Origin: Schmidtea polychroa
Taxonomy: Eukaryota
Length of the DNA: 64,000 nucleotides
Reading direction: 5' to 3'
Assembly: GCA_044892525.1 (NCBI GenBank)
Contig: CM097885.1
Coordinates: 17,610,001-17,674,000 of the forward strand
How positions within the stretch are numbered: the first letter of the stretch is position 1; the number at the start of each line of letters is the position of its first letter. Position numbers and translations under genes: made by a program. The notes below the pieces were generated by a model that was not told where the DNA came from, ran no database searches, and saw only the letters and a list, made by a program, of their open reading frames with translations. This document shows positions 1 through 64,000 of this stretch, piece after piece.

Positions 1-273
1 TGTTTACATGTCTTTGTTTAAAAAATGATGAGTCATATGTACTTTAATAATAAGTCATTGGCTTTGTTCCAAAATGATGAGTCATATGACCTTGACATGG
101 TTGCCATGGTTACCACAGTTGCTATGGATGAGTCATCGGGGGAAATCAGGAAAAAAAATCGAAAAAAAATCGAAAAAAAAATCGGAAAAAAAAATCAATA
201 AAAAAAAATCGAAAAAAAATGTGTCATTGGGGGAGGGGGGTATGATGAGTCATGGAGCACACTTCCCTCTACT
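1..273 (-). mobile_element. Orphan Polinton-type terminus (TIR end, begins ~55850 in the other copy)
   Basis: TGAGTCA-rich block with a G-run ending ...TTCCCTCTACT (reverse complement AGTAG...), like the other Polinton ends in the window. No matching opposite end was seen. Confidence 0.5.
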
Positions 274-2204
274 CAAGACCAAAGTTGGAAAATGCTTCAA
301 AGAAATGTTGAAAAGATGAAGAAATTTCTTAAAGAAGGGGATGTGAGGTGTTTTCAGCTGAGAGTTAAATATTTCAATGATTTATCAAAATAATTTTAAA
401 TTGTAAATAATTGACTATTTAAATAACTTTTAAATAATTTTTAAATTGGATTTTTTAAGTTGAAATATTTGAATTAAAAATTAAAATAGCTTTTTAAAAA
501 GAAGTTTTATTAATGAAAATTTTTTAAATAAATATGTTTTAAATATTGAAGTATTTTGATAAATGATTTTGAAAAACTTTTATTCAACGCTGAAAATTTG
601 TTTAAAATTAAACAATATGTGATATAATAAATATTTGGAATTATGTCGTTCACTTTTGAACCGGATTTAAAAAATAATTTAGAAGATGTGTTAGCAGCTT
701 CTAATACTTTCGATCAAGCTACCACTTACATAGTGATTAAAACGGGTCTTACGATATTTTTTATGTTAATAAAAGTTGGATAATATTTTTTTGGTTGTAT
801 TTAGTTAATCTTTTTAGACATTATTTTTTTATTGTATATTTTTCAACACACATTCACCCCAGCTGCCCCAAGACAGTTCATTTACTGGTGACTCGGCTGG
901 GCTCTTCAATTCTCCCCACACACACACACACACAAGCACCTAAAATACACAAATATAATATACACGTATAAACTATTAAACTTTATAACAGATATAACAA
1001 ATATTGTAATTTAAATGAATTTACTTGTTTATCAGATGTTATAATTAGTTATCAGTCTCTTTTGATAATTTTATGATAATTATTTTTAATGTAGATTGAT
1101 GACATTGATAATTGTAATGAATTTATACTGAATATTTGGAATATTTTGAGTAATCAGTCAATCAATTTGAGTACATGTATTACTTTTAAAAAAATAATTA
1201 AAATTAATTTATTTCAATTAATTTATTCAATTTAAATCAATTATCTACTTGATCTTATTTCAAAATTCTTATTAATTTATTATCTTAGTTGATGATTCAT
1301 ATTAACTTGAATGATTAGTATTTTTATTTACTAGATGATTAATGACTAGAATTTAAAGTTATTTGTTGTCCATTAATTACATTTTTATGATATTTATTTA
1401 TTATGTTTTGAATAATTTAAATTGTAATTAAAAATATTTTTGAACACAAATTAAAAATAAATTTAAAAAGTATTTGATAAAATATTTAGTTGATTGTAAG
1501 AGGTTAGTACTTGGTATCTGGTACCTAATCGGTTGCTTGTTGTTGGTTGTTAGTATATATTACCTATTTGTAGGTATTTAGTACTTATTTGTTAACGCCT
1601 AGCAAAAAATATTTAGTAGCTGGAAGTTGGTATCAGATATTAGGTAATATAAAAATTTCCATTAAAAATTATCTTAAAAAAATCTACATTTAAAATGAAC
1701 TTAAAAAAATATTCCATAAAGATTAAAAATCTATTAAAAATTTGCTTTGAAAAATATTTCATTAAAATTTTCATTAAAAATTACATTTCTCAAAGGAGTT
1801 ATTCAATCTTTTTTTAATAAATTAAAAAAATATTACTTTGATTTATTTATTACATTACTCTAATTTTCTTATTTAAAAATTATTACTTTAATTTACTTTT
1901 ATTTACTTTTATTTTTAAATTTTTACTTTAATTTACATAAATTAAAAATATTACTTTAACTTTAAAATGTTAGACCATTGATTACTTAATTTTAAAAATT
2001 AACTATTAATTTACCTATTTATCTTAATTAACTGAGCCATTATTTACTTTAATTCAATTTTTAGACCCTTAATTTAATTTAATTTAAATTAATTACCTTA
2101 AATTACTTATTTGAACTCATTGATTACTTTAATTTAAAATTTGAATCTTAATTTACTTATTTGAGCACATTGATTACTTTAATTCATTGAGTACTGTAAT
2201 TCAA

Positions 2205-2665
2205 AAATTTAACATGCTTTTTTAGTGAAGACACACTTTTTGTATGGAAATTCCCAGGACCAAGGAGACCCTCTTTAATTGTACTTGGAAAAATCCTTGC
2301 TTTTTTAGTGTAGACCCCCTTTTTTGTATTTTTATCGATAATTGAAATTTGTATTGAAAATCCCAAGACAAAGGACACCCACCCAAATAATACTGGCTTA
2401 TCCTTGGATTTTTAGTGAAGACCACTTTTTTCTATTGAAAAAATCCTGAGACCTTAAATTAGCATGCTTTTTTAGTGTAGACCACCTATTTGTTTTGAAA
2501 ACCCCAGGACCAAGAAGACCCACCTTAATTTATTTGGAAAATCAATGCTTTTTTATTGATAGTCGGATTTTGTATTGAAAATCCCAGGGCCAAGGAGACC
2601 CTCACTATAGTCAGAAAAATTTTGGCCTTTTTTCTATAGGTCCTTCTATTTGTATTGAAAAAATA
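2205..2665. repeat. Degenerate ~120 bp tandem repeat
   Basis: Recurring units such as GCTTTTTTAGTG(A/T)AGACC...GAAAA(T/C)CCCAGG..CCAAG.AGACCC. Confidence 0.6.
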
Positions 2666-4067
2666 TGTACAGCACTCTACAGCAATTGCGTAATCTACAA
2701 ATCAGAAAAAATTACTGCAGCAGATCCCCTTCCCGGGGACCCCCTCGGAAGGTCGTGCTGCAGAGGGCTCCTAACTACCCTACTATATCTCTATTCATAT
2801 TGGCTCTATATATTAATCAAATGAGTTTATTTAAACAAATATTCATAGTTGCCGCAATAACAGTATACATTTGAACAAAGATTGGATATCTCCATTCAAA
2901 ACTACTATAGGAATTGAAAGTCCCATGAAAACATGTAAATTTTACGATGCACTGTCATAAATAGAAGCGTTGAAAATATTTCAAAGTCCGTCGGACATAC
3001 CCGAATTTCAGCTTTATCGATTGTTTTTACCTAATCTTAATTCCTGGGAGAACCAAGAGAATTTTCGAGATATTTATTAAAGAATCCTCTTAATTGAATC
3101 AAGGCGCAACATTTTTGTTAAGGATGTCTCAAAATGTTCCAAAAATTATTCCTTAAAAACGCGAAATTTATACCGAAAAGAAATTTTAATCTGTGTCGAC
3201 AAATAACAAGTCTTTTTCATGGACCATGTCGGGGTGAAATCTTAAAATCTAAGAAAAGCACCTCTGACTATAGTCAGAAATAGCACTTTTAGTCATAATT
3301 TCCACTTTTCACTTTTATCACTTAAACATCAATAATGGCACTTTTTAATCAATATACACTTAAAAAATTGTACGCGCGATAACTCATCGATCAAACTCGC
3401 AATAAATCATCAATCAAAATGGGGGGTATATATGCGCGATAACTTATACTGATTCATGGGACTCACATCTATCTACTTGATTCGTTCAGAGGAGTTTTGC
3501 TTTTATAGACTGCACTTGTCCGACACTTTTTCATTCCTGTCTCTCCATAATTTGTACAGCTCCAGTGTTAACACTGACAGTTTGGCACTCAGAATAATTT
3601 GTCATTTTTTCCATTTCAGGATCTGACATTTTCCATACTTTTTTTCTATTTCCCACTTTATCTCTGAAAGTTTGTAGATGCCGATTTTGTTTTCGTTTCT
3701 GCATCATTTTCATTGCAGTTGGGTTTTTATCTGACGTCACCAATCTTTAATATTTTTTTCGATTAAAAAGTATCCTTCAATATTTTCTATTGGATAATGC
3801 GTATTAGTCATAATGCGTAAAAATAGTGCAATTAATAAATATAAATGCATCTGAAAGGTTTTATAAAGGTGCAATTAATATATTGATAAGCAATTAAGCT
3901 CTTCACTAAGCATTGCATTTTGTTGTATTAGAAAATGATCTAAATAGTTACCGTTGTCATGCTTGGAATCGTATATATCTGCAAAGTCTAATAGTGCGCA
4001 TCACGGCCAACGCCAACTTTATAAAAACCACAGTAAGCCATCAGTGATGCAAAACAAAACTTTATAA

Positions 4068-4510
4068 ATGCAAGACATAGATTTAGAAAATCGAGATCCA
4101 AAAAATATTAATTCATATATTTCGGTATGCAAATAATTTTATTCTTTTTGATCATCGTTGATTCATTCTAGACAGAATGGGAGGATAATTTCGCTGAACC
4201 TGGCGGGTTGAAATCATGCGATTGTTTGTGGAAATGTTCATTCAAATGTTTTCAATTCGGGCGGAATTGCTGCTATAGGTTTCTCAGTGGTCTCCTTGGG
4301 TTATGCATTGCACTTTATTGGGGATGTTGTTACGGATGCGTTGCCTTTTATTATATTTGGTGTATAACGCCTTGGCTCAAACTCTATATAATGCATTGTG
4401 CGTTCTGCAAGAAGATAAGTAAAGCTTTAATGGACTGTATCATTGGTCCCATTAGTGAGATTTGTGGAGTATGCGGAGGTTACTTCCGAGTAACAATGGA
4501 TAAATCTTGA
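4068..4510 (+). CDS. Caveolin family protein (host gene; exons 4068-4124 and 4172-4510; 131 aa)
   Basis: Spliced product is MQDIDLENRDPKNINSYIS-TEWEDNFAEPGGLKSCDCLWKCSF. It matches the caveolin RDP and FEDVIAEP-like signatures and has a hydrophobic hairpin. The 47 nt GT..AG intron is phase 0. Confidence 0.9.
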
Positions 4511-5060
4511 AAGCATTTGATTGTCATGAAATTTGTTAAAAAATAAAAATTATTATCTTTTAATAATAATAAATATTTCGCCAAGTGCGTTTGTTTTTAG
4601 AAAGAATCTACACCAACTTCTTTCTGTTACATTTCAATAATAATTTTGAAATGGAAATTTGTAGAACTTTCCTCAATCTAAATAAATAATTTTAATTAAT
4701 ATTTTTTAATTAATTTAAATTATTACTATTAATTATTTAATATCAAATGTTATTTTTAATTATATATTATTATTATAAATCTTTAGGTTTAAATTATTTT
4801 ATCAACAAAATATTCAACAACTCTATCTTTTAATAGTAAATCTTCAGAAATTCAACAAAATGTCCAATACCTTTAAACTTGAATAAAGAATTTAATTATG
4901 AAATTGGATAGCAAGGGTTTACCGTTTATAATATACAAAATGTTACAGATAAAAATAATAAAAAACATTGGAACATGGATTTTTCTTCTTCTGATATAAT
5001 TTTATCTCCTGGAACATACAAATTAAGTAATTTATTTTCAACAATCATAACCCTAGCAAT

Positions 5061-6268
5061 CAGGCGCGTACGCAGGATGAATCCATGGGGGGGGATTCAG
5101 AAAACATATTTTGTATATGTATTTTTATTTTTTCACGTAATAGCTAGCACTATTTACCAAATTTTATTCAAATTATATTTCACTTTATTTCAATATAAAA
5201 ACAATTACCTATAGGTATATTTTTCTCTCAACTTTTTTATAGAAAATTGTAAAGAAAACTAAATAAAAATTTATTAAGAAATATGAATAATAATTATACA
5301 TTATAAGAAAAATTAATATAAAATAAAATTAATATAAAATAGAATAAAAATTGCATATTCAGCAACAGGACTATTTTCTGAAAAAAATAAAAAGCGATAT
5401 AAATTAAGACTGAATTATATTCAAATTTCTAATTTACGTGAACTTTTTGCTAGTTCATCTAGAACTGCATCTGTAGAAATCGCGACATTACGATGAATAT
5501 TAAGTAACGCTAATCCACTTAACCTATCTTCACTCATTGTGTTGCGTAAATACGTTTTAAGTCGTCTCAATGTTGAAAAAGATCGTTCACTGCTTGATGT
5601 TGTAACTGGTAGTGTAGCAAATATTTTAAGTAATTTTCGAACAGTTGGGAAAATTGAATCGTCGCATGCTAAAAATGGATTATGAGCATTTTTTGGTGTA
5701 TTCGAAAAATTTAAAACATGGCGCCACCATAGCTTCAGCTCACTAACCTTTTCCACCTGCTAAACCAGCTGTATTGAAACTTTAAATTACGTTTTCCACT
5801 AACTGGGAATACAAATTTGTCGTCAGGATACCAAACGTTTTTCAACAAAAATAATCTTTTTTCATTGTCGTATTGGTCTTTTCCAATAAAATTACTAATA
5901 TCATTAATAATTACATTTGAATCTGATCCTGATGGAGACTCACATTCACATCCACTTACTGAAGCTGCAGCACTATCATTTTCACTAGGAACAGGAGCAA
6001 CCTGATCAGCTGTTCTTTCTAAATCACTTGTTTTAGATTTTTTAACAAAGTAATTTGTTAAAGTAGAATTTTTTAGTTTTCTTTTCTCGTTATTCATCTT
6101 CACAAAATATTATTTAAACAAATTTTAAAATTAACATTAAACAGAAATTAGACTTTCAAGTTCAAGAGAAAACAAAAAACAAAAAAAAACACGTTTGAAA
6201 ATTTAAAAACTCGACTGTTTGGGTCCCGCAATTATTATTATTAGTAATAGAAAGTACATTATCATTAT

Positions 6269-6328
<60 letters not shown>

Positions 6329-6358
6329 CAGTAAACCCCCCCCCTGCGTACGCGCATG
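5061..6358 (-). mobile_element. Internally deleted hAT DNA transposon
   Basis: TIRs CAGGCGCGTACGCAGG / CCTGCGTACGCGCATG. The 8 bp TSD is CTAGCAAT / CTAGCAAA (one mismatch). Confidence 0.9.
5421..6103 (-). pseudogene. hAT transposase remnant (N-terminus joined directly to the hATC dimerisation domain)
   Basis: The C-terminal part LPVTTSSSERSFSTLRRLKTYLRNTMSEDRLSGLALLNIH is the hATC motif. The N-terminal part RNLKFQYSWF resembles the start of a TTF zinc finger. The catalytic core is absent. Confidence 0.9.
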
Positions 6359-6964
6359 CTAGCAAAAGATTTTTTGAAGGCTAACAAAGTAAGTTTTTTA
6401 GATCAAATAGAACAATATAAATTGTGGTGTAAAATAGTTGCACTTTACTTTCACAATTTTTCTTTTCAATACTCTTTTTACCAACCTTTGATCACATCGG
6501 GCTAACCAAAATATGTTTGGTTATTGGGTTGGTGACAGTATTTGTAAATTTAAATGTTCACTCTGACTCCAAAGCGTGTTTTATTAATTCACAAATTGAC
6601 AATCCCGAACAAGATGAACCTTTATTAATGTTTACAATAAATCGTACAAATTGCAATTCTTAATTAACAGTGACCTTTGTTTTAATTTCTTGTTTGTTTT
6701 CCTTTATTTGATTTATCTTTCTCATTTCACATTTCTTTTTACTTTAGTTTTCTTCGAGTTCCCATAGATCGTCCCGTTTGTCATGACGATCTCCCCCAGG
6801 TAATATACTTATTTATTATACTTTTTGTTATTTAGGTAACCTCAACACAATATAAAAATAAATATACGTGAGATTCAGTTAAATTAATGAAATTTGCAGA
6901 AGATTCAAAAATTCATTTGACATTACATTTTCGTATAGTAAATGGCTAATTCAGATATTATTTC

Positions 6965-7545
6965 AGTAGGGTAATGTGTGGACCCGGGAACAAAGAACTA
7001 ATACGTAACCAATGACGTCACAAAGGGAAATTACGTAATACCCTCGTGGGGGGTTTTTTTTAATTTTAATTTTTTTTAAAAAAATTACATAACAGAGACA
7101 TATTACATAACAAAGACATATTACGTAACAAAGGAAAAATTTTAAACAAAGACATTTGAACAAAGGCACATGACTCATCATACTTTTTTCAATATATTAC
7201 GTTGCGGTATTTTAAAATTTAATTATATTTTAATCATTAAATATATTACGTTGCGGTATTTTAAAATTTAAATTTATTTTAAAAACTTATTTTGACGGTT
7301 AAGTTGACAAAATAAAATTATTGCACATACTTTGCATTATCATATATATAGTCTATCAGACAAGATATTCTGTTCCCCTGTGGGTAATGGTCACAAAGGT
7401 AAAGGTCACAAAGGTACTGCTAAAACTTTAACATATTATTACACAATGTATAAAAAATAGTATTAGTGTCCACACATGGTCATGCAACAAGTTAGTGTTC
7501 CCATCGATAGCTCATCTTAAAGTCTAGTGTAAGATTTATCTAATG

Positions 7546-7603
<58 letters not shown>

Positions 7604-7614
7604 ATTGGTAAAGA

Positions 7615-7666
<52 letters not shown>

Positions 7667-7880
7667 ATTATTTTTTTTATTATTATTTTTATTAATATTA
7701 TTATTATTATATAGTCCGAGTCTATCCGACAAGATATTCTGTCCCCCTATGAATAATGGTCACAAAGGTAAAGGTTACTAATGTACTGCTCGCAAGGGTA
7801 CTGCTAAAAATATTCAAGACAAAACTTTAACAAAGAAATTCTAAATATTATACTTTAAATATACACTCAAACTAAAATTT
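6965..7880 (+). repeat. Left TIR of outer Polinton
   Basis: Reverse-complement match to ~46925-47791, including (ATT)n tracts and the CCGACAAGATATTCTGTCCCCC motif. Confidence 0.88.
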
Positions 7881-8153
7881 ATTAACACATTCACATTCAT
7901 CATCTCCACGTTTCATAACATTTTCAACAACATGATCTATACAATCGCTATATACACGCGTTTCAGTATCCGTAAATTCCTCCATAGGTTCATCAATTTC
8001 TTGAATACTTTCCTCGTCATCTTGAGTGTTTTCTTCATCAGTTTCATCAAATCCCGAATCTTTACTCTCTGCTACCCACTCTATATTTAATGCATTTGTC
8101 ACATGTAATATATCTTCCATTTTCACACCAGATATTTCTGCTAATTTTTCCAA
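7872..8153 (-). CDS. Acidic hypothetical protein of outer Polinton
   Basis: 93 aa D/E-rich ORF next to the TIR. A fragment of its 3' end recurs at ~22125-22195. Confidence 0.4.
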   Translation of the reverse strand: MEKLAEISGVKMEDILHVTNALNIEWVAESKDSGFDETDEENTQDDEESIQEIDEPMEEFTDTETRVYSDCIDHVVENVMKRGDDECECVNKF

Positions 8154-8336
8154 TAAAAAGTTTATTACAAATTCTAAATATTAAATAATTCAATAATTAA
8201 CTAATCATATTAACCTTTTTCTGTAGTTATTATTATTGTTATTTTAAAACTATAGTGTATATTTGTTTATAGAAAATATAGAAAATGGGCGAAAACAAAT
8301 ATAACTAAATGCATTTATTAAATACAACAACATTTA

Positions 8337-8756
8337 TTAAAATGTCTGTGAAAGTCTAGCAGACATAATTTTCCAAATTGGAGAATACACATCATTATTA
8401 TCAACTTTATATCCTAGGATTGCAATTGTTATATACCAATTTTCATTTTCTTTGAAGCTGATTTCATCAAAGGAATCATAAAATCTTGCATATCGGTTGT
8501 TGAAAAAACCATGATGATTACATGATAGATTCGTATTCAAACGTTTGAAAACCTCATCAATAGATTTAATATCTATCATTGAAAGTGTGCCGGATAAGAA
8601 TTGAAATTGGGTAGGAATTAGCTTGATCGGTGACACCAATTTCATATTGATTTCTTCTTTTAAAAAATACATTTTGTAGTTATGGAACATTTGAACAGGT
8701 TGTACAAGTTCTGGAAGAACTTTTGGTTTTTCAGTGGTTGAAAATTTCTTTGTCAT
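8337..8756 (-). CDS. Hypothetical protein of outer Polinton
   Basis: 139 aa ATG-initiated ORF with globular composition and no confidently recognised motif. Confidence 0.55.
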   Translation of the reverse strand: MTKKFSTTEKPKVLPELVQPVQMFHNYKMYFLKEEINMKLVSPIKLIPTQFQFLSGTLSMIDIKSIDEVFKRLNTNLSCNHHGFFNNRYARFYDSFDEISFKENENWYITIAILGYKVDNNDVYSPIWKIMSARLSQTF

Positions 8757-8931
8757 CGTGAATTATGATTAAAATGAAATGGTATAGGGTTTTTATACCT
8801 ATGACTATAGTTTATCATCCAATCAGATTGCTGCATGTCTTTGTTTTAATTGCAATGATATCGCATTGATATTGCATTGATATTGCATTGGCACATGTTT
8901 TATATTATTAAAATTATTATTATTATTATTA

Positions 8932-9528
8932 TTATTGTTCATGTTTAAATTCAAGATCACGAATAATAATTTTATTTTTGAATAATAACAATTTGTCCAT
9001 GTCAATACCATAAGATAATGCCATCATTGAACAACCTAATGGTCGCATCTCAGTTGATTGGGTAGAAAGCTGCTTAATATCCGCAATAGAACGACATATT
9101 ATGTCGCAAGGCATTTCATATCCATGTTTATATCTAAATCGACCTGCTTCCATTTGTGCACGACATACTTGAGATCGATAATCAGGGATCATACCAGTCA
9201 TAACACCTCCAGTACTTTCAGTAATATTAAACAATTTTGTAGCTGAACTTTTCTCAATCATTTTATCTGGAACCTTTCTTTGTGTAGCTACTACATCAGA
9301 ATTATTGCATCGAATACCCACGGAAATCCGTCCACCAAATAAATTTAATATTAGTTGGCCAAAAACACCATTAAAGTTATCAGGATCTCTTGGGATCATA
9401 AAAATGGAACCATCAGTTTCGTTGGTAGTATTTCCAATTTCCATTGAGTTATCAGATTCATAAATTTCTTCATTAAAAGCAGCCATCATTAACAACTCTT
9501 TCCTTAAATCGAAACATAACTCATCCAA
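8932..9528 (-). CDS. Chimeric ORF containing a proteasome subunit alpha-6 (PSMA6-like) fragment, inside the 3' LTR
   Basis: TQRKVPDK, VMTGMIPDYRSQV, YKHGYEMP and IADIKQLSTQSTEMRPLGC match the central part of alpha-6. The N-terminal ~65 aa are unrelated. Confidence 0.85.
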   Translation of the reverse strand: MDELCFDLRKELLMMAAFNEEIYESDNSMEIGNTTNETDGSIFMIPRDPDNFNGVFGQLILNLFGGRISVGIRCNNSDVVATQRKVPDKMIEKSSATKLFNITESTGGVMTGMIPDYRSQVCRAQMEAGRFRYKHGYEMPCDIICRSIADIKQLSTQSTEMRPLGCSMMALSYGIDMDKLLLFKNKIIIRDLEFKHEQ

Positions 9529-9777
9529 TACAATCGATCGATAAAAATCTAAATCTAAAAATTAAATTACAACCAAACTAATTAATAAATATTGCCATAC
9601 TTCTTGCTCGCGTCTGTGTGCGCACACAGCCAAAAACAAAGAAAAGAAAAGCGCACACAGACGCGACACACCAACAACCCAACCCAAAAAATGACATTGC
9701 TCGCGTCTGTGTGCTCACACAAACCTATCACACAATACAACGCGCACACAGACGCGCATTGAGCTCATAATTCACCA
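8936..9777 (-). repeat. 3' LTR (842 bp)
   Basis: Near-identical to 12838-13586 and directly preceded on the minus strand by a polypurine tract. Confidence 0.92.
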
Positions 9778-9792
9778 TCCTCCCCCCCCTTG
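9778..9792 (-). promoter_or_regulatory. Polypurine tract
   Basis: AAG-run-AGGA purine tract directly upstream of the 3' LTR on the minus strand. Confidence 0.85.
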
Positions 9793-9877
9793 ACACCTTA
9801 GTGTCAATCTCAAATCCCCATCAGCTTCTCCTTCTTCTTTTATACTCAAACATAATTTGAAGATACATTCCCGTGTC

Positions 9878-10036
9878 AGTTTATCCCTTTTCCCCTTCAT
9901 TTCTTCCACTTCCCTCGCCATTTTATCCCTTTTCCCCTTCATTTTCTGCATTTCCCTCGCCATTTTATCCCTTCTCCCCTCCATTTTCTGCATTTTCCTC
10001 GCCATTTTATCCCTTTCCCCCTTCATTTCCTGCATT
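9878..10036. repeat. 42 bp tandem repeat (~4 copies)
   Basis: CCTCGCCATTTTATCCCTT..CCCCTTCATTTTCTGCATT units. Confidence 0.75.
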
Positions 10037-10115
10037 ATGGCTCAATCTCCAATAACCCTCACACACCCATCTTTGTATTATATAAGCCGCCGCACCACGC
10101 ACCTTTTTTGAAAGA

Positions 10116-10673
10116 TCAAAAAAAAAAAATTCTCCACCCACCATCGCTATACTCGGCCAAGCAGCTGTCCCTGTTCAGTTTGATTAGGTGTAATCTCTCC
10201 ATTATTCTTTCTCCCTTTTTCGCCAATTCCATATTCCACACTTTTCCCTGTTGCATTTCATTTAGTGACCAGTTTTCACTTAATGTTTTTATAAGCATCC
10301 TACAAAGTCGTTCTTTGATTGCTTCGTGTTTCGATTCCCCAATCGACACCTTGTCTTTCATGTGCATCTTTTGAGGCGTGCAAGCGAGTTCCAGTGACCC
10401 TTGTTGTTTTAAACTGTTCGATGATTCGTTCAATTTTTCCAAAACTTCTTTGGCCCCTTGATCATTATCACGTACAGTTTCCCATGATTTCCCATATACC
10501 ATACTGGTCTCCTTGTTTTGCCTCTCCCCTTTGGAGTCTTCTGCCCCTTTTACATTATCACGTTCTTCTTTTAGTCGATTAACTTCCCCTTCGTCGACCT
10601 GAATATCATTAACCGCCGCCTCGGGCGTTAAATCCTCTGATGTTGATTTGTCTTTTTCCCAATTACTCATCAC
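10116..10673 (-). CDS. Hypothetical charged protein in the LTR element
   Basis: 185 aa ORF downstream of gag with the same K/E-rich composition. No protease or RT motifs. Confidence 0.4.
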   Translation of the reverse strand: MMSNWEKDKSTSEDLTPEAAVNDIQVDEGEVNRLKEERDNVKGAEDSKGERQNKETSMVYGKSWETVRDNDQGAKEVLEKLNESSNSLKQQGSLELACTPQKMHMKDKVSIGESKHEAIKERLCRMLIKTLSENWSLNEMQQGKVWNMELAKKGERIMERLHLIKLNRDSCLAEYSDGGWRIFFF

Positions 10674-10804
10674 TTACGTTGTCTTCGGTTCCACAATTTT
10701 ATCGTCGGATAATTTTATGATCTCACCAGCCCGGCAAGCCTCATCTTGCTTTTCCCCTGTATTCATTTTTCCTTGAACATTTTGTGTGATTGTCATAACG
10801 TTAA

Positions 10805-12622
10805 CTAATTCGTTAGTTCTTCCAGAATTGAATATTTGCCATCTAAATGACTCTGAGCTCCTTGCTCTTCATTAGATGCCTTACTCCTGTGGAGTGGCGT
10901 GTCCTCAATTCCTCGAGATGCCCGTAACTCGTCATTGAACATTTCAGTTACCGCAAAATAACTCTGAACCGTCCTCATTGATGCGTTTTCATTTAATAAT
11001 TCGTTGTGTCTTTGCTTACATCCGGTAACCTTGCAGAAAGATTCTTTACGGCATTCCTTGGCCATGTGATTTCTTTTGAAGCAATTCCTGCACAGTTTCA
11101 TTTCTTCGATGACTCTCTTCCTTTCTGAAATTGTGAGTTGCTTAAACTTGTCACATTGGTCTAGGTAATGTTGACCACCACATTCTACACACTCTGATCT
11201 ATAGCCGTTAGAGTTATTCACCTGTATAACCGTTCCACTTTTAACTCTGCCATTTGGTTGCCCCGTAAAATGCGTCCGACCTCCTGGATTGAAGCTTTCT
11301 CTTTCTCTAGACACACCTTCTACTCTTGGCCCATCATAAGTCCTGGTGCTTGATTGAGTCCCATACACGACCTCGTTAGTGGACCTTAGGATCTCCGCTT
11401 CTTGTTGTATCCATCTTCTCAAATCCTCTATCGTCTCCCGCAATTCCTTTTCTATTTTCTCTTTCTTCCATTTATACACAAGATCCGTTGTTAACTTGCT
11501 CAAACACTTTTGAAAAAGATATCCAGTCTTTAACTCGGTTTCTTTCCCAGTGGATTTAAATCGCACGGTGACTGTTTCTAATAATCCAACAAATAAGTCT
11601 AGATCCTTCAAATCTCCTTCTCGAATTGGCCTGAACTTGTCCATCTCCTCTAACATTGATAAATATATCCTTTCATCCCCACCATATATCCTATCCAACT
11701 TCTCTTTTGCCATTTGATAAGCCTCTGCCGAATATTCTAGATTTTCAATTAACTTTAATGGCTCTCCGTGAAGGTACTTGTGCAGGTGAAACATCTTTTC
11801 AACCTCATCACCTTCCGCTTCGTCAACACACGCCGTAAAAGCTGCTTTGCATGGTTCGTACTCTTTCATCTTGCCTTCAAAAACAGGGATTGTAATTTTC
11901 TGTAGACTTTCCAGTTTTCTTTTATGCACGGAATTATTCTTCTTGAAGGTATCATCATTCACATTTTCCTTCTCTTCCATAACAGATTGATTTGCTTTTC
12001 TTTCCATCAATGCCCCAATCATTTGATGTTTTTCCTCGATCTCTTGCAGGTCTTTATCTAAGATTGCAGTGATGTCCAATCTTTGCAATTTTTTACTGAT
12101 CGTTCTCAGATCCCCTAATTCTTCATCTAGACTCTCCTTTTGATCTTCATATTCCGCCAACCATTCGCTAACATCCTTCCCATTTATATCATTGAGAATC
12201 TTGTTTCTCAATCTCGTTAATTTTCCTTTTTTCATTCTCTTTTTCCACAGTCCTTCTTCTAAAATCTCTTCGTCATTGCCCCCGCACAGCCTGAGTGACA
12301 AATGAAGTGTCGAACCTACTTGTATCCTATAATCGTTCAATCTTCTTCTATTTTCTAATTGCTTTCCTGCGTGTACTAACATTTGATAATTTACCGGAAT
12401 TCCTTCTTTGTCCTGGATTTTTCCTTTTACCTTTTCAATTGTGTCGTTCCATTCAACATCAAGAGTAATTGTCTTACCAGTAAGAGTTTTGACAAATATT
12501 TGACTTTCCCATCGCAACTCAAAACCCATTACTCCGCTCGCCCTCACCCTTGACTCATCTCTGTTCTTTACCCTGATCCCCTGGCTTCCCCCTTTAAAAA
12601 AGTGCTGGGGCCATAGCAGCAC
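10805..12622 (-). CDS. Ubiquitin-Gag fusion (BEL/Pao gag)
   Basis: Ubiquitin domain [17 protein letters not shown]...[12 protein letters not shown] is followed by a DUF1759-like region (IPVFEG...LHKYLHGEP) and three Cys/His knuckles ([37 protein letters not shown]). The true start is probably an internal ATG. Confidence 0.9.
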
Positions 12623-12803
12623 TTTCCCACGCTCGGTAGGGAAGGGAGGATGATTAATTTTACAAAAATAAAGTTCAAATAAATGAAAATAAAATTTACA
12701 TCACCCTTGATGATTAATTTTACAAAAATAAAATTCGAATAAATGAAAATAAAATTTACATCACCCTTGATCAGCCGGGCTGTCTCCACTGAAACATTGG
12801 TGC

Positions 12804-13430
12804 CTAGCCCCCTGAAGGGAACCATGCTCTGCTACCATGTTCATGTTTAAATTCAAGATCACGAATAATAATTTTATTTTTGAATAATAACAATTTGTCC
12901 ATGTCAATACCATAAGATAATGCCATCATTGAACAACCTAATGGTCGCATCTCAGTTGATTGGGTAGAAAGCTGCTTAATATCCGCAATAGAACGACATA
13001 TTATGTCGCAAGGCATTTCATATCCATGTTTATATCTAAATCGACCTGCTTCCATTTGTGCACGACATACTTGAGATCGATAATCAGGGATCATACCAGT
13101 CATAACACCTCCAGTACTTTCAGTAATATTAAACAATCTTGTAGCTGAACTCTTCTCAATCATTTTATCTGGAACCTTTCTTTGTGTAGCTACTACATCA
13201 GAATTATTGCATCGAATACCCACGGAAATCCGTCCACCAAATAAATTTAATATTAGTTGGCCAAAAACACCATTAAAGTTATCAGGATCTCTTGGGATCA
13301 TAAAAATGGAACCATCAGTTTCGTTGGTAGTATTTCCAATTTCCATTGAGTTATCAGATTCATAAATTTCTTCATTAAAAGCAGCCATCATTAACAACTC
13401 TTTCCTTAAATCGAAACATAACTCATCCAA
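12804..13430 (-). CDS. Second copy of the PSMA6-fragment chimeric ORF (5' LTR, reading through the PBS)
   Basis: Same protein as 8932-9528 except one K/R change and the C-terminus. Confidence 0.85.
   Translation of the reverse strand: MDELCFDLRKELLMMAAFNEEIYESDNSMEIGNTTNETDGSIFMIPRDPDNFNGVFGQLILNLFGGRISVGIRCNNSDVVATQRKVPDKMIEKSSATRLFNITESTGGVMTGMIPDYRSQVCRAQMEAGRFRYKHGYEMPCDIICRSIADIKQLSTQSTEMRPLGCSMMALSYGIDMDKLLLFKNKIIIRDLEFKHEHGSRAWFPSGG
12820..12837 (-). promoter_or_regulatory. Primer binding site complementary to initiator tRNA-Met
   Basis: TGGTAGCAGAGCATGGTT directly follows the 5' LTR on the minus strand. Confidence 0.85.
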
Positions 13431-13586
13431 TACAATCGATCGATAAAAATCTAAATCTAAAAATTAAATTACAACCAAACTAATTAATAAATATTGCCAT
13501 ACTTCTTGCTCGCGTCTGTGTGCGCACACAAACCCATCACACAATACAACGCGCACACAAACGCGCATTGAGCTCATAATTCACCA
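12838..13586 (-). repeat. 5' LTR (749 bp)
   Basis: Matches 8936-9777 apart from a few substitutions and a 93 bp repeat-unit indel. Confidence 0.92.
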
Positions 13587-13733
<147 letters not shown>

Positions 13734-13802
13734 TAAATAATCAAAAAAACGTGGCAATGATTTAATAATACAGAAACGCCAACTCAATAAATTCAACATA
13801 AA

Positions 13803-13841
13803 CGCGATATATTTCAATTGTACAACAATCTTCGTCAGGCA
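13803..13841 (-). ncRNA. Minimal type I hammerhead ribozyme (Penelope-associated)
   Basis: Minus strand reads TGC CTGACGA A GATTGT TGT ACAATT GAAA TATAT C GCG: core boxes, stem II hairpin and palindromic stem III. Confidence 0.65.
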
Positions 13842-14137
13842 GCAATCTGGATAATCAATAATAAGACATAAAATATGCAATATCTAAACAAATTAACTAA
13901 TAATAATCATCTCCAAACTGTATCAAAAATTTTAAAAAAATACAAAAAAAAATATTTAAAAAAAAAACCAAACCATATTTTACATGGCCCCACATACATA
14001 TTATTTTAAAAATGAAATTTTAATTTAATAACATTCAACATTCAACATAAAATTAACAAATTTAAAAAAAATTACATAGTTTACAAAACACAAACATAAT
14101 TATACCACAAACACGACTCCCAACCTTCAACCTTCAA

Positions 14138-14470
14138 TTACTTAAACACATTCAAAATCTCCGTGGAACGGGCAACTTGATCATTTATTTTTGGATTTAA
14201 ATATCTAATCAACAATGCCTCACAAGTTACTCGTTCCCAATAATTACTTAAACCTTTTGAAATAATTTTAAAATCAGAGATACCTATTTTTTTACTGACA
14301 CATTTCCTAACATGATTACTAATATTAGTCAATCCTTTTGGTCGACAGTGTTCAAGAACTCGGGTGCAGAGATGACGGGCAGTCTCTCCAATGTATGTGG
14401 CATTACACCCATTACATGAAAATTGATACACGAGCTCAGAACACAAACCAATTGGCGTTGGACATTTACT
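14138..14470 (-). pseudogene. GIY-YIG endonuclease domain of Penelope-like element
   Basis: LVYQFSCNGCNATYIGETARHLCTRVLEH...EALLI...PKIN. Confidence 0.9.
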
Positions 14471-14845
14471 AGTATGCGTACGTCTGAATCTGAGGTACCT
14501 ATTGATCCTGAGGAAAGTAGTATGTTAAATTCGGAAAGTGACAAGAATCGATCCAATCGCATGGAGCCGAAATATGTGTTAGTATTGCCTTATTCTGAGG
14601 GTTTCAGAGAATTTAAACATAAAATTCTCAAATATGTAGACAAGGATCAATTCAGGATTGTTTCCACTTCTTGCAAAGTTAGCAGTATGTTTACTAGTAA
14701 ATCCCAGAGAAATGTATTGATAATTCGAAAATCCAGATTCTGGTTTCATTGTAAATTAAGTTTGGGATTATTGCAACATCTCGATCTTTGAGAATATCAT
14801 ACATTTGCGGGTAATAAAAATACAATCTTTCCAGTATTATTGCAA

Positions 14846-15265
14846 AGTAGTGAGAAGTGAGGAGTATAAACCAAGCCAAAAATGCAGTATTACGTAATAT
14901 CTGTATGGGTACCATGGGGGTGGTTTGGTGTTACATAATTTTGTAAAATTACGTAATCACACATAAAATGACGTAATTATATTTTTTGATTACGTTATAA
15001 TTGATTTTTTAAATTTACGTCATAATTGACCCCCCATGTAATAATTGACCTTTGACCTCTTACATAATAATTAACCTTTGACCTCTTATATAATAATTAT
15101 ACTTCATTAGAGTAGTGAGGAGTATAAACCAAGCCAAATATCCCTGGAAAAAATTCAATACATTTTGATAGAGTAGTGAGAAGTGAGGAGTATAAACCAA
15201 GCCAAATATACAGTATTACGTAATATTTGTATGGGTACCTTGGGGGGTGGTATGGTGTTAATAAT
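14846..15265 (+). repeat. Three direct copies of an AGTAGTG-starting sequence (probable Polinton-type terminus remnants)
   Basis: AGTAGTGAG(AAGTGAG)GAGTATAAACCAAGCCAAA at ~14846, 15111 and 15172. Confidence 0.55.
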
Positions 15266-15503
15266 AATTATCTGTAAATATTATCTGTAAATAATAATAA
15301 TATGATAAATACAATTAATATTAAAATTTACCATAATGTTCATGTTCTTTCATGGCTGCTATAGCTGAACTTTGAATATTGTACATGGTTTAAAAATGAT
15401 AACTAAACCCAAAACATTTTGTTATAAATAATCATCAGCCAATTAGATTTCGACCAATCAGAATCATGCATTTCAATGGCATTGAATTTGCAATGATAAA
15501 TAA

Positions 15504-15968
15504 TTAATTAAGTGATAATAAAAAATCTAAAAATTCTTTTCCTTCAATTATTGATTTAATTTCAGATATGATATTATCAACTATACATTTGTAATCAATA
15601 TTTTTTATTCCAAGAATTACTATCTTACCGCTAGCTAATATATTTACACACATAGGGTTATATTTTATATATCTCAAAGCTGGAAATAATTCTGGTTCGT
15701 AAAAGCATGGTATTAATTTAGCCAATTTATTTAAATTACAAGAAAAACCTATATCGGAAGTTACGGTTATCGATTGTATTTCTAAATCATAAACATTATA
15801 TTCACTAGCTTTGATTATTTCCTTACACCCCATAATTCTATATTTACCAGTTTTGAAATATATTATTGGATATTTTTTACTTCTATTGATAAGTTGTTGC
15901 GGTTTCCCCATTGGAAATACCATTTTTGATACATCAGCTTTTGCCCTGTAATTTATATTTGAAAGCAT
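15504..15968 (-). CDS. TATA-binding protein-like protein
   Basis: YEPELFPALRY and NILASGKIVILG match the second TBP repeat. IYFKTGKYRIMG looks like a degenerate first repeat. Confidence 0.82.
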   Translation of the reverse strand: MLSNINYRAKADVSKMVFPMGKPQQLINRSKKYPIIYFKTGKYRIMGCKEIIKASEYNVYDLEIQSITVTSDIGFSCNLNKLAKLIPCFYEPELFPALRYIKYNPMCVNILASGKIVILGIKNIDYKCIVDNIISEIKSIIEGKEFLDFLLSLN

Positions 15969-16076
15969 TTTAATGAAATAATTATAAAAACTCTGTTATA
16001 TATATATAGTTATTTTAAAACGGAGTTCATTTAAATTATCAATATAAACAATAATTATATAGTTTAAATTTAAAAA

Positions 16077-16715
16077 ATGGAATTACGAAATGATGCAGTA
16101 TACCAAATCGTTGGTCCAAGTGGTAGCGGAAAAACATTATTTGTTTGTAAAGTACTAAAATCAAATTTGTTCAAAACAAAATTCAACAATATTTATTGGC
16201 ATAGGGGCGCCGATGAAGAACACGAATTGGCGCAATCAAGTCTCTGTCAGTTGAAAAACATGAAAATAGTAAAGGGTTATGATAAAAACTGGTCAAGTCG
16301 TTTGAAAAAAGATGATGTCATCATTATCGGTGATTTGTATCAAGAAGCCAATAAAGAAACGGATTTTAATAATTTATTCACAAAAATCAGCATACATGTT
16401 GGAGTAACAGTTATTTTCATAACACAAAATCTATTTCATCAAGGTGGTGCACATCGAACACGTAATTCAAATGTACAATATTTAGTTATTTTCAAGAATC
16501 CTAGAGATGCAACTGTCATTGATTTTCTTGGACGACAAACATACCCTAATAACCGTAATTTTCTTATCAATGCATTTCAAGATGCTACGAAAATACCTCA
16601 TGGGTATATATTTTTCGATTTCACACAACAATGTCCTGATGATATACGGGTAAAAACAGATATTTTCAACCCAAAAGGTGCCATGGTTTATAAACAAAGT
16701 TCAAAACAAATTTGA
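16077..16715 (+). CDS. FtsK/A32-like genome packaging ATPase (outer Polinton)
   Basis: Walker A GPSGSGKT, a degenerate Walker B (IIIGD), ITQNLF and VIFKNPRD. Confidence 0.92.
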   Translation: MELRNDAVYQIVGPSGSGKTLFVCKVLKSNLFKTKFNNIYWHRGADEEHELAQSSLCQLKNMKIVKGYDKNWSSRLKKDDVIIIGDLYQEANKETDFNNLFTKISIHVGVTVIFITQNLFHQGGAHRTRNSNVQYLVIFKNPRDATVIDFLGRQTYPNNRNFLINAFQDATKIPHGYIFFDFTQQCPDDIRVKTDIFNPKGAMVYKQSSKQI

Positions 16716-16728
16716 AAACATATAAATA

Positions 16729-17223
16729 ATGTTTTCAAAAACAAGGATATCGAGTAAAAAACAACCAAAGGTTCCACCAACAACTAGTTATACTCCATCG
16801 AAAGAACTTATTACAGAAAATTTTGCTGCAATGAATCTTATTTCGAAAAATCCTAAACCTAAACCTAAAAGTAAAACCACTAAGAAAGTAAAAGTTGTTA
16901 AAAATCATCGGAGTTTCCCGTTTTTCAATACATTGTTAAAGGCAACAAGTATGAAAAGAAACAGTATTTTGCAATCATTTCAAAATTATGTTGTCGATGA
17001 TTTACTCGATATTATACTTAAAGTAGTCAAAGGCAAGATTAAAATCAGTAAATCTAAAAAGCAATTATTGAGTAAACATAGGAAACCTTTGCTATCATTA
17101 GTAAATAATAAAAATCGTCAACAAATGAGAAAAATTATATATAAACAACAAAGGGGATTTATCGGTGCATTGATACCTTTAGCAATAGCATTATTAGGTG
17201 GAATAATAGGAAGTCAATCATAA
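16729..17223 (+). CDS. Basic Polinton virion/core protein
   Basis: K-rich, ending in QQRGFIGALIPLAIALLGG (QxGGF-like site plus amphipathic tail), and located between ATPase and integrase. Confidence 0.65.
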   Translation: MFSKTRISSKKQPKVPPTTSYTPSKELITENFAAMNLISKNPKPKPKSKTTKKVKVVKNHRSFPFFNTLLKATSMKRNSILQSFQNYVVDDLLDIILKVVKGKIKISKSKKQLLSKHRKPLLSLVNNKNRQQMRKIIYKQQRGFIGALIPLAIALLGGIIGSQS

Positions 17224-17284
17224 ACAATGGGTGTTAATCCTTCATTACCAGACATTAAATTTAATATTAAATCTTCTTACTGTA

Positions 17285-18423
<1,139 letters not shown>

Positions 18424-19192
18424 ATTTATATCCTTTTTTTCCAAGTAATAGTTGCCCGCTTATTCATCCGGATAATCAAGCCAGTAAATTCATGGTCAAT
18501 CTCCAGAATCCGATTTCTTTAAATGGTGACTGAGAAGTTGCACTGCAAGATTTTACATTCGTGTACAATACATTCCCATTTTATAGTCAATGTAAGATTG
18601 ATTTCAAAAGGAATGCTATGAAAACATGTAGTGGTATCTTTATTATCAGTAATTATGATAAAACATATCATATTCCGAATCAAATATTAGATCCGCATTG
18701 CTCTATGTTTTACAAGGATGGATTAAATATCAGTTGTGATTTTAAACCATTTACAATAACATTCGAAACTATTGAAGATGCCAAACGATTGGGTTGCAAT
18801 AAGTTGAAAAATGAAGTTATGGAAACAGAATACTTATTACGCTTTGATCTATTTGAAGCAAAGTGTAATGAAAGAAGAAATCAAAATATCAGTGTCGTAT
18901 AATAATGAAGTTGAAGAATCATTCACCTTTGCTGACGAATTATATATTGATAAACTTGATGTGTTACTTAAATATTTAAAGTACAATTGTTCACACATAT
19001 TTAAAAGTTTGGACATTGTGAAAGATTTAAATGTAACTTAAAGTTTGAATGATGACATTTGTGAGGTTACATTTGATAAAAATTTGACAAATACACTTGG
19101 ATTAGAGAAGCAGCAATATCGGGAAAAATCGGCTGGTATACGTAAACCAAGAATACTTGAACATCATCAACAAATGTTCATATATACTAATA

Positions 19193-20228
19193 CAGTAGAT
19201 TTCGCTTATAGAGAACTTGCTTAAAGAGAACAAAATCGGTTAAAGAGAATTTTTTGGTTTAAAAACGGCATTTACCCCAATTTTTCAGTGTAAATGTTCT
19301 CTTTAACCGATGATCGGTTAAAGAGAACAATTTTTTATTTTGGGTTTATTTTTTTCGAAATACAGTTTATTTTAGACAGTAAACATATAATTTAATTATT
19401 TTTGTTTTAAAAAGGTAATTGATTAAATGGTAACCTGATTAAAGGTTATTTGATTAATTGAAAATATTATTTTACTTAAAAATTTTAGGCCATAATGAAA
19501 TCAAGTTCTAGGACAATTCTAACACTCAAACAGAAATTTGAAATCATAGCACTTTTTGAGAAAGGAGAAAGCCAAGCATCATTGGCCAGAAAATATAAAA
19601 TATCACCTTCATCAATATCAAACATTTGTCACAAGAAAAGGGAAAAAATACTTGAGGCCTACAGTTCCAGGCCTTCGTCAACCAAGAAACTGAAACAATC
19701 TTTTCATGATGATTTAGATATTCAGTTAAGGCATTGGTATTTGCTGCAACGATCCAAAAAGATTCCCATTAACAGTGTATTACTTATTGAAAAAGCTGAT
19801 CAAATTGCCAAATACCTAAAGATTCAAGATTTTACTTGCACAATGAGTTGGATCCAACGTTTTAAAACTCGGCATTCTCTTGTTTTCGGATCTATTTCTG
19901 GAGAAGCTGGTGATGTAAATAATGAGTTGGTGGCGTCGTGGCTTAAAAATGAGTGGCCGGAAATTAGGAAAGGTTATGGTAACAAAGATATTTTTAACTG
20001 GCCATTTACAAGAAAGTTTAATAGCAATTGAATCAGATTTGGAGAAGATTTTACTCAAGAAAAAAACCAGGCAACGGAAAATAACTGAGTTTATTTTCAA
20101 AAAATAAATGTGTTATGTAGTTAGTAAAATTTTTTGAATATTTTTAAAATTATCCTTATTAAAAAGTATCGGTTATAGAGAACATTTTTTCAAGTCCAAA
20201 AAATGTTCTCTTTAAGCGGTATCTACTG
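19193..20228 (+). mobile_element. Internally deleted Tigger/pogo (Tc1-mariner superfamily) element
   Basis: TA TSD. TIRs are CAGTAGATTTCGCTTATAGAGAAC / GTTCTCTTTAAGCGGTATCTACTG. Confidence 0.92.
19495..20107 (+). pseudogene. Tigger transposase remnant (CENP-B-type HTH domains; DDE domain deleted)
   Basis: LTLKQKFEII, WIQRFKTRH, GEAG and DIFN followed by a break. The C-terminal RQRKITEFIFK is retained. Confidence 0.88.
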
Positions 20229-20663
20229 TATTATTGAGCCTATAATTGTTGGCGATTCAAGTGTTCCTCTATTGAAATCGGTGTGGATTGGAAAATATGA
20301 ACATGGTGAAGTTGTCAATATAAATATAGATAATCCCATGTATTTATCAATTTCAAGCTCATGTATAAACAATATAGAAATAAATATTCGTGACGATAGT
20401 GGAAAACTTATAAACTTCCCAAAAGACTCAAAAACTCATTTGACACTACATTTTCGTAAAGTAGATGGCTAATTCTGATATTATTAGTATGTATAGTGAT
20501 AGCCAATCTGGCGGTGAATTACCATATTTTATTGGTAAACAGTACGGATCAGGTTGGTTAAAAACAATAGGGAGATTTGCACTTCCTATTATTAAACGTA
20601 TTGGTAGTTTTGGCATGAAAACTTCTAAAGACGTGATTATGAATGAACACAAAATATTACCAT

Positions 20664-21888
20664 AGTAGATGGATAGGGCATCGCTAGATCAGGGGCCCGC
20701 TAGATCACATACCCCCCCCCCGGACGGAAAATTTTTAAAAAATTTTCTAAGTCTAAAAGTACATTTTTTTCAAGGTCAAATTTTAAACAAAGACATATGA
20801 CTCATCAAGGTCATTTAAACAAAGACCATGACTCATCAAGGTCATTTCAAGGTCATTTAAACAAAGACCATGACTCATCAAGGTCATTTCAAGGTCATTT
20901 CAGGGTCGCGTGACTCATCCAAGGTCATTCCCAAGGTCATATGACTCATTGTGATGACTCATCAAGGTCATATTATTATTTTTAAAAAATATTATTTTAT
21001 TATTATTATTCAAAATATTATTAGTGATCTAGCGGGCCCCTGGTTTTCGTTTGCCCAAATGTTTTCGTTCCAATCATCGATAGCTTATAGCTTTTATCGA
21101 TAGCTTATTTTGAAGCTTAGTGCAAGACCTTTCGAATGAGCTATTGAAGGTATCATCATCATTAATATTGACAAAGTTATTAACGTTTTCCCGAGATCAT
21201 TTTCAAGGTCATTTGACTATTTTATTATTATTTTTCAAAATATTATTTTTTCAAGGTCATATTATTATTTTTCAAAATATTATTTTTTCAAGGTCATTTT
21301 TTTTTCAAGGTCATTTTTTTTCGAGGTCATATTTTAAATTTTAAATTTACAGAGTTGCCGTCAACAAATATTATTCAACGATAGCTCATTTTAAAGCTCG
21401 ATCCAAGACCTTTCGATTGAGCCATAGAAGGTATCATCATCATTAATATTGACAAAGTTATTAACATTTTACCAAAAATCATTTTCAAGGACATATAATT
21501 ATTCAAAATATTATTAGTGTTCTGGCGGGCTCATGGTTTTCGTTTGCCTAAATGTTATCGTTCCCATTATCCGAATTTATTAATCGATAGCTTAATTTAA
21601 AGCCCAGTGCAAGATCTATCTACTGATATATAAATATTATTATTATCATTATTATAGGCAAAATTATTAACGTTTTCCCGAGATCATTTTCAAGGTCATT
21701 TGACTATTTTATTATTATTTTTCAAAATATTATTTTTTCAAGGTCATAGTATTATTTTTCAAAATATTATTTTTCAAAGTCATTTATTATTTTCAAGGTC
21801 ATTTATTATTTTCAAGGTCATTTATTTTTTTCAAGGTCATTTATTTTTTCAAGGTCATTTATTTTCTCAAGGTCATTTATTTTCTAAG

Positions 21889-21943
<55 letters not shown>

Positions 21944-24900
21944 CTATATACTCTGAGTTTATCCGACAAAATATTCTGTCCCCCTATGGGTAATGCTCAC
22001 AAGGGTACTGATCACCAGGGTACTGCTCACACTCGACAAGTCACATGGGTATTGTTCACAAAGTTACTGGTAAAAATATTCAAGACAAAACTTTAACAAA
22101 GAAATTATACTTTAAATATACACTAAAATTTATTACCACATTCACATTCATCATCTCCACAGTTCATAACATTTTCAACAACATGATCTATACAATGTTT
22201 ACTGATTGTTGTTATATAGTTGTAGGTTGATAATGCTTAGTACCTGGTTGTTGTCGGTTGTAAGTACTTAGTATCTAGTTGTTAGCTGGTTGTTGGTATC
22301 TAGTATCTAGTAAATGGGTAGGTGGGGGTTGAGTGTTAGCAATACCCTTACGACCAGTACCCTTAGGGGGTCAAAACATCCTGTCGGATAAACTCAGAGT
22401 ATATATAATAAAACTGATCAACAATAAGTATTTATTGAATGCGATTTTTACATTGCAATAATAAGTCAGTAGTAATCAATTTAAAGAAGAATGTTTTGTA
22501 AATTAGAATTCTATAGTCTTTCATTTTAATTTAAATTATCATCAATCCCACGTAGTGATGAGTTGACAATTATTCATTTTTTGATGAAAATCCTCATTTT
22601 TGTTAAATTTAGACATTTTGAAAAGGTTTTTCTACTGATTGTAATTAAACATATTTTGAAGACAGATAAAAAATTAATTTAAAAATCATTTCATAAAATA
22701 CAATGAAGAATATTTAGTTGATTGTAAGTAGTTAGTTGTAAGTATCTGGTTGTTTGAGAGTTAGTTAGTACGAGGTATCATGTTGAAAGTATTTGGTATC
22801 TAGCTGTTTGTTAGAAATACATTGTTGTAAGTATTTGATTGTAAGTATCTGGTTGACCTTTTAAATTTTGACTTAAACATATTTGATTGTAATAATTTAC
22901 AAACAAATAATGTTTTCCCACATCCCTTGGATCAATAATTTGATATACTGTATCATTTCTCAATTCCATTTTAATTAATTTAATCTATTAATATTATTTA
23001 TATTTGTTTTAATTAATTGTTATACATGAATAAAAAATATTCAAATATAATTACTTTATTAATGCTTAGCAATATAAAGTATTATTTTTATTATTATTTT
23101 TATTAATATTATTTTATTATCATTATTATCATTATTATTATTTGTAAAATTTGCATCTAAATTTTCTTTAAAAACTATTTCATTAAAATTTTCATTTCTC
23201 AAAACCTGACTATCATTCAAACTTTTTTATAATAGATTAAAAATTATTACTTTAATTAAAAATTTATGTCCATAATTTACTTTAATTTAATTATTACTAT
23301 CAATTCTCATTCTCTTTCTAAATTTATTAGTTAGTTTTAAAATTTACCCTTTTCATTTACTATTATTTTTATTAGTAGTGGTTAATTGAAATCTGTCTTT
23401 GAAATTAATTTAATATAAATTTGTATTTAATTTTGACTTGGAAAATTATTTCATAAAAATTTTACACTGATTGAAAATAAGCTAACGAAAAAACTGAACG
23501 ATGTTAAGAGAAGGTATTTAACTTGTTCAATTTGTAAAGAAAATCAAGTTTCGGTTTTGTATTTACCGTGTGGTCACGTAATTGTTTGTTCTAAGTGTCA
23601 CGAGAAGAATGTTCACAATTGTCAAGCCTGTTCAACACTGATTAATGAATATCATACTATATACATGTAAGTTCTCAATACAAATCAATACAATATCAAA
23701 GTCAAATGAATTATTACCATACATAATGATGGTACTATAATGTAGAAAATTTTCAAACATTGAATAATATGAAATAATCTTGGTAATTAAATATATTGGG
23801 CGCAACTAACAAATGGTGATGATATATTCTTAGGACAATTCTGTGACTATTTTAGGAACTAATTAACAATTTATATTGAGGAGAACATTTAACAAATTCA
23901 TAGAGATTTTATATACTTTTCTGCGAAATATCATTTGGAGATATTAATTAGTAAATTCTTTAGCAAGAAACATGTTTATTTCACATTCAGCAAAATTATA
24001 TTCAATTTATGCATGTTTGATAGAAAAACATGATTATTTTAGAAATCAATTCATAGGTATATTAAAAGCAAGATCATTTAAGTCTTAAATTTTAAGATAT
24101 CATTCAGTAAATGAATTCTTAGATAATATAGTATTTTTGAGTATTTTTTAGTTAATTTTTAAAATAACAGTATTTTGATGTATCAATAAAGACAATTTGG
24201 GTAGCATATTGCAAGTTCTTATATATACTCCGAGTTTATCCGACAAGATATTCTGTCCCCCTAAGGGTATTGCTAGCAAGGGTACTGCTCACATTCAACA
24301 TGTCGCAAGGGTATATTAATTAGTAAATTAAGGTACATGTATATCAGTTAGAAATTACTAGGTAATTTAGTGAGATGATCAGAAATTCGTGAATATTTGA
24401 AATGTAACTTTACACTTATGTTGAGCGATTAATTTATTGGTTAATTTTTTAGACATTTAAAGCAAAAGGTAATTTATTCATCTAATGTTCGTTACAATAG
24501 TTAATATAATTTATATAACTTCGTGAGAAATACATAGTCTAATAACAACAACATTCAACAATTCATTTGGAGTAAATTTCTGTCTTTGTTCGAGGCAAAA
24601 ATATTTAAAGGAGTCAGAGTCATAATAGATCATTTGGTTATCATTTAACCAAATAAGGTGCTCATTAGTTAGAAATACATGTTCAATTCTTTTTTAATTT
24701 AATATTTAGCAAAGGTAATTTAGCACAATATCATTTATCCACCTGATAACAATATTCCTTCAATAGATTAACTGATATTCAACTTATGTAATTTCTGGAA
24801 ATATAATTAAAATCATAAATTTCCTTCATGAAAGTTAAATTTTCTTTAGTTGTCGATGTTCAAATCTTTTAAGTCAATATTTTTGTTACCGTTACTTCAT

Positions 24901-26736
24901 AATGAATGTCCGTCTTTAACATGTTAAATAAAATAATTTAAAGCAATAACCTTTGATATCAATTATCTCTAAAGATTTCAAATATTTCATTGTCAAAACC
25001 AAGTAAATTAGTCATTAACCCTAAACACTTTAATAAATCCTGGATAATTAATAGACTATTTCCGTTGAAACATTTCCAATAAGAACATCACCCATTTAAA
25101 TATTCAAAACATTTCCACCCTAACCGATCCCTCACCAAATATTTCTACCCCTGTAAACATCCAATCGAATATATCCCCCCTAAAATACTATATATTCACA
25201 ACTTAACCGAACCCTAACTAAATCCAACCAACTATAATTTACCCACTTGAGCCCTTTAATATATCTTAAAATCTATAGAAAATTCTTCAAAATATGAATT
25301 TTATTTAATTGTTACAGATATTTTTCTATTGAAATAATTTAGTAGCTAAATTCAAAGAGTCCACTAAAAGATCAAAATAAATATTTAACCACATGTATCA
25401 TCAAATACCTAACTAGAGATGATAATATTTCATTGATTCATCATAATTCTTCATCGATTCAACTAATTATAACAATTATAACATGATATATCTTTTAAAC
25501 TAAATCACAATTTTCAGTATATTGTACAATAATTTTCAAGTAGATTTCAAATATATCATTATCGTGAAAAAAAAATTTAGCTGGTTTCAACTATAGATTT
25601 TCAATATTTTAAAGTTCATCAATGTGTAAATATTCTTAGAAAAATATATGAAAAAATTATTTAGTCAAATTCAATATCATTACAAAGTCATCATCATCAA
25701 ATTTATCCTATCACTTGATTATTAGCCTCATTAAAAATTAATTTTTATCTAAAATTTAAAAACTAGTCAATAAATATAGCAAATTATCAAGAAATTAATT
25801 AAATTTATCTTAGAATTAACACTAAAATTTTTAAATATTCTTTCAATTAACATGAAATTCACAAAAAATGTTAGTAAAATCCCGCTAACTCTAAAAAAAA
25901 AAATTACCAATGAATTTAATGCCAAATAATAACCAAAAATTTGCCTAAATAAAATCATTAAAACACACCAGTACCTTTACGACCAGTACCCTTACGACCA
26001 ATACCCTTACAAGCAGTACCCATAGGGGGAGAAAATATGTTGTCGGATAAACTCAGAGTATATATAATAAAACGAATTAACAATAACTCCATCAAATTGA
26101 ATCAGTCAAATTATCACAAATTTTAATGAAAAATCTTATTCTAAAATGGTAAGCAGCGTAAAATCGAAAGATAATTTTAATAACACAGAGATAAATAATA
26201 TTTTGAAAAATAATAATAAAATAGTTAAATGACCTTGAAAATGATCTCGGGGAAACGTTAATAACTTTGTCAATATTAATGATGATGATACCTTCAATAG
26301 CTCATTCGAAAGGTCTTGCACTAAGCTTCAAAATAAGCTATCGATAAAAGCTATAAGCTATCGATGATTGGAACGAAAACATTTGGGCAAACGAAAACCA
26401 GGGGCCCGCTAGATCACTAATAATATTTTGAATAATAATAATAAAATAATATTTTTTAAAAATAATAATATGACCTTGATGAGTCATCACAATGAGTCAT
26501 ATGACCTTGGGAATGACCTTGGATGAGTCACGCGACCCTGAAATGACCTTGAAATGACCTTGATGAGTCATGGTCTTTGTTTAAATGACCTTGATGAGTC
26601 ATATGTCTTTGTTTAAAATTTGACCTTGAAAAAAATGTACTTTTAGACTTAGAAATTTTTTTTTAAAATTTTCCGGCCGGGGGGGGGGTATGTGATCTAG
26701 CGGGCCCCTGATCTAGCGGTGCCCTATCCATCTACT
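20664..26736. mobile_element. Non-autonomous Polinton-type element (6073 bp)
   Basis: AGTAGATGGATAGGGCA... / ...TGCCCTATCCATCTACT ends, ~550-590 bp TIRs (20664-~21250; ~26190-26736) and a 6 bp TACCAT TSD. No intact core genes. Confidence 0.92.
23466..23670 (+). pseudogene. IAP-type RING finger fragment
   Basis: CSICKENQVSVLYLPCGHVIVCSKC...CQAC, near-identical to the 3' half of 50553-50933. Confidence 0.8.
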
Positions 26737-26908
26737 TACCATCCCTAAAAACAAATGCTTTAGCTGAGTTAGGGAAGGTTCTACCTGGAGTTGCTGGTAT
26801 GTTTCAAAGAGATACGCCTCCAGCCCCAGCCCCAGCTCCAAAACGTAAATGACATGGAATATTGCGTATAAACAAACGAATGAAAGGACATGGAACTATA
26901 TTTGCAAA

Positions 26909-27220
26909 ATGATTTGTGGTAAATCCGAATTATGTATATTTGATAGACCATCGCGTCAAGCGGTAATCGAATTTGGGGCCTTTGAGGAAGCCTTTCCTAT
27001 GAATTCAATTACTGATAGTAGAAATGATATCGAGTTTTATATTAATGGTTCACAAACTGAATATTTAGATTTGAACGATACTTTATTGACTGTTCAGATC
27101 AAGGTTGTAGATAAAGATAGAAAAGTTTTGGATGCCAATGCGGATGTATTACCAAACAATTTCCTGTTTCATATTCTGTTTAAAGATGCAGTGTTGGGAT
27201 TTAATAATATCAAGATTGAG
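26909..27220 (+). pseudogene. Major capsid protein N-terminal fragment (outer Polinton)
   Basis: KSELCIFDRP..Q..IEFG.FEEAFP and IEFYING..TEYLDLNDTLL are typical of the Polinton MCP start. It is truncated after ~100 codons. Confidence 0.85.
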
Positions 27221-27426
27221 AACATTGGATAGCTATATATTTGAAACCTAGTAATATATTCGTATTCGATCCTATGGGTTTCTATTATCCTGCTTTGTTG
27301 ATATCAAAACTGCAAACAATTGGGAAACCTAATGTATATAATAAAACTATGTTTCAAAATCCATTGACTCAAACATGTGGTCAACACTGTTTGACATGGT
27401 TGTTTTATAAAAAATTTGATGGTTAA
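27220..27426 (+). pseudogene. Adenain-like cysteine protease C-terminal fragment
   Basis: EHWIAIY...FVFDPMG...FQNPLTQTCGQHC retains the catalytic H, D, Q and C. Confidence 0.85.
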
Positions 27427-27841
27427 TTAATGTATACTGTATGATTTTTATTTGTTGACTATTTTAATTAATTTTTTAAAATATTATTATTTGTTAAATA
27501 TTATTATTTTATGTTTAAAATATTATTATTATTTGTTAAATATTATTATTTTATGTTTAAAATATTATTATTATTTGTTAAATTTTATGTTTAAAAATAT
27601 TATGTAATACTATTACATGTTCAGTGCATGGACAGTGCAAAGTAACAAAGCACTGAGTAATAAAGACATGTAAAGGTCATTATTTCGTCATGGTTTGTAT
27701 AAACAAACATGTTGTATCTTTTGCTATCCTATCTCTATTTTCATTGGTCGGTTAATAAAACCTGTAATATCTCTCTTATATAGTCTACACTTTCATTTTT
27801 TCATCACTTTTAAAAAACTATTAACAACAATTAACAACAAC

Positions 27842-28110
27842 ATGAACAACAATATTCAAAGAGTTAACGGAAAAATCGTCGGAGGAATTAATGGTAAATT
27901 TATTATTTTATTATTTTTAATATGATTATTAGGTACTAATCAACAAATTAATATGAATATCGTCGGACAAGCTGTAGACTTGAATAGAATAAATGGTAAT
28001 AGTTTACTATTATTATCATTATTATTTTTATTGTGCTTTTAGATGGAAATGTAATAAATACTTCTGCTGGTTCTGATGCTGGAAAATTTCTTTCGAAAGG
28101 ACGAAAATGT
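27842..28110 (+). CDS. Putative multi-exon gene (exons 27842-27893, 27933-27995, 28043-~28109; 3' end unclear)
   Basis: Two AT-rich GT..AG introns (39 and 47 nt, both phase 1) give an open frame MNNNIQRVNGKIVGGINGTNQQINMNIVGQAVDLNRINDGNVINTSAGSDAGKFLSKGRK. Confidence 0.55.
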
Positions 28111-28155
28111 AATATTTATTTATTGTTATAAGTTTTTGAGGTTTTTAAGTTTTTA

Positions 28156-28341
<186 letters not shown>

Positions 28342-28917
28342 AAGAAGATTATAAAGAAGCTTATGAAAGGAAGATTTATGAAAAGAAGATTTTTGAAATG
28401 AAGATTCATTAAATATGATGATTTTGAAATGAACATTATAATAATATAATTAATACTTTTGTATATTATTTGGAATCATAATTTATTTTAATTATTTATG
28501 AAAATAAAATATATTTTAGAAAATGAATTATTTATTTATGAAACCGAATTAAATTATCTATTTTTTATAAGATACTATTTAAAGGAATAATCTTATAAAT
28601 ATGTATTTATTTTTTCGTGAAAAAATGATGATTAGGAAAAGAACATTATGAAAAGAACATTACAATAACTTTTGTATATTATTTGGAATCATAATTTATT
28701 TTAATTATTTATGAAAATAAAATTTAGTTTAGAAAATGAATTAAATTATTTGTGAAAACGAATTAAATTATATATTTTATAATATTTTTTATAAGATACT
28801 ATTTAAAAGACAATTTTGAATAATATCTTATGAAAAAATATCTTAAACTTTGAAAATGATTATTAAAATTATCTTAATATTTTTTAAACATTTTATGATA
28901 AAAATATTTTCATTGGT

Positions 28918-31215
28918 TTGAAATATCAAAACTTTTGTAATAGTCAATATCATAATGACTGCGATGATATAATGGAAAGATATTATAGTCATAAATATAA
29001 CGGTGTCACCTACATCCTATGCCCTAAATGTGAGGTTATTGAAGTTATAACGTATAAGGAATTTTTTAATAAGCATAGACTCCATCTCCAACAATTTAAA
29101 CCTTCTAAGAAATCTCTTTTCTATAGCTTATATAAATCGTTTGTTAACAATAATAATATCAACAACAATAATAATACTAACAACACCAATAATAATAATG
29201 ATATAAACGAAATAAATAATCTAAAAGATCAAGTAAATAAATTAAATGATCAAATGAATAATCTAATTAATATGAATAAAAGAAAAAATAATGAAAAAAT
29301 AAATTTAATACCAATTAAAAATCTAAAGTTATTGATGTAATCACAATAAGTGATGATGATGTAATAATCAACATAAGTGATGATGAAATTGTTAATAATA
29401 ATAGTAGTAGTAATATTTATTATAATAATGGTATTAATAATAATTATAATAATATTAATCAAATAGGTTATGGTGTCGTAGATGTCACCAGTGATTTAAA
29501 TAATAATCATATTATATTAAAAATGGACGTTTCGTCTTTAGATTTAAAAACGGTCTCTGTACCAGACATTTTAATAAATAAATTAAATTTATATGTAAAT
29601 AAATTAAAATCATGTAAAATTCAATTTTGTCTAAAGGTGGAATTTATAAAAGATGATGAGTTACAATCTTTTGTAATCTCGAATTCCGCCCGAGTTTGGA
29701 GATATACATTCATTGACGAAGGTATTGCTCGTTTAAATGAAAAAATAATTAAAATTAATGAGAAAGGTAGTAATTGGACTATCAATAAAATCGAATACAT
29801 AAGCTTTGTTCTGACTAAATTTGCTGAAATAAGTCGTTTAAGTGGTAGAAGCTTTATTGAAACCCCAAAATCTTTAAGAAACTTAAGCTGTCTCATTAAT
29901 GCAGTTAATAATGACCAATTCTGCTTTTTGTATAGTTTCTTGTCAATTATTAAATATGACAGTATAAATAGGCAATATAGAAATCGCCCTAATTCCTACA
30001 ATCTTTCTGATATTAAATTTGATTCTAATGATATGCCGATGAAACTATCAAATATAAGTAAATTTGAACAACAAAATCCAGGTTATAGTATTAATGTTCT
30101 TACTTACAACGAAAAGGCTTTGATAGACATTTCCGATGAAGATGCAGTTATGAAACATCCCTTTATTGATATAATATACAGGAGTAAGATAGTAGGAGCC
30201 ATACCTATCAATTTATTATTAATTGAAAAGAATGATAATTATCATTATCTTGGAATCACAGACCTAAATAGATTCCTTAATTGTAGGAATAGTTCAATCA
30301 CTCCTGTTAGGATTTGTAGTCAGTGGTGCCCTAGGTGTTTAAACGGGTTTAGGAATGATGACGCTTTTAATAGACATAAGGGTCTTTGTGATAAAAATCA
30401 GCTTGGTACTACCTTGTACACATTGCCTAAAAATAAATATTTAGAATTTACTGACTGGAGTAAAACAGTTACTCCTCCGTTTGTTATTTACGCCGAATTT
30501 GAGGCTATCTTACCTAAAGACACTCTCTATTTTCAACGTCATCTACCTATTTCTGCCGGTATACTTTTTATTAATAATTTTACGGGAGTAAAAATTTATA
30601 AGTCGTTTACCGGTTTAGATTGTGTCGATCAATTTCTTACTGAAATTGAAATGATAGGGAAATATATTGTAACTCCTTATTATTATAAAAATTATCAAAA
30701 GAAAATGATAATTACAGATGAACAACAATTAATGTTTGAAAACAGTACATCCTGTTATTTGTGCAATAAGCCTTTAGTTAGTCCAGTTAGGGACCATGAT
30801 CATTTTACCGGTCTATATCTTAGTGCCGCTTGTACAACTTGTAATCTGTCGAGGCAAATTAGACATATCCTTCCTGTAGTATTTCATAATTTAAAGGGTT
30901 ATGATCTGCATCATATCTTGAAATTTGGCCTTTCAAAATACCATTCATGGAATATTAGTTGTATTCCTTTAACCAGCGATAAATTCCTTAGTCTTTTTGC
31001 TAGGATTGACTCATTAACTGTTAAATTTATAGACTCATCAATTTGTCAGCGAGTCTTTGAATAATGCTGTCAAAACTTCATCATCTTTACCCTTGACCGA
31101 ATCAGAATTTCAGGGTACAATAATAACTGCAAAGGGAATTTTTCCTTATGATGCCGCAACTTCATTAGAGGTTTTGCATAACACTCATCAGTTACCTCCT
31201 ATTTGGAAAGATGTG
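28918..31215 (+). pseudogene. Protein-primed DNA polymerase B, 5' part (outer Polinton; frameshifted)
   Basis: VRDHDHFTG, FHNLKGYD, KFIDS and KGIFPYD motifs. The 29523 ORF is open upstream to at least 29331 and probably joins the 28918 ORF via a frameshift. Confidence 0.9.
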
Positions 31216-31523
31216 AGTAGTGTGTATCTATCCCTAACGACCACAAGCCTCCCAGCTGTTTTCATGTTTTATACCTATTTTTTTCCCGTTTTATACCTAT
31301 TTTTCCCCCATAAACGTAAAAAAAAAACACTTAAAACCTTAAAAACCTATATCTTTTAATTTCTTTATTCCGAAGACATTTTGCTTTCAAAATAAAAACT
31401 TAAAAAACAACAAAAATATTAAAAAAACAACACAAAATGTTAATAAAACAGGGAAAAAAATACTGATAAAACTATGAAAAACGTTTGTCGGCTTGCGGTC
31501 GTTAGGGATAGATACACACTACT
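31216..31523. repeat. Left TIR of inner Polinton (itself bounded by inverted repeats)
   Basis: Starts AGTAGTGTGTATCTATCCCTAACGACC and ends GGTCGTTAGGGATAGATACACACTACT. Confidence 0.92.
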
Positions 31524-31680
31524 TGCAGGTCGCCAGTTTATCAAGTCGCCAGTTTATCAAGTCGCCAGTTTATCAAGTCGATAGTTTGTCAAGTCAATGA
31601 TGCAATCGCTGCGGTCTTGGCAAGTCGACAGCTTGGTAAGTCGACAGCTTGGCAGGTCGATAGCTTGGCAAGCTGCTAGA
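31524..31680 (+). repeat. 16 bp tandem repeats next to the left TIR
   Basis: (AAGTCGCCAGTTTATC)n followed by (AAGTCGACAGCTTGGC)-like units. Confidence 0.85.
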
Positions 31681-31833
31681 ATATAAATATAAAAAAAATA
31701 AAAAAAAAATAAAAATAAAAATAAAAAAATAAAAAAAATAAAAATAAAAAAAAATAAAAATAAAAATAAAAATAAATATATAAAAATTTAAAATTTAAAA
31801 ACAACGTATCCAGTAAAAAAATTTTTTCTAAAA

Positions 31834-34800
31834 ATGAATTGTAATATTTGCAATAAAGTTTTTAAAAATAAAACAGGATTAATTTCTCACTATAAATCGA
31901 AAGCTCACTTACTAAAAGAAAATAATCTTAATGACACAAATTCAAAAGTTTGTACTAAATGTAAAGGAAGATTTCTACATTCTGGATATAATAAACATTT
32001 TGAAAATTGTATCGGGAAAAATAGAGAAATATTTACATGTCCTCATTGTAACTTTTCAACAAAACTAAATTTCTATTATTTAAGACATTTAAAAGAATGT
32101 AAAAATAAAAAACAAAATTCTGACGTTGAAGAATGTCATTCAGAAGGAGAACCTGATCATGTTGAAAGAGAAAAATACAACTGGGATGATTTTAATCATA
32201 TAGATGAATTTCAATTAAAAATTAATGGACCTGCAACCCCTGGAGAATATATAAGGAGAAATAAAAAAAATATTAAAAATTCTTTCACTGAAGCTTTAAA
32301 AAATTATAAACCAACAAGGTATAATGTTATAAAATATAAAATTACAATCAAAGCAAAATATTGGAGAGGACCAGAAGAAAAGACAACTCCTTTAGATGTT
32401 GAAATTGGAATACCTTTTAAATATTTATTTTCAACTAGAGGATTTAATAAAAGCATCAAAGAAATAATTCAAGCAGTAGAAGCAAAACAAGAAGAGGTTG
32501 AAAATGAATTAGGAGATTCAAACTTAGTATTCAACTCTTTCCAAACTTTAGTGATTGATTATTGGAGAGGATTACCACCTAATCCTAAATCTTATATTCA
32601 AACACCCTTTAGATCTAGGGTTGTTATAAATGTACAGAATAAGGATAACAAATGTTTCATGTGGTCAATACTTGCATATTTACATCCTCAAGCTGAAAAC
32701 CCTCAAAGAGTTTCAAAATACAAACAATATGAAAATGAATTAATATTTCCCAAGGGATTCACACACCCAATGAAACTAGAAGACATTCCAGAATTTGAAA
32801 AACTAAATAATCTTAAACTTAATATTTATGAACATGTTAAAGGATGGGGACATGGAAGGAAAGATATTATTCCAATTTATATTTCTGATAGTGATAGCAC
32901 GAGGGAGATATATCTTTTAATCTTGGAAGAAGGAAATAATCAACATTATGTTTTAATAAAAGACTTTCAAGCTTTTACATCACCAGAGAATCCAACTAGT
33001 GGAGGAGGAACATGTAAAAGATGTCTTCATTATTCAACAACTAAAAACTCTATGATTAAACATGCAAGATTTTGTGAAAAAGATGATCCAGCTTTAATTA
33101 GAATGCCTACAGATCCCAGGATGTATTTTAAAAACTTTACAAATTTATTACAAACATTAGGAGTTGTCTATGGAGACTTTGAATCTATAAATCGTAAACA
33201 AGATATAATTATGCAATATTTAAAAATAATAGAAAAATATAAACTCATGGATGAATGGAAAGCCTCTAAACAGAAGATGAAACCAGAGAGGATGAAAGCC
33301 TTTCTAAGAAAAAGAAATAAACCTAATAGTGTTAAAAAAACTAAACAATTACCATCTGCTTATAAATTATTATTTAAAAGTAATTATAGAATCTAGAGAA
33401 TATGCATTTCAAGGAACTTCAGAAGATGTTTTAAATCATTTTACTAAAAGTATAAATGATCTAGAACATGAAATATTTAAAATATTAAAAACAAAGTATC
33501 CTCAAAAAATTTCTAATCAACAACAACAAGAATATGAAAATACTTCCAACTGTTGGATGTGTAAACAAGACATTCTTCCTGATGATAAAGTTATAGATCA
33601 CGATCATTTAAAAAAGGAAAATAATTATCGAGGAGCAGCCCATAGAAATTGTAATCTTAATTGTCATACTCCTAAATTTGTACCAGTTATATTTCATAAT
33701 CTTTTTGGTTATGACATACATCTATTTATTAAACATTTAGCAGAAAATGCTAAAAACTCTTTCAAAGTTATAGGACTTACAAAGGAAAAATATAAATCAG
33801 TTGAATATGGAAAATTAAAATTTATAGACTCGTTAAACTTTCTCAAATGTCTCTAGATGGAATAGCTAAAACAATGAAAGCAGAAAATTTTAAAATCACT
33901 CGAGAATTCTTGGAAAAAAATAATATCCCCCAGAAGAATATCCTACATGCTTAGCAAAAGGAATATATCCCTATGACTATGTTGATTCATTTGAAAAATA
34001 TAATGAAACAAAATTACCAGAGAAAGAAGATTTCTATTCCCAACTTCAAAAATCTCATATTACAAATCAAGAATATTCTCGAGCAAATAAAATGTGGGAT
34101 CTTTTCAACTGTAAAACTTTAGGAGAATATACAAGTATGTACTTATCCCTAGATGTTTATATTCTAGCAGATTGCTTTGAAGAATTTACAAAGTCTTTTG
34201 TTCTTAAACCTTATAATTATATAACAGCTCCTTCTTTAGCTTGGGATACTATGTTATATACCATTTGGACTTCAGATCTTCCAGAATCTGATAAAATTAT
34301 AGATCTTTTAACCGACCAAGATATGTTTAATCAAATTAAAACAAACATTAGAGGAGGAGTATCTTCAGTAATGGGGAATAGAGAAATAAAAGCTAGAAAT
34401 GCAATAACTACTAGCCGAAGAATCTCTAAACACCCTGATCCATATATAAAACTTAACAATGAGGAACTAAAAGAAGTATTAGAAGGAATGAAAAATCCTC
34501 TATTTATACTTTATATAGATGCAACAGCTTTATATTCAGGAATTATGACTCAATATTTACCAATGAGTGACTTTCAAGAAATATACTCCTCTGAAGGACT
34601 TCCAGAAATAGAATGCCCTCCAGAAGAATATTTAAAGACTCTTATGAATGAAATACTTTCAACTCCTAAAGATTCTCCAATAGGATACTTTGTAGAATGT
34701 GACCTCGACTACCCAGATGATATAAAATCAGGAACAAGACATTTCCCTTTAGCTCCTATAAGAAGAAAGATTGATATCAACGAACTTTCACTCTGGCAAA

Positions 34801-36158
34801 TCTCACAAGATAAACCTCCAACAATGAAACTTCTTTGTGATCAAACAGATCGAACTTATTATCTTTGTCACTATAGACTCCTCCAGTTTTATCTTTCACA
34901 AGGAATGATATTAAAAAAAGTTCATAGTGTCATAAGATTTAAACAAGCAGCATTCATGAAGACTTTCATCGAGGAGAACATTCGTTGTCGAAACATTGCA
35001 AAAAGAGAAGGTAACCTTTTAAAAGACAATAATTATAAACTTTTAAACAATTCAGTCTTTGGGAAGACAATGGAGAATGTTGATAAATATACTCATATTG
35101 AACTCCTAACAAATACCCCGAAAGATATAGCCCGTTATAATCGTATGCTAGGAAAGCCTACATTTAAAAATGCAGAAGTATTTTCTGAAAATCTTACTGC
35201 AGTAGAACTACAGAATTTTGAGAAAACATATAATAAACCAATATTTATCGGCTTTGCAATTTTAGAACTTTCAAAATTACAAATGTATGAAACATATTAT
35301 AACATCTTACAACCTATATATGGATCGAATATAGCAATGCATGCAATGGATACAGATTCAATGTTTTTAACAATAAGAACTCACGATTTACAAAGTGATA
35401 TCTCTGAAAATCCTATACTTTCAAATTTAATAAATTCATCTGGAGAATTATTTTCGTTTAAAGATGAAAAACCTTTTACTCCTATAGAAAATGGAATATT
35501 TATTCGTGCTAAACAATATTCATATGAAACATTTACAAATCCTAAATTTGAAGAACATTCATTTATATTTAAAACCCCAGAAACAGAAGAAAGCATTACA
35601 CATAGATATCCTATATTCCCTAAAGGACCTGACGGACAGGGAGAAAAACCTGTAAAGGATAACAGATGTAAAGGAATTCAGAGATGTGTAGCAAAGAATC
35701 TTTCTCATCAAGATTATATAGATACATTGAATCCAAATCATAAAGATAAAATTGATGAAATACATCAACTTAAAAGTGAAAAGCATGATATTTACTTGAT
35801 AGAATCCCAAAAAGTATCATTATCAAATTATGATGACAAAAGATTCATACTAAGTGATTTAAAGACAACTCTTCCTATAGGAAATAATTTAATACCGATA
35901 ATAAAAAATCTTGATAGATTGAATCAGTTATATGGTACAAAGATTACTGATCTTGATATTTATAATGTTGAAATCATTTATCCTGAGAGAATTGAGAAAC
36001 CTTTATATTCTCAAGTTTTTAATCCTATATGTTTAGAACTTAAATATTTTAATACTGATCCTGAATATATAAAAGGTCTAAGTGATAAAGAATTTAAAGA
36101 TCATAAAGAGGTTCTAAAAACTAATTTCGAAAAGTTAACATCAGATTCTATCAAATGA
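31834..36158 (+). pseudogene. Protein-primed DNA polymerase B with N-terminal C2H2 zinc fingers (inner Polinton; frameshifts near 33390, 33850, 33940)
   Basis: VYGDFE, IDHDH, FHNLFGYD, YIDATALY, KLLNNSVFGKTMEN, MDTDS and DDKR motifs spread over three ORFs. Confidence 0.93.
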
Positions 36159-36232
36159 TTTTTTTCTTTTAAAAATGTCAACAATTAATTTAAGAGTGAC
36201 AACATCAACCTTTTGAAGGGCAATAAATTTTT

Positions 36233-36853
36233 TTATGTATGATTCTTTAGCCACTTCTTTCGTTTAATTTTTTTAGAATATTCATTACTTATAACATTAG
36301 CACTTTTTAATCTTATAACCTCATTTTTAATATCTTGTATTATTTGATTTGATTTCATTATTTCTTCGTCTGTTAGGATTCCATCTTCCAAAGCTTTTAA
36401 TTGAAATAAAAATAATTTAGAGATTCCTAATTCTATTGATAAACAAACTTCTCTATATAAACTTTTCTTTTTAGAAGTATAAGATAATGAAACTATTTCA
36501 GTTAAGAAACCATCAGCTACAGAAATACTTCCAAGTATTACAGGTGCAAGAGTAACAACTGGTAAAGTTATGGGTAAAATAACTGTTAATATTGCAGATG
36601 CAAATCCTAAAGAATAACCTATAACTTTTAAAACTGTATTCCCTTTATTCCATCTATTTTTAATTTTTTTATAATGCTTTAATAAATCTTGTAAATGTAA
36701 GGTTTCTGATTTAAATTCTTTTACTCTCATAATTTCAAGTTCTGTGGGAGCCGAGGCCTTGGAACCTTTGTGACCTTCGGAATAATATCTTGATGACAAT
36801 TCTGGGTAAATTTTTTCTTCTCTTACTTCTTCCATCTTTTGGACTTTGTCCAT
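36233..36853 (-). CDS. Predicted two-TM membrane protein (inner Polinton)
   Basis: 206 aa with two adjacent hydrophobic segments flanked by helical regions. Confidence 0.7.
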   Translation of the reverse strand: MDKVQKMEEVREEKIYPELSSRYYSEGHKGSKASAPTELEIMRVKEFKSETLHLQDLLKHYKKIKNRWNKGNTVLKVIGYSLGFASAILTVILPITLPVVTLAPVILGSISVADGFLTEIVSLSYTSKKKSLYREVCLSIELGISKLFLFQLKALEDGILTDEEIMKSNQIIQDIKNEVIRLKSANVISNEYSKKIKRKKWLKNHT

Positions 36854-36861
36854 TTTAATAA

Positions 36862-37866
36862 TTAAAAAAATAAGACTTTATTCTTCTGAGCACCATCTGG
36901 TACCAATACTCGGATATCAAAAGAAACTCTTGTTGAGAGAATATCTTTATACAATTCTCTCAATGCTTTACGAACTTCATCAACATCAACCTTTTTTTCA
37001 TAAAATATTAAATCTATATATTGTACAAGTGTGCTTTTAAAAATAATATTCTTACTTTTAACTTTATGTAGTCCATGTGAATGAGTATTAACATACCAAT
37101 CTCCGTGTGGTAAATCATAACTAGTCATTATAACATCACCCTTTTCAAGCTTACTATTATAATCACATTTCACAAACCATTTCATTCTTTCATTATCATC
37201 ATCAAACAAAAAGAAATAAGGATCAATAATCTTTACAACCATAAAAACACCCCATTCTTTACTGTTTGTTGTTATTAAACTTGGTTCTATAAAATGTTTA
37301 TATGTATGGGGTAATAATGTTTTATTCTGTTCTAATTCAGCAGCTCTTTTTCTAATACTATGTGTGGTGTTAATGTGTGTTCCATGAGACTTTAAATTTG
37401 AAATTCTTTTATTAAATGATGTAATCATCTCATTTATTATATTATATATTGTATTAAATTTAGTATTCATAATTTGTTTATCTTTAGAATTTAATATGCT
37501 AGTATTTAACTTTACAACTTGTTCAGTTAACAGACTTTGTAACTTGTCAAATTTATCATTAAATCGTTGTTCGATATTATTAAGCTTTGATTCCATTGAA
37601 TCAATTTTTGTTGTTAATGAACTTTCAATTCTTGTTGTTGTTAAATCAGTATATTTTTTAACACCATCTACATATTTCTTATTAACTGCATCGAGATTAT
37701 CAACTGGAAAAGATAAATCTTTTATCTTGTGTGCATTCATACTTAAATCACTCTTCATTGAATCACCTCTTTCATTAATATATTTATTTTCTGTTAAAGT
37801 TAATATGTCTTCTGTATCAACCCCAATTGTTCCTCCACCTTTATTACATGGAATATAAGAACTCAT
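36862..37866 (-). CDS. Putative fibre/adhesin-like protein
   Basis: GDSMKSDLSMNAHKIKDLSFPVDNLDAVNKKYVD resembles a YadA/tail-fibre neck motif. It is followed by a coiled coil and a C-terminal globular domain. Confidence 0.65.
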   Translation of the reverse strand: MSSYIPCNKGGGTIGVDTEDILTLTENKYINERGDSMKSDLSMNAHKIKDLSFPVDNLDAVNKKYVDGVKKYTDLTTTRIESSLTTKIDSMESKLNNIEQRFNDKFDKLQSLLTEQVVKLNTSILNSKDKQIMNTKFNTIYNIINEMITSFNKRISNLKSHGTHINTTHSIRKRAAELEQNKTLLPHTYKHFIEPSLITTNSKEWGVFMVVKIIDPYFFLFDDDNERMKWFVKCDYNSKLEKGDVIMTSYDLPHGDWYVNTHSHGLHKVKSKNIIFKSTLVQYIDLIFYEKKVDVDEVRKALRELYKDILSTRVSFDIRVLVPDGAQKNKVLFF

Positions 37867-37970
37867 TTATTAGGGGATTAAAATACTTAAGAATTCCTCT
37901 CCCCCTTTGTACACTTCGTTAGTCCTTCTCCGCCTTCTCCCTTTTAGTCCTTCTCCCCCTTGTGACTTCC

Positions 37971-38726
37971 TCAGACCTGTTTCAAATGTAAATACATTGA
38001 AATCTCTTCTCCATTAAAATCAATCAATTCTCCTTCTTGATTAAGAATTTTAAAATTAATATCCATTATATATTTTCTACATAAAGGTAAATAATTTGGA
38101 GGATTCATTCTTTCAACTATTTTATATCCCATAGGAACTGTGTTTGAGGGAAAGGAATATAAAACATTTGTTTGTTTACCATTATTATAAGAACCAGTTA
38201 TACAATCGCAATGAATATTTATTGTGTTTGTATTTATTATTTTTATAATATTTTCTGATGTAACTACAGGTGTGATATAATGGTTTCGTGTAAATCCTAA
38301 AATTGTTCTAAAGAAACTATTATTTTGAAAATGAATTCCTATATTCTCTAAAGTCATTATACATTTTGAAGTTGGTAAATCCATTTTAATTTTAATGACT
38401 CCATTTGTTTTTTTAGAAAGTATATTATTTAAATCTTTTATCTCATAAGCTCCGGGTTCGATTGTTATTATAATCTTATCTGTAGATTTTGGGCTTATAT
38501 AATAAAATATGTTATTATCTTTAGTTATATTAAAAATAGTATTATAAGCACAAAACCATAATAGTCCTAATTCATAATTTAAATTTTGATCTAATTTAAT
38601 TTAATCTTGAAAGTTTATAGTAAAGTCTGATTCTTTTGAATTTATAGATAAAGTTCTTGAATATTTATCTGACATTATGTTTACCATTTTTTTTAAATTA
38701 TCTTCCGGAAGGTTGCGAAGCTCCAT
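37971..38726 (-). pseudogene. Minor capsid (penton-like) protein with one in-frame stop at 38601-38603
   Basis: INIHCDCITGSY.NG...VLYSF...GYKIVE and NQEGELIDFNGE..LHLK. The frame continues upstream to the ATG at 38726. Confidence 0.87.
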
Positions 38727-38728
38727 TT

Positions 38729-39160
38729 TCATAGTATAGATTTTAAATCATTATAAATTTCTTGGATTAAGGAAGTGAAACCTTCTCCTTTGGATTTATT
38801 CAATCTATACAAAACATATAAGCTTAAAATACCACATATTTTAGTATTATTAGGTTGAACTTGTAAAGAATTAAAAGTGTAGTCCGAGAGATAGTCTTCA
38901 ACTTCTTTAGTGGGTTTAATCCCAAAAGAATCAAAGTATATAGATTTATTATATATACAAACCCAATGAGATCCTTTTTCATTTGAATTTTGATAATTTA
39001 TAATGATATTCTTTGGAGTGTCTTCTTTCAGACTCGACAATTCATCATTCATTAATATTTTTATTTTTAAATTTAAATAATCTGCATAATCTTTTAAATC
39101 AAAATTTGTTTTTGTATTTATTCCAAATGTTTTTAAAAAATCTAATATTGAAGGAGTCAT
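38729..39160 (-). CDS. Adenain-like cysteine protease
   Basis: GSHWVC, YFDSFG and Q...ICG. Confidence 0.93.
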   Translation of the reverse strand: MTPSILDFLKTFGINTKTNFDLKDYADYLNLKIKILMNDELSSLKEDTPKNIIINYQNSNEKGSHWVCIYNKSIYFDSFGIKPTKEVEDYLSDYTFNSLQVQPNNTKICGILSLYVLYRLNKSKGEGFTSLIQEIYNDLKSIL

Positions 39161-39182
39161 TTTATATTTTATAACTTTGTAT

Positions 39183-39980
39183 TTATAACTTCGTATACTT
39201 ATTAAATTTATCTTTTGAAATTATTCCTTGTTTTAATAATTCTTTAGAAATCTTTAAAATATCAGAATCTAAATTATTATGTCCTGCTTTTTTAGCTGCT
39301 AATAGTTTTCTTAATTCAATAAAAAGATTGATTGGGTTTATCTCCTTACCCTTTCCCTGGCCCTGACCCTGGCCCTCTCCTTCTGTGACAATATAACCCC
39401 TTTCATTTTTATTTAAATATTTCTTTAAATCTTGAATATGTTTTGCTTTAGCACTACCATGTACTAATTCTATTAAATTTAAATATTTTTTAATTTCTAG
39501 AAGATCAACATTCTCTGAGGGATATCCACAAACTAATCCATAAAAATCATCTGTAAATTCAAAATCTAGGTGTTTAGTATTATAAACATTTTGTGAATGA
39601 ATACGTGATTTATTTTCTGAATTTAAATATAACAGAAAGTCATGTTTATTAATTGTTATTATTTGATATCCTTCAACATTAATATTAAATGTAGGTTTAA
39701 TTGTTTTACTTAAACTCACATTAATTTTAGGATCAAGTATAAGAGGTTTTATATTTAAATCTCCCAACCATGGTAATTCTTTTAAATCTTGTTTATCTTC
39801 CAACTCTTTAAATTTTAAAACTTCTAACTCTTTTATGGCTTTAATTGTTGGTCCTTGTTGTTGTTGGATTACCTCATTTAATATTATAGATTCAGCGTGT
39901 TGAGTTGTATCTTTTTTATTATATTTATCTTGTTCTGATTGTAATTTTTTTAAAAGTGCTAATCTTTCTTCATATACCAT
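39183..39980 (-). CDS. Polinton conserved hypothetical protein
   Basis: Contains GEG/GQG/GKG repeats. The C-terminal LLAAKKAGHNN...ELLKQGII is recalled as a motif of Polinton accessory proteins. Confidence 0.7.
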   Translation of the reverse strand: MVYEERLALLKKLQSEQDKYNKKDTTQHAESIILNEVIQQQQGPTIKAIKELEVLKFKELEDKQDLKELPWLGDLNIKPLILDPKINVSLSKTIKPTFNINVEGYQIITINKHDFLLYLNSENKSRIHSQNVYNTKHLDFEFTDDFYGLVCGYPSENVDLLEIKKYLNLIELVHGSAKAKHIQDLKKYLNKNERGYIVTEGEGQGQGQGKGKEINPINLFIELRKLLAAKKAGHNNLDSDILKISKELLKQGIISKDKFNKYTKL

Positions 39981-40002
39981 TTTAATGGTATTAAAAATGG
40001 TA

Positions 40003-40605
40003 TCATTTTGGTAAAGGATCCGTTGGAAAGGATTTCAAGTATAAACCTTTACCATTTTTAATTTTACAAAGACATCCATTCTTTAAAGATTTACATATTT
40101 TTTTAAAATCATCTTTATCTTTTGAAGATAAAGATTCAGATGATGAAATTTGATTTTTTAAAAAATCATTTAAACCACGGCCTTTATAAGGATCAAGATA
40201 GAGACCCCTTCCCTGAGACTTTTGCAGACTCCCCTCATATGGATTAAGATAGAGACCCTTTCCAACGGACACTCCCCCTTTAGCTTGATCCTTCTTCATT
40301 GAATCGATTTCAGTTTGTAGTTTTTCTTTTTCTAGGTCTGTCTTTTGAGATTCTTTAGCTTTTTGAACTGTAGTTGCAATTCCTCCAGCTATTCCAGCAG
40401 CACCTGATAGTCCGGCAATGATTGCAGGTATTAAAGCAGCTAATGGAAGAATGCCACCTTCTTTAGCTTCGTGGAGCTTCGCTCTAACTTGTTCTTTTAC
40501 ATGTTTTCCAATAAAATATTTTTTACCAGAGATTACTACTGATTTATTCTTGTCTGAATTTATTAATTCTTGCAAAAATTCCTCTGTAGGGTTTTGTGTT
40601 GTCAT
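40003..40605 (-). CDS. Putative protease-processed, membrane-active core protein
   Basis: KEGG-ILPLAALIPAIIAGLSGAAGIAGGIA amphipathic segment and repeated G(K/R)GL(YL) motifs. Confidence 0.72.
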   Translation of the reverse strand: MTTQNPTEEFLQELINSDKNKSVVISGKKYFIGKHVKEQVRAKLHEAKEGGILPLAALIPAIIAGLSGAAGIAGGIATTVQKAKESQKTDLEKEKLQTEIDSMKKDQAKGGVSVGKGLYLNPYEGSLQKSQGRGLYLDPYKGRGLNDFLKNQISSSESLSSKDKDDFKKICKSLKNGCLCKIKNGKGLYLKSFPTDPLPK

Positions 40606-40620
40606 TTTATAATAAATAAA

Positions 40621-41400
40621 ATGGATATTTGGAAACCAATTTTAAATAGACATAAGAGTAAATTTAATAATAAAGTATTTCCTGATAATTTTAGATGCTT
40701 AATTATTGGATCTTCTGGATGTGGAAAGAATGTTCTTCTTTTGAGGATGTTATTAGAAGATGGTTTTTTAGATTATAATAATTTAATCTTTTATTCTACA
40801 ACCATTAACCAACCAGAATTACAACTTTTGAAATGTGGATTTGAAAATAAATTAACTAAAAAAGCTATAATTGATATTTTTAAAAATCAACATACATATC
40901 CCGAAGAGGTTTTTCATCCTTGTGATATGGTTGATTGGTACAAGGAAAAGATTTTAGAATCAGATATTAGTAATAAAAATGATTATATAGGGGATGGAAT
41001 CCAGATCTTATTCTCTAATAAACCTGAAGATGTTTTACATTGTGATTTACTTCCTAAAGATAAAAAGAATCTAGTTATATTTGATGATGTTGTTAACATG
41101 AAAAATCAAGAGATTCAAAAGAGTTACTTTACACGAGGTAGACATAATAATTGTAATGTTATTTATATATCTCAAACATATTATGCTTTAGATAAAAACT
41201 CTATAAGAAATAATTCTAATTGTTTTATATTTTTTAAATTAGACAAGCGTGATAAGAATATGATTTATAATGATTTATTTTCAAATGTTGAACCTGATAA
41301 GAATATGTTTGATATGTTTGTTGATAATCATTGGAAAGAAAAATATAATTATATTTATTTGGATAGAGAAGAAGCTGAAATGTGGAAAAGTTTATTTTAG
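40621..41400 (+). CDS. FtsK/A32-like packaging ATPase (inner Polinton)
   Basis: Walker A GSSGCGKN, Walker B LVIFDD, FTRGRH and YISQ...IRNN. Confidence 0.93.
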   Translation: MDIWKPILNRHKSKFNNKVFPDNFRCLIIGSSGCGKNVLLLRMLLEDGFLDYNNLIFYSTTINQPELQLLKCGFENKLTKKAIIDIFKNQHTYPEEVFHPCDMVDWYKEKILESDISNKNDYIGDGIQILFSNKPEDVLHCDLLPKDKKNLVIFDDVVNMKNQEIQKSYFTRGRHNNCNVIYISQTYYALDKNSIRNNSNCFIFFKLDKRDKNMIYNDLFSNVEPDKNMFDMFVDNHWKEKYNYIYLDREEAEMWKSLF

Positions 41401-41411
41401 GGCTTGTCGAC

Positions 41412-42800
41412 TTAAAAATCTGTTTTCTGTAACTCATTATTATAAAATCTACCTAATATTTTTTCATTATTTAAATCGATGATACCATATGTTATTGGAG
41501 TTGTATGATGTATTTTATTTATAATAAAAATTTCATTTGTCCATTTTGCTGTGAATCCTTTTTCAAATTTATTTTTATATTTAAATATTCTTACGCGGTC
41601 ACCAATTTTAAATTTTGGTTTTATAGGGGTTGTATCAACAATAACATCATTTTCAATATTTACCACTTTAATGGTTTCAGGCTTCATGGAAGCATTTAAG
41701 GGTGTTGATTTTATAGAACTATGTACATCATTATTATATTCATTTACAATCTTTTGTAACAATTCATTATTCCATTTTTGTTTTCCAATAGCAGTAAAAT
41801 ATTTCCACATTTTATATTTTAATGTTCTATTTAATCTTTCAACTACGACTGCTTTTCCTTCGTTTTCTGTTGAATATAATTTAATATCATTTTCATTTAA
41901 AAACTTTGTAAAAACTTTGTTATAAAATTCTGTTCCTTTATCACACCATAAATATTTTGGAATTCTTTGATATTCTTCAAATATATTTTCAAATGCTTCT
42001 GTAATTGAATATCCTGTTTTATTTTCTAAACACCTTGCAAAAGCAAATCTTGTATATAAATCTATTACTGTTAAAATTATTTTATATTTTTCAGGGTCTG
42101 ATGATTTGGGCATAAAGACTAAATCAGCAGACCATGTTTGATCTTTTTCATGTACTTGAACTTTTAAATATTTTTTATTTTTTCTAAATTCATGGTGTAA
42201 TTCGTTGGCATATTTTATTTCTGATTCTGTTGGGTTTTGTAAGGGTTTATTCTCAAAGAGTTGATTCTCAAGGGATCTTTCAACGTCTGCTTGTTCAATA
42301 ATCCTTTTATTAGCAACATCTTTTGCTTTTCTAGGAAGTCCTGCTCCTATGAAAATCTTACCTTTCATTGCTAATTTAACTAGAGCTCTTTGAATCTTTT
42401 CTTGGGTTGATGGGTTTTGTATATTATTTAAATCATGTATTAAATTCACATCAGCAACATGTCTATCTCTAAGATCTTCTGAATTGTAAGCAATATCATG
42501 TTTTAAAGCTGCTTGGTCGATTCTATTTATTGGTTCTTCTCCTTGTTTAGGATTATTATTTTCATCTAATCTAATATCTAATCTTGTTCCTGGCCCAGTA
42601 TAATTGTGTTTAAATAAATGTCTTTTACCTGGATATTTTTCTGTAGTAAAAGGTTTTAATATTGAAGATGTTGTTTTTGAAGATTGTAGATCACCTCCTG
42701 TAATATCAACTCTCGTATGTTTTTTAGTTTTGAGATGACTTGCTTTGTGATGTCTTGTAACTTGACAATTACAACTTTCACATGTCCAATATTTACTCAT
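41412..42800 (-). CDS. Zinc finger + parvovirus-type PLA2 domain + retroviral-type integrase fusion
   Basis: NYTGPG...PINRIDQAALKHDIAY is the PLA2 motif. WSADL, WCDKGTEF and VERLNRTLK give an intact DDE triad. Confidence 0.92.
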   Translation of the reverse strand: MSKYWTCESCNCQVTRHHKASHLKTKKHTRVDITGGDLQSSKTTSSILKPFTTEKYPGKRHLFKHNYTGPGTRLDIRLDENNNPKQGEEPINRIDQAALKHDIAYNSEDLRDRHVADVNLIHDLNNIQNPSTQEKIQRALVKLAMKGKIFIGAGLPRKAKDVANKRIIEQADVERSLENQLFENKPLQNPTESEIKYANELHHEFRKNKKYLKVQVHEKDQTWSADLVFMPKSSDPEKYKIILTVIDLYTRFAFARCLENKTGYSITEAFENIFEEYQRIPKYLWCDKGTEFYNKVFTKFLNENDIKLYSTENEGKAVVVERLNRTLKYKMWKYFTAIGKQKWNNELLQKIVNEYNNDVHSSIKSTPLNASMKPETIKVVNIENDVIVDTTPIKPKFKIGDRVRIFKYKNKFEKGFTAKWTNEIFIINKIHHTTPITYGIIDLNNEKILGRFYNNELQKTDF

Positions 42801-42829
42801 TTTAAAAGTTTTTTTATGGGGGAATCTAC

Positions 42830-44125
42830 TTATGAAGAATCTCCCCTAACATTTTCAATAATTGAAATCTTTCCACCATATAATTTCATTTCTATTTTCT
42901 TTTCTTCTAATATTAATGTATATACTTTAGCTTTAAAATTAGAATCCTTTGTTATATGAAGTGTAACATCAACATTATTTATAGCTAGGCGATCATCTTG
43001 GTCTGATACATTTATACAAAATATAGAATATAAATTTTTGAAATCTTCTAAACTTAATTGCGGTTCAACTTTGAAATCATAACATGTTTCAATATAATTT
43101 AGATATGGGAATATGTTTTCATTATTTTCAATATTAAATTCCATTCTATTTATTGGATAATAAGAACTATTTAATTGAATTTGGATTGTTTTTAAATTAT
43201 CATCTCCAATCTTTTGAATAAATAGATTGTTATTTTTTTGGAAAGATGAATCTACTTCTTTGAATCCAATCAAGATATATCTTGGTCGGTATGCTAAATT
43301 TGCCACCTTTATAGAATATGTTGAACCCTCTGTCATACTAAATTCACTACAGATTCTATTTAAATAATTTACATTTATAGACTTGTTGGAATTTAATCTT
43401 TCAAGGAGTTTGATTTCAGAATGTGGGTTTAATGTCCATTCAGGTATATGCAATTCAAGTGTTGATAATTTTAATTTAGCTGTTGTGTCTGCAGCTCCAT
43501 AGAACAATCTTTTATCACCTTCTACTCTATTACAGATGAGTTCTATAAAAACATTATGAAGTACACGGTTATAATTTTGAAGGAATCCAAATAAGTGTTT
43601 TAATTCAAAATAACCTTCAAATTTTTTCAACTTAAAAAGTTCAACTCTTTTATAGTAAGCATAATTTATATCTAAACCATCTTTATCTAAATCCCCTTTA
43701 TTAACATCAGGAATCCAACCTGTTAATTCACCATATTCGTTTTTATAATCACAACCAGTTAAAATAAAATTTAACATTGTAGAATATACTCCTGGATGCA
43801 AAACAGTTTCAATTTCTGATGATCCTAGTTTTAATCTCATGTTGGAGAATAAATTTGGAAAGAAATTATTTTCTAGGGTTATATCTTTGTTTGCTTCAAT
43901 TTCGAATTCAATTTTATAATATAATTTGGCATTACAAATATCTATTGGGTTTGATGTTTGAAGAGATTGAAAAACTATATCACCCCTACGATTTAAGTTT
44001 GCAATAGATCCTGAAGTTGGCGAGATTTTTAAAATATCATTTTTCTTGATTTCATGAGTAAATTCTTTATTATAATCAAGATTTAATTTATTTTTTTCTT
44101 GAATTTTAAGATTTATATTATTCAT
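42830..44125 (-). CDS. Major capsid protein (double jelly-roll, inner Polinton)
   Basis: 431 aa with RPRYILIGF, IQLNSSYYP and YSIFCINVSDQ. Size and position also fit. Confidence 0.88.
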   Translation of the reverse strand: MNNINLKIQEKNKLNLDYNKEFTHEIKKNDILKISPTSGSIANLNRRGDIVFQSLQTSNPIDICNAKLYYKIEFEIEANKDITLENNFFPNLFSNMRLKLGSSEIETVLHPGVYSTMLNFILTGCDYKNEYGELTGWIPDVNKGDLDKDGLDINYAYYKRVELFKLKKFEGYFELKHLFGFLQNYNRVLHNVFIELICNRVEGDKRLFYGAADTTAKLKLSTLELHIPEWTLNPHSEIKLLERLNSNKSINVNYLNRICSEFSMTEGSTYSIKVANLAYRPRYILIGFKEVDSSFQKNNNLFIQKIGDDNLKTIQIQLNSSYYPINRMEFNIENNENIFPYLNYIETCYDFKVEPQLSLEDFKNLYSIFCINVSDQDDRLAINNVDVTLHITKDSNFKAKVYTLILEEKKIEMKLYGGKISIIENVRGDSS

Positions 44126-44161
44126 TTATATAATAAAAATTTAAAAAATGATAAAAATCCG

Positions 44162-44244
44162 AACTCCGATAGCGCAGTGGGCTAGACTGGCACAGTGGTT
44201 CAAATGGATAGCGGTTCAAATCCTAACTACGGTTAGTTTTTTTT
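44162..44244 (+). ncRNA. Putative Pol III small RNA, copy 1
   Basis: A boxes TAGCGCAGTGG and TGGCACAGTGG, B box GGTTCAAATCC and a T8 terminator. Confidence 0.6.
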
Positions 44245-44394
44245 AACATAAAATAATATTAAAAATTTGAAAATAATATTGAAAATGGTGTGGGTATCTT
44301 AGATTTATATTTTATTTTATTTATTTTTATTTTATTTTATTTATTTTATTTTATTTTTTTATTAATTAAAAATTTAAAAAATGATAAAAATCCG

Positions 44395-44477
44395 AACTCC
44401 GATAGCGCAGTGGGAATAGACTGGCACAGTGGTTCAAATGCTAGCGGTTCAAATCACGTCTGAGGTTAGTTTTTTTT
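44395..44477 (+). ncRNA. Putative Pol III small RNA, copy 2
   Basis: Diverged tandem copy (~233 bp unit) with the same A boxes, GGTTCAAATCA and a T8 terminator. Confidence 0.55.
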
Positions 44478-45100
44478 CAACATAAAATAATATTAAAAAT
44501 TTGAAAATAATATTGAAAATAATTTTTGAAAATAAATATTAAAAAAATATATAGTGTGGGTATCTTAGGAAATAAATCTTGTTTATTTTATTTATTTATT
44601 AATTAATTAATTTTTAAACATAAATATGAAAAAAAAAATATTGAAACGGGTGTGGTGGCGAACCGGTAATTATCGCCACCAGTCTTTCGAACACCCCCGG
44701 ATCGATTCTATAATGTGCACATTTATTTCTTGGTTGTTTTCGGACCTCTTTCGGATTCGCTTTCGAATTCATTTGTACTTTCGAGCAGCACACTTAAAAC
44801 GCCGATGAAATCGACTTCGTGAGCGAGAAGCGAATAATAAGGTGTGCTGCTATTATCGAATTGATTCTGATATATGAGTCTGGCCAGCTTGTATATTGGA
44901 AGAGATTTGATAAACGAAAGAGGTTGAAATAAAAAAAAAATGATCCGGATCAAAAAAAACTGTTGAGAGGACAGTGAAAAAAAAATACCACTGTCCTCCC
45001 AGAGCAGTTTTACTATTTTCATAAAATTTTTTATTCTTCAAGATTAAGATTTATAAAATTATAAATTAGTCAAATAGCAACTTGCTAGTTGACATCCTCA

Positions 45101-45366
45101 AGTAGTGTGTTTATATCCCTAACGACCGCAAGCCGACAAACGTTTTTCATAGTTTTATCAGTATTTTTTTCCCCGTTTTATTAATATTTTTGTTGTTTTT
45201 TTTAAGTCTTTATTTTGAAACCAAAATGTCTTCAGAATAAAGAAATTAAAAGATATAGGTTTTTAGGGGTTTTAAGTGTTTTTTTTTACGTTTATGGGGG
45301 AAAAATAGGTATAAAACATGAAAACAGTGGGAGGCTTGTGGTCGTTAGGGATATAAACACACTACT
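45101..45366. repeat. Right TIR of inner Polinton (itself bounded by inverted repeats)
   Basis: Starts AGTAGTGTGTTTATATCCCTAACGACC and ends GGTCGTTAGGGATATAAACACACTACT. Confidence 0.92.
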
Positions 45367-46720
45367 GATGTGACTCCCGCTGAATATGAGACAGCTCAGA
45401 GAATTTGGCTTGAAACTTCATGTACTTCACTTTTTGATTACATGATGGCTTATTTAAAACTTGATGTTTTCCTTTTAGCCGATTTTTTCCAGCAATTTAG
45501 AGCTAAGTCCATTGCTCATAACCGACTAGAGCCATTAGATTTCTTAGGTATTCCAGGTATGTCTTGGAATTCAGCCTTATTAACTTTAAACTCTCCAATT
45601 GAGCTCCTCACCGATATGGAGATGTATAACTTTTTCGAGGGCGGTATCCGTGGCGGACTAACTTTTGTAAATAAACACTATGTAAAAACAGACCCGGATA
45701 CTGCTTTGCTTTACATAGATATAAATAATTTATACGGTTGGGCTTTAAGTCAACCATTATCTTGCAGTGACTTTGAATGGGTTACTGATGATAATTTATT
45801 AAATAATATAATTGTTGAATGCACAACGGTAGATTTAGATCTGCTTAATTATGGTTATACCATAGAAGTATTATATTAACACAAATACGGCGTTACGAGC
45901 AGCGTCGGCAAATAAACTTGATAAAAGTTTTTATAGATTATTAAACAACAGTCTTTACGGCAAGACTGTTGAAAATCTTAAAAAACGTATTAATTTACGT
46001 CTGTGTAATTCTTCACAGAAATTATTAACATTCTGTTCGAAACCGACTTTTTGTAAATCCACGAAAATCGATGATGACTTGATTTCGGTTTTATTGAGGA
46101 AGGACACAGTGTGTTTGAATAGACCTAGTTACATTGGTCAAACTGTACTAGATTTATCCAAACTCAGGATGTACGAGCTGCAGTATGAAGAGTTGCAAAA
46201 ATATCTCGACGAATTCAACTGCGAAATTAATATCGTTGCTGGGGACACAGATTCCTTCTTCTTGGAAATTAAACATTGTAGTCTTGACATTCTTTTACCT
46301 GCGATGATTAGAGATCAATTATTAGATACTTCGAAATATGACCCAAATCATCTTTTATATAATAGGAACCTTGATTCTGTCATTGGTAAATTCAAAGACG
46401 AGAATAAAGGGTTATTATATAAAGATTGGGTGTTCTTGAGATCTAAATGTTACAGATTGATGGGTGATGAGGAAAGTATGAAGGCTAAGGGGATAAGTAT
46501 GAAAGATACTGGACTCACACATCAGTCGTATCTAGATTGTTATTTAAACGATAAAATATACACAGTCCCTCAGTTTAGAATAACATCAAAAAAATCACCA
46601 ACTTTTTAGTATTAAAAATAATAAAAGAACCTTGGCATGTAGAAATGATAAGCGAAATTAGGTGGATAAAAATCAAAGTTTGGCATATGGCCATTATAGG
46701 GGCGGTGACACCGATATATT
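45367..46720 (+). pseudogene. pPolB 3' part (outer Polinton; deletion and frameshifts)
   Basis: YLKLDVFLLAD, GIRGG, YIDINNLYG, LLNNSLYGKTVEN, AGDTDS and YGHY. It rejoins the 5' part in frame as PIWKDV-TPAEY. Confidence 0.92.
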
Positions 46721-46924
46721 TATAGATTCAACGGAAGCTATCTCAGCAGATGATCCAGATGATTTCCTTGATCCAGCAGATGATAATTATTTTGGACATG
46801 ATTATTTTCGATGATGTGGTTAAATTATTTAATAATTGTATTGATTTTATTGTCTTGAATATTTTTAACAGTACCTTTGCGAGCAGTACATTAGTAACCT
46901 TTACCTTTGTGACCATTACCCAAT

Positions 46925-47791
<867 letters not shown>

Positions 47792-48811
47792 TATTATTTC
47801 AGGTTCTTTGAACTCAATAATAATTTTGTCAGTATATGCTTCTTCTGATAATCCTAAACTAGTAGCCAAAATTTACTAAATTGAACTTTACTGACAACAT
47901 CTTCCAATATAATTTTAACTCTTTTTCCTTTGAATTTATTGAAAAGAGAGTTTGAAGACTATAAATCAGTAATATATCGATGTTTGTTGATAATCGCAAA
48001 TTTTCGGCACTGCCTTTTTCAAGTGAATTTTCCTTGAAAATATTCACTTGAAAAAGGCAGTGCCGAAAATTCTTGAGTATCAACAAACATCGATATTTTA
48101 CAGAGTTATAGTCTTCAAACTCTCTTTTTAATAAATTCAATGGAAAAAATAATCAGTGGTGAAATTGGAAGAAATATAAGTTCTAATAATAAAACTCTTT
48201 CCGTTTTGAATTTCACTTGATTTAAATGGACGAGGATAAAAGATCGATAATTGATCATTTATTTGATATACAAAATATTTTTTCAATCTTTCTCTTAAAG
48301 TTCGATCAAATCATTCTACATGAGGTTAAAATACCGATTAATGATTTATTCTTTTGATATCCTCTAACTTTGTTATAAAATTCTATATCTAATTATTCAC
48401 TTAAAATTTAATTTAATTTAATTTAATTATTCAAATTAGTTTGTAAATTACTAGGTTGACCATCATCAAACATTTGTTTTATTCATCAGCCATTTCATTA
48501 GTATATTTGGTTTTTGTAGGGAAAAGCGCGCGTATCTATTAAAAATACCAATGTAAGTCAAAATATATTTGTATCATTTGTAGATTTTCGAATAAGGAAT
48601 CATTTCCATCAAATCCATTTACCATAAATCATTGATTCCAAATGTTTTGTACAGCCTTGTTGGGATTCGCTTCACCATTGGTTTATTTAAATTATAGATG
48701 ACCATTTCTGAGTTTCTTTCTTTGAATTATTCACTCGTTTGGTTAATTTTCAGTGATTTTGATTGGTTGATAGACTATAAATGTAAAAGAAAGGTTTTGA
48801 TTTGATACACC

Positions 48812-49312
48812 ATGAAAACTATATTCATATTGCTAATTATTATAACGAGTGTGTGCTCACACAATACAACAATAACAGTGAAGTCTTTTAATAAATCAAT
48901 ATGTGTTTGTCCGAATACCGCCAAGTTGATGGATATTTTATATATCCTCGATAAACCAAATTGGTCAAAGCATCCAGGAAAAAGAATATCTCAAAGATTG
49001 GAGAATTTAGAAAACAGTTATGAACTATCATTTGCATATATACAAAATATAAAAATTAAATTGATTGATCATATTGAAGTTTTCAATAACTCTATTGTTG
49101 AAAATAAGAAGAATATGAAAATTATTGATAAGAAGCATGATTATTTGTTAAAAAAGATTGAATTATTATTAAGAGAAATTAAAACAATCAAAGGATCAAT
49201 AGAATATCTGAAAATCAATTCAACGTTACCAATTTCAAACAATAATGCTGCGAATAGTAGTACATCAATATTAGGTTTACCTTTGTTAGTTTTACATTAT
49301 TTTTTTGTTTAA
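48812..49312 (+). CDS. Predicted secreted or GPI-anchored coiled-coil protein
   Basis: Signal-peptide-like N-terminus, heptad-rich middle and hydrophobic C-terminus. TATAAA lies ~35 nt upstream and AATAAA directly after the stop. Confidence 0.65.
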   Translation: MKTIFILLIIITSVCSHNTTITVKSFNKSICVCPNTAKLMDILYILDKPNWSKHPGKRISQRLENLENSYELSFAYIQNIKIKLIDHIEVFNNSIVENKKNMKIIDKKHDYLLKKIELLLREIKTIKGSIEYLKINSTLPISNNNAANSSTSILGLPLLVLHYFFV

Positions 49313-49453
49313 ATAAATGTATGTTTTGTTGATTTGTTTAATAATACCCTTGTGAGTTGTTGAGCGTGAGCAATACCCTTTTGAGCATTACCCATTGGGG
49401 GAGAAAATATTTTGTCGGATAAACTCGGGGCAGTACCCTTGCGAGCAATACCC

Positions 49454-49723
<270 letters not shown>

Positions 49724-49899
49724 TAAAGTCTTACCTGATTGGGTGAATGATAAATCACCCGCAAATTTCTTCATAAAATTTGCTATAAATTTGCTATAAA
49801 TTAGTGTCTGACTAAAAAATTAATAACTTTTATACCACTAGTGATAAAATTTATTTCTATAGCTCAAAAGATTTGTCTTCGTCTGAGCTTCAAAATGAA

Positions 49900-50187
49900 C
49901 TATAAATTGTTAAAATAATTTGAGATTTAGACTAAGTTTTGGACTGACGAAAAGTAGGACTCCGCGAGCACAGATAATAATATTTTTGAAAAATAATAAT
50001 AATTTTTTATGAGTCATCGGATGAGTCATCGTCTTTGTTCTAGACGAGTGATGAGTCATCGGATGAGTCATTGCCTTTCTTCTCAAGTTGACCTTGAAAA
50101 AAAATTTTTTTTTTAATTTTTCCGGCCGGGGGGGGGGGGGGCACTGTGCTCGCGGAGTCCTGTTTTCCCGGTGCCCAAACCACCTAC

Positions 50188-50188
<1 letters not shown>
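49900..50188 (-). mobile_element. Orphan Polinton-type terminus
   Basis: TTTTCCGGCCG(n)...CGGTGCCCAAACCACCTACT parallels the right end of the 20664-26736 element. Confidence 0.6.
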
Positions 50189-50220
<32 letters not shown>

Positions 50221-50552
50221 GTTATTATTATTTCGATGGGTTTTATGTAGGGTATCCGAATGTTGTAATAAGCAATATTTTCATTGTTTTTCATGATTAT
50301 TTTCTTCAAAATTCTTATTTTATAAAGTATGACTCATTCAAGGTCATATGACTCATCAAGGTCACGTGACTCATCGATTACATTTTGAATTCTAATTTGA
50401 TTGGCTATATCTATTGTGATAAATGTAAAAACAAAAGTAATCATGATCATAGTAATCATGATCATAATCATAAGTAAAATAATCATGATGCTTACACTGA
50501 TAAGAAAATCATAAATGTTTTAAAAATTTTCAAACATTCCTCTATTGAATAT

Positions 50553-50933
50553 TTGATTGATTTATTTAATTATGATAAATGCATTTTGAAGTTATCTAGT
50601 TATTTAATGTATTTTGAAAAAACAGTGGTAAACAACGATACACTGAATGAATACTTTTGGAGTTGCATGTATTTAAGATTGAAACCGGGATATAGTAGAT
50701 TGATTTATAAATGGATGGTGAAAGTCGATTTGATTGAAAATAAACTAACGGAAAAACTGAACGATGTTAAGAAAATGTATTTAACTTGTTCAATTTGTAA
50801 AGAAAATCAAGTTTCGGTTTTGTTTTTACCGTGTGGTCATGTAATTGTTTGTTCTAAGTGTCACGAGAAGAATGTTCGCAATTGTCAAGCCTGTTCAACT
50901 TTGATTAATGAATATCATACTATATATATGTAA
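50553..50933 (+). CDS. IAP-type C-terminal RING finger protein (possibly partial)
   Basis: CSICKENQVSVLFLPCGHVIVCSKC...CQAC...IYM*. Confidence 0.8.
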   Translation: MIDLFNYDKCILKLSSYLMYFEKTVVNNDTLNEYFWSCMYLRLKPGYSRLIYKWMVKVDLIENKLTEKLNDVKKMYLTCSICKENQVSVLFLPCGHVIVCSKCHEKNVRNCQACSTLINEYHTIYM

Positions 50934-52264
50934 TTTCTCAATACAAATTTCTAGTGTCTTTTTTAATCATGCACATTTATTGCTATTTTGTATATTTTTT
51001 AGTTAATTTATAAATATTATCTGGCATTTTGATGTGTCAATGCAAATATATATACAACAAATTAATCAATAAAGATTGTAAGTTCTTTTATATACTCAGA
51101 GTTTATCCGACAAGATATTTTGTCCCCCTATGGGTATTTGTCGTAAAGGTACTGGTCGCAAGGGTAATTAAGGCACATGTATATATATAAATTCTTAGGT
51201 AATTTAGTGAGAAATATTTGGGTAATATTTTAAATGTAACTTTATTCTTATTTCGAACGATTAATTTATTGATTAACTTTGTCATTTAAAAGGTAATTTA
51301 GTAAAATATTTTCATAGGTAATTTATTCATCTAATGTTCATTACAATAGTTAACTTCGTGAGAAATACATGGTCATTAATAACAACATTGATTCTTTGGA
51401 GTAAAAATCTTTGTTCGAGTCATAATAGAAATATGATCATCTGGTTAACCAATTAAGGTGTTTATTAGTTAGAATTCTAATTTATTATCATTGAGTGTAA
51501 TATATCTTTGTGAGAATAAGTTAAGATTTTTGAGCAACATTTACCAAAACATGAATATTTTGTGCGAAGAATATTGGTTAAATATGTCATTTAAAATAAT
51601 ATTTTCAGACAATAATTAATAAATTCATTGGTTAATTTATATCTTTGTGAGAAATACATGATCATTTATTGACAATTCATTAATAAATTTGGTATAAATT
51701 CTTTATCATTTGGAGTAATTATTGTCAAATTTCTATTTTTTATTATTATAGAAACATGATCGTTTGGTTAATTTACATGGAGTAATATGATGAATTTCAA
51801 GTGAAATAAAGTTTTCAGTTAATTAATATATGATTTTCTTATCAGTGTAAGCATCATGATTATTTATAAAATCTTCAACTGTGTTGTTAAAAAATTTCAA
51901 TGAGCGATTATCTTCAGAATAGGATGGACTTAATTTTTCATTATTTCGAGTTCCTTGCTATAAATCACAAATATATAAAATATTGATAAAATAATAAAGT
52001 TACCAAATACATTTTGTGATTTACACAATCATATTCAACAGTTTTACTTGTAGAAATCATCAGTAATAACTAAATTACTTTTGTTTTTACATTTATCACA
52101 ATAGATATAGCCAATCAAATTAGAATTCAAAATGTAATCGATGAGTCACGTGACCTTGAATGAGTCATACTTTATAAAATAAGAATTTTGAAGAAAATAA
52201 TCATGAAAAACAATGAAAATATTGCTATTTACAACATTCGGATACCCTACATAAAACCCATCGA

Positions 52265-52335
<71 letters not shown>

Positions 52336-52689
52336 ATTGAAAATAACTTTGAAAATAATATATTCATGCAAATGATGAAAATGTTGAAAATCATGAAATC
52401 GATGCAAAAATTATGAAAATAATTATGAAAATGTTCTTGCATCTAATGAAAATGGCGTCAAAATATGTTTTGAAAATAAGATTTTAACATACCACAACGT
52501 AATATATTTTTGTTCTACCCCTTCATTGATTAGTCAGAATTTAATAATATGCCCTTTGAGACATGTTGTATATGAGCATTATCCATCCGGGGACTAAATA
52601 TGTTGTCGGATAAACTCATAGTTTATATAATAATAATAATTATAAAAATACTTTGAAAATAAAATAAGAATAATAATAATAATAATGAA

Positions 52690-52741
<52 letters not shown>

Positions 52742-52742
52742 T

Positions 52743-52828
<86 letters not shown>

Positions 52829-53136
52829 TGAAAATATTATAAATAATAATAATATCCCCCGCGCGTTAATAATAACAATAATAAAAATAATAATAATTGA
52901 TGAAAATGTTGAAAATGGTGTCAAAATATATTTAAGTTTTAAAATACTGCAACGTAATATATATTTTTTCTACCCCTTCCTTGATTGGTCAGAATATATT
53001 TATTTTTCCTACCCCTTCCTTGATTTTGATTGGTCAATATATATACTCTTTGAGACATGTGAGCAGTACCTTTGCGAGTAGTACCCATAAAGGGGACTAA
53101 ATATCTTGTCGGATAAACTCTGAGTATATATAATAA

Positions 53137-53167
<31 letters not shown>

Positions 53168-53173
53168 AATAAT

Positions 53174-53241
<68 letters not shown>

Positions 53242-53369
53242 CTTTGTGAGCAGTACACTTGCAACATGTTGAGTGTGAACATTACCCATAGGGGGACAAA
53301 ATATAAACTCAGAGTATAATCACATATTAAGCATATATACCCGTGTTAAAATAAGCATGTGCAATACAT

Positions 53370-53995
53370 GTACAATTCACACAAAAACATAAATTTTTCA
53401 TAAATTTTAAAGAAATTTGATAAAATTTCATATTTTTACACACATACACACAGAGAAAACATAGATTTTTTACAGAAATTTACATGATTTTTATAAAATT
53501 TATTATTTGTACACAAATACACATATAATAATTCTCTAACCATAGCACACACATAGATTTTTTAAAGAAATTTACATGTATTGGATAAAAGTTTTTTACA
53601 CACCCATAATAATTACCCATACCACACACACACACACACAGAAAACATAGATTTTTAAAGAAATTTACATGATTTTTATAAAATTTATTATTTGTACACA
53701 CATACACCCATAATAATTCTCTAACCATAGCACACACAGAAAACATAGATTTTTGAAAGAAATTTACATGTATTTGATAAAATTTCATATATTTACGCAC
53801 ACACATACTATACCCGTAACACACACACACAAAAAACAGAGATTTTTCATAAAATTTACCTAAATTTATACATGTATTTGATAAAATTTCATATTTTACA
53901 CACTCACACTCGACTAATGACACACACATAGATTTTTTAAAAAAATTTACATGTATTTGATAAAATTTATTATTTTTGGCTATTGCACACACAAT
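53370..53995. repeat. Degenerate CA-rich tandem repeat
   Basis: Recurring CACACA...ACATAGATTTTT..AGAAATTTACATG units. Confidence 0.7.
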
Positions 53996-54253
53996 CACTC
54001 AGAAATATTTTTCCACCCTTAAGGTGTGTAATCCTAGCATGTATACTTTCGAATAGACTTGTGTCTGTGGAAATATTTTAGGTTTTTCTCTAATACTTGC
54101 AATAATAATAATAATGGATTGAGTATGTGTGTAAAATTAATATCAAGGTATGACTAATAAATTTGCAATACACTTGCATAATTAACAAAGACTTTGCAAT
54201 AAACGTGCATGATTAACAAAGACATGAATATATAATTAATAATAATAATATTG

Positions 54254-54331
<78 letters not shown>

Positions 54332-54676
54332 TTAATAATAATAAAAATAATAATAATACTATTGATAATAATAAATAATATTGATAATAATAATAATTTT
54401 GATATTAATAATAATAAATCCCATGGGCGCGTCATTCTGAAAACAGATGTCTTTGTTTTAAAAAGTGATGAGTTATAAAAAGTCAGCGATGACTACCTTT
54501 GAAGTACCTTTTGTTTGATATGTATATTATAAGGTTTGAAAAATTTGACCCTTGGACCATCATACTCATCTTTGTATTACCTTTTGTTTGATATGTATAT
54601 TATAAGGTTTTCAAAATTTGAACCTTCGACCCTTCAAACTTGGACCATCATACTCATCTTTGAATTTCCTTTTGTT

Positions 54677-54773
<97 letters not shown>

Positions 54774-55590
54774 GGTTTATAAAAATTCGAAGGTTTATGA
54801 CCCTTTGAAGGTTATACCATTCGAAGATATGACCATTAGATAGACCTCTGAAATACCTTTCGAAAAGATTTTTTGAGGGACCCACCATTTTATTATATTG
54901 ATTTGCATTTAAATTATTTGATATATATATATTTTATTATTATTTTCAAAGTAATATTATAATTTTTTATTATTATTTTATTATAATTACTATTAATTAA
55001 TTAATTTTATTATTATTAATTAATTAAATAATTTTATTATTATTCACATAAATATTATTATTTTAAAGACATGTTCAACTCATGTCACCTGTAAATTAAA
55101 CAAAGACAATGAGTAACAAAGACATTATTTGTTACTATGTGAGTCATTGACGACTCATCATTTTAGAACAAAGCATAGGGTATGTGTGTGTATATTTCTC
55201 TATCCTATCGTTATTCTGATTGGATAGACGTTACATATACTCTATGATTTTTTCAAAATGCTCGTGGATGAAAAAGTAAATTTTAATTATTATGTTTTTA
55301 ATTATAATGTTTTTTAGAAATTATGAAATTAATTTATGAATTTTTTATGAAATTTTATTATGAATTTTTTATGAAGAATATGTTTTTATGGAGAAACTTA
55401 TATCAGAAATGGTAATGTTTTTTATTACTTTGTAATTACTTTGAAATAATATTAATTTGATAATAATAATAGTAATAATAATAATTATAATAAAATAATA
55501 ATATTACATTGAAAATAATAATAATAATAATGATAATAATAATAATAATAATAATAATTATTATTATTATTATAATAAATAATATTGATA

Positions 55591-55746
<156 letters not shown>

Positions 55747-55749
55747 TTC

Positions 55750-55801
<52 letters not shown>

Positions 55802-58800
55802 TAATAATAATAATTTTGATAATAACATCTTTGTTCTAGTGGAGTCCTGAGTCATCGTTCTAATCGTGTGGGTTAGTCTTTGTCTTAAAAATATATGATT
55901 GGTCTTTGTTCAAAAAAGTCATCGATGAGTCATACAAATGGGGGGGCTAGTGCACAATAAATAATAACTCCTTATTTAAACTATGAGTCGTCGATGAGTC
56001 TTTGTCTATATGTCTTTGTTTAAATGTATTTATTTCAATATTTGTTTACATGTCTTTGTTTAAAAAATGATGAGTCATATGTACTTTAATAATAAGTCAT
56101 TGGCTTTGTTCCAAAATGATGAGTCATATGACCTTGACATGGTTGCCATGGTTACCACAGTTGCTATGGATGAGTCATCGGGGGAAATCAGGAAAAAAAA
56201 TCGAAAAAAAATCGAAAAAAAAATCGGAAAAAAAAATCAATAAAAAAAAATCGAAAAAAAATGTGTCATTGGGGGAGGGGGGTATGATGAGTCATGGAGC
56301 ACACTTCCCTCTACTCAAGACCAAAGTTGGAAAATGCTTCAAAGAAATGTTGAAAAGATGAAGAAATTTCTTAAAGAAGGGGATGTGAGGTGTTTTCAGC
56401 TGAGAGTTAAATATTTCAATGATTTATCAAAATAATTTTAAATTGTAAATAATTGACTATTTAAATAACTTTTAAATAATTTTTAAATTGGATTTTTTAA
56501 GTTGAAATATTTGAATTAAAAATTAAAATAGCTTTTTAAAAAGAAGTTTTATTAATGAAAATTTTTTAAATAAATATGTTTTAAATATTGAAGTATTTTG
56601 ATAAATGATTTTGAAAAACTTTTATTCAACGCTGAAAATTTGTTTAAAATTAAACAATATGTGATATAATAAATATTTGGAATTATGTCGTTCACTTTTG
56701 AACCGGATTTAAAAAATAATTTAGAAGATGTGTTAGCAGCTTCTAATACTTTCGATCAAGCTACCACTTACATAGTGATTAAAACGGGTCTTACGATATT
56801 TTTTATGTTAATAAAAGTTGGATAATATTTTTTTGGTTGTATTTAGTTAATCTTTTTAGACATTATTTTTTTATTGTATATTTTTCAACACACATTCACC
56901 CCAGCTGCCCCAAGACAGTTCATTTACTGGTGACTCGGCTGGGCTCTTCAATTCTCCCCACACACACACACACACAAGCACCTAAAATACACAAATATAA
57001 TATACACGTATAAACTATTAAACTTTATAACAGATATAACAAATATTGTAATTTAAATGAATTTACTTGTTTATCAGATGTTATAATTAGTTATCAGTCT
57101 CTTTTGATAATTTTATGATAATTATTTTTAATGTAGATTGATGACATTGATAATTGTAATGAATTTATACTGAATATTTGGAATATTTTGAGTAATCAGT
57201 CAATCAATTTGAGTACATGTATTACTTTTAAAAAAATAATTAAAATTAATTTATTTCAATTAATTTATTCAATTTAAATCAATTATCTACTTGATCTTAT
57301 TTCAAAATTCTTATTAATTTATTATCTTAGTTGATGATTCATATTAACTTGAATGATTAGTATTTTTATTTACTAGATGATTAATGACTAGAATTTAAAG
57401 TTATTTGTTGTCCATTAATTACATTTTTATGATATTTATTTATTATGTTTTGAATAATTTAAATTGTAATTAAAAATATTTTTGAACACAAATTAAAAAT
57501 AAATTTAAAAAGTATTTGATAAAATATTTAGTTGATTGTAAGAGGTTAGTACTTGGTATCTGGTACCTAATCGGTTGCTTGTTGTTGGTTGTTAGTATAT
57601 ATTACCTATTTGTAGGTATTTAGTACTTATTTGTTAACGCCTAGCAAAAAATATTTAGTAGCTGGAAGTTGGTATCAGATATTAGGTAATATAAAAATTT
57701 CCATTAAAAATTATCTTAAAAAAATCTACATTTAAAATGAACTTAAAAAAATATTCCATAAAGATTAAAAATCTATTAAAAATTTGCTTTGAAAAATATT
57801 TCATTAAAATTTTCATTAAAAATTACATTTCTCAAAGGAGTTATTCAATCTTTTTTTAATAAATTAAAAAAATATTACTTTGATTTATTTATTACATTAC
57901 TCTAATTTTCTTATTTAAAAATTATTACTTTAATTTACTTTTATTTACTTTTATTTTTAAATTTTTACTTTAATTTACATAAATTAAAAATATTACTTTA
58001 ACTTTAAAATGTTAGACCATTGATTACTTAATTTTAAAAATTAACTATTAATTTACCTATTTATCTTAATTAACTGAGCCATTATTTACTTTAATTCAAT
58101 TTTTAGACCCTTAATTTAATTTAATTTAAATTAATTACCTTAAATTACTTATTTGAACTCATTGATTACTTTAATTTAAAATTTGAATCTTAATTTACTT
58201 ATTTGAGCACATTGATTACTTTAATTCATTGAGTACTGTAATTCAAAAATTTAACATGCTTTTTTAGTGAAGACACACTTTTTGTATGGAAATTCCCAGG
58301 ACCAAGGAGACCCTCTTTAATTGTACTTGGAAAAATCCTTGCTTTTTTAGTGTAGACCCCCTTTTTTGTATTTTTATCGATAATTGAAATTTGTATTGAA
58401 AATCCCAAGACAAAGGACACCCACCCAAATAATACTGGCTTATCCTTGGATTTTTAGTGAAGACCACTTTTTTCTATTGAAAAAATCCTGAGACCTTAAA
58501 TTAGCATGCTTTTTTAGTGTAGACCACCTATTTGTTTTGAAAACCCCAGGACCAAGAAGACCCACCTTAATTTATTTGGAAAATCAATGCTTTTTTATTG
58601 ATAGTCGGATTTTGTATTGAAAATCCCAGGGCCAAGGAGACCCTCACTATAGTCAGAAAAATTTTGGCCTTTTTTCTATAGGTCCTTCTATTTGTATTGA
58701 AAAAATATGTACAGCACTCTACAGCAATTGCGTAATCTACAAATCAGAAAAAATTACTGCAGCAGATCCCCTTCCCGGGGACCCCCTCGGAAGGTCGTGC

Positions 58801-60109
58801 TGCAGAGGGCTCCTAACTACCCTACTATATCTCTATTCATATTGGCTCTATATATTAATCAAATGAGTTTATTTAAACAAATATTCATAGTTGCCGCAAT
58901 AACAGTATACATTTGAACAAAGATTGGATATCTCCATTCAAAACTACTATAGGAATTGAAAGTCCCATGAAAACATGTAAATTTTACGATGCACTGTCAT
59001 AAATAGAAGCGTTGAAAATATTTCAAAGTCCGTCGGACATACCCGAATTTCAGCTTTATCGATTGTTTTTACCTAATCTTAATTCCTGGGAGAACCAAGA
59101 GAATTTTCGAGATATTTATTAAAGAATCCTCTTAATTGAATCAAGGCGCAACATTTTTGTTAAGGATGTCTCAAAATGTTCCAAAAATTATTCCTTAAAA
59201 ACGCGAAATTTATACCGAAAAGAAATTTTAATCTGTGTCGACAAATAACAAGTCTTTTTCATGGACCATGTCGGGGTGAAATCTTAAAATCTAAGAAAAG
59301 CACCTCTGACTATAGTCAGAAATAGCACTTTTAGTCATAATTTCCACTTTTCACTTTTATCACTTAAACATCAATAATGGCACTTTTTAATCAATATACA
59401 CTTAAAAAATTGTACGCGCGATAACTCATCGATCAAACTCGCAATAAATCATCAATCAAAATGGGGGGTATATATGCGCGATAACTTATACTGATTCATG
59501 GGACTCACATCTATCTACTTGATTCGTTCAGAGGAGTTTTGCTTTTATAGACTGCACTTGTCCGACACTTTTTCATTCCTGTCTCTCCATAATTTGTACA
59601 GCTCCAGTGTTAACACTGACAGTTTGGCACTCAGAATAATTTGTCATTTTTTCCATTTCAGGATCTGACATTTTCCATACTTTTTTTCTATTTCCCACTT
59701 TATCTCTGAAAGTTTGTAGATGCCGATTTTGTTTTCGTTTCTGCATCATTTTCATTGCAGTTGGGTTTTTATCTGACGTCACCAATCTTTAATATTTTTT
59801 TCGATTAAAAAGTATCCTTCAATATTTTCTATTGGATAATGCGTATTAGTCATAATGCGTAAAAATAGTGCAATTAATAAATATAAATGCATCTGAAAGG
59901 TTTTATAAAGGTGCAATTAATATATTGATAAGCAATTAAGCTCTTCACTAAGCATTGCATTTTGTTGTATTAGAAAATGATCTAAATAGTTACCGTTGTC
60001 ATGCTTGGAATCGTATATATCTGCAAAGTCTAATAGTGCGCATCACGGCCAACGCCAACTTTATAAAAACCACAGTAAGCCATCAGTGATGCAAAACAAA
60101 ACTTTATAA

Positions 60110-60552
60110 ATGCAAGACATAGATTTAGAAAATCGAGATCCAAAAAATATTAATTCATATATTTCGGTATGCAAATAATTTTATTCTTTTTGATCATCGT
60201 TGATTCATTCTAGACAGAATGGGAGGATAATTTCGCTGAACCTGGCGGGTTGAAATCATGCGATTGTTTGTGGAAATGTTCATTCAAATGTTTTCAATTC
60301 GGGCGGAATTGCTGCTATAGGTTTCTCAGTGGTCTCCTTGGGTTATGCATTGCACTTTATTGGGGATGTTGTTACGGATGCGTTGCCTTTTATTATATTT
60401 GGTGTATAACGCCTTGGCTCAAACTCTATATAATGCATTGTGCGTTCTGCAAGAAGATAAGTAAAGCTTTAATGGACTGTATCATTGGTCCCATTAGTGA
60501 GATTTGTGGAGTATGCGGAGGTTACTTCCGAGTAACAATGGATAAATCTTGA
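60110..60552 (+). CDS. Caveolin family protein (duplicate copy)
   Basis: Same sequence as 4068-4510. Confidence 0.9.
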
Positions 60553-61102
60553 AAGCATTTGATTGTCATGAAATTTGTTAAAAAATAAAAATTATTATCT
60601 TTTAATAATAATAAATATTTCGCCAAGTGCGTTTGTTTTTAGAAAGAATCTACACCAACTTCTTTCTGTTACATTTCAATAATAATTTTGAAATGGAAAT
60701 TTGTAGAACTTTCCTCAATCTAAATAAATAATTTTAATTAATATTTTTTAATTAATTTAAATTATTACTATTAATTATTTAATATCAAATGTTATTTTTA
60801 ATTATATATTATTATTATAAATCTTTAGGTTTAAATTATTTTATCAACAAAATATTCAACAACTCTATCTTTTAATAGTAAATCTTCAGAAATTCAACAA
60901 AATGTCCAATACCTTTAAACTTGAATAAAGAATTTAATTATGAAATTGGATAGCAAGGGTTTACCGTTTATAATATACAAAATGTTACAGATAAAAATAA
61001 TAAAAAACATTGGAACATGGATTTTTCTTCTTCTGATATAATTTTATCTCCTGGAACATACAAATTAAGTAATTTATTTTCAACAATCATAACCCTAGCA
61101 AT

Positions 61103-62310
61103 CAGGCGCGTACGCAGGATGAATCCATGGGGGGGGATTCAGAAAACATATTTTGTATATGTATTTTTATTTTTTCACGTAATAGCTAGCACTATTTACC
61201 AAATTTTATTCAAATTATATTTCACTTTATTTCAATATAAAAACAATTACCTATAGGTATATTTTTCTCTCAACTTTTTTATAGAAAATTGTAAAGAAAA
61301 CTAAATAAAAATTTATTAAGAAATATGAATAATAATTATACATTATAAGAAAAATTAATATAAAATAAAATTAATATAAAATAGAATAAAAATTGCATAT
61401 TCAGCAACAGGACTATTTTCTGAAAAAAATAAAAAGCGATATAAATTAAGACTGAATTATATTCAAATTTCTAATTTACGTGAACTTTTTGCTAGTTCAT
61501 CTAGAACTGCATCTGTAGAAATCGCGACATTACGATGAATATTAAGTAACGCTAATCCACTTAACCTATCTTCACTCATTGTGTTGCGTAAATACGTTTT
61601 AAGTCGTCTCAATGTTGAAAAAGATCGTTCACTGCTTGATGTTGTAACTGGTAGTGTAGCAAATATTTTAAGTAATTTTCGAACAGTTGGGAAAATTGAA
61701 TCGTCGCATGCTAAAAATGGATTATGAGCATTTTTTGGTGTATTCGAAAAATTTAAAACATGGCGCCACCATAGCTTCAGCTCACTAACCTTTTCCACCT
61801 GCTAAACCAGCTGTATTGAAACTTTAAATTACGTTTTCCACTAACTGGGAATACAAATTTGTCGTCAGGATACCAAACGTTTTTCAACAAAAATAATCTT
61901 TTTTCATTGTCGTATTGGTCTTTTCCAATAAAATTACTAATATCATTAATAATTACATTTGAATCTGATCCTGATGGAGACTCACATTCACATCCACTTA
62001 CTGAAGCTGCAGCACTATCATTTTCACTAGGAACAGGAGCAACCTGATCAGCTGTTCTTTCTAAATCACTTGTTTTAGATTTTTTAACAAAGTAATTTGT
62101 TAAAGTAGAATTTTTTAGTTTTCTTTTCTCGTTATTCATCTTCACAAAATATTATTTAAACAAATTTTAAAATTAACATTAAACAGAAATTAGACTTTCA
62201 AGTTCAAGAGAAAACAAAAAACAAAAAAAAACACGTTTGAAAATTTAAAAACTCGACTGTTTGGGTCCCGCAATTATTATTATTAGTAATAGAAAGTACA
62301 TTATCATTAT

Positions 62311-62370
<60 letters not shown>

Positions 62371-62400
62371 CAGTAAACCCCCCCCCTGCGTACGCGCATG
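61103..62400 (-). mobile_element. Deleted hAT transposon (duplicate copy)
   Basis: Same sequence as 5061-6358. Confidence 0.9.
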
Positions 62401-63006
62401 CTAGCAAAAGATTTTTTGAAGGCTAACAAAGTAAGTTTTTTAGATCAAATAGAACAATATAAATTGTGGTGTAAAATAGTTGCACTTTACTTTCACAATT
62501 TTTCTTTTCAATACTCTTTTTACCAACCTTTGATCACATCGGGCTAACCAAAATATGTTTGGTTATTGGGTTGGTGACAGTATTTGTAAATTTAAATGTT
62601 CACTCTGACTCCAAAGCGTGTTTTATTAATTCACAAATTGACAATCCCGAACAAGATGAACCTTTATTAATGTTTACAATAAATCGTACAAATTGCAATT
62701 CTTAATTAACAGTGACCTTTGTTTTAATTTCTTGTTTGTTTTCCTTTATTTGATTTATCTTTCTCATTTCACATTTCTTTTTACTTTAGTTTTCTTCGAG
62801 TTCCCATAGATCGTCCCGTTTGTCATGACGATCTCCCCCAGGTAATATACTTATTTATTATACTTTTTGTTATTTAGGTAACCTCAACACAATATAAAAA
62901 TAAATATACGTGAGATTCAGTTAAATTAATGAAATTTGCAGAAGATTCAAAAATTCATTTGACATTACATTTTCGTATAGTAAATGGCTAATTCAGATAT
63001 TATTTC

Positions 63007-63587
63007 AGTAGGGTAATGTGTGGACCCGGGAACAAAGAACTAATACGTAACCAATGACGTCACAAAGGGAAATTACGTAATACCCTCGTGGGGGGTTTTT
63101 TTTAATTTTAATTTTTTTTAAAAAAATTACATAACAGAGACATATTACATAACAAAGACATATTACGTAACAAAGGAAAAATTTTAAACAAAGACATTTG
63201 AACAAAGGCACATGACTCATCATACTTTTTTCAATATATTACGTTGCGGTATTTTAAAATTTAATTATATTTTAATCATTAAATATATTACGTTGCGGTA
63301 TTTTAAAATTTAAATTTATTTTAAAAACTTATTTTGACGGTTAAGTTGACAAAATAAAATTATTGCACATACTTTGCATTATCATATATATAGTCTATCA
63401 GACAAGATATTCTGTTCCCCTGTGGGTAATGGTCACAAAGGTAAAGGTCACAAAGGTACTGCTAAAACTTTAACATATTATTACACAATGTATAAAAAAT
63501 AGTATTAGTGTCCACACATGGTCATGCAACAAGTTAGTGTTCCCATCGATAGCTCATCTTAAAGTCTAGTGTAAGATTTATCTAATG

Positions 63588-63645
<58 letters not shown>

Positions 63646-63656
63646 ATTGGTAAAGA

Positions 63657-63708
<52 letters not shown>

Positions 63709-64000
63709 ATTATTTTTTTTATTATTATTTTTATTAATATTATTATTATTATATAGTCCGAGTCTATCCGACAAGATATTCTGTCCCCCTATGAATAATG
63801 GTCACAAAGGTAAAGGTTACTAATGTACTGCTCGCAAGGGTACTGCTAAAAATATTCAAGACAAAACTTTAACAAAGAAATTCTAAATATTATACTTTAA
63901 ATATACACTCAAACTAAAATTTATTAACACATTCACATTCATCATCTCCACGTTTCATAACATTTTCAACAACATGATCTATACAATCGCTATATACACG
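63007..64000 (+). mobile_element. Left end of outer Polinton (duplicate copy)
   Basis: Same sequence as 6965-7958. Confidence 0.9.

Follow-up and report, generated by a model that had tools for sequence, protein, structure and literature searches.

LTR-mediated retroposition in animals, as described by Tan et al. (2016, PMC5131818), yields partial, intronless mRNA pieces and multi-gene chimeras with a bias toward sense, in-frame insertion; in the cases described there, internal ORFs are partly replaced and the element is disabled. Maize Bs1 has a chimeric ORF from three host genes, its cargo being internal and fixed in few copies, and in BARE-2 foreign sequence was switched into the LTR, this being retrotransposon and not host coding sequence (both as summarized in PMC13317346). 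Cassandra, Helenus and Ajax have host-derived sequence in both LTRs, reported as conserved, non-coding small-RNA gene sequence that acts as a promoter (bioRxiv 10.1101/2023.07.14.548913, PMC10886601). In cytopathic pestiviruses, captured ubiquitin is described as a host-cleaved processing signal through which host hydrolases give the next protein its authentic N-terminus, and in BVDV CP Rit and Osloss the ubiquitin lies in the polyprotein after unrelated host residues (PMC8310069). For BEL/Pao elements, the survey of de la Chaux and Wagner (2011, PMC3118150) reported two planarian families; its main text mentions no ubiquitin, proteasome or host genes.

Here we analyzed 64,000 nucleotides of Schmidtea polychroa DNA (GCA_044892525.1, contig CM097885.1, positions 17,610,001 to 17,674,000; the window), in which an element at 8936..13586 on the minus strand is a gag-only BEL/Pao derivative without pol. 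Like the retrocopies of Tan et al., the host-derived cargo of its family consists of intronless partial pieces and chimeras with short junction matches and a sense and in-frame bias, and goes through further copying rounds. Unlike those retrocopies, it lies inside the LTRs, including those of pol-bearing elements, precedes Gag as an upstream fusion and is repeatedly turned over. The cargo resembles that of Cassandra, Helenus and Ajax in its position but consists of coding mosaics in the Gag frame. As in the two BVDV strains, ubiquitin follows unrelated host residues; the pestivirus insertions are one-off mutants of an RNA virus with demonstrated cleavage, whereas here a diverged ubiquitin, for which cleavage is predicted, is a fixed family trait. 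Our literature search, whose scope excluded Repbase and most subscription papers, did not find this architecture described. We consider it reasonably probable that the fragment of PSMA6 (proteasome alpha-6) in the LTRs is an exchangeable host-mRNA module, in frame with ubiquitin-Gag-Pol, that is likely translated as the front of a polyprotein and then likely released by deubiquitinases.

Structure of the element

The 5′ LTR (12838..13586, 749 bp) and the 3′ LTR (8936..9777, 842 bp), both on the minus strand, have TG...CA ends. They differ by four substitutions, which agrees with the original prediction of only a few, and in addition the 5′ LTR lacks a 93-bp segment found in the 3′ LTR, which had gone unmentioned. 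Between them, likewise on the minus strand, lie a tRNA-Met(CAT) primer-binding site (PBS; 12820..12837), an AT-rich leader with a 60-bp tandem repeat (12506..12819), a diverged ubiquitin ending in Leu-Arg-Leu-Cys-Gly-Gly (12278..12505), a BEL/Pao Gag with DUF1759 and Cys-His knuckles (10805..12277), ∼1 kb of filler with 42-bp tandem repeats in the place of pol (9792..10804) and a polypurine tract (9778..9791). At 17 of 18 bases the PBS agrees with the 3′ end of a tRNA-Met(CAT) gene from the same genome, and in other copies the match is complete. Filler in place of pol is common to all 12 other short copies tested. A candidate poly(A) signal, AATAAA, is located on the minus strand at 12873..12878, and at 8971-8976 in the 3′ LTR, 41 nt before the LTR end. 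Among 66 elements of the family (70 minus four duplicates), 58 have AATAAA or ATTAAA at most 70 nt from the LTR end, mostly at 35 or 41 nt.

The 5-bp target site duplication (TSD) of the window copy (ATTAT, 8931..8935 and 13587..13591) proves little because it is placed inside a (TTA)n microsatellite. Among the family's solo LTRs, however, 10 of the 11 that could be scored have perfect 5-bp TSDs (26 loci, 15 of which were not solo or lacked a scorable end). The predicted LTR-PBS-gag-PPT-LTR layout and the ubiquitin-Gag fusion were thus borne out. The element is possibly kin to the Flow families of Schmidtea.

Each LTR carries an ORF on the minus strand. That of the 5′ LTR (12804..13391) starts at the first Met of MMAAF and ends at a stop 11 codons beyond the LTR, and that of the 3′ LTR (8932..9489) remains open until the flanking microsatellite. 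The ORF is uninterrupted, as had been noticed, and has no stop of its own inside the LTR.

Host mRNA pieces in the LTRs

The PSMA6 piece lies on the minus strand at 12878..13242 in the 5′ LTR and 8976..9340 in the 3′ LTR and corresponds to host residues ∼32 to 153. PF00227 matches both LTR ORFs at residues 77 to 185 (E 7e-23 and 3e-22), confirming the PSMA6-like assignment. Among the best 120 matches, every named one is of the alpha-6 type and the others are unnamed; residues 35 to 144 of human and mouse PSMA6 align. The piece and the host coding sequence are 92% identical. The host gene has three GT-AG introns; the LTR piece lacks intron 2 (junction 13024/13023). What had been taken for a new acidic N-terminus is instead a second spliced host piece (13233..13361, second copy 9331-9459, minus strand), which lacks a 45-nt host intron. 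Its source is a host RING-ligase gene, RNF115/126-like and likely encoding an E3 ligase. At the one junction examined, the RING-ligase and PSMA6 pieces meet where both host genes have 9 nt in common. The LTR cargo is a mosaic derived from spliced host mRNAs, with the intronless partial copies and the short match at the switch point that characterize retrocopies. The earlier claim that the cargo was copied with retrotransposition holds: the LTR acquired its piece from host PSMA6 mRNA, and each round copies it.

The same slot in sister copies holds pieces of Rab, Vps22, phosphatase, chaperonin, HSP70, coatomer-type and cofilin genes. The ubiquitin-proteasome theme proposed earlier is present in the window copy but is weakened by these other cargos. 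Two orphan cargos, for which an ESM Atlas search gave no usable match, map exon by exon onto host loci. PSMA6 outnumbers every other tested cargo by far, being present in 36 of the 66 elements and absent from 30; at least 300 nt of it are kept in 19. Across insertions the piece ranges from ∼24 to 175 residues with variable breakpoints, and its copies drift to 74 to 98% identity. None of 140 insertions covers PSMA6 residues 1 to 11 or extends past residue 190. The samples of 140 insertions and 66 elements come mostly from the first two thirds of one contig (C1). A single-sequence AlphaFold model of the LTR ORF had a pLDDT of 30 and is uninformative. A functional proteasome alpha subunit was also considered and rejected, as 0/140 insertions have the N-terminal gate and helix along with the full alpha/beta sandwich, and purifying selection on conserved residues was not found.

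One frame from the LTR to integrase

In a full-length relative, a single ORF of 2,189 aa (about 2,190 codons) runs from the LTR through the PBS and ubiquitin into Gag-Pol. It encodes ubiquitin, DUF1759, RT, the Pao peptidase (PF05380)/RNase H region, integrase and DUF5641, the single-ORF domain set described for BEL/Pao elements at about 7.75 kb (PMC3118150); the window copy has Gag only. A continuous ORF from the LTR via the PBS to integrase thus exists in the family. The PBS itself is read in the ORF frame as His-Gly-Ser-Arg-Ala-Trp-Phe. In yeast Ty1, GAG likewise starts within the 5′ LTR and continues through a tRNA-iMet PBS, but there the LTR contributes few codons, which are element-specific and not exchangeable.

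At least 100 open codons precede the PBS in the Gag frame of 47 of 66 elements, compared to 0 and 1 elements in the other two frames. The spacing from PBS to ubiquitin preserves the frame in 28 of 33 copies despite nine different lengths, and in 38/50 of the PBS sample. In one copy, an 83% AT leader has no in-frame stop versus 6 and 9 in the other frames (shuffle P 0.0008). Three of 37 copies examined are open from the LTR to the end of pol, all with non-PSMA6 cargo, and gag-only copies likewise retain long open frames. In the window copy the leader shifts ubiquitin-Gag out of the LTR ORF frame; this copy is a young gag-only member in which read-through is now broken. Upstream ATGs are present in the LTR, and the leader has Met codons of its own.

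The ubiquitin has 20 of 75 residues altered but none of 14 core positions (P 0.008), and 46 of the 51 ends scored retain Gly-Gly. Two Gag lineages that are only 32% identical each have Leu-x-Gly-Gly immediately before Gag. A Gag-only homologue search gave 13 long outside relatives at 21 to 41% identity, a sample that says little about range; none of the 13 has a listed ubiquitin domain, and their Gags begin within about 5 to 13 residues of the Gly-Gly point. The corresponding search with a ubiquitin-Gag query was dominated by polyubiquitins. As in the pestivirus type, a ubiquitin fold thus ends in Gly-Gly where the native Gag begins, and host deubiquitinases likely cut the cargo off at this Gly-Gly, judging from the sequence. 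Deubiquitinases use Arg42 and Arg74 of ubiquitin. Both are lost in the element, which counts against such release, and the Ile44 patch is altered. Shared ubiquitin variants in the family (9 nonsynonymous [N]:4 synonymous [S], omega 0.80) do not clearly indicate purifying selection, and dN/dS relative to the host is unusable, with synonymous sites saturated even between host units.

An alternative, which we regard as doubtful, is that the frame is open only against nonsense-mediated decay or for ribosome access to Gag, with ubiquitin remaining as an uncut, folded tag on Gag (for solubility, localization or ESCRT recruitment) or with Gag made from a spliced or internally initiated message. The substitutions at Arg42, Arg74 and the Ile44 patch favor this reading, as does the persistence of open frames in gag-only copies. 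In addition, AAG|GTA, 40 nt past the start of the PBS, resembles a splice donor and persists in 52 of the 66 elements, so splicing could yield other products. Against this, Gly-Gly is retained, and at the exact native Gag start in two distant lineages; an uncut Gag would bear a variable extension of 250 to 350 aa; and the altered Ile44 patch speaks against binding to ubiquitin receptors.

Selection on the PSMA6 piece

Among the cargos, selection was tested for PSMA6 alone, using the 140 insertions that remained after removal of second LTRs of one element, of eight duplicates (segmental or tandem) and of one separate processed copy. Shared variants comprised 85 N, 29 S and 0 stops (of 114; omega 0.87 to 0.98), and private variants 148 N, 58 S and 13 stops (of 219). 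N/S did not differ between the two classes (p 0.69), whereas stops were depleted among shared variants (p 0.0055). This depletion was weaker in subsets (p 0.038, 0.047 and 0.054); the stop test was also run on a subset without the about 26 loci picked for likeness to the window copy. The only shared frameshifts were a compensating −1/+1 pair in nine copies; among the 46 private indels, 34 shift the frame. Private variants gave an omega of 0.76, not 1, so that the neutral yardstick is rough. As controls, Gag gave 27 N:36 S (omega 0.26; PSMA6 vs Gag N/S, p 4e-5) and integrase 8 N:22 S (omega 0.12). The PSMA6 piece is thus under selection against stops and frameshifts, and under none against amino acid change. 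Passive cargo with dN/dS near 1 had been named as the outcome that would refute the original prediction; dN/dS is indeed near 1 (for the window copy against the host, pN 0.061 and pS 0.072), but with the reading frame under selection the cargo is not plainly passive.

The piece is likely a frame-selected, disposable passenger and not a decoy, because its protein sequence drifts freely while stops are removed; passenger status accounts for the predominance of PSMA6 only via a founder effect. The decoy or assembly-interfering alpha subunit originally proposed is extremely improbable. PSMA6 is the commonest cargo, long pieces persist in the 19 elements noted above and three pieces of the ubiquitin system occur in the window copy; however, omega is near 1, and Gly43, Tyr124, Ala128 and Asp143, which are 97 to 100% conserved in 119 homologues, are changed. 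The piece also has neither the N-terminal gate nor the C-terminal half of the fold, is down to ∼24 residues in some subfamilies and is missing from 30 elements. We also think it very unlikely that diversifying selection acts on some of the released cargo-linker-ubiquitin proteins as genuine accessory proteins, with the LTR slot as a testing ground. Trafficking and proteostasis genes do recur among the cargos, single cargos sweep in young subfamilies and an omega near 1 may mask mixed selection, but shared amino acid changes hit conserved PSMA6 positions as often as expected by chance (34/83 vs 41% of positions), and the domains are fragmentary with variable breakpoints.

It is rather improbable that the host pieces act as RNA, either as piRNA camouflage or through small RNAs that lower host PSMA6 or other housekeeping mRNAs. 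Such a role has a precedent in TART-A, described as lowering nxf2 via small RNAs (PMC7785250); for the camouflage, piRNAs against essential genes would be costly. It would also suit the unconstrained PSMA6 protein sequence, the derivation of cargos from housekeeping genes and the 653 exact copies of a 32-nt word in common with the host PSMA6 gene. Yet the copies drift without any indication of synonymous constraint (window copy against the host, pS 0.072 vs pN 0.061), the remainder of the element would still be a target and an RNA role does not need the observed frame selection.

Under the passenger reading, transcription would start 5′ of the LTR ATG, so that the cargo would fall within an R region of unusual length, some 550 nt. 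While copying this region, reverse transcriptase could jump to co-packaged mRNAs at short matches, and normal strand transfers would place the captured piece in both LTRs. Because ubiquitin would liberate the correct Gag end whatever lies ahead, any stop-free sense piece would be tolerated, and tolerated captures could build up and displace one another. More tentatively, the LTR may be a gene-sampling cassette in which ubiquitin uncouples Gag and the long R region captures, shuffles and expresses host mRNA fragments and spreads them as solo LTRs. If so, hundreds of promoter-plus-ORF solo LTRs would form a standing exon-shuffling engine and a source of accessory or host genes. The family is a natural element with selection on the reading frame but not on the encoded protein, for which Gag and integrase provide the internal control, and buffering of the capsid by a cleavable ubiquitin is a rule that we offer for repeated host-gene capture in some retroelements. 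The PSMA6-word copies and those from other housekeeping genes can interfere with annotation and read mapping in this flatworm, as well as with RNAi specificity and piRNA work. In contigs of four sequencing runs, presumably of RNA origin, family sequence is covered in X1 to X3, and loose poly-T ends in X2 fall at two A-rich internal sites.

The window element and the host genes in its LTRs

The element extends from 13586 to 8936 on the minus strand, and the original prediction of an LTR retrotransposon with a PSMA6 fragment in both LTRs was borne out, as we identified LTRs, a PBS, a PPT and, in each LTR, a PF00227 match of the alpha-6 type. The best PSMA6 hit suggests that the host is a flatworm. 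Of the 18 PBS bases, 17 match a tRNA-Met(CAT) gene of this genome, and the PPT directly adjoins the 3′ LTR. The 5′ and 3′ LTRs (12838 to 13586 and 8936 to 9777; 749 and 842 bp) had been described as differing by few substitutions; we counted 4, plus a 93-bp segment absent from the 5′ LTR. The TSD described earlier is present, but at this locus it lies inside a microsatellite. A search of the AT-rich, 781-Mb genome for other copies and solo LTRs returned many copies (331 exact LTR-end/PBS junctions, and a 32-nt PSMA6 word that occurs 653 times without mismatch), and 10 of 11 scorable solo LTRs family-wide carry a perfect 5-bp TSD. Ubiquitin precedes Gag, as had been recognized, and Gag is of the BEL/Pao type (DUF1759). 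Pol is replaced by ∼1 kb of filler, which also occurs in all 12 other short copies tested. In the window copy, the LTR ORF ends at a stop 11 codons beyond the LTR, and ubiquitin-Gag lies in a different frame.

Three introns, all GT-AG, interrupt PSMA6 at its host locus (L031). The LTR piece spans the position of intron 2 without the intron and was therefore derived from mRNA. The acidic N-terminus, previously described as new, corresponds to exons of a single host locus, intron-free in the LTR; further exons of this locus encode a RING finger (Pfam score below cut-off), and we take the gene to be RNF115/126-like. At the junction, 9 nt are common to both host genes, which agrees with template switching. 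Short shared sequence at junctions is the expectation for this process (PMC5131818), and such mRNA capture is already known. Apart from the LTR family, L032 (G000:C3 79.62 Mb) is a decayed intronless PSMA6 copy of residues 102 to 227.

Several other features were observed in the window. Positions 1–7958 and 56043–64000 are identical at 7,958 of 7,958 bases, and an identical second occurrence of the element lies at an offset of 56,042 bp; the repeat either arose by tandem duplication, very recently, or is an artefact of the assembly. A leader segment at 12580–12640, just before ubiquitin, appears by eye to be hairpin-like and conserved in this Gag lineage and is a candidate packaging signal. 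A GIY-YIG-like ORF remnant (14138–14524, minus strand; E 0.002, below cut-off) is probably a Penelope-type fragment.

The LTR slot and the Gag frame

In relatives, a stop-free LTR ORF continues via the PBS, AT-rich leader and ubiquitin into Gag-Pol, forming in a full-length copy a single ORF of 2,189 aa. Among 66 elements collected by their PBS, 47 have at least 100 open codons upstream of the PBS in the Gag frame; in the other two frames, 0 and 1 elements do. For ubiquitin, 38 of 50 are in frame. Copies found by Gag keep the frame in 28 of 33 cases, across nine leader lengths. PSMA6 cargo is present in 36 of the 66 elements, in sense orientation every time. The same slot also holds EAP30/Vps22, Rab, phosphatase, adaptin-type, chaperonin, HSP70 and cofilin pieces, and two orphan cargos match host genes exon by exon. 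The LTR slot is thus exchangeable. The orphan-cargo donors (L268, L269) are multi-exon host genes of unassigned family, and their cargos sit in young subfamilies.

A second Gag lineage (L114, L121, L138; PBS at about 1500), 32% identical to the window lineage, has the same PBS junction, carries two ubiquitins and holds LTR cargos that also occur in the window lineage, pointing to LTR exchange between distant families. Intronless PSMA6 copies (L033–L038, L106–L108; residues 12 to 187, 94–98% identity), several in a tandem array at C1 15.5–16.1 Mb, stand behind the same short LTR motif with no internal sequence nearby, and are probably solo LTRs from an earlier capture stage. At L167, the frame carrying PSMA6 continues into sequence resembling a ClpP fragment. 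Genes for tRNA-Met(CAT) form 454-bp tandem arrays at L241 (G000:C1 79.33–79.39 Mb), and their 3′-end pattern has 1,228 exact matches across the genome.

Selection on the cargo

The host PSMA6 coding sequence served as the reference for variants in 140 independent insertions. We took private variants as having arisen after insertion and shared variants (in three or more copies) as carried by active lineages. Private variants comprised 148 nonsynonymous, 58 synonymous and 13 stops, and shared variants 85, 29 and 0, respectively. N/S did not differ between the classes (p = 0.69), and stops were depleted among shared variants (p = 0.0055; stricter subsets, p = 0.038–0.054). The frame was shifted by 34 of 46 private indels, and the only shared frameshifts were one compensating pair, in 9 copies. 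Omega for PSMA6 was 0.76 for private variants, 0.87 for shared variants and 0.98 for those present in at least ten copies. Applied to other parts of the element in 36 elements, this test gave values of 0.26 (Gag), 0.12 (integrase), 1.33 (leader) and 0.80 (ubiquitin, with few variants). No sparing of conserved PSMA6 positions was seen in the window copy (6 of 16 changes; 6.4 expected) or among shared changes (34 of 83; 41% expected). Therefore, from the purging of stops and frameshifts, the unchanged N/S and the unspared conserved sites, the reading frame is under selection and the encoded protein is not.

In the dN/dS comparison proposed earlier, values near 1 (0.87–0.98) count against a decoy, and the selection on the frame indicates that the cargo is read. 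The suggested role of the PSMA6 piece as a proteasome decoy or assembly-interfering subunit is rejected on these values, on the unspared conserved positions and on the missing subunit ends: the pieces vary in length between about 24 and 175 residues, and neither end of the subunit occurs in any of the 140 insertions.

Ubiquitin and relation to known elements

A poly(A)-type hexamer, present in 58 of 66 elements regardless of cargo, lies close to the LTR end; a translated cargo would therefore need a long R region, in which it may be located. Ubiquitin shows 20 changes, none at 14 core positions, and retains Gly-Gly in 46 of 51 cases; Gly-Gly is present in both Gag lineages, which are just 32% identical. 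The Gly-Gly position lies close to the start of outside BEL/Pao Gags (13 proteins), among which no ubiquitin is listed (7 of 13 rescanned). In pestiviruses, captured ubiquitin is a known processing signal cut by the host (PMC8310069). From the retained core and Gly-Gly, the Gag-start position and this precedent, we propose that ubiquitin acts as a Gag-releasing signal, which would free Gag from any preceding sequence, so that the slot would tolerate any stop-free sense fragment. Counting against such release are changes at Arg42 and Arg74, a donor-like site that 52 of 66 elements have after the PBS, and Met codons within the leader.

In Ty1, Gag starts inside the LTR. Host sequence in LTRs, as here, is already known from Cassandra. 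The literature searched yielded no description of an LTR cassette in which host coding fragments turn over in frame with Gag, and the main text of a BEL/Pao survey with two planarian families (PMC3118150) mentions neither ubiquitin nor host genes; its supplements and the Repbase report cited there may bear on novelty. Each ingredient is known separately, and their combination is apparently new with respect to the literature searched.

In one read run labelled as another organism (X3), contigs match Gag and ubiquitin (window 10200–12700) at about 94–98%, reflecting a sister species, a mislabel or horizontal transfer.

Follow-up and report, generated by a model that had tools for sequence, protein, structure and literature searches.

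The window, by which we mean the whole 64,000-nucleotide stretch of Schmidtea polychroa DNA analyzed here, carries on its minus strand a BEL/Pao-type element of 4.65 kb, which is sited in a (TAA)n run and flanked on both sides by ATAAT. From its 5' end, the element comprises the following parts, including two long terminal repeats (LTRs) and a primer-binding site (PBS):

12838..13586, minus strand: 5' LTR, 749 nt, TG...CA
13389..13391, minus strand: first ATG in the LTR's open frame of 184 codons, with the PBS in the same frame
12878..13242, minus strand: captured piece of proteasome alpha-6 (PSMA6) mRNA in the 5' LTR
12873..12878, minus strand: AATAAA, likely the poly(A) signal, 41 nt before the LTR end and read as Asn-Lys in the open frame
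12820..12837, minus strand: PBS for initiator tRNA-Met, in-frame reading HGSRAWF
12506..12819, minus strand: AT-rich leader containing a 60-nt duplication; most relatives have it open and in frame
12278..12505, minus strand: diverged ubiquitin with Ser in place of Met1 and LRLCGG as its end (GG at 12278-12283)
10805..12277, minus strand: BEL/Pao Gag with a basic N-terminal segment, DUF1759 (11459-11881) and CCHC knuckles; the frame ends at 10805
9792..10804, minus strand: tail without pol, 93.6% identical to a non-autonomous subfamily with a 1153-aa frame; several broken frames here
9778..9791, minus strand: polypurine tract
8936..9777, minus strand: 3' LTR, 842 nt, holding the same PSMA6 piece as the 5' LTR

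The minus-strand frame at 10805-12700 encodes 631 residues, with ubiquitin at residues 67-141 (PF00240, E 1.3e-21) and DUF1759 at residues 274-414. Gag follows LRLCGG directly with Asn as its first residue, and two CCHC matches in Gag were found in the twin copy L069. The diverged ubiquitin ending in LRLCGG, already recognized by an earlier sequence-only reading, agrees with canonical ubiquitin at 55 of 76 positions. Its proposed location at the very N-terminus of Gag holds only in part: the retained GG does directly precede Gag, but the ubiquitin is internal, since in most copies of the family the frame opens within the LTR. The PBS had also been assigned correctly; of its 18 nt, 17 can pair with the 3' end, terminal CCA included, of a genomic tRNA-Met(CAT), which we take to be the initiator tRNA because of its A1:U72 and three G:C anticodon-stem pairs. 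The tRNA-Met(CAT) pattern has 1228 matches genome-wide, including genes in tandem with a 454-bp period at G000:C1:79.326-79.387 Mb (L211-L214). In the leader, positions 12603-12618 (plus strand) match the D-arm/anticodon region of the genomic initiator tRNA-Met at 14 of 16 nt, so that the element RNA is complementary to the tRNA at a second site, some 200 nt beyond the PBS; an extended primer pairing there is possible.

The window copy has decayed. Its leader is broken by a stop at 12804-12806, just after the PBS, and by a net frame change, with an in-frame ATG remaining at 12527-12529, and the copy is also broken near the end of Gag. Pol is absent, and the alignment to an autonomous copy covers Gag and the 3' end only. 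The two LTRs are 97.9% alike. The window copy is thus a broken, pol-less, non-autonomous member of a young BEL/Pao family. Window positions 4151-14150 are 100% identical over 10 kb, flanks included, to G000:C1:17670193-17680192 (L069), reflecting either a recent segmental duplication or an assembly duplication.

A DNA search for the ubiquitin region returned 456 candidates in the genome. In most of the fetched copies of the window's family (family 1), the frame opens inside the 5' LTR, reads the PBS as HGSRAWF, and continues through ubiquitin into Gag. Nine of the 38 long PBS-bearing copies have an integrase motif in the frame shared with LTR, PBS, and ubiquitin, and the autonomous copies run in a single frame of up to 2189 residues, from the LTR through ubiquitin, DUF1759, reverse transcriptase (RT), and Peptidase_A17 to integrase (Pfam order in the 2189-aa frame: ubiquitin, DUF1759, RT, Peptidase_A17, integrase zinc finger, DUF5641). 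The description of the element as lacking pol therefore applies to the window copy but not to its family. Autonomous relatives that carry both ubiquitin and pol in one frame exist, being 96% identical to the window copy over Gag; ubiquitin-less Gag homologues were seen among outside sequences. The window copy itself belongs near the large non-autonomous subfamily with the 1153-aa frame. LTR pairs are mostly 99-100% alike across the family copies, indicating that the family is young, and a strict script detected a 5-bp target duplication in 28 of 50 elements. ATAAT or ATTAT duplications in (TAA)n runs recur at many insertions, as in the window, which is possibly a microsatellite preference.

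The element has a TG...CA LTR pair, a PBS, a polypurine tract, a short target duplication, and a DUF1759 Gag with CCHC knuckles; the Pol order RT, Peptidase_A17 region, integrase, DUF5641 is present in the autonomous relatives and absent from the window copy. Judged by Gag, Pol order, and ends, the element is a member of BEL/Pao. It shares the DUF1759 Gag with CCHC knuckles, the one-frame Pol, the TG...CA LTRs, PBS, polypurine tract, and 5-bp duplication with the BEL/Pao LTR retrotransposons of animals. Unlike in the usual BEL/Pao elements, the frame starts within the LTR and crosses the PBS, and ubiquitin-GG replaces the start Met of close homologues, e.g., from Mya arenaria.

LTRs and PBSs are usually taken as non-coding, and the protease that cleaves a retrotransposon polyprotein is usually taken to be the element's own. 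A 20-nt LTR/PBS junction has 351 exact matches in the genome, a control pattern none. We drew an unbiased sample of 40 junctions that had not been fetched before, by order along contig C1. The PBS frame is the longest open upstream frame at 37 of these 40 junctions (median 138 codons versus 17 and 1). Ubiquitin lies downstream of 34 of the 40 and is present in all 29 that carry Gag. The conservation of GG among copies, on which the sequence-only reading depended, was confirmed: GG is intact at 26 of 29 readable junctions and lost at 3 of 23 family-1 junctions of the sample, a count that excludes the family-2 junctions L122 and L129, read through frameshifts; L059 is without a PBS. Since the copies are related and sets A and B were chosen by similarity to ubiquitin-Gag, the counts reported here are not independent.

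Leader lengths range from 172 to 496 nt. Among the lengths occurring twice or more, 15 of 16 are multiples of three, compared with 31 of all 48 distinct lengths. Leader hydropathy rises to 1.6 in 40 of the 91 copies, which would allow for a membrane role. Only 12 of 22 family-1 leaders in the unbiased set are in frame, one out-of-frame length is common to three copies, and the leader of the window copy and its twin is broken; copies with out-of-frame leaders thus exist and may perhaps spread in trans. At 26 of 40 junctions, an AATAAA precedes the end of the LTR by 25-50 nt, against 0-3 of 40 in each of four control windows. Together with the kept frame, this placement suggests a long R region that would be translated at the 5' end. 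Inverted repeats in the 5' part of the LTR (CTCGCGTCTGTGTG...CACACAGACGCG; window 9582-9757 and 13506-13566), present in many copies, are a candidate promoter or hairpin element.

As for the content of the LTRs, the PSMA6 piece in the window consists of two host exons joined, with the 43-nt GT-AG intron absent, and is 91-93% identical to the host gene near G000:C1:117.275 Mb. In a DNA search for host PSMA6, the matches were swamped by LTR copies; for one captured proteasome piece, the closest named relatives come from trematodes and cestodes, with about 60% identity. Three of these captured pieces (cargos) are of spliced host origin, lacking five (cargo E), three (cargo D), and one (window PSMA6) GT-AG introns of the corresponding host loci. 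The content of the LTR varies among copies, with 102 distinct open stretches falling into 65 clusters. In 44 stretches scanned, proteasome, EAP30, Ras/Rab, DSPc, CCT, ClpP, SelR, adaptin, cofilin, and HSP70 pieces scored above the Pfam cut-off and RING pieces below it, and the cargos are often mosaics; cargos D and E gave no Pfam match above the cut-off. Some cargos are present in dozens of LTRs. In family 2, a second ubiquitin-Gag family introduced below, a DEAD-box helicase piece lies in frame within the leader, after the PBS (L108:1499-1960), so capture extends beyond the LTR.

The PSMA6 cargo of the window shows a dN/dS of 0.9 against the host gene, and the PSMA6 median over 34 cargos is 0.77, in keeping with a nearly neutral drift of the window's proteasome cargo in which the frame is kept. 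For cargos D and E, the ratios of 0.41-0.54, on 11-18 changes each, leave room for a cargo function. One could accordingly imagine the released cargo, with or without ubiquitin, as a useful product that would act on host proteostasis and trafficking as a decoy or dominant-negative, or else as camouflage against small-RNA silencing. The list of cargos, including proteasome alpha-6, EAP30, Rab, CCT, HSP70, ClpP, adaptin, and RING pieces, the spread of certain cargos to dozens of LTRs, and the ratios near 0.5 for D and E would fit such a role. We nevertheless consider it highly improbable, as the cargos are truncated mosaics of 65 clusters among 102 distinct sequences and the PSMA6 pieces are near neutral. 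The cargo genes are abundant housekeeping mRNAs, as expected under random co-packaging. Such a role would also still require a cut between cargo and Gag and adds to the explanation preferred below more than it replaces it.

In contrast to the cargos, the ubiquitin appears constrained, and unevenly so. Among seven aligned domains, L71/L73/G75/G76 are identical in 28 of 28 cells and core residues in 93 of 109, whereas R72/R74 are identical in 6 of 14 and the binding patch of L8, R42, I44, H68, and V70 in only 18 of 34 (P0209 was excluded from these pooled counts, and its tail was read separately). The window ubiquitin carries R42M, I44V, V70S, and R74C; that of family 2 carries I44N, R72G, and R74A. 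Comparison of 46 intact family-1 copies gave dN/dS values of 0.38 (ubiquitin) and 0.25 (Gag), from pairs that are not independent; between families, synonymous sites are saturated and dN is 0.17-0.38. By these substitution patterns, both the ubiquitin and its LxGG tail are under purifying selection.

The sequence-only reading had offered recruitment of ESCRT as one role, and one may extend it to a ubiquitin that stays on Gag as a binding module for ESCRT or other ubiquitin receptors during particle assembly or release. The late domains of retroviral Gag can be replaced by fused ubiquitin, the fold is conserved here, with its core largely identical, and EAP30/SNF8, of the ESCRT-II family, is one of the common cargos. 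The I44/V70 patch and R42/R72/R74, which conjugation or receptor binding would need intact, are altered, with Asn at I44 in family 2, whereas no change occurs in the cleavage tail. A ubiquitin with an intact GG is liable to be removed, and no env was seen in the autonomous frames scanned. Recruitment of ESCRT is disfavoured by the unconserved surface, and the binding module as a whole seems very unlikely to us.

The sequence-only reading had also pointed to Asn as an N-degron residue exposed by the cut. Asn follows GG in almost all family-1 copies, but in family 1 only; Ser, Gly, or Met takes its place in the other lineages, which leaves this detail without support. A broader version would have the cut mainly set the N-terminal residue of Gag, as N-degron tuning, or aid folding and expression, with translation starting at an ATG just upstream and the LTR frame being incidental. 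Family 1 indeed has an in-frame ATG 8 codons ahead of Q2, just before the ubiquitin, as well as a Met 15 residues after GG, so that other starts are possible, and the ubiquitin-Gag frame of the window is open despite the broken leader. The varied residues after GG speak against this version, which moreover leaves the open frame across LTR, PBS, and leader unexplained; we regard it as unlikely.

Family 2 has the PBS and some cargo in common with family 1, and its Gag is about 30% identical. It carries one ubiquitin or two, the last of which ends LGLAGG-Ser, and the first 42 residues after GG contain no Met. Of 38 copies, 36 keep the GG next to Gag, and the upstream GG between the two ubiquitins is intact in 23 of 34; nine of the 11 upstream departures are the same G-to-V change, which may represent one or two events. 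One host polyubiquitin gene shares 90% identity with the di-ubiquitin, and the single-ubiquitin form is at most 79% identical to any of five host loci. This difference points to a re-capture of ubiquitin at the same position from host polyubiquitin.

Outside these families, we considered the best 150 Gag homologues of 1.84 billion representatives. Five of the 150 have ubiquitin-GG at the same site, a sixth begins with a ubiquitin-like tail, and one of the ubiquitin-bearing homologues also has a PBS-like FGSRA upstream. In six ubiquitin-less homologues that were read, including two from Mya arenaria, the start Met lies just ahead of the same basic segment or near it. When the ubiquitin was included in the query, only polyubiquitin-like proteins were found among the 120 matches listed. 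In a Gag tree built with a quick method (116 of 152 rows; P0236 and P0209 were too short), the six ubiquitin-bearing rows fall into two long-branch groups. At L204:8316-9998 (G000:C1:19.588-19.590 Mb), a long open leader is likewise followed by a ubiquitin-like domain ending FFGG, with a DUF7041-like Gag immediately behind it; this match to the Gypsy-type DUF7041 Gag (E 4.7e-5) is below the Pfam cut-off.

Capture of host mRNA is frequent in the family, and polyubiquitin mRNA is abundant, so the ubiquitin might be a neutral passenger acquired like any other cargo. Its single position in 29 of 29 Gag-bearing elements of the unbiased sample, the purifying selection on it, and the GG kept in distant lineages and before a second superfamily-type Gag largely refute this idea, which we hold to be scarcely tenable.

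We instead propose that a frame opening in the LTR and running over spliced host cargo and the PBS reaches ubiquitin-GG-Gag, where host deubiquitinases would probably cut and free Gag; the architecture, the spliced origin of three cargos, and the kept frame are direct observations. The role of ubiquitin as a processing signal, as first proposed from the sequence, is upheld as a prediction by a GG kept across copies and distant Gag lineages at the site where ubiquitin-less homologues have their start Met. The ubiquitin, whose fold is assumed from the 55/76 identity, has G75-G76 intact and in frame with the downstream protein, and the cut would, by position, yield the usual Gag N-terminus. The likely reason for a cut is the frame opening in the LTR, which puts variable host cargo ahead of ubiquitin. 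The invariant L73/G75/G76 next to variable I44, V70, R72, R74, and post-GG residue favours a deubiquitinase cut site over an Asn N-degron or ESCRT recruitment.

In the proposed mechanism, transcription would start near the 5' end of the LTR and end near its 3' end, thereby placing the cargo in a long R. Reverse transcriptase would switch onto co-packaged host mRNAs while copying R, so that the captured piece ends up in both LTRs. Since the same RNA is the template for Gag(-Pol), captures that are in frame and free of stops would have an advantage, and the cut after GG by host hydrolases would render Gag indifferent to the preceding sequence, leaving the cargo free to drift and be swapped. The main doubts about the cut arise from the altered R72, R74, and I44, the alternative ATGs of family 1, and the out-of-frame copies. 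Among the contigs from four sequencing runs presumed to be RNA, no displayed piece spanned LTR, PBS, and ubiquitin together, a result that carries no weight on transcription. The R74C change here and R72G/R74A/I44N in family 2 could slow host enzymes. According to the accessible part of PMC7567588, a viral enzyme tolerates a broad P3, and human UCH-L3 rejected its unnatural-residue substrates.

Going further, we lean slightly towards a wider view in which the LTR is a translated, swappable trap for host mRNA, made harmless by a deubiquitinase-cut ubiquitin that frees Gag. The arrangement would have arisen also in a Gypsy-type element, the ubiquitin would be refreshed from host polyubiquitin mRNA, and each of the hundreds of copies (as counted by the exact junctions) would express a shuffled host mosaic, amounting to an exon-shuffling engine.

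Host ubiquitin-ribosomal fusions, eL40 and eS31, which appeared among the PDB matches, likewise place ubiquitin-GG on a basic RNA-binding protein. These fusions are cut by host enzymes. Their ubiquitin is canonical, begins the protein, and is reused, whereas here it is internal and has lost the residues for conjugation and binding. Cytopathogenic pestiviruses (BVDV Osloss, CP Rit) also hold host ubiquitin within a polyprotein, single or double and repeatedly and independently acquired, as far as the accessible parts of the reports describe (PMC8310069; PMC13517609). There, a cut by host hydrolases generates an authentic N-terminus, even with ubiquitin that is N-terminally truncated and fused behind other sequence (PMC8310069; PMC13517609 for the N-terminus); here, the cut is predicted. 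The pestivirus cases, as reported in those parts, are sporadic insertions in an RNA virus that free NS3, while here the ubiquitin is fixed, diverged, and, judging by substitution rates, under selection in genomic retrotransposons, before Gag and behind swappable cargo.

The giant Burro/GYPSM1 Gypsy elements of planarians likewise encode additional domains in an LTR polyprotein, among them a Ubi2/SUMO-like motif (PMC6431247). Their superfamily is a different one, Gag is N-terminal with the motif far behind it in the polyprotein, and the available part of that report describes neither a GG cut site nor LTR cargo (PMC6431247). In LTR-mediated retroposition, as far as covered in the accessible part of Tan et al. 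(2016; PMC5131818, where maize Bs1 is cited), template switching captures partial, spliced, multi-gene host mRNA mosaics. Joined host exons without introns are found here as well, but that capture sits between the LTRs and replaces internal ORFs, whereas here the cargo is inside both LTRs, in frame, with gag(-pol) intact. Cargo inside the LTR that is predicted to be translated distinguishes the element from both the pestivirus insertions and the retrocopies. In our literature search, neither BEL/Pao elements with a ubiquitin-Gag fusion nor in-frame cargo within LTRs turned up; such a family may be recorded in Repbase, Dfam, or subscription journals, which lay outside the search.

If our interpretation is correct, a host protease site uncouples Gag from its own N-terminus, and the LTR gathers in-frame host exons while mobility is kept. 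The elements would then provide a natural, large-scale record of co-packaged, copied mRNAs, would generate chimeric host peptides, and would offer a case, open to testing, in which ubiquitin has been reduced to a cut site. What looks like a paralogue fragment of a housekeeping gene in this genome can instead be cargo of an LTR.

Elsewhere in the window, positions 28888-46609 carry Polinton/Maverick-type genes, namely DNA polymerase B, an A32-like ATPase, a double jelly-roll protein, and an integrase with a phospholipase A2-like domain, and short frames at positions 15504-20031 match TBP, integrase, and CENP-B/Tc5 and, weakly, an ATPase.

Follow-up and report, generated by a model that had tools for sequence, protein, structure and literature searches.

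A Schmidtea polychroa Polinton in which each terminal inverted repeat is a long-loop palindrome sharing its tip sequence within one end

The window, which is the whole 64,000-nt stretch of Schmidtea polychroa DNA analysed here, contains a Polinton/Maverick of 14,151 bp (31216-45366) inserted in the polymerase gene (pPolB) of a second, outer Polinton. The gene cut by this insertion lies on the + strand, with its 5' part at 29319-31209 and its 3' part at 45373-46609 (PF03175, E 1.8e-6). As the first-pass annotation had claimed from the sequence, one 6-bp target-site duplication (TSD), GATGTG, borders the whole 14 kb, its left copy at 31210-31215 and its right copy at 45367-45372, and insert-free contigs span the site in the public runs X1, X17 and X3. 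Several Polinton/Maverick hallmarks are present in the element, namely pPolB, an rve integrase, the 6-bp TSD, an ATPase and a double-jelly-roll major capsid protein (MCP), and its terminal inverted repeats (TIRs) are long, with (AGT)2//(ACT)2 ends. The protein-primed PolB, with an N-terminal zinc finger, is encoded on the + strand (31834-36158) and is split in three reading-frame pieces (31834-33396, 33308-33856 and 33924-36158), the last of which matches PF03175 (E 6.8e-13). A probable minor capsid (penton) protein on the - strand (37971-38600), which has neither a Pfam family nor a match in PDB, reached a feature score of 0.98 with Preplasmiviricota/Nucleocytoviricota clusters and matches at 37% its counterpart in L016, a distant metagenomic relative. 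The probable maturation protease (38729-39160, - strand; 42% to the L016 counterpart, no match in Pfam or PDB) is a candidate on account of a catalytic motif read by eye, which we take to indicate this function. The A32-type packaging ATPase (40621-41400, + strand; PF04665, E 8.9e-9), the retroviral-type (rve) integrase with a PLA2-like domain (41412-42800, - strand; PF00665, E 2.9e-12 and PF08398, E 3.7e-9) and the double-jelly-roll MCP (42830-44125, - strand; PF21738, E 3.7e-27) complete the set. Pfam (E 0.01) gave no HUH/Rep domain in the 12 scanned frames of the element, no Tap/Tpg-like gene was detected in it, and the regions scanned hold no Rfam family or tRNA.

With its pPolB, rve integrase, ATPase, double-jelly-roll capsid, 6-bp TSD and (AGT)2//(ACT)2 ends, the element resembles the animal Polintons/Mavericks of adintovirus type. 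The main text of PMC8097293 gives end motifs of (AGT)2//(ACT)2 or (AG)3//(CT)3 and, for vertebrate Polintons, TIRs of 46-1,447 bp and total lengths of 12.7-24.6 kb, the element being inside both ranges. In contrast to animal Polintons, its TIR holds a second, inverted, complete terminus; the words 'hairpin' and 'palindrom' are absent from that main text.

The left TIR (31216-31523, + strand) is a 308-bp unit of haplotype 'A' and the right TIR (45101-45366, - strand) a 266-bp unit of haplotype 'B', and both have the same palindromic design. The lengths and termini noticed in the first pass were borne out by exact occurrences: each unit starts with AGTAGTGTGT, which has two exact copies only in the 64 kb (31216 and 45101), and ends with ACACACTACT, equally found only twice (31514 and 45357). 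The left unit is an imperfect long-loop palindrome with an (AGT)2 outer tip and an (ACT)2 inner edge. Its outer arm (31216-31242, + strand; diagnostic sites 31226 and 31228) forms a perfect 27-nt stem, with decayed homology to about 31297, and its inner arm (31497-31523, - strand) is an inverted tip copy whose sites 31513 and 31511 equal those of the outer arm, with decayed homology from about 31443. In the right unit, the outer arm (45340-45366, - strand; sites 45356 and 45354) equals the inner arm (45101-45127, + strand; sites 45111 and 45113) and is unlike the left tip. The stem begins at the first base past the TSD, and the spacer between the perfect arms is 254 nt on the left and 212 nt on the right. 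Aligned to each other, the units give 255 matches, 10 mismatches and 44 gap columns (96% identity over aligned columns), segments of 22 bp and 18 bp of the left TIR being absent from the right one. The two units are the ordinary TIR pair of one Polinton. The four termini described earlier are real, since the TIR is itself palindromic and recurs inverted on the right, which makes four end-like sites from one design.

No TSD of 4-8 bp (k = 4-8) surrounds either unit alone. The left sub-terminal interior (31524-31675, + strand) shows a brief likeness to the right inner junction followed by nine repeats of 16-bp period, and the right one (45073-45100, - strand) resembles 31524-31553. The 30 nt just inside both inner tips are alike in an anchored test, where 1/3000 random core stretches scored equally, and short of significance in a looser free-end shuffle test (136/2000); judged by this likeness, the inner junctions look related.

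Counted inward from AGT, nt 1-27 are identical between the two arms of each unit, and nt 11/13 read A11/C13 in both left arms and T11/A13 in both right arms. At nt 28, 35, 36 and 38, the outer arms agree across ends and the inner arms likewise. The earlier claim, homogenisation of the arms inside each unit and not across the ends, is therefore correct for nt 1-27 and fails at nt 28, 35, 36 and 38, which sort by outer and inner position, and this mosaic supports local copying. When the left/right divergence outside the tip (6/211) is taken as the rate, the chance of an independent match at the two substitutions is p ~4e-5 if the bases have to agree and ~4e-4 if only the positions do, the ATC/TTA difference between A and B counting as one or two events. 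This difference may result from a single local slippage event (A reads TATC twice); a micro-inversion was rejected as its origin. The arms agree at 27/27 positions of the tip and at 42/55 farther inward (Fisher p 0.004, boundary picked post hoc). A screen of the 180 AGTAGT sites present in the window and in 52 loci showed an inverted copy of 12 nt, no more than 600 nt away, only at the four sites of the element and at those of L016, and the window holds no further tip copy at up to 4 mismatches in 20. The co-variation is read directly in the two ends of one copy and otherwise through indirect contig counts. Both units, folded as single-stranded DNA, are more stable than their shuffles (z = -11.45, 0/100 shuffles, and z = -9.84, 0/200), with local hairpins of -49 to -59 kcal/mol on both strands. 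The left-right panhandle is much more stable in total, at -259 kcal/mol, so that a local hairpin would need to win kinetically.

The public evidence consists of the assembled contigs of runs X1, X3, X15 and X17, the small-share runs X7-X14 being left out; contig depth is not copy number, and depth figures serve as hints only. These contigs end at the tip, and the letters at nt 11/13 are thus absent from the contig tables; in run X17, records 18 and 20 show the difference counts (counts, not letters) that outer and inner tips of type B should give. From the inner tip, contigs run into family-type interior sequence, with at least three different interiors, and the listed contigs reaching the inner junction carry inner-type arms. 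The loose ends listed at the inner tip begin 2-8 bases beyond it, past the shared bases and in family-type sequence, none being listed exactly at the inner tip; the outer tip has varied flanks among the contig rows listed. Solo units, for which the first-pass annotation had suggested a search, were found neither in the window nor among the 24 loose-end rows listed, and no strand-change joint is present among the contig records listed. Sister units retain both arms and have a different loop. Six A/B differences, in the loop and the inner arm, segregate at unequal shares (47-91% in X1, 20-61% in X15). Summed contig depth is higher on the inner than on the outer arm by a factor of about 2.3-4 in X1, X15 and X3 and not in X17, while TIR depth is about 1.9 times that of the left interior in X17 (10.8/5.7) and X3 (31.4/16.8). 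Record 5 of run X1 matches the A-type loop with no difference, and B-type sites are present in X17 and X3.

The relative L016 (MCP 31%, ATPase 37%) shares counterparts of the candidate penton and of the candidate protease. Its ends are alike in design and different in sequence, with a 150-bp unit, a perfect 21-nt tip stem (0/100 shuffles) and also a second inner copy, decayed. It comes from an MCP scan of the metagenome that gave 37 loci, a recognisable terminus being reached in L016 only. The loci found with ATPase and integrase profiles (13 + 2 + 26) show no tip hairpin, most being without tips, and the design was not found in the 26 integrase-bearing viral loci, most of them again without recognisable tips. 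Scans for the exact tip pattern gave 0 matches both in viral and in metagenome contigs, and those for the L016 tip pattern 0 in viral contigs; MCP queries returned 0 relatives in viral contigs and 0 in prokaryotic genomes, and phage records gave no match. The window also holds two related Polinton-type families, whose ends are 67% alike, and in each of them a perfect stretch of 18-19 nt recurs inverted farther inside. The matched sub-terminal arms of these two families leave out the first 26 nt, and a fill-in of the tip cannot account for those arms. An inner inverted copy is absent at the 56315 end in the window and at the (AG)6 end of L049, and the palindromic-end design is not universal among Polinton-type ends. 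An AG run in L028 was dropped as a terminus, since by eye it looks coding.

In the standard model, as presented in the available parts of PMC4046053 and 10.64898/2026.07.28.741278, both TIRs, 14-20 kb apart, anneal on a single strand. Used as markers, the natural variants show tip sequence shared locally inside one end and not between ends, which left-right annealing does not predict and which bears on how an integrated Polinton leaves the chromosome and regains a protein-primed end. We propose, with a probability of roughly 60% and on the basis of sequence comparison, that each tip stays identical to its inner copy because single strands fold back and are copied within their own end. The tip, comprising the (AGT)2 end and the next 80 bases or so, would once have been duplicated in inverted orientation 270-310 bp inward. 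When a strand becomes single, through displacement by protein-primed synthesis or through exposure at a host fork, the 3' end of that strand could pair with the nearby inner arm sooner than with the other end 14 kb off. A trimmed tip would then be re-extended on the inner arm, or a polymerase, the element's or the host's, would switch template between the arms, and the copied tract would start at the tip, pass nt 13 and end before nt 28. The inner arm would act as a local master copy that gives each end its own duplex origin, the left and right tips being free to drift apart while each matches its own spare. Because sites 11 and 13 tolerate change, the tip would be held by pairing or copying and not by a fixed sequence. 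Fold-back copying, one of the two readings offered in the first pass, is the best fit to the tip-anchored perfect tract, the end-local co-variation and the design of L016, and is what we infer. Against it, synthesis from a folded 3' end would be liable to continue into the core, where no stop signal was identified, and the inner-arm depth excess in X1, X15 and X3 is left unexplained.

Alternatively, selection could maintain the hairpin, or two protein-binding sites in inverted orientation, as a functional signal in which compensating changes arose without any copying, the window copy being an A-type/B-type recombinant. The arms conserved in sister units with replaced loops, the 18-19-nt sub-terminal stems of other families that are not anchored at the tip and the unequal shares of the A/B differences in X1 and X15, as for recombining haplotypes, are in agreement with this explanation, which we consider rather unlikely: it requires two exact compensations between TIRs just ~3% diverged, it leaves the mismatches at nt 28-38 in the same stem in both haplotypes, and none of the four arms has a half-compensated state. 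That the terminal hairpin primes synthesis, as it does in parvoviruses and is proposed to do in Halocafeteria virophages, with a nick at the inner terminus resolving it, is distinctly improbable. Such a nick would explain the complete end sequence kept there, and a 3' end that pairs flush on the inner arm makes a primer-template junction; this role is proposed for TIR palindromes in the accessible text of 10.64898/2026.07.28.741278. Simple terminal resolution nevertheless predicts flip/flop loops and swapped arms, whereas both window ends have the same orientation, the contig records listed contain no strand-change joint and are inner-type at the inner junction, and the element encodes pPolB, with no HUH/Rep match in its 12 scanned frames.

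The other reading of the first-pass annotation, a composite transposon made of two independently mobile ~300-bp Polinton-end MITEs around a viral core, finds no support in the comparison and is very unlikely. Formally, a complete (AGT)2 end stands on either side of each unit, the units differ at 10 substitutions and 44 gap columns, at least three interiors lie behind the inner tip, and the inner-arm depth excess is seen in 3/4 runs. But the units, a TIR pair, have no TSD of their own and no further tip copy in the window, their inner junctions look alike, contigs continue into family-type interior and listed loose ends start past the inner tip and not at it, TIR depth stays near 1.9 times the left interior in X17 and X3, and the core would be without termini once the units are removed. 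In composite transposons such as Tn10, which is flanked by IS10, or Tn5, four end-like sites with slightly different outer and inner ends are found as in the element; the flanking modules of the Schmidtea element are however non-coding and without their own TSD, the enzymes being in the core. An assembly or polishing artefact, by which reads of different copies would be mixed into one haplotype per unit, is extremely unlikely. The family is multi-copy, and the window contains a 7,958-bp repeat, 100% identical with a period of 56,042, that could be an assembly duplication; yet X1 has the A-type loop, X17 and X3 have B-type sites, and mixing would create neither the palindrome nor L016 and would still require A/A and B/B TIRs.

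Fold-back copying has partial parallels in known systems. Terminal TIR palindromes are already reported, in the sources available, for protist virophages and PLVs, in a short-loop and mostly non-pPolB form. In the accessible text of 10.64898/2026.07.28.741278, the endogenous virophages/PLVs of Halocafeteria have, like the element, a palindrome within the TIR that starts at the TSD; it measures 52 nt (subtype 5) and was detected under a gap limit of 10 nt, mostly with non-pPolB replication genes, and a hairpin role in replication is proposed. The element differs by its ~210-250-nt spacer, its pPolB and its natural variants co-varying by end. A long-loop form would be undetectable under that gap limit, and TIR finders stop at the outer pair, so that usual screens would miss the design; no long-loop, tip-inclusive palindrome in a pPolB element was found in the literature searched. 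The linear replicon of Streptomyces is likewise capped by protein, and its tip is restored after the single 3' strand has folded back onto an internal complementary copy, which serves as template (PMC5449611); Tap repair there covers up to 4 nt with a 13-nt palindrome and a dedicated primase, after replication from an internal origin, and a dedicated enzyme is needed to stop run-on, whereas the tract of the element covers 13 nt or more and has a long loop to bridge. Template switching at quasi-palindromes homogenises imperfect inverted-repeat arms and gives clustered substitutions according to the sections seen of PMC8604942, with spacers of up to 70 nt in the yeast survey against ~210-250 nt here; as a generic mutational process, it alone leaves the tip-anchored tract and the recurrence of the design unexplained. 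Casposons are also self-synthesising, with internal palindromes in some TIRs and a single-strand/panhandle model taken from Polintons, but they are prokaryotic and use a Cas1 integrase, and the portion available of PMC4046053 describes no duplicated terminus or co-variation. A joint reading, tentative and rather doubtful, would be that an animal Polinton clade swapped the left-right panhandle for an end-autonomous hairpin: a fold-back of ~150-300 nt would mark the exact host/element junction on single-stranded DNA for excision and provide the 3' end with both a duplex origin and a tip-rebuilding template, the fixed outer/inner mismatches (nt 28-38) serving to distinguish the genuine end from its spare.

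With A on the left and B on the right, the window copy probably combines TIR haplotypes circulating in the family. A fixed 'A = left, B = right' asymmetry is disfavoured, as the main-depth TIR contigs in X17 and X3 are solely B-type, at about twice the left-interior depth. In run X1, the A-loop depth of 5337 is near the left-interior depth of 4073, a value that a fixed asymmetry could also give.

The inner element (31216-45366, 14,151 bp) carries the core genes of a Polinton, Pfam profiles identifying a pPolB (PF03175), an A32 ATPase, an rve integrase with a PLA2-like domain and a double-jelly-roll capsid protein. Its pPolB gene is split into three frames, and penton and protease genes are also probable, from candidates giving no Pfam or PDB match. 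The termini, (AGT)2//(ACT)2, together with the 6-bp target site duplication, fit the description of vertebrate Mavericks (PMC8097293). The insertion site lies within the pPolB gene of another Polinton (29319-31209 and 45373-46609), and since contigs in three of the four public sequencing runs compared (X1, X17 and X3) span this site without the insert, the 14 kb was inserted as a single piece. The outer tip is joined to other flanks in X1 and X17 contigs. Apart from its fold-back terminal inverted repeats (TIRs), the element is an ordinary nested Polinton.

The four terminal 10-mers reported by the first-pass annotation were found at the ends of a left unit (31216-31523, 308 bp) and a right unit (45101-45366, 266 bp) and nowhere else in the window, and, as also reported, one 6-bp duplication brackets the entire 14,151 bp. 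In an alignment of the left unit with the reverse complement of the right, 255 positions match, 10 carry substitutions and 44 columns are gaps. The units are a TIR pair in which one design, an imperfect palindrome made of an outer arm on the tip side and an inner arm that is an inverted copy of the tip, occurs twice and therefore yields four termini. As single-stranded DNA, both fold into a long-loop hairpin with its stem starting from the first base (left, z -11.45, 0 of 100 shuffles; right, z -9.84, 0 of 200 shuffles). The 30 nt interior to both inner tips are similar: an anchored alignment was equalled by 1 of 3000 random core stretches, but a free-end test by 136 of 2000 shuffles, and support for one ancestral junction is accordingly modest. 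Directly interior to the left inner tip (31526-31675), nine CAAGTCG-like motifs with a 16-bp period form a candidate protein-binding array; one such motif is present on the right.

Counted inward from AGT, nt 1-27 are identical in both arms of each unit, and the sole left/right differences (A11/C13 in the left haplotype, A; T11/A13 in the right haplotype, B) are carried by outer and inner arm alike. Positions nt 28, 35, 36 and 38 sort differently: outer arm matches outer arm and inner arm matches inner arm across the ends, so that the homogenisation of arms within a unit claimed earlier holds for the tip and fails at these four positions. With the divergence elsewhere in the TIR (6 in 211) as background rate, an independent match at nt 11 and 13 has a p of about 4e-5, or about 4e-4 counting positions alone; both changes could have arisen in a single slippage, which would still need transfer to both arms. 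Arm identity is 27/27 in the tip versus 42/55 over nt 28-82 (Fisher p 0.004, boundary chosen post hoc). These variants naturally mark sequence transfer local to one end of the fold-back TIR element, here in two directly read ends.

Part of the stretch is present in 20 runs, and four of them, from four studies, were compared over 31050-31700 on contigs alone, the comparison covering 32 contig records (1224 further exist) and 24 loose-end rows (74 further). The contigs end at the tip, so the tip type is deduced from difference counts and not from the letters at nt 11/13. In X17, a 56-nt record with a 38-nt flank (record 18) shows 2 differences and 1 gap, precisely the numbers that a B outer arm would give, and the 10 differences of record 20 comprise the six listed B sites, two at the 22-bp junction and two unlisted ones, most simply explained by a B inner tip. 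Both ends are apparently B in X17 and X3, because the B-type TIR reaches about 1.9 times the left-interior depth. The A loop occurs unchanged in X1 (record 5). At six sites in the loop and inner arm, the A and B variants segregate in differing proportions (47-91% in X1, 20-61% in X15), which indicates that A and B are two among several recombining haplotypes. Sister units in X17 and X3 keep both arms around an unrelated loop.

We consider end-local fold-back copying between arms, with a probability of about 0.6, the likeliest working reading of the observed anatomy and variant pattern. Protein-primed replicons go through single strands, using a left-right panhandle (PMC4046053). Each single-stranded end would fold onto its own inner arm, and the first 13-27 nt would then be copied from one arm to the other, either through 3' trimming followed by fill-in or through template switching. 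Tap-mediated fold-back repair is documented for Streptomyces telomeres (PMC5449611), and inverted-repeat homogenisation in yeast, with spacers up to 70 nt (PMC8604942). A kinetic preference for the local hairpin would be required, since the full panhandle is computed to be more stable (-259 versus -49 to -59 kcal/mol). Summed contig depth, which here does not equal copy number, also counts against such copying, the inner arm (31446-31511) reaching 2.3-4 times the outer in X1, X15 and X3 (1.1-1.3 times in X17); this excess may come from sister elements having only the inner-type arm in common. Among the loose-end rows listed, those at the inner tip start 2 or 8 bases past it and resemble family interior, none lies exactly at the inner tip and none shows a strand-change joint.

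A more far-reaching model, in which each end's own fold-back replaces the long-range left-right panhandle in an animal Polinton clade, we hold only tentatively, and a functional hairpin kept by compensatory selection in a recombinant copy seems to us similarly doubtful. Hairpin priming, proposed for TIR palindromes in Halocafeteria (10.64898/2026.07.28.741278), followed by terminal resolution, is unlikely here, as no flip was seen at the two window ends or in the contig records listed, and Pfam gave no HUH domain in the 12 frames scanned. The first-pass annotation had also offered a composite of two MITEs around a viral core; neither unit was found to have a duplication of its own (4-8 bp), the units form a TIR pair and their inner junctions are, modestly, alike, which makes this origin quite improbable. 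An assembly artefact would be the least credible explanation.

The design was also surveyed at other ends. An MCP profile search of metagenomes gave 37 loci, one of which, L016, reaches a terminus, with 15 nt of flank and then AGTAGT; its contig lacks the other end. The first 21 nt recur inverted at 145-165, with a second, decayed copy deeper inside. L016:16-243 is thus the end of a distant Polinton in which a fold-back unit of 150 bp includes the tip, a small hairpin is nested in the loop and the decayed copy forms a third arm. L016 and the inner element have capsid, ATPase, penton and protease in common at 31-42% identity, and their tips are unlike past the first six bases. The window and the first 52 loci together have 180 AGTAGT sites; five of these, the element's four and that of L016, have a 12-nt stretch repeated in inverted orientation no more than 600 nt away. 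Judged from these sequences, the fold-back TIR occurs in two or more families, distant from each other.

The window also has a 6,073-bp element of Polinton type that lacks genes (20664-26736; AGTAGA termini, 6-bp duplication, TIRs of about 585 bp). In each of its TIRs, nt 27-45 recur further in as an inverted copy, perfect over 19 nt, the left TIR also having a decayed copy deeper inside. A right Polinton-type end at 49859-50188 (AGTAGG), 67% like this family and possibly the outer Polinton's end, has an inner inverted copy of its own, perfect over 18 nt; the left partner of this end was not found. These copies, at about nt 27-45, differ in sequence and exclude the tip. None was found at the 56315 end, at the (AG)6 end of a further locus, L049, or among 26 integrase-bearing viral loci, mostly without tips. 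Matched arms within a TIR therefore recur, the tip-inclusive form being lineage-specific.

Halocafeteria palindromes are reported to lie within TIRs adjoining the duplication, in virophages (four subtypes) and PLVs (one subtype) whose replication genes are mostly other than pPolB; the example given is 52 nt long, and gaps of at most 10 nt were permitted in the screen (10.64898/2026.07.28.741278). Some casposon TIRs have internal palindromes (PMC4046053). Searches of the Polinton literature, with term searches of PMC8097293, 10.1101/2023.08.22.554363 (a nematode preprint), PMC6431247, PMC8363768, PMC11296320, PMC3014272 and 10.1101/2025.02.07.637071, found in the portions covered neither a long-loop tip-inclusive duplication nor end-local co-variation; such ends may be mentioned in the founding 2006 paper, the 2007 Maverick and adintovirus papers, Repbase, older adenovirus end-repair work or supplements.

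Elsewhere in the window, 1-7958 and 56043-64000 form a direct repeat (100% identical, period 56,042 bp) with a Polinton-type end at 273/56315; this repeat could have arisen by recent duplication, tandem or segmental, or have been duplicated in the assembly. An LTR element at 8936-13530 has 693-bp LTRs 99.7% identical and a long ORF with an N-terminal ubiquitin domain followed by a DUF1759 domain. In the outer Polinton, a cassette at 14846-18270 has a TBP homologue (PF00352) head-to-head with ATPase and integrase; boxes at 14846, 15111 and 15172 begin AGTAGT and are direct repeats, not TIR ends. Within the inner element, two direct repeats of about 230 bp (44081-44520), without tRNA or Rfam match, each have what we take to be Pol III A-box- and B-box-like motifs and are followed near 44640-44700 by a stretch that looks, by eye, GC-rich and stem-like. 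Downstream of the outer pPolB, a 187-bp near-perfect palindrome (47942-48128) starts with AAAAGAGAG.

Follow-up and report, generated by a model that had tools for sequence, protein, structure and literature searches.

Adenoviruses are related to Polintons, and Polintons have so far been described almost solely by their proteins. The relationship is also set out in the literature on these elements (PMC8502044). Pol III RNAs are already known in adenoviruses (PMC7589676) and in gammaherpesviruses (PMC4337559). The adenoviral VA RNAs are about 160 nt long and consist of a terminal stem, a GGGU-ACCC central domain and an apical stem (PMC7589676). The vtRNAs of MHV68 are similar to each other in sequence and structure, carry 3′ miRNA hairpins and are expressed; a single vtRNA partly restores the phenotype, and a cis effect of the promoter is left open by the authors (PMC4337559). 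In yeast, the barrier function of tRNA genes requires the A and B boxes (PMC7990762). Intact tRNA genes have been reported in polinton-like viruses, virophages and MELD viruses, where they were read as codon compensation (PMC12220804, PMC8502044). A literature search at the level of titles and the first lines of abstracts found no degenerate Pol III cassettes in the ends of animal Polintons; the ncRNA calls in polinton-like viruses in supplementary tables S11 and S12 of PMC12220804 were outside its scope.

The stretch of DNA analysed here (the window, 64,000 nt) comes from the AT-rich, 781-Mb genome of Schmidtea polychroa. It contains an element of 14.15 kb (Table 1) in which Pfam recognises pPolB, an A32 ATPase, an integrase with a PLA2-like domain and a DJR (double-jelly-roll) capsid. 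Together with the terminal inverted repeats and the 6-bp target duplication, these genes identify it as a Polinton/Maverick. One class of adintoviruses typically carries PLA2-like genes (PMC8502044).

Table 1 Features of the Polinton and of its right-end module (window coordinates)
Feature	Position	Strand	Details
Polinton/Maverick (adintovirus-like)	31216..45366	.	AGTAGT...ACTACT ends; 6-bp target duplication GATGTG at 31210-31215 and 45367-45372
Left terminal inverted repeat	31216..31525	+	Box scan of the window: no A/B-box unit at the left end of this copy
Right terminal inverted repeat	45101..45366	-	
Major capsid protein ORF, 431 aa	42830..44125	-	Pfam DJR-like domain, E 3.7e-27; divergent from the units
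Duplicated unit 1 with AT-rich flanks	44112..44286	+	
Duplicated unit 2 with AT-rich flanks	44345..44520	+	
Core 1	44163..44244	+	A box 44170-44180; B box 44213-44223; T8 44237-44244
Inner words of core 1	44188..44207	+	A-like 44188-44198; defective B-like 44197-44207
Core 2	44396..44477	+	A box 44403-44413; inner words 44422-44441; B box 44446-44456; T8 44470-44477
Structured-RNA candidate, ~375 nt	44645..45020	+	A-box-like 44656-44666; B-box-like 44699-44708; internal T4 44737-44740
3′ part of the candidate	~44956..45019	+	Terminal hairpin ~44956-45011; T4 runs 45008-45011 and 45016-45019

Each terminal repeat contains an inverted internal copy of the first 46 bases of the element (45101-45146 with 45321-45366), and these copies could make the element end a large hairpin. 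The left subterminal region (31526-31680) contains a 16-bp unit that is directly repeated three times and followed by degenerate copies; these short repeats occupy the place of the putative Pol III module in other copies of the element. The Polinton is nested in an older one, of which an ORF1-like piece (23% identity) lies to the left at 29523-31064 and pPolB pieces (28-31% identity) lie to the right at 45403-46609; comparable nesting was seen at loci L023, L026 and L107. The window also includes a segmental tandem duplication (1-7958 with 56043-64000, period 56,042 bp; L006), and the whole Polinton end is repeated at 100% identity in the duplicate. A second Polinton family has a TBP-like ORF in the window on the minus strand (15504-15968, Pfam TBP, E 7.8e-13) beside its ATPase (16077-16715). 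A 145-aa ORF, apparently the same one, adjoins the ATPase in L092, L095, L096, L099, L100 and L102; a Polinton-borne homologue of the TATA-binding protein is noteworthy. Elsewhere in the window duplicated proteasome-subunit ORFs flank a ubiquitin-DUF1759 fusion ORF (8932-9489, 10805-12529 and 12804-13391, minus strand).

The capsid start codon at 44125 lies immediately before unit 1 and in the opposite orientation. The ~233 bp duplication proposed at this place by the original prediction is present, with an offset of 233-234 bp, and its other simple features were found as well: GC-richer cores (45% GC vs 9% in the spacer), a T8 stop in each, and a location upstream of the capsid gene of a Polinton, the units adjoining the DJR capsid ORF and pointing away from it. 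A-box-like words start at 44170 and 44188 in core 1 and at 44403 and 44422 in core 2, and GGTTCAAAT words start at 44197 and 44213 in core 1 and at 44431 and 44446 in core 2. The doubling of both boxes that had been claimed is therefore real at the level of words, each occurring twice per core, but they do not amount to two functional pairs. A2 and B1 overlap, the last C of the B box consensus GTTCRANNC is replaced by G in B1, and only A1 to B2 has tRNA-gene spacing. This distance is 43 nt in both cores and 42-44 nt in the capsid-selected copies described below; a spacing of 43 nt matches that of tRNA genes. The inner boxes A2 and B1 are dispensable duplications. The layout of the cores, with intragenic boxes A and B, is that of a type-2 Pol III gene, and the transcript of core 1 would be 75-85 nt long. 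The combined pattern of A box, B box and T4 occurs twice in the window and in none of 30 locally shuffled windows.

The distribution of the units was followed in two samples. The first, chosen independently of the unit, consisted of 40 copies taken from a list of 97 found by their capsid protein. A unit was present in 39 of these 40, once in 30 and twice in 9, and the single copy that has none is interrupted directly after the capsid start. The tandem pair that had been described is thus present here but is a minority state, as 30 of the 39 unit-bearing copies have one unit. The second sample was drawn with an 18-base core motif, which has 1,345 exact matches in the genome vs 0 for a control; the first 40 of 100 listed matches were inspected. 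All 40 are in Polinton ends, left or right, and all are oriented outwards. The neighbouring gene is the capsid gene for 28 of them, ORF1, at the other end of the element, for 9 and the integrase for 1; the remaining 2 are in terminal fragments. The best 20 genome matches were likewise all in copies of this Polinton, two of them being the window and its segmental duplicate. Between the capsid gene and the end, members of the family have one to three short units and the long candidate of Table 1, and in some members the short units include further types. The units are thus Polinton-borne, and their presence in the capsid-selected copies excludes the outcome that the original prediction had named as its refutation, a dispersed host SINE absent from other copies.

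Five left/right pairs of ends were compared. Three have an exact common 6-bp target duplication, a fourth agrees at 5 of 6 positions and one was unreadable, and therefore some elements have units at both ends. The proposal that most copies do was dropped, as only 9 of the 40 matches are at left ends. Units are not essential to Polintons, because the window copy has none at its left end and in the second family no unit was found in the 20 10-kb stretches inspected near 11 integrase matches, a sample that perhaps covers the ends incompletely. Outside the genome, the core motif gave 0 matches in viral contigs and 0 in metagenome contigs, and the capsid protein had no relative in viral contigs.

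ARAGORN found 0 tRNA genes in the window, and a search of 43900-45500 against Rfam gave 8 matches to E 10, none of them on the cores, in agreement with the earlier view that the units do not form a normal tRNA. No cloverleaf was found: the acceptor and T-arm registers were fully paired in 0 of 43 distinct units. The terminal stem that had been proposed for them did not hold up, being intact in 1 of 43 distinct copies, and a unit's own 5′ and 3′ ends pair no better (-4.6 kcal/mol) than swapped ends do (-4.9 kcal/mol). The two cores do not fold better than their shuffles (z -0.09 and +0.70), and over 40 distinct cores the mean z was +0.19.

A sister unit in the same module passes the Rfam tRNA cut-off (32.4 bits vs cut-off 29) and aligns to host tRNA-Cys, the B box of which is the same GGTTCAAATCC. 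The window core itself scored 38.5 against host tRNA-Cys, 37.5 against tRNA-Lys and 35 against tRNA-Arg, the only three isotypes compared. Relaxed ARAGORN calls gave inconsistent isotypes, were also made on flanking DNA, and were set aside. The best reading of the units is that they are probably degenerate tRNA-derived Pol III/TFIIIC cassettes acting in cis. As to the tRNA genes of the host, they occur in long tandem arrays (L061, L084, L193) with periods of 424 bp for Lys, 278 bp for Arg and 281 bp for Cys, and the genome has 1,001 matches to the Cys tRNA pattern.

Within the family, per-site diversity over 43 distinct units is low in B2 (0.013), the T-run (0.006) and A1 (0.040, almost wholly A/G at the purine position), and the variable parts are the 5′ leader (0.327), A2 (0.129), the second linker (0.244) and the trailer (0.171). 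These values are only suggestive, because A1 is matched in invariance by the AT-rich flank 44245-44275 (0.041) and by B1 (0.044). The invariance of core 1 across L001-L020 was set aside, those loci having been picked by that very core. Leaders and trailers are freely recombined among units, and in L052 A1 is lost.

The contrast between unit types is stronger. The window unit and the unit of an old lineage agree at 9/11 positions of the A box and 11/11 of the B box, with an interior identity of 0.34 (shuffled 0.34). The corresponding figures for a tRNA-like unit in L165 are 9/11, 11/11 and 0.36 (shuffled 0.38), and for unit a of L048, where the capsid is 84% identical and the boxes are 39 nt apart around a different middle, they are 11/11, 11/11 and 0.53 (shuffled 0.41; 7 of 200 shuffles as high). 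For the old-lineage and L165 types the box identity is partly ascertainment, because they were first found by a box scan, and these two types may be separate captures of tRNA genes. All three types are without A2 and B1; the T-run and its distance from the B box (11-14 nt) are preserved across types. The A box, B box and T-run thus persist while the interior is at random identity, which suggests that the target of selection is the Pol III promoter and not the RNA fold. Intact A and B boxes, kept over RNA structure, are what a barrier-type element would have, and TFIIIC-bound insulators, which the original prediction had offered as its alternative and which are themselves predicted, are the best fit to this pattern of conservation.

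The old lineage is older and decayed; in 9 of 20 loci its unit is followed by a 68-77% homologue of the window block 44533-45019. In L130 an integrase of 40% identity follows, and no intact element was found in 20 upstream 10-kb stretches. Old-lineage units also occur as inverted head-to-head pairs in small palindromic fragments (L099:6940-7180, L117, L121, L132). L165 has two further tRNA-like units, and in L165 and L153 a coiled-coil-like reading frame of ~70 codons lies between the capsid start and the unit.

The ~375-nt candidate lies between the two units and the right terminal repeat. Its A-like and B-like boxes are separated by 43 nt, and its predicted fold has an energy of -130 kcal/mol, with z -8.5 on the plus strand vs z -5.8 on the minus strand (60 shuffles); its terminal hairpin has z -6.2. 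This is a property of the longer stretch only, as the fragment 44645-44742 alone folds no better than shuffles (z -0.8). Covariation was assessed in 14 copies, 10 hand-picked from 77 of this family and all 4 full-length copies of the old lineage. Of 88 predicted pairs, 11 were altered on both sides, a number reached by 13 of 500 shuffles, and slid controls gave 2-6. This compensatory support is moderate, because most of the changes coincide with a single lineage split, the alignment used for the test had also served to derive the structure, and one of the helices falls in a gapped region. Several A-U/G-U exchanges would favour an RNA of the plus strand over a DNA hairpin. The T4 at 44737 could end Pol III transcription early; at its place T4 is absent in 3 of the 4 old-lineage copies. 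The 375-nt neighbour is a better VA-like candidate than the two cores.

Sequencing runs were searched for transcripts of the locus. Of 24 runs listed, 1 is recorded as RNA, with a small share, and the contigs of four were compared with 43660-44560; these contigs carry no strand or end information, and 44311-44372 was skipped in all runs, for which reasons the cover described here does not count as evidence of expression. In X2, guessed to be RNA, depth was 2,087-3,661 on 44125-44217 and 1,260-1,835 on 44404-44465, and 0-24 over most of the capsid part. In X1, also guessed to be RNA, there is cover on the capsid part and on each core, and depth is 0-15 in 44218-44310; X17, the kind of which is uncertain, also covers this spacer. 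Cover in X2 begins 60-90 nt before the predicted start, and one contig ends in 18 A at 44487, so the pattern fits a Pol II or oligo-dT-primed product equally well. Run X4 was rejected as a source of a relative, its signal being mostly on AT-rich flanks, in short pieces with many mismatches.

Units occur in almost all copies, at left or right ends of the elements, A1, B2 and the T-run persist, and the interior and both stems turn over. To explain this we lean towards the view that the units are fixed parts of the terminal module that act in cis and attract the host's TFIIIC/TFIIIB and Pol III to the element end. A1 and B2, at their distance of 43 nt, would be the binding sites of TFIIIC, and TFIIIB would be loaded on the adjoining AT-rich DNA upstream, the same DNA that precedes the capsid start codon. 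Pol III would then make unstructured RNAs of 75-85 nt, directed outwards and ending in T8. In the weakest step, the stable complex might keep the element end open and serve as a barrier to host silencing spreading from the flank; such a role is suggested by analogy with yeast. The RNA would be largely a by-product, and selection would keep occupancy. The conservation of the T-run speaks against this, since it argues that termination, and hence an RNA of set length, matters, whereas a pure TFIIIC site would not need it.

Alternatively, the short RNAs might work in trans alongside the 375-nt neighbour, much as MHV68 vtRNAs do, as decoys that need no structure and engage La, tRNA-processing or small-RNA loading factors. 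The T-run and its preserved distance from the B box, the hundreds of templates and the grouping of several tRNA-like units at the end, for which MHV68 is a parallel, are on its side; the vtRNAs, however, are alike in sequence and structure (PMC4337559), and the interiors of the Polinton units are neither alike nor folded. We regard action in trans as unlikely.

Less likely again is a neutral reading, in which the units would be what is left of captured tRNA genes, carried along in the terminal region and shuffled as the ends recombine. A copy number of 1 or 2, the free recombination of leaders and trailers, the loss of A1 in L052, a second family without units and the chance that the other unit types are separate captures would all agree with this. 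Conservation of B boxes at 11/11 around interiors of random identity, at the same position of the module, is nevertheless hard to obtain without selection, and the unit was kept in 39 of 40 copies.

PKR is known from vertebrates, which counts against the two cores being true VA-RNA counterparts, that is, folded double-stranded decoys against PKR and Dicer. The resemblance on which this rested is one of intragenic A and B boxes and a T-run, in tandem, in an element related to adenoviruses (PMC8502044). The cores are ~80 nt long vs ~160 nt, half the VA length, lack a terminal, apical or central domain and have no GGGU/ACCC (PMC7589676), and they match no Rfam family and have no stable or conserved fold. 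The VA-RNA reading of the cores put forward in the original prediction is therefore largely refuted on structure, and we consider it very improbable. Host SINE insertions, in spite of the tRNA-type boxes and high copy number, retain almost no probability and are refuted for the matches inspected, a minority of the 1,345, since all 20 best matches and all 40 inspected motif matches lie in Polinton ends and the common sequence continues through both flanks, with no unit-specific tail or target duplication seen.

It is conceivable, though doubtful, that this Polinton clade has a Pol III non-coding RNA module of its own, in which a row of short tRNA-derived units shield and open the end and a 375-nt structured RNA is selected for its fold, as the first counterpart of VA RNA, EBER and TMER in an animal Polinton. 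If true, viral Pol III counter-defence RNAs would be pushed back to transposon-like relatives of adenoviruses. A promoter-only cassette of probable tRNA derivation, kept at the ends of an abundant family, suggests a borrowing of host Pol III machinery against silencing, and the folded 375-nt neighbour provides a direct test case for adenovirus-style Pol III RNAs in Polintons. Such cassettes go unseen in standard tRNA and Rfam scans, and therefore may be widespread and have been missed; the near-identical copies, numbering in the hundreds, should make a ChIP or small-RNA signal easy to pick up.

Of the known systems, the tRNAs of polinton-like viruses, virophages and MELD viruses are comparable as tRNA-derived sequence within Polinton-class elements. 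These are intact Rfam/ARAGORN calls, whereas the cores are invisible to both programs and cannot decode (PMC12220804, PMC8502044). Adenovirus VA RNAI/II share with the cores the intragenic boxes A and B, a T-run terminator (T4 or longer), the tandem pair and a proposed origin from tRNA genes. The cores differ in length (~75-85 nt, measured to the T-run from a point ahead of the A box) and have none of the terminal, central and apical domains of VA RNAs (PMC7589676); the 375-nt neighbour does fold, but its length is more than double that of a VA RNA. The vtRNAs/TMERs of MHV68 are likewise tRNA-like Pol III units that cluster close to an end of the DNA virus genome and do not work as tRNAs, and for them, as for the predicted Polinton units, either the RNA or the promoter may be the active part (PMC4337559). 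They are expressed and have a 5′ tRNA-like fold and miRNA hairpins, whereas the cores, for which transcription is predicted, lack a fold and stop at T8, 14 nt past the B box, with no hairpin tail (PMC4337559); long stems are found in the 375-nt neighbour. The tRNA-gene/TFIIIC barriers, finally, have been described on host chromosomes (yeast HMR and centromeres, and human by citation), and the putative barrier proposed here would be on a mobile element (PMC7990762). In both cases function would depend on the A and B boxes and the assembly of factors on them and not on the RNA, as reported for the barriers and predicted for the Polinton units (PMC7990762).
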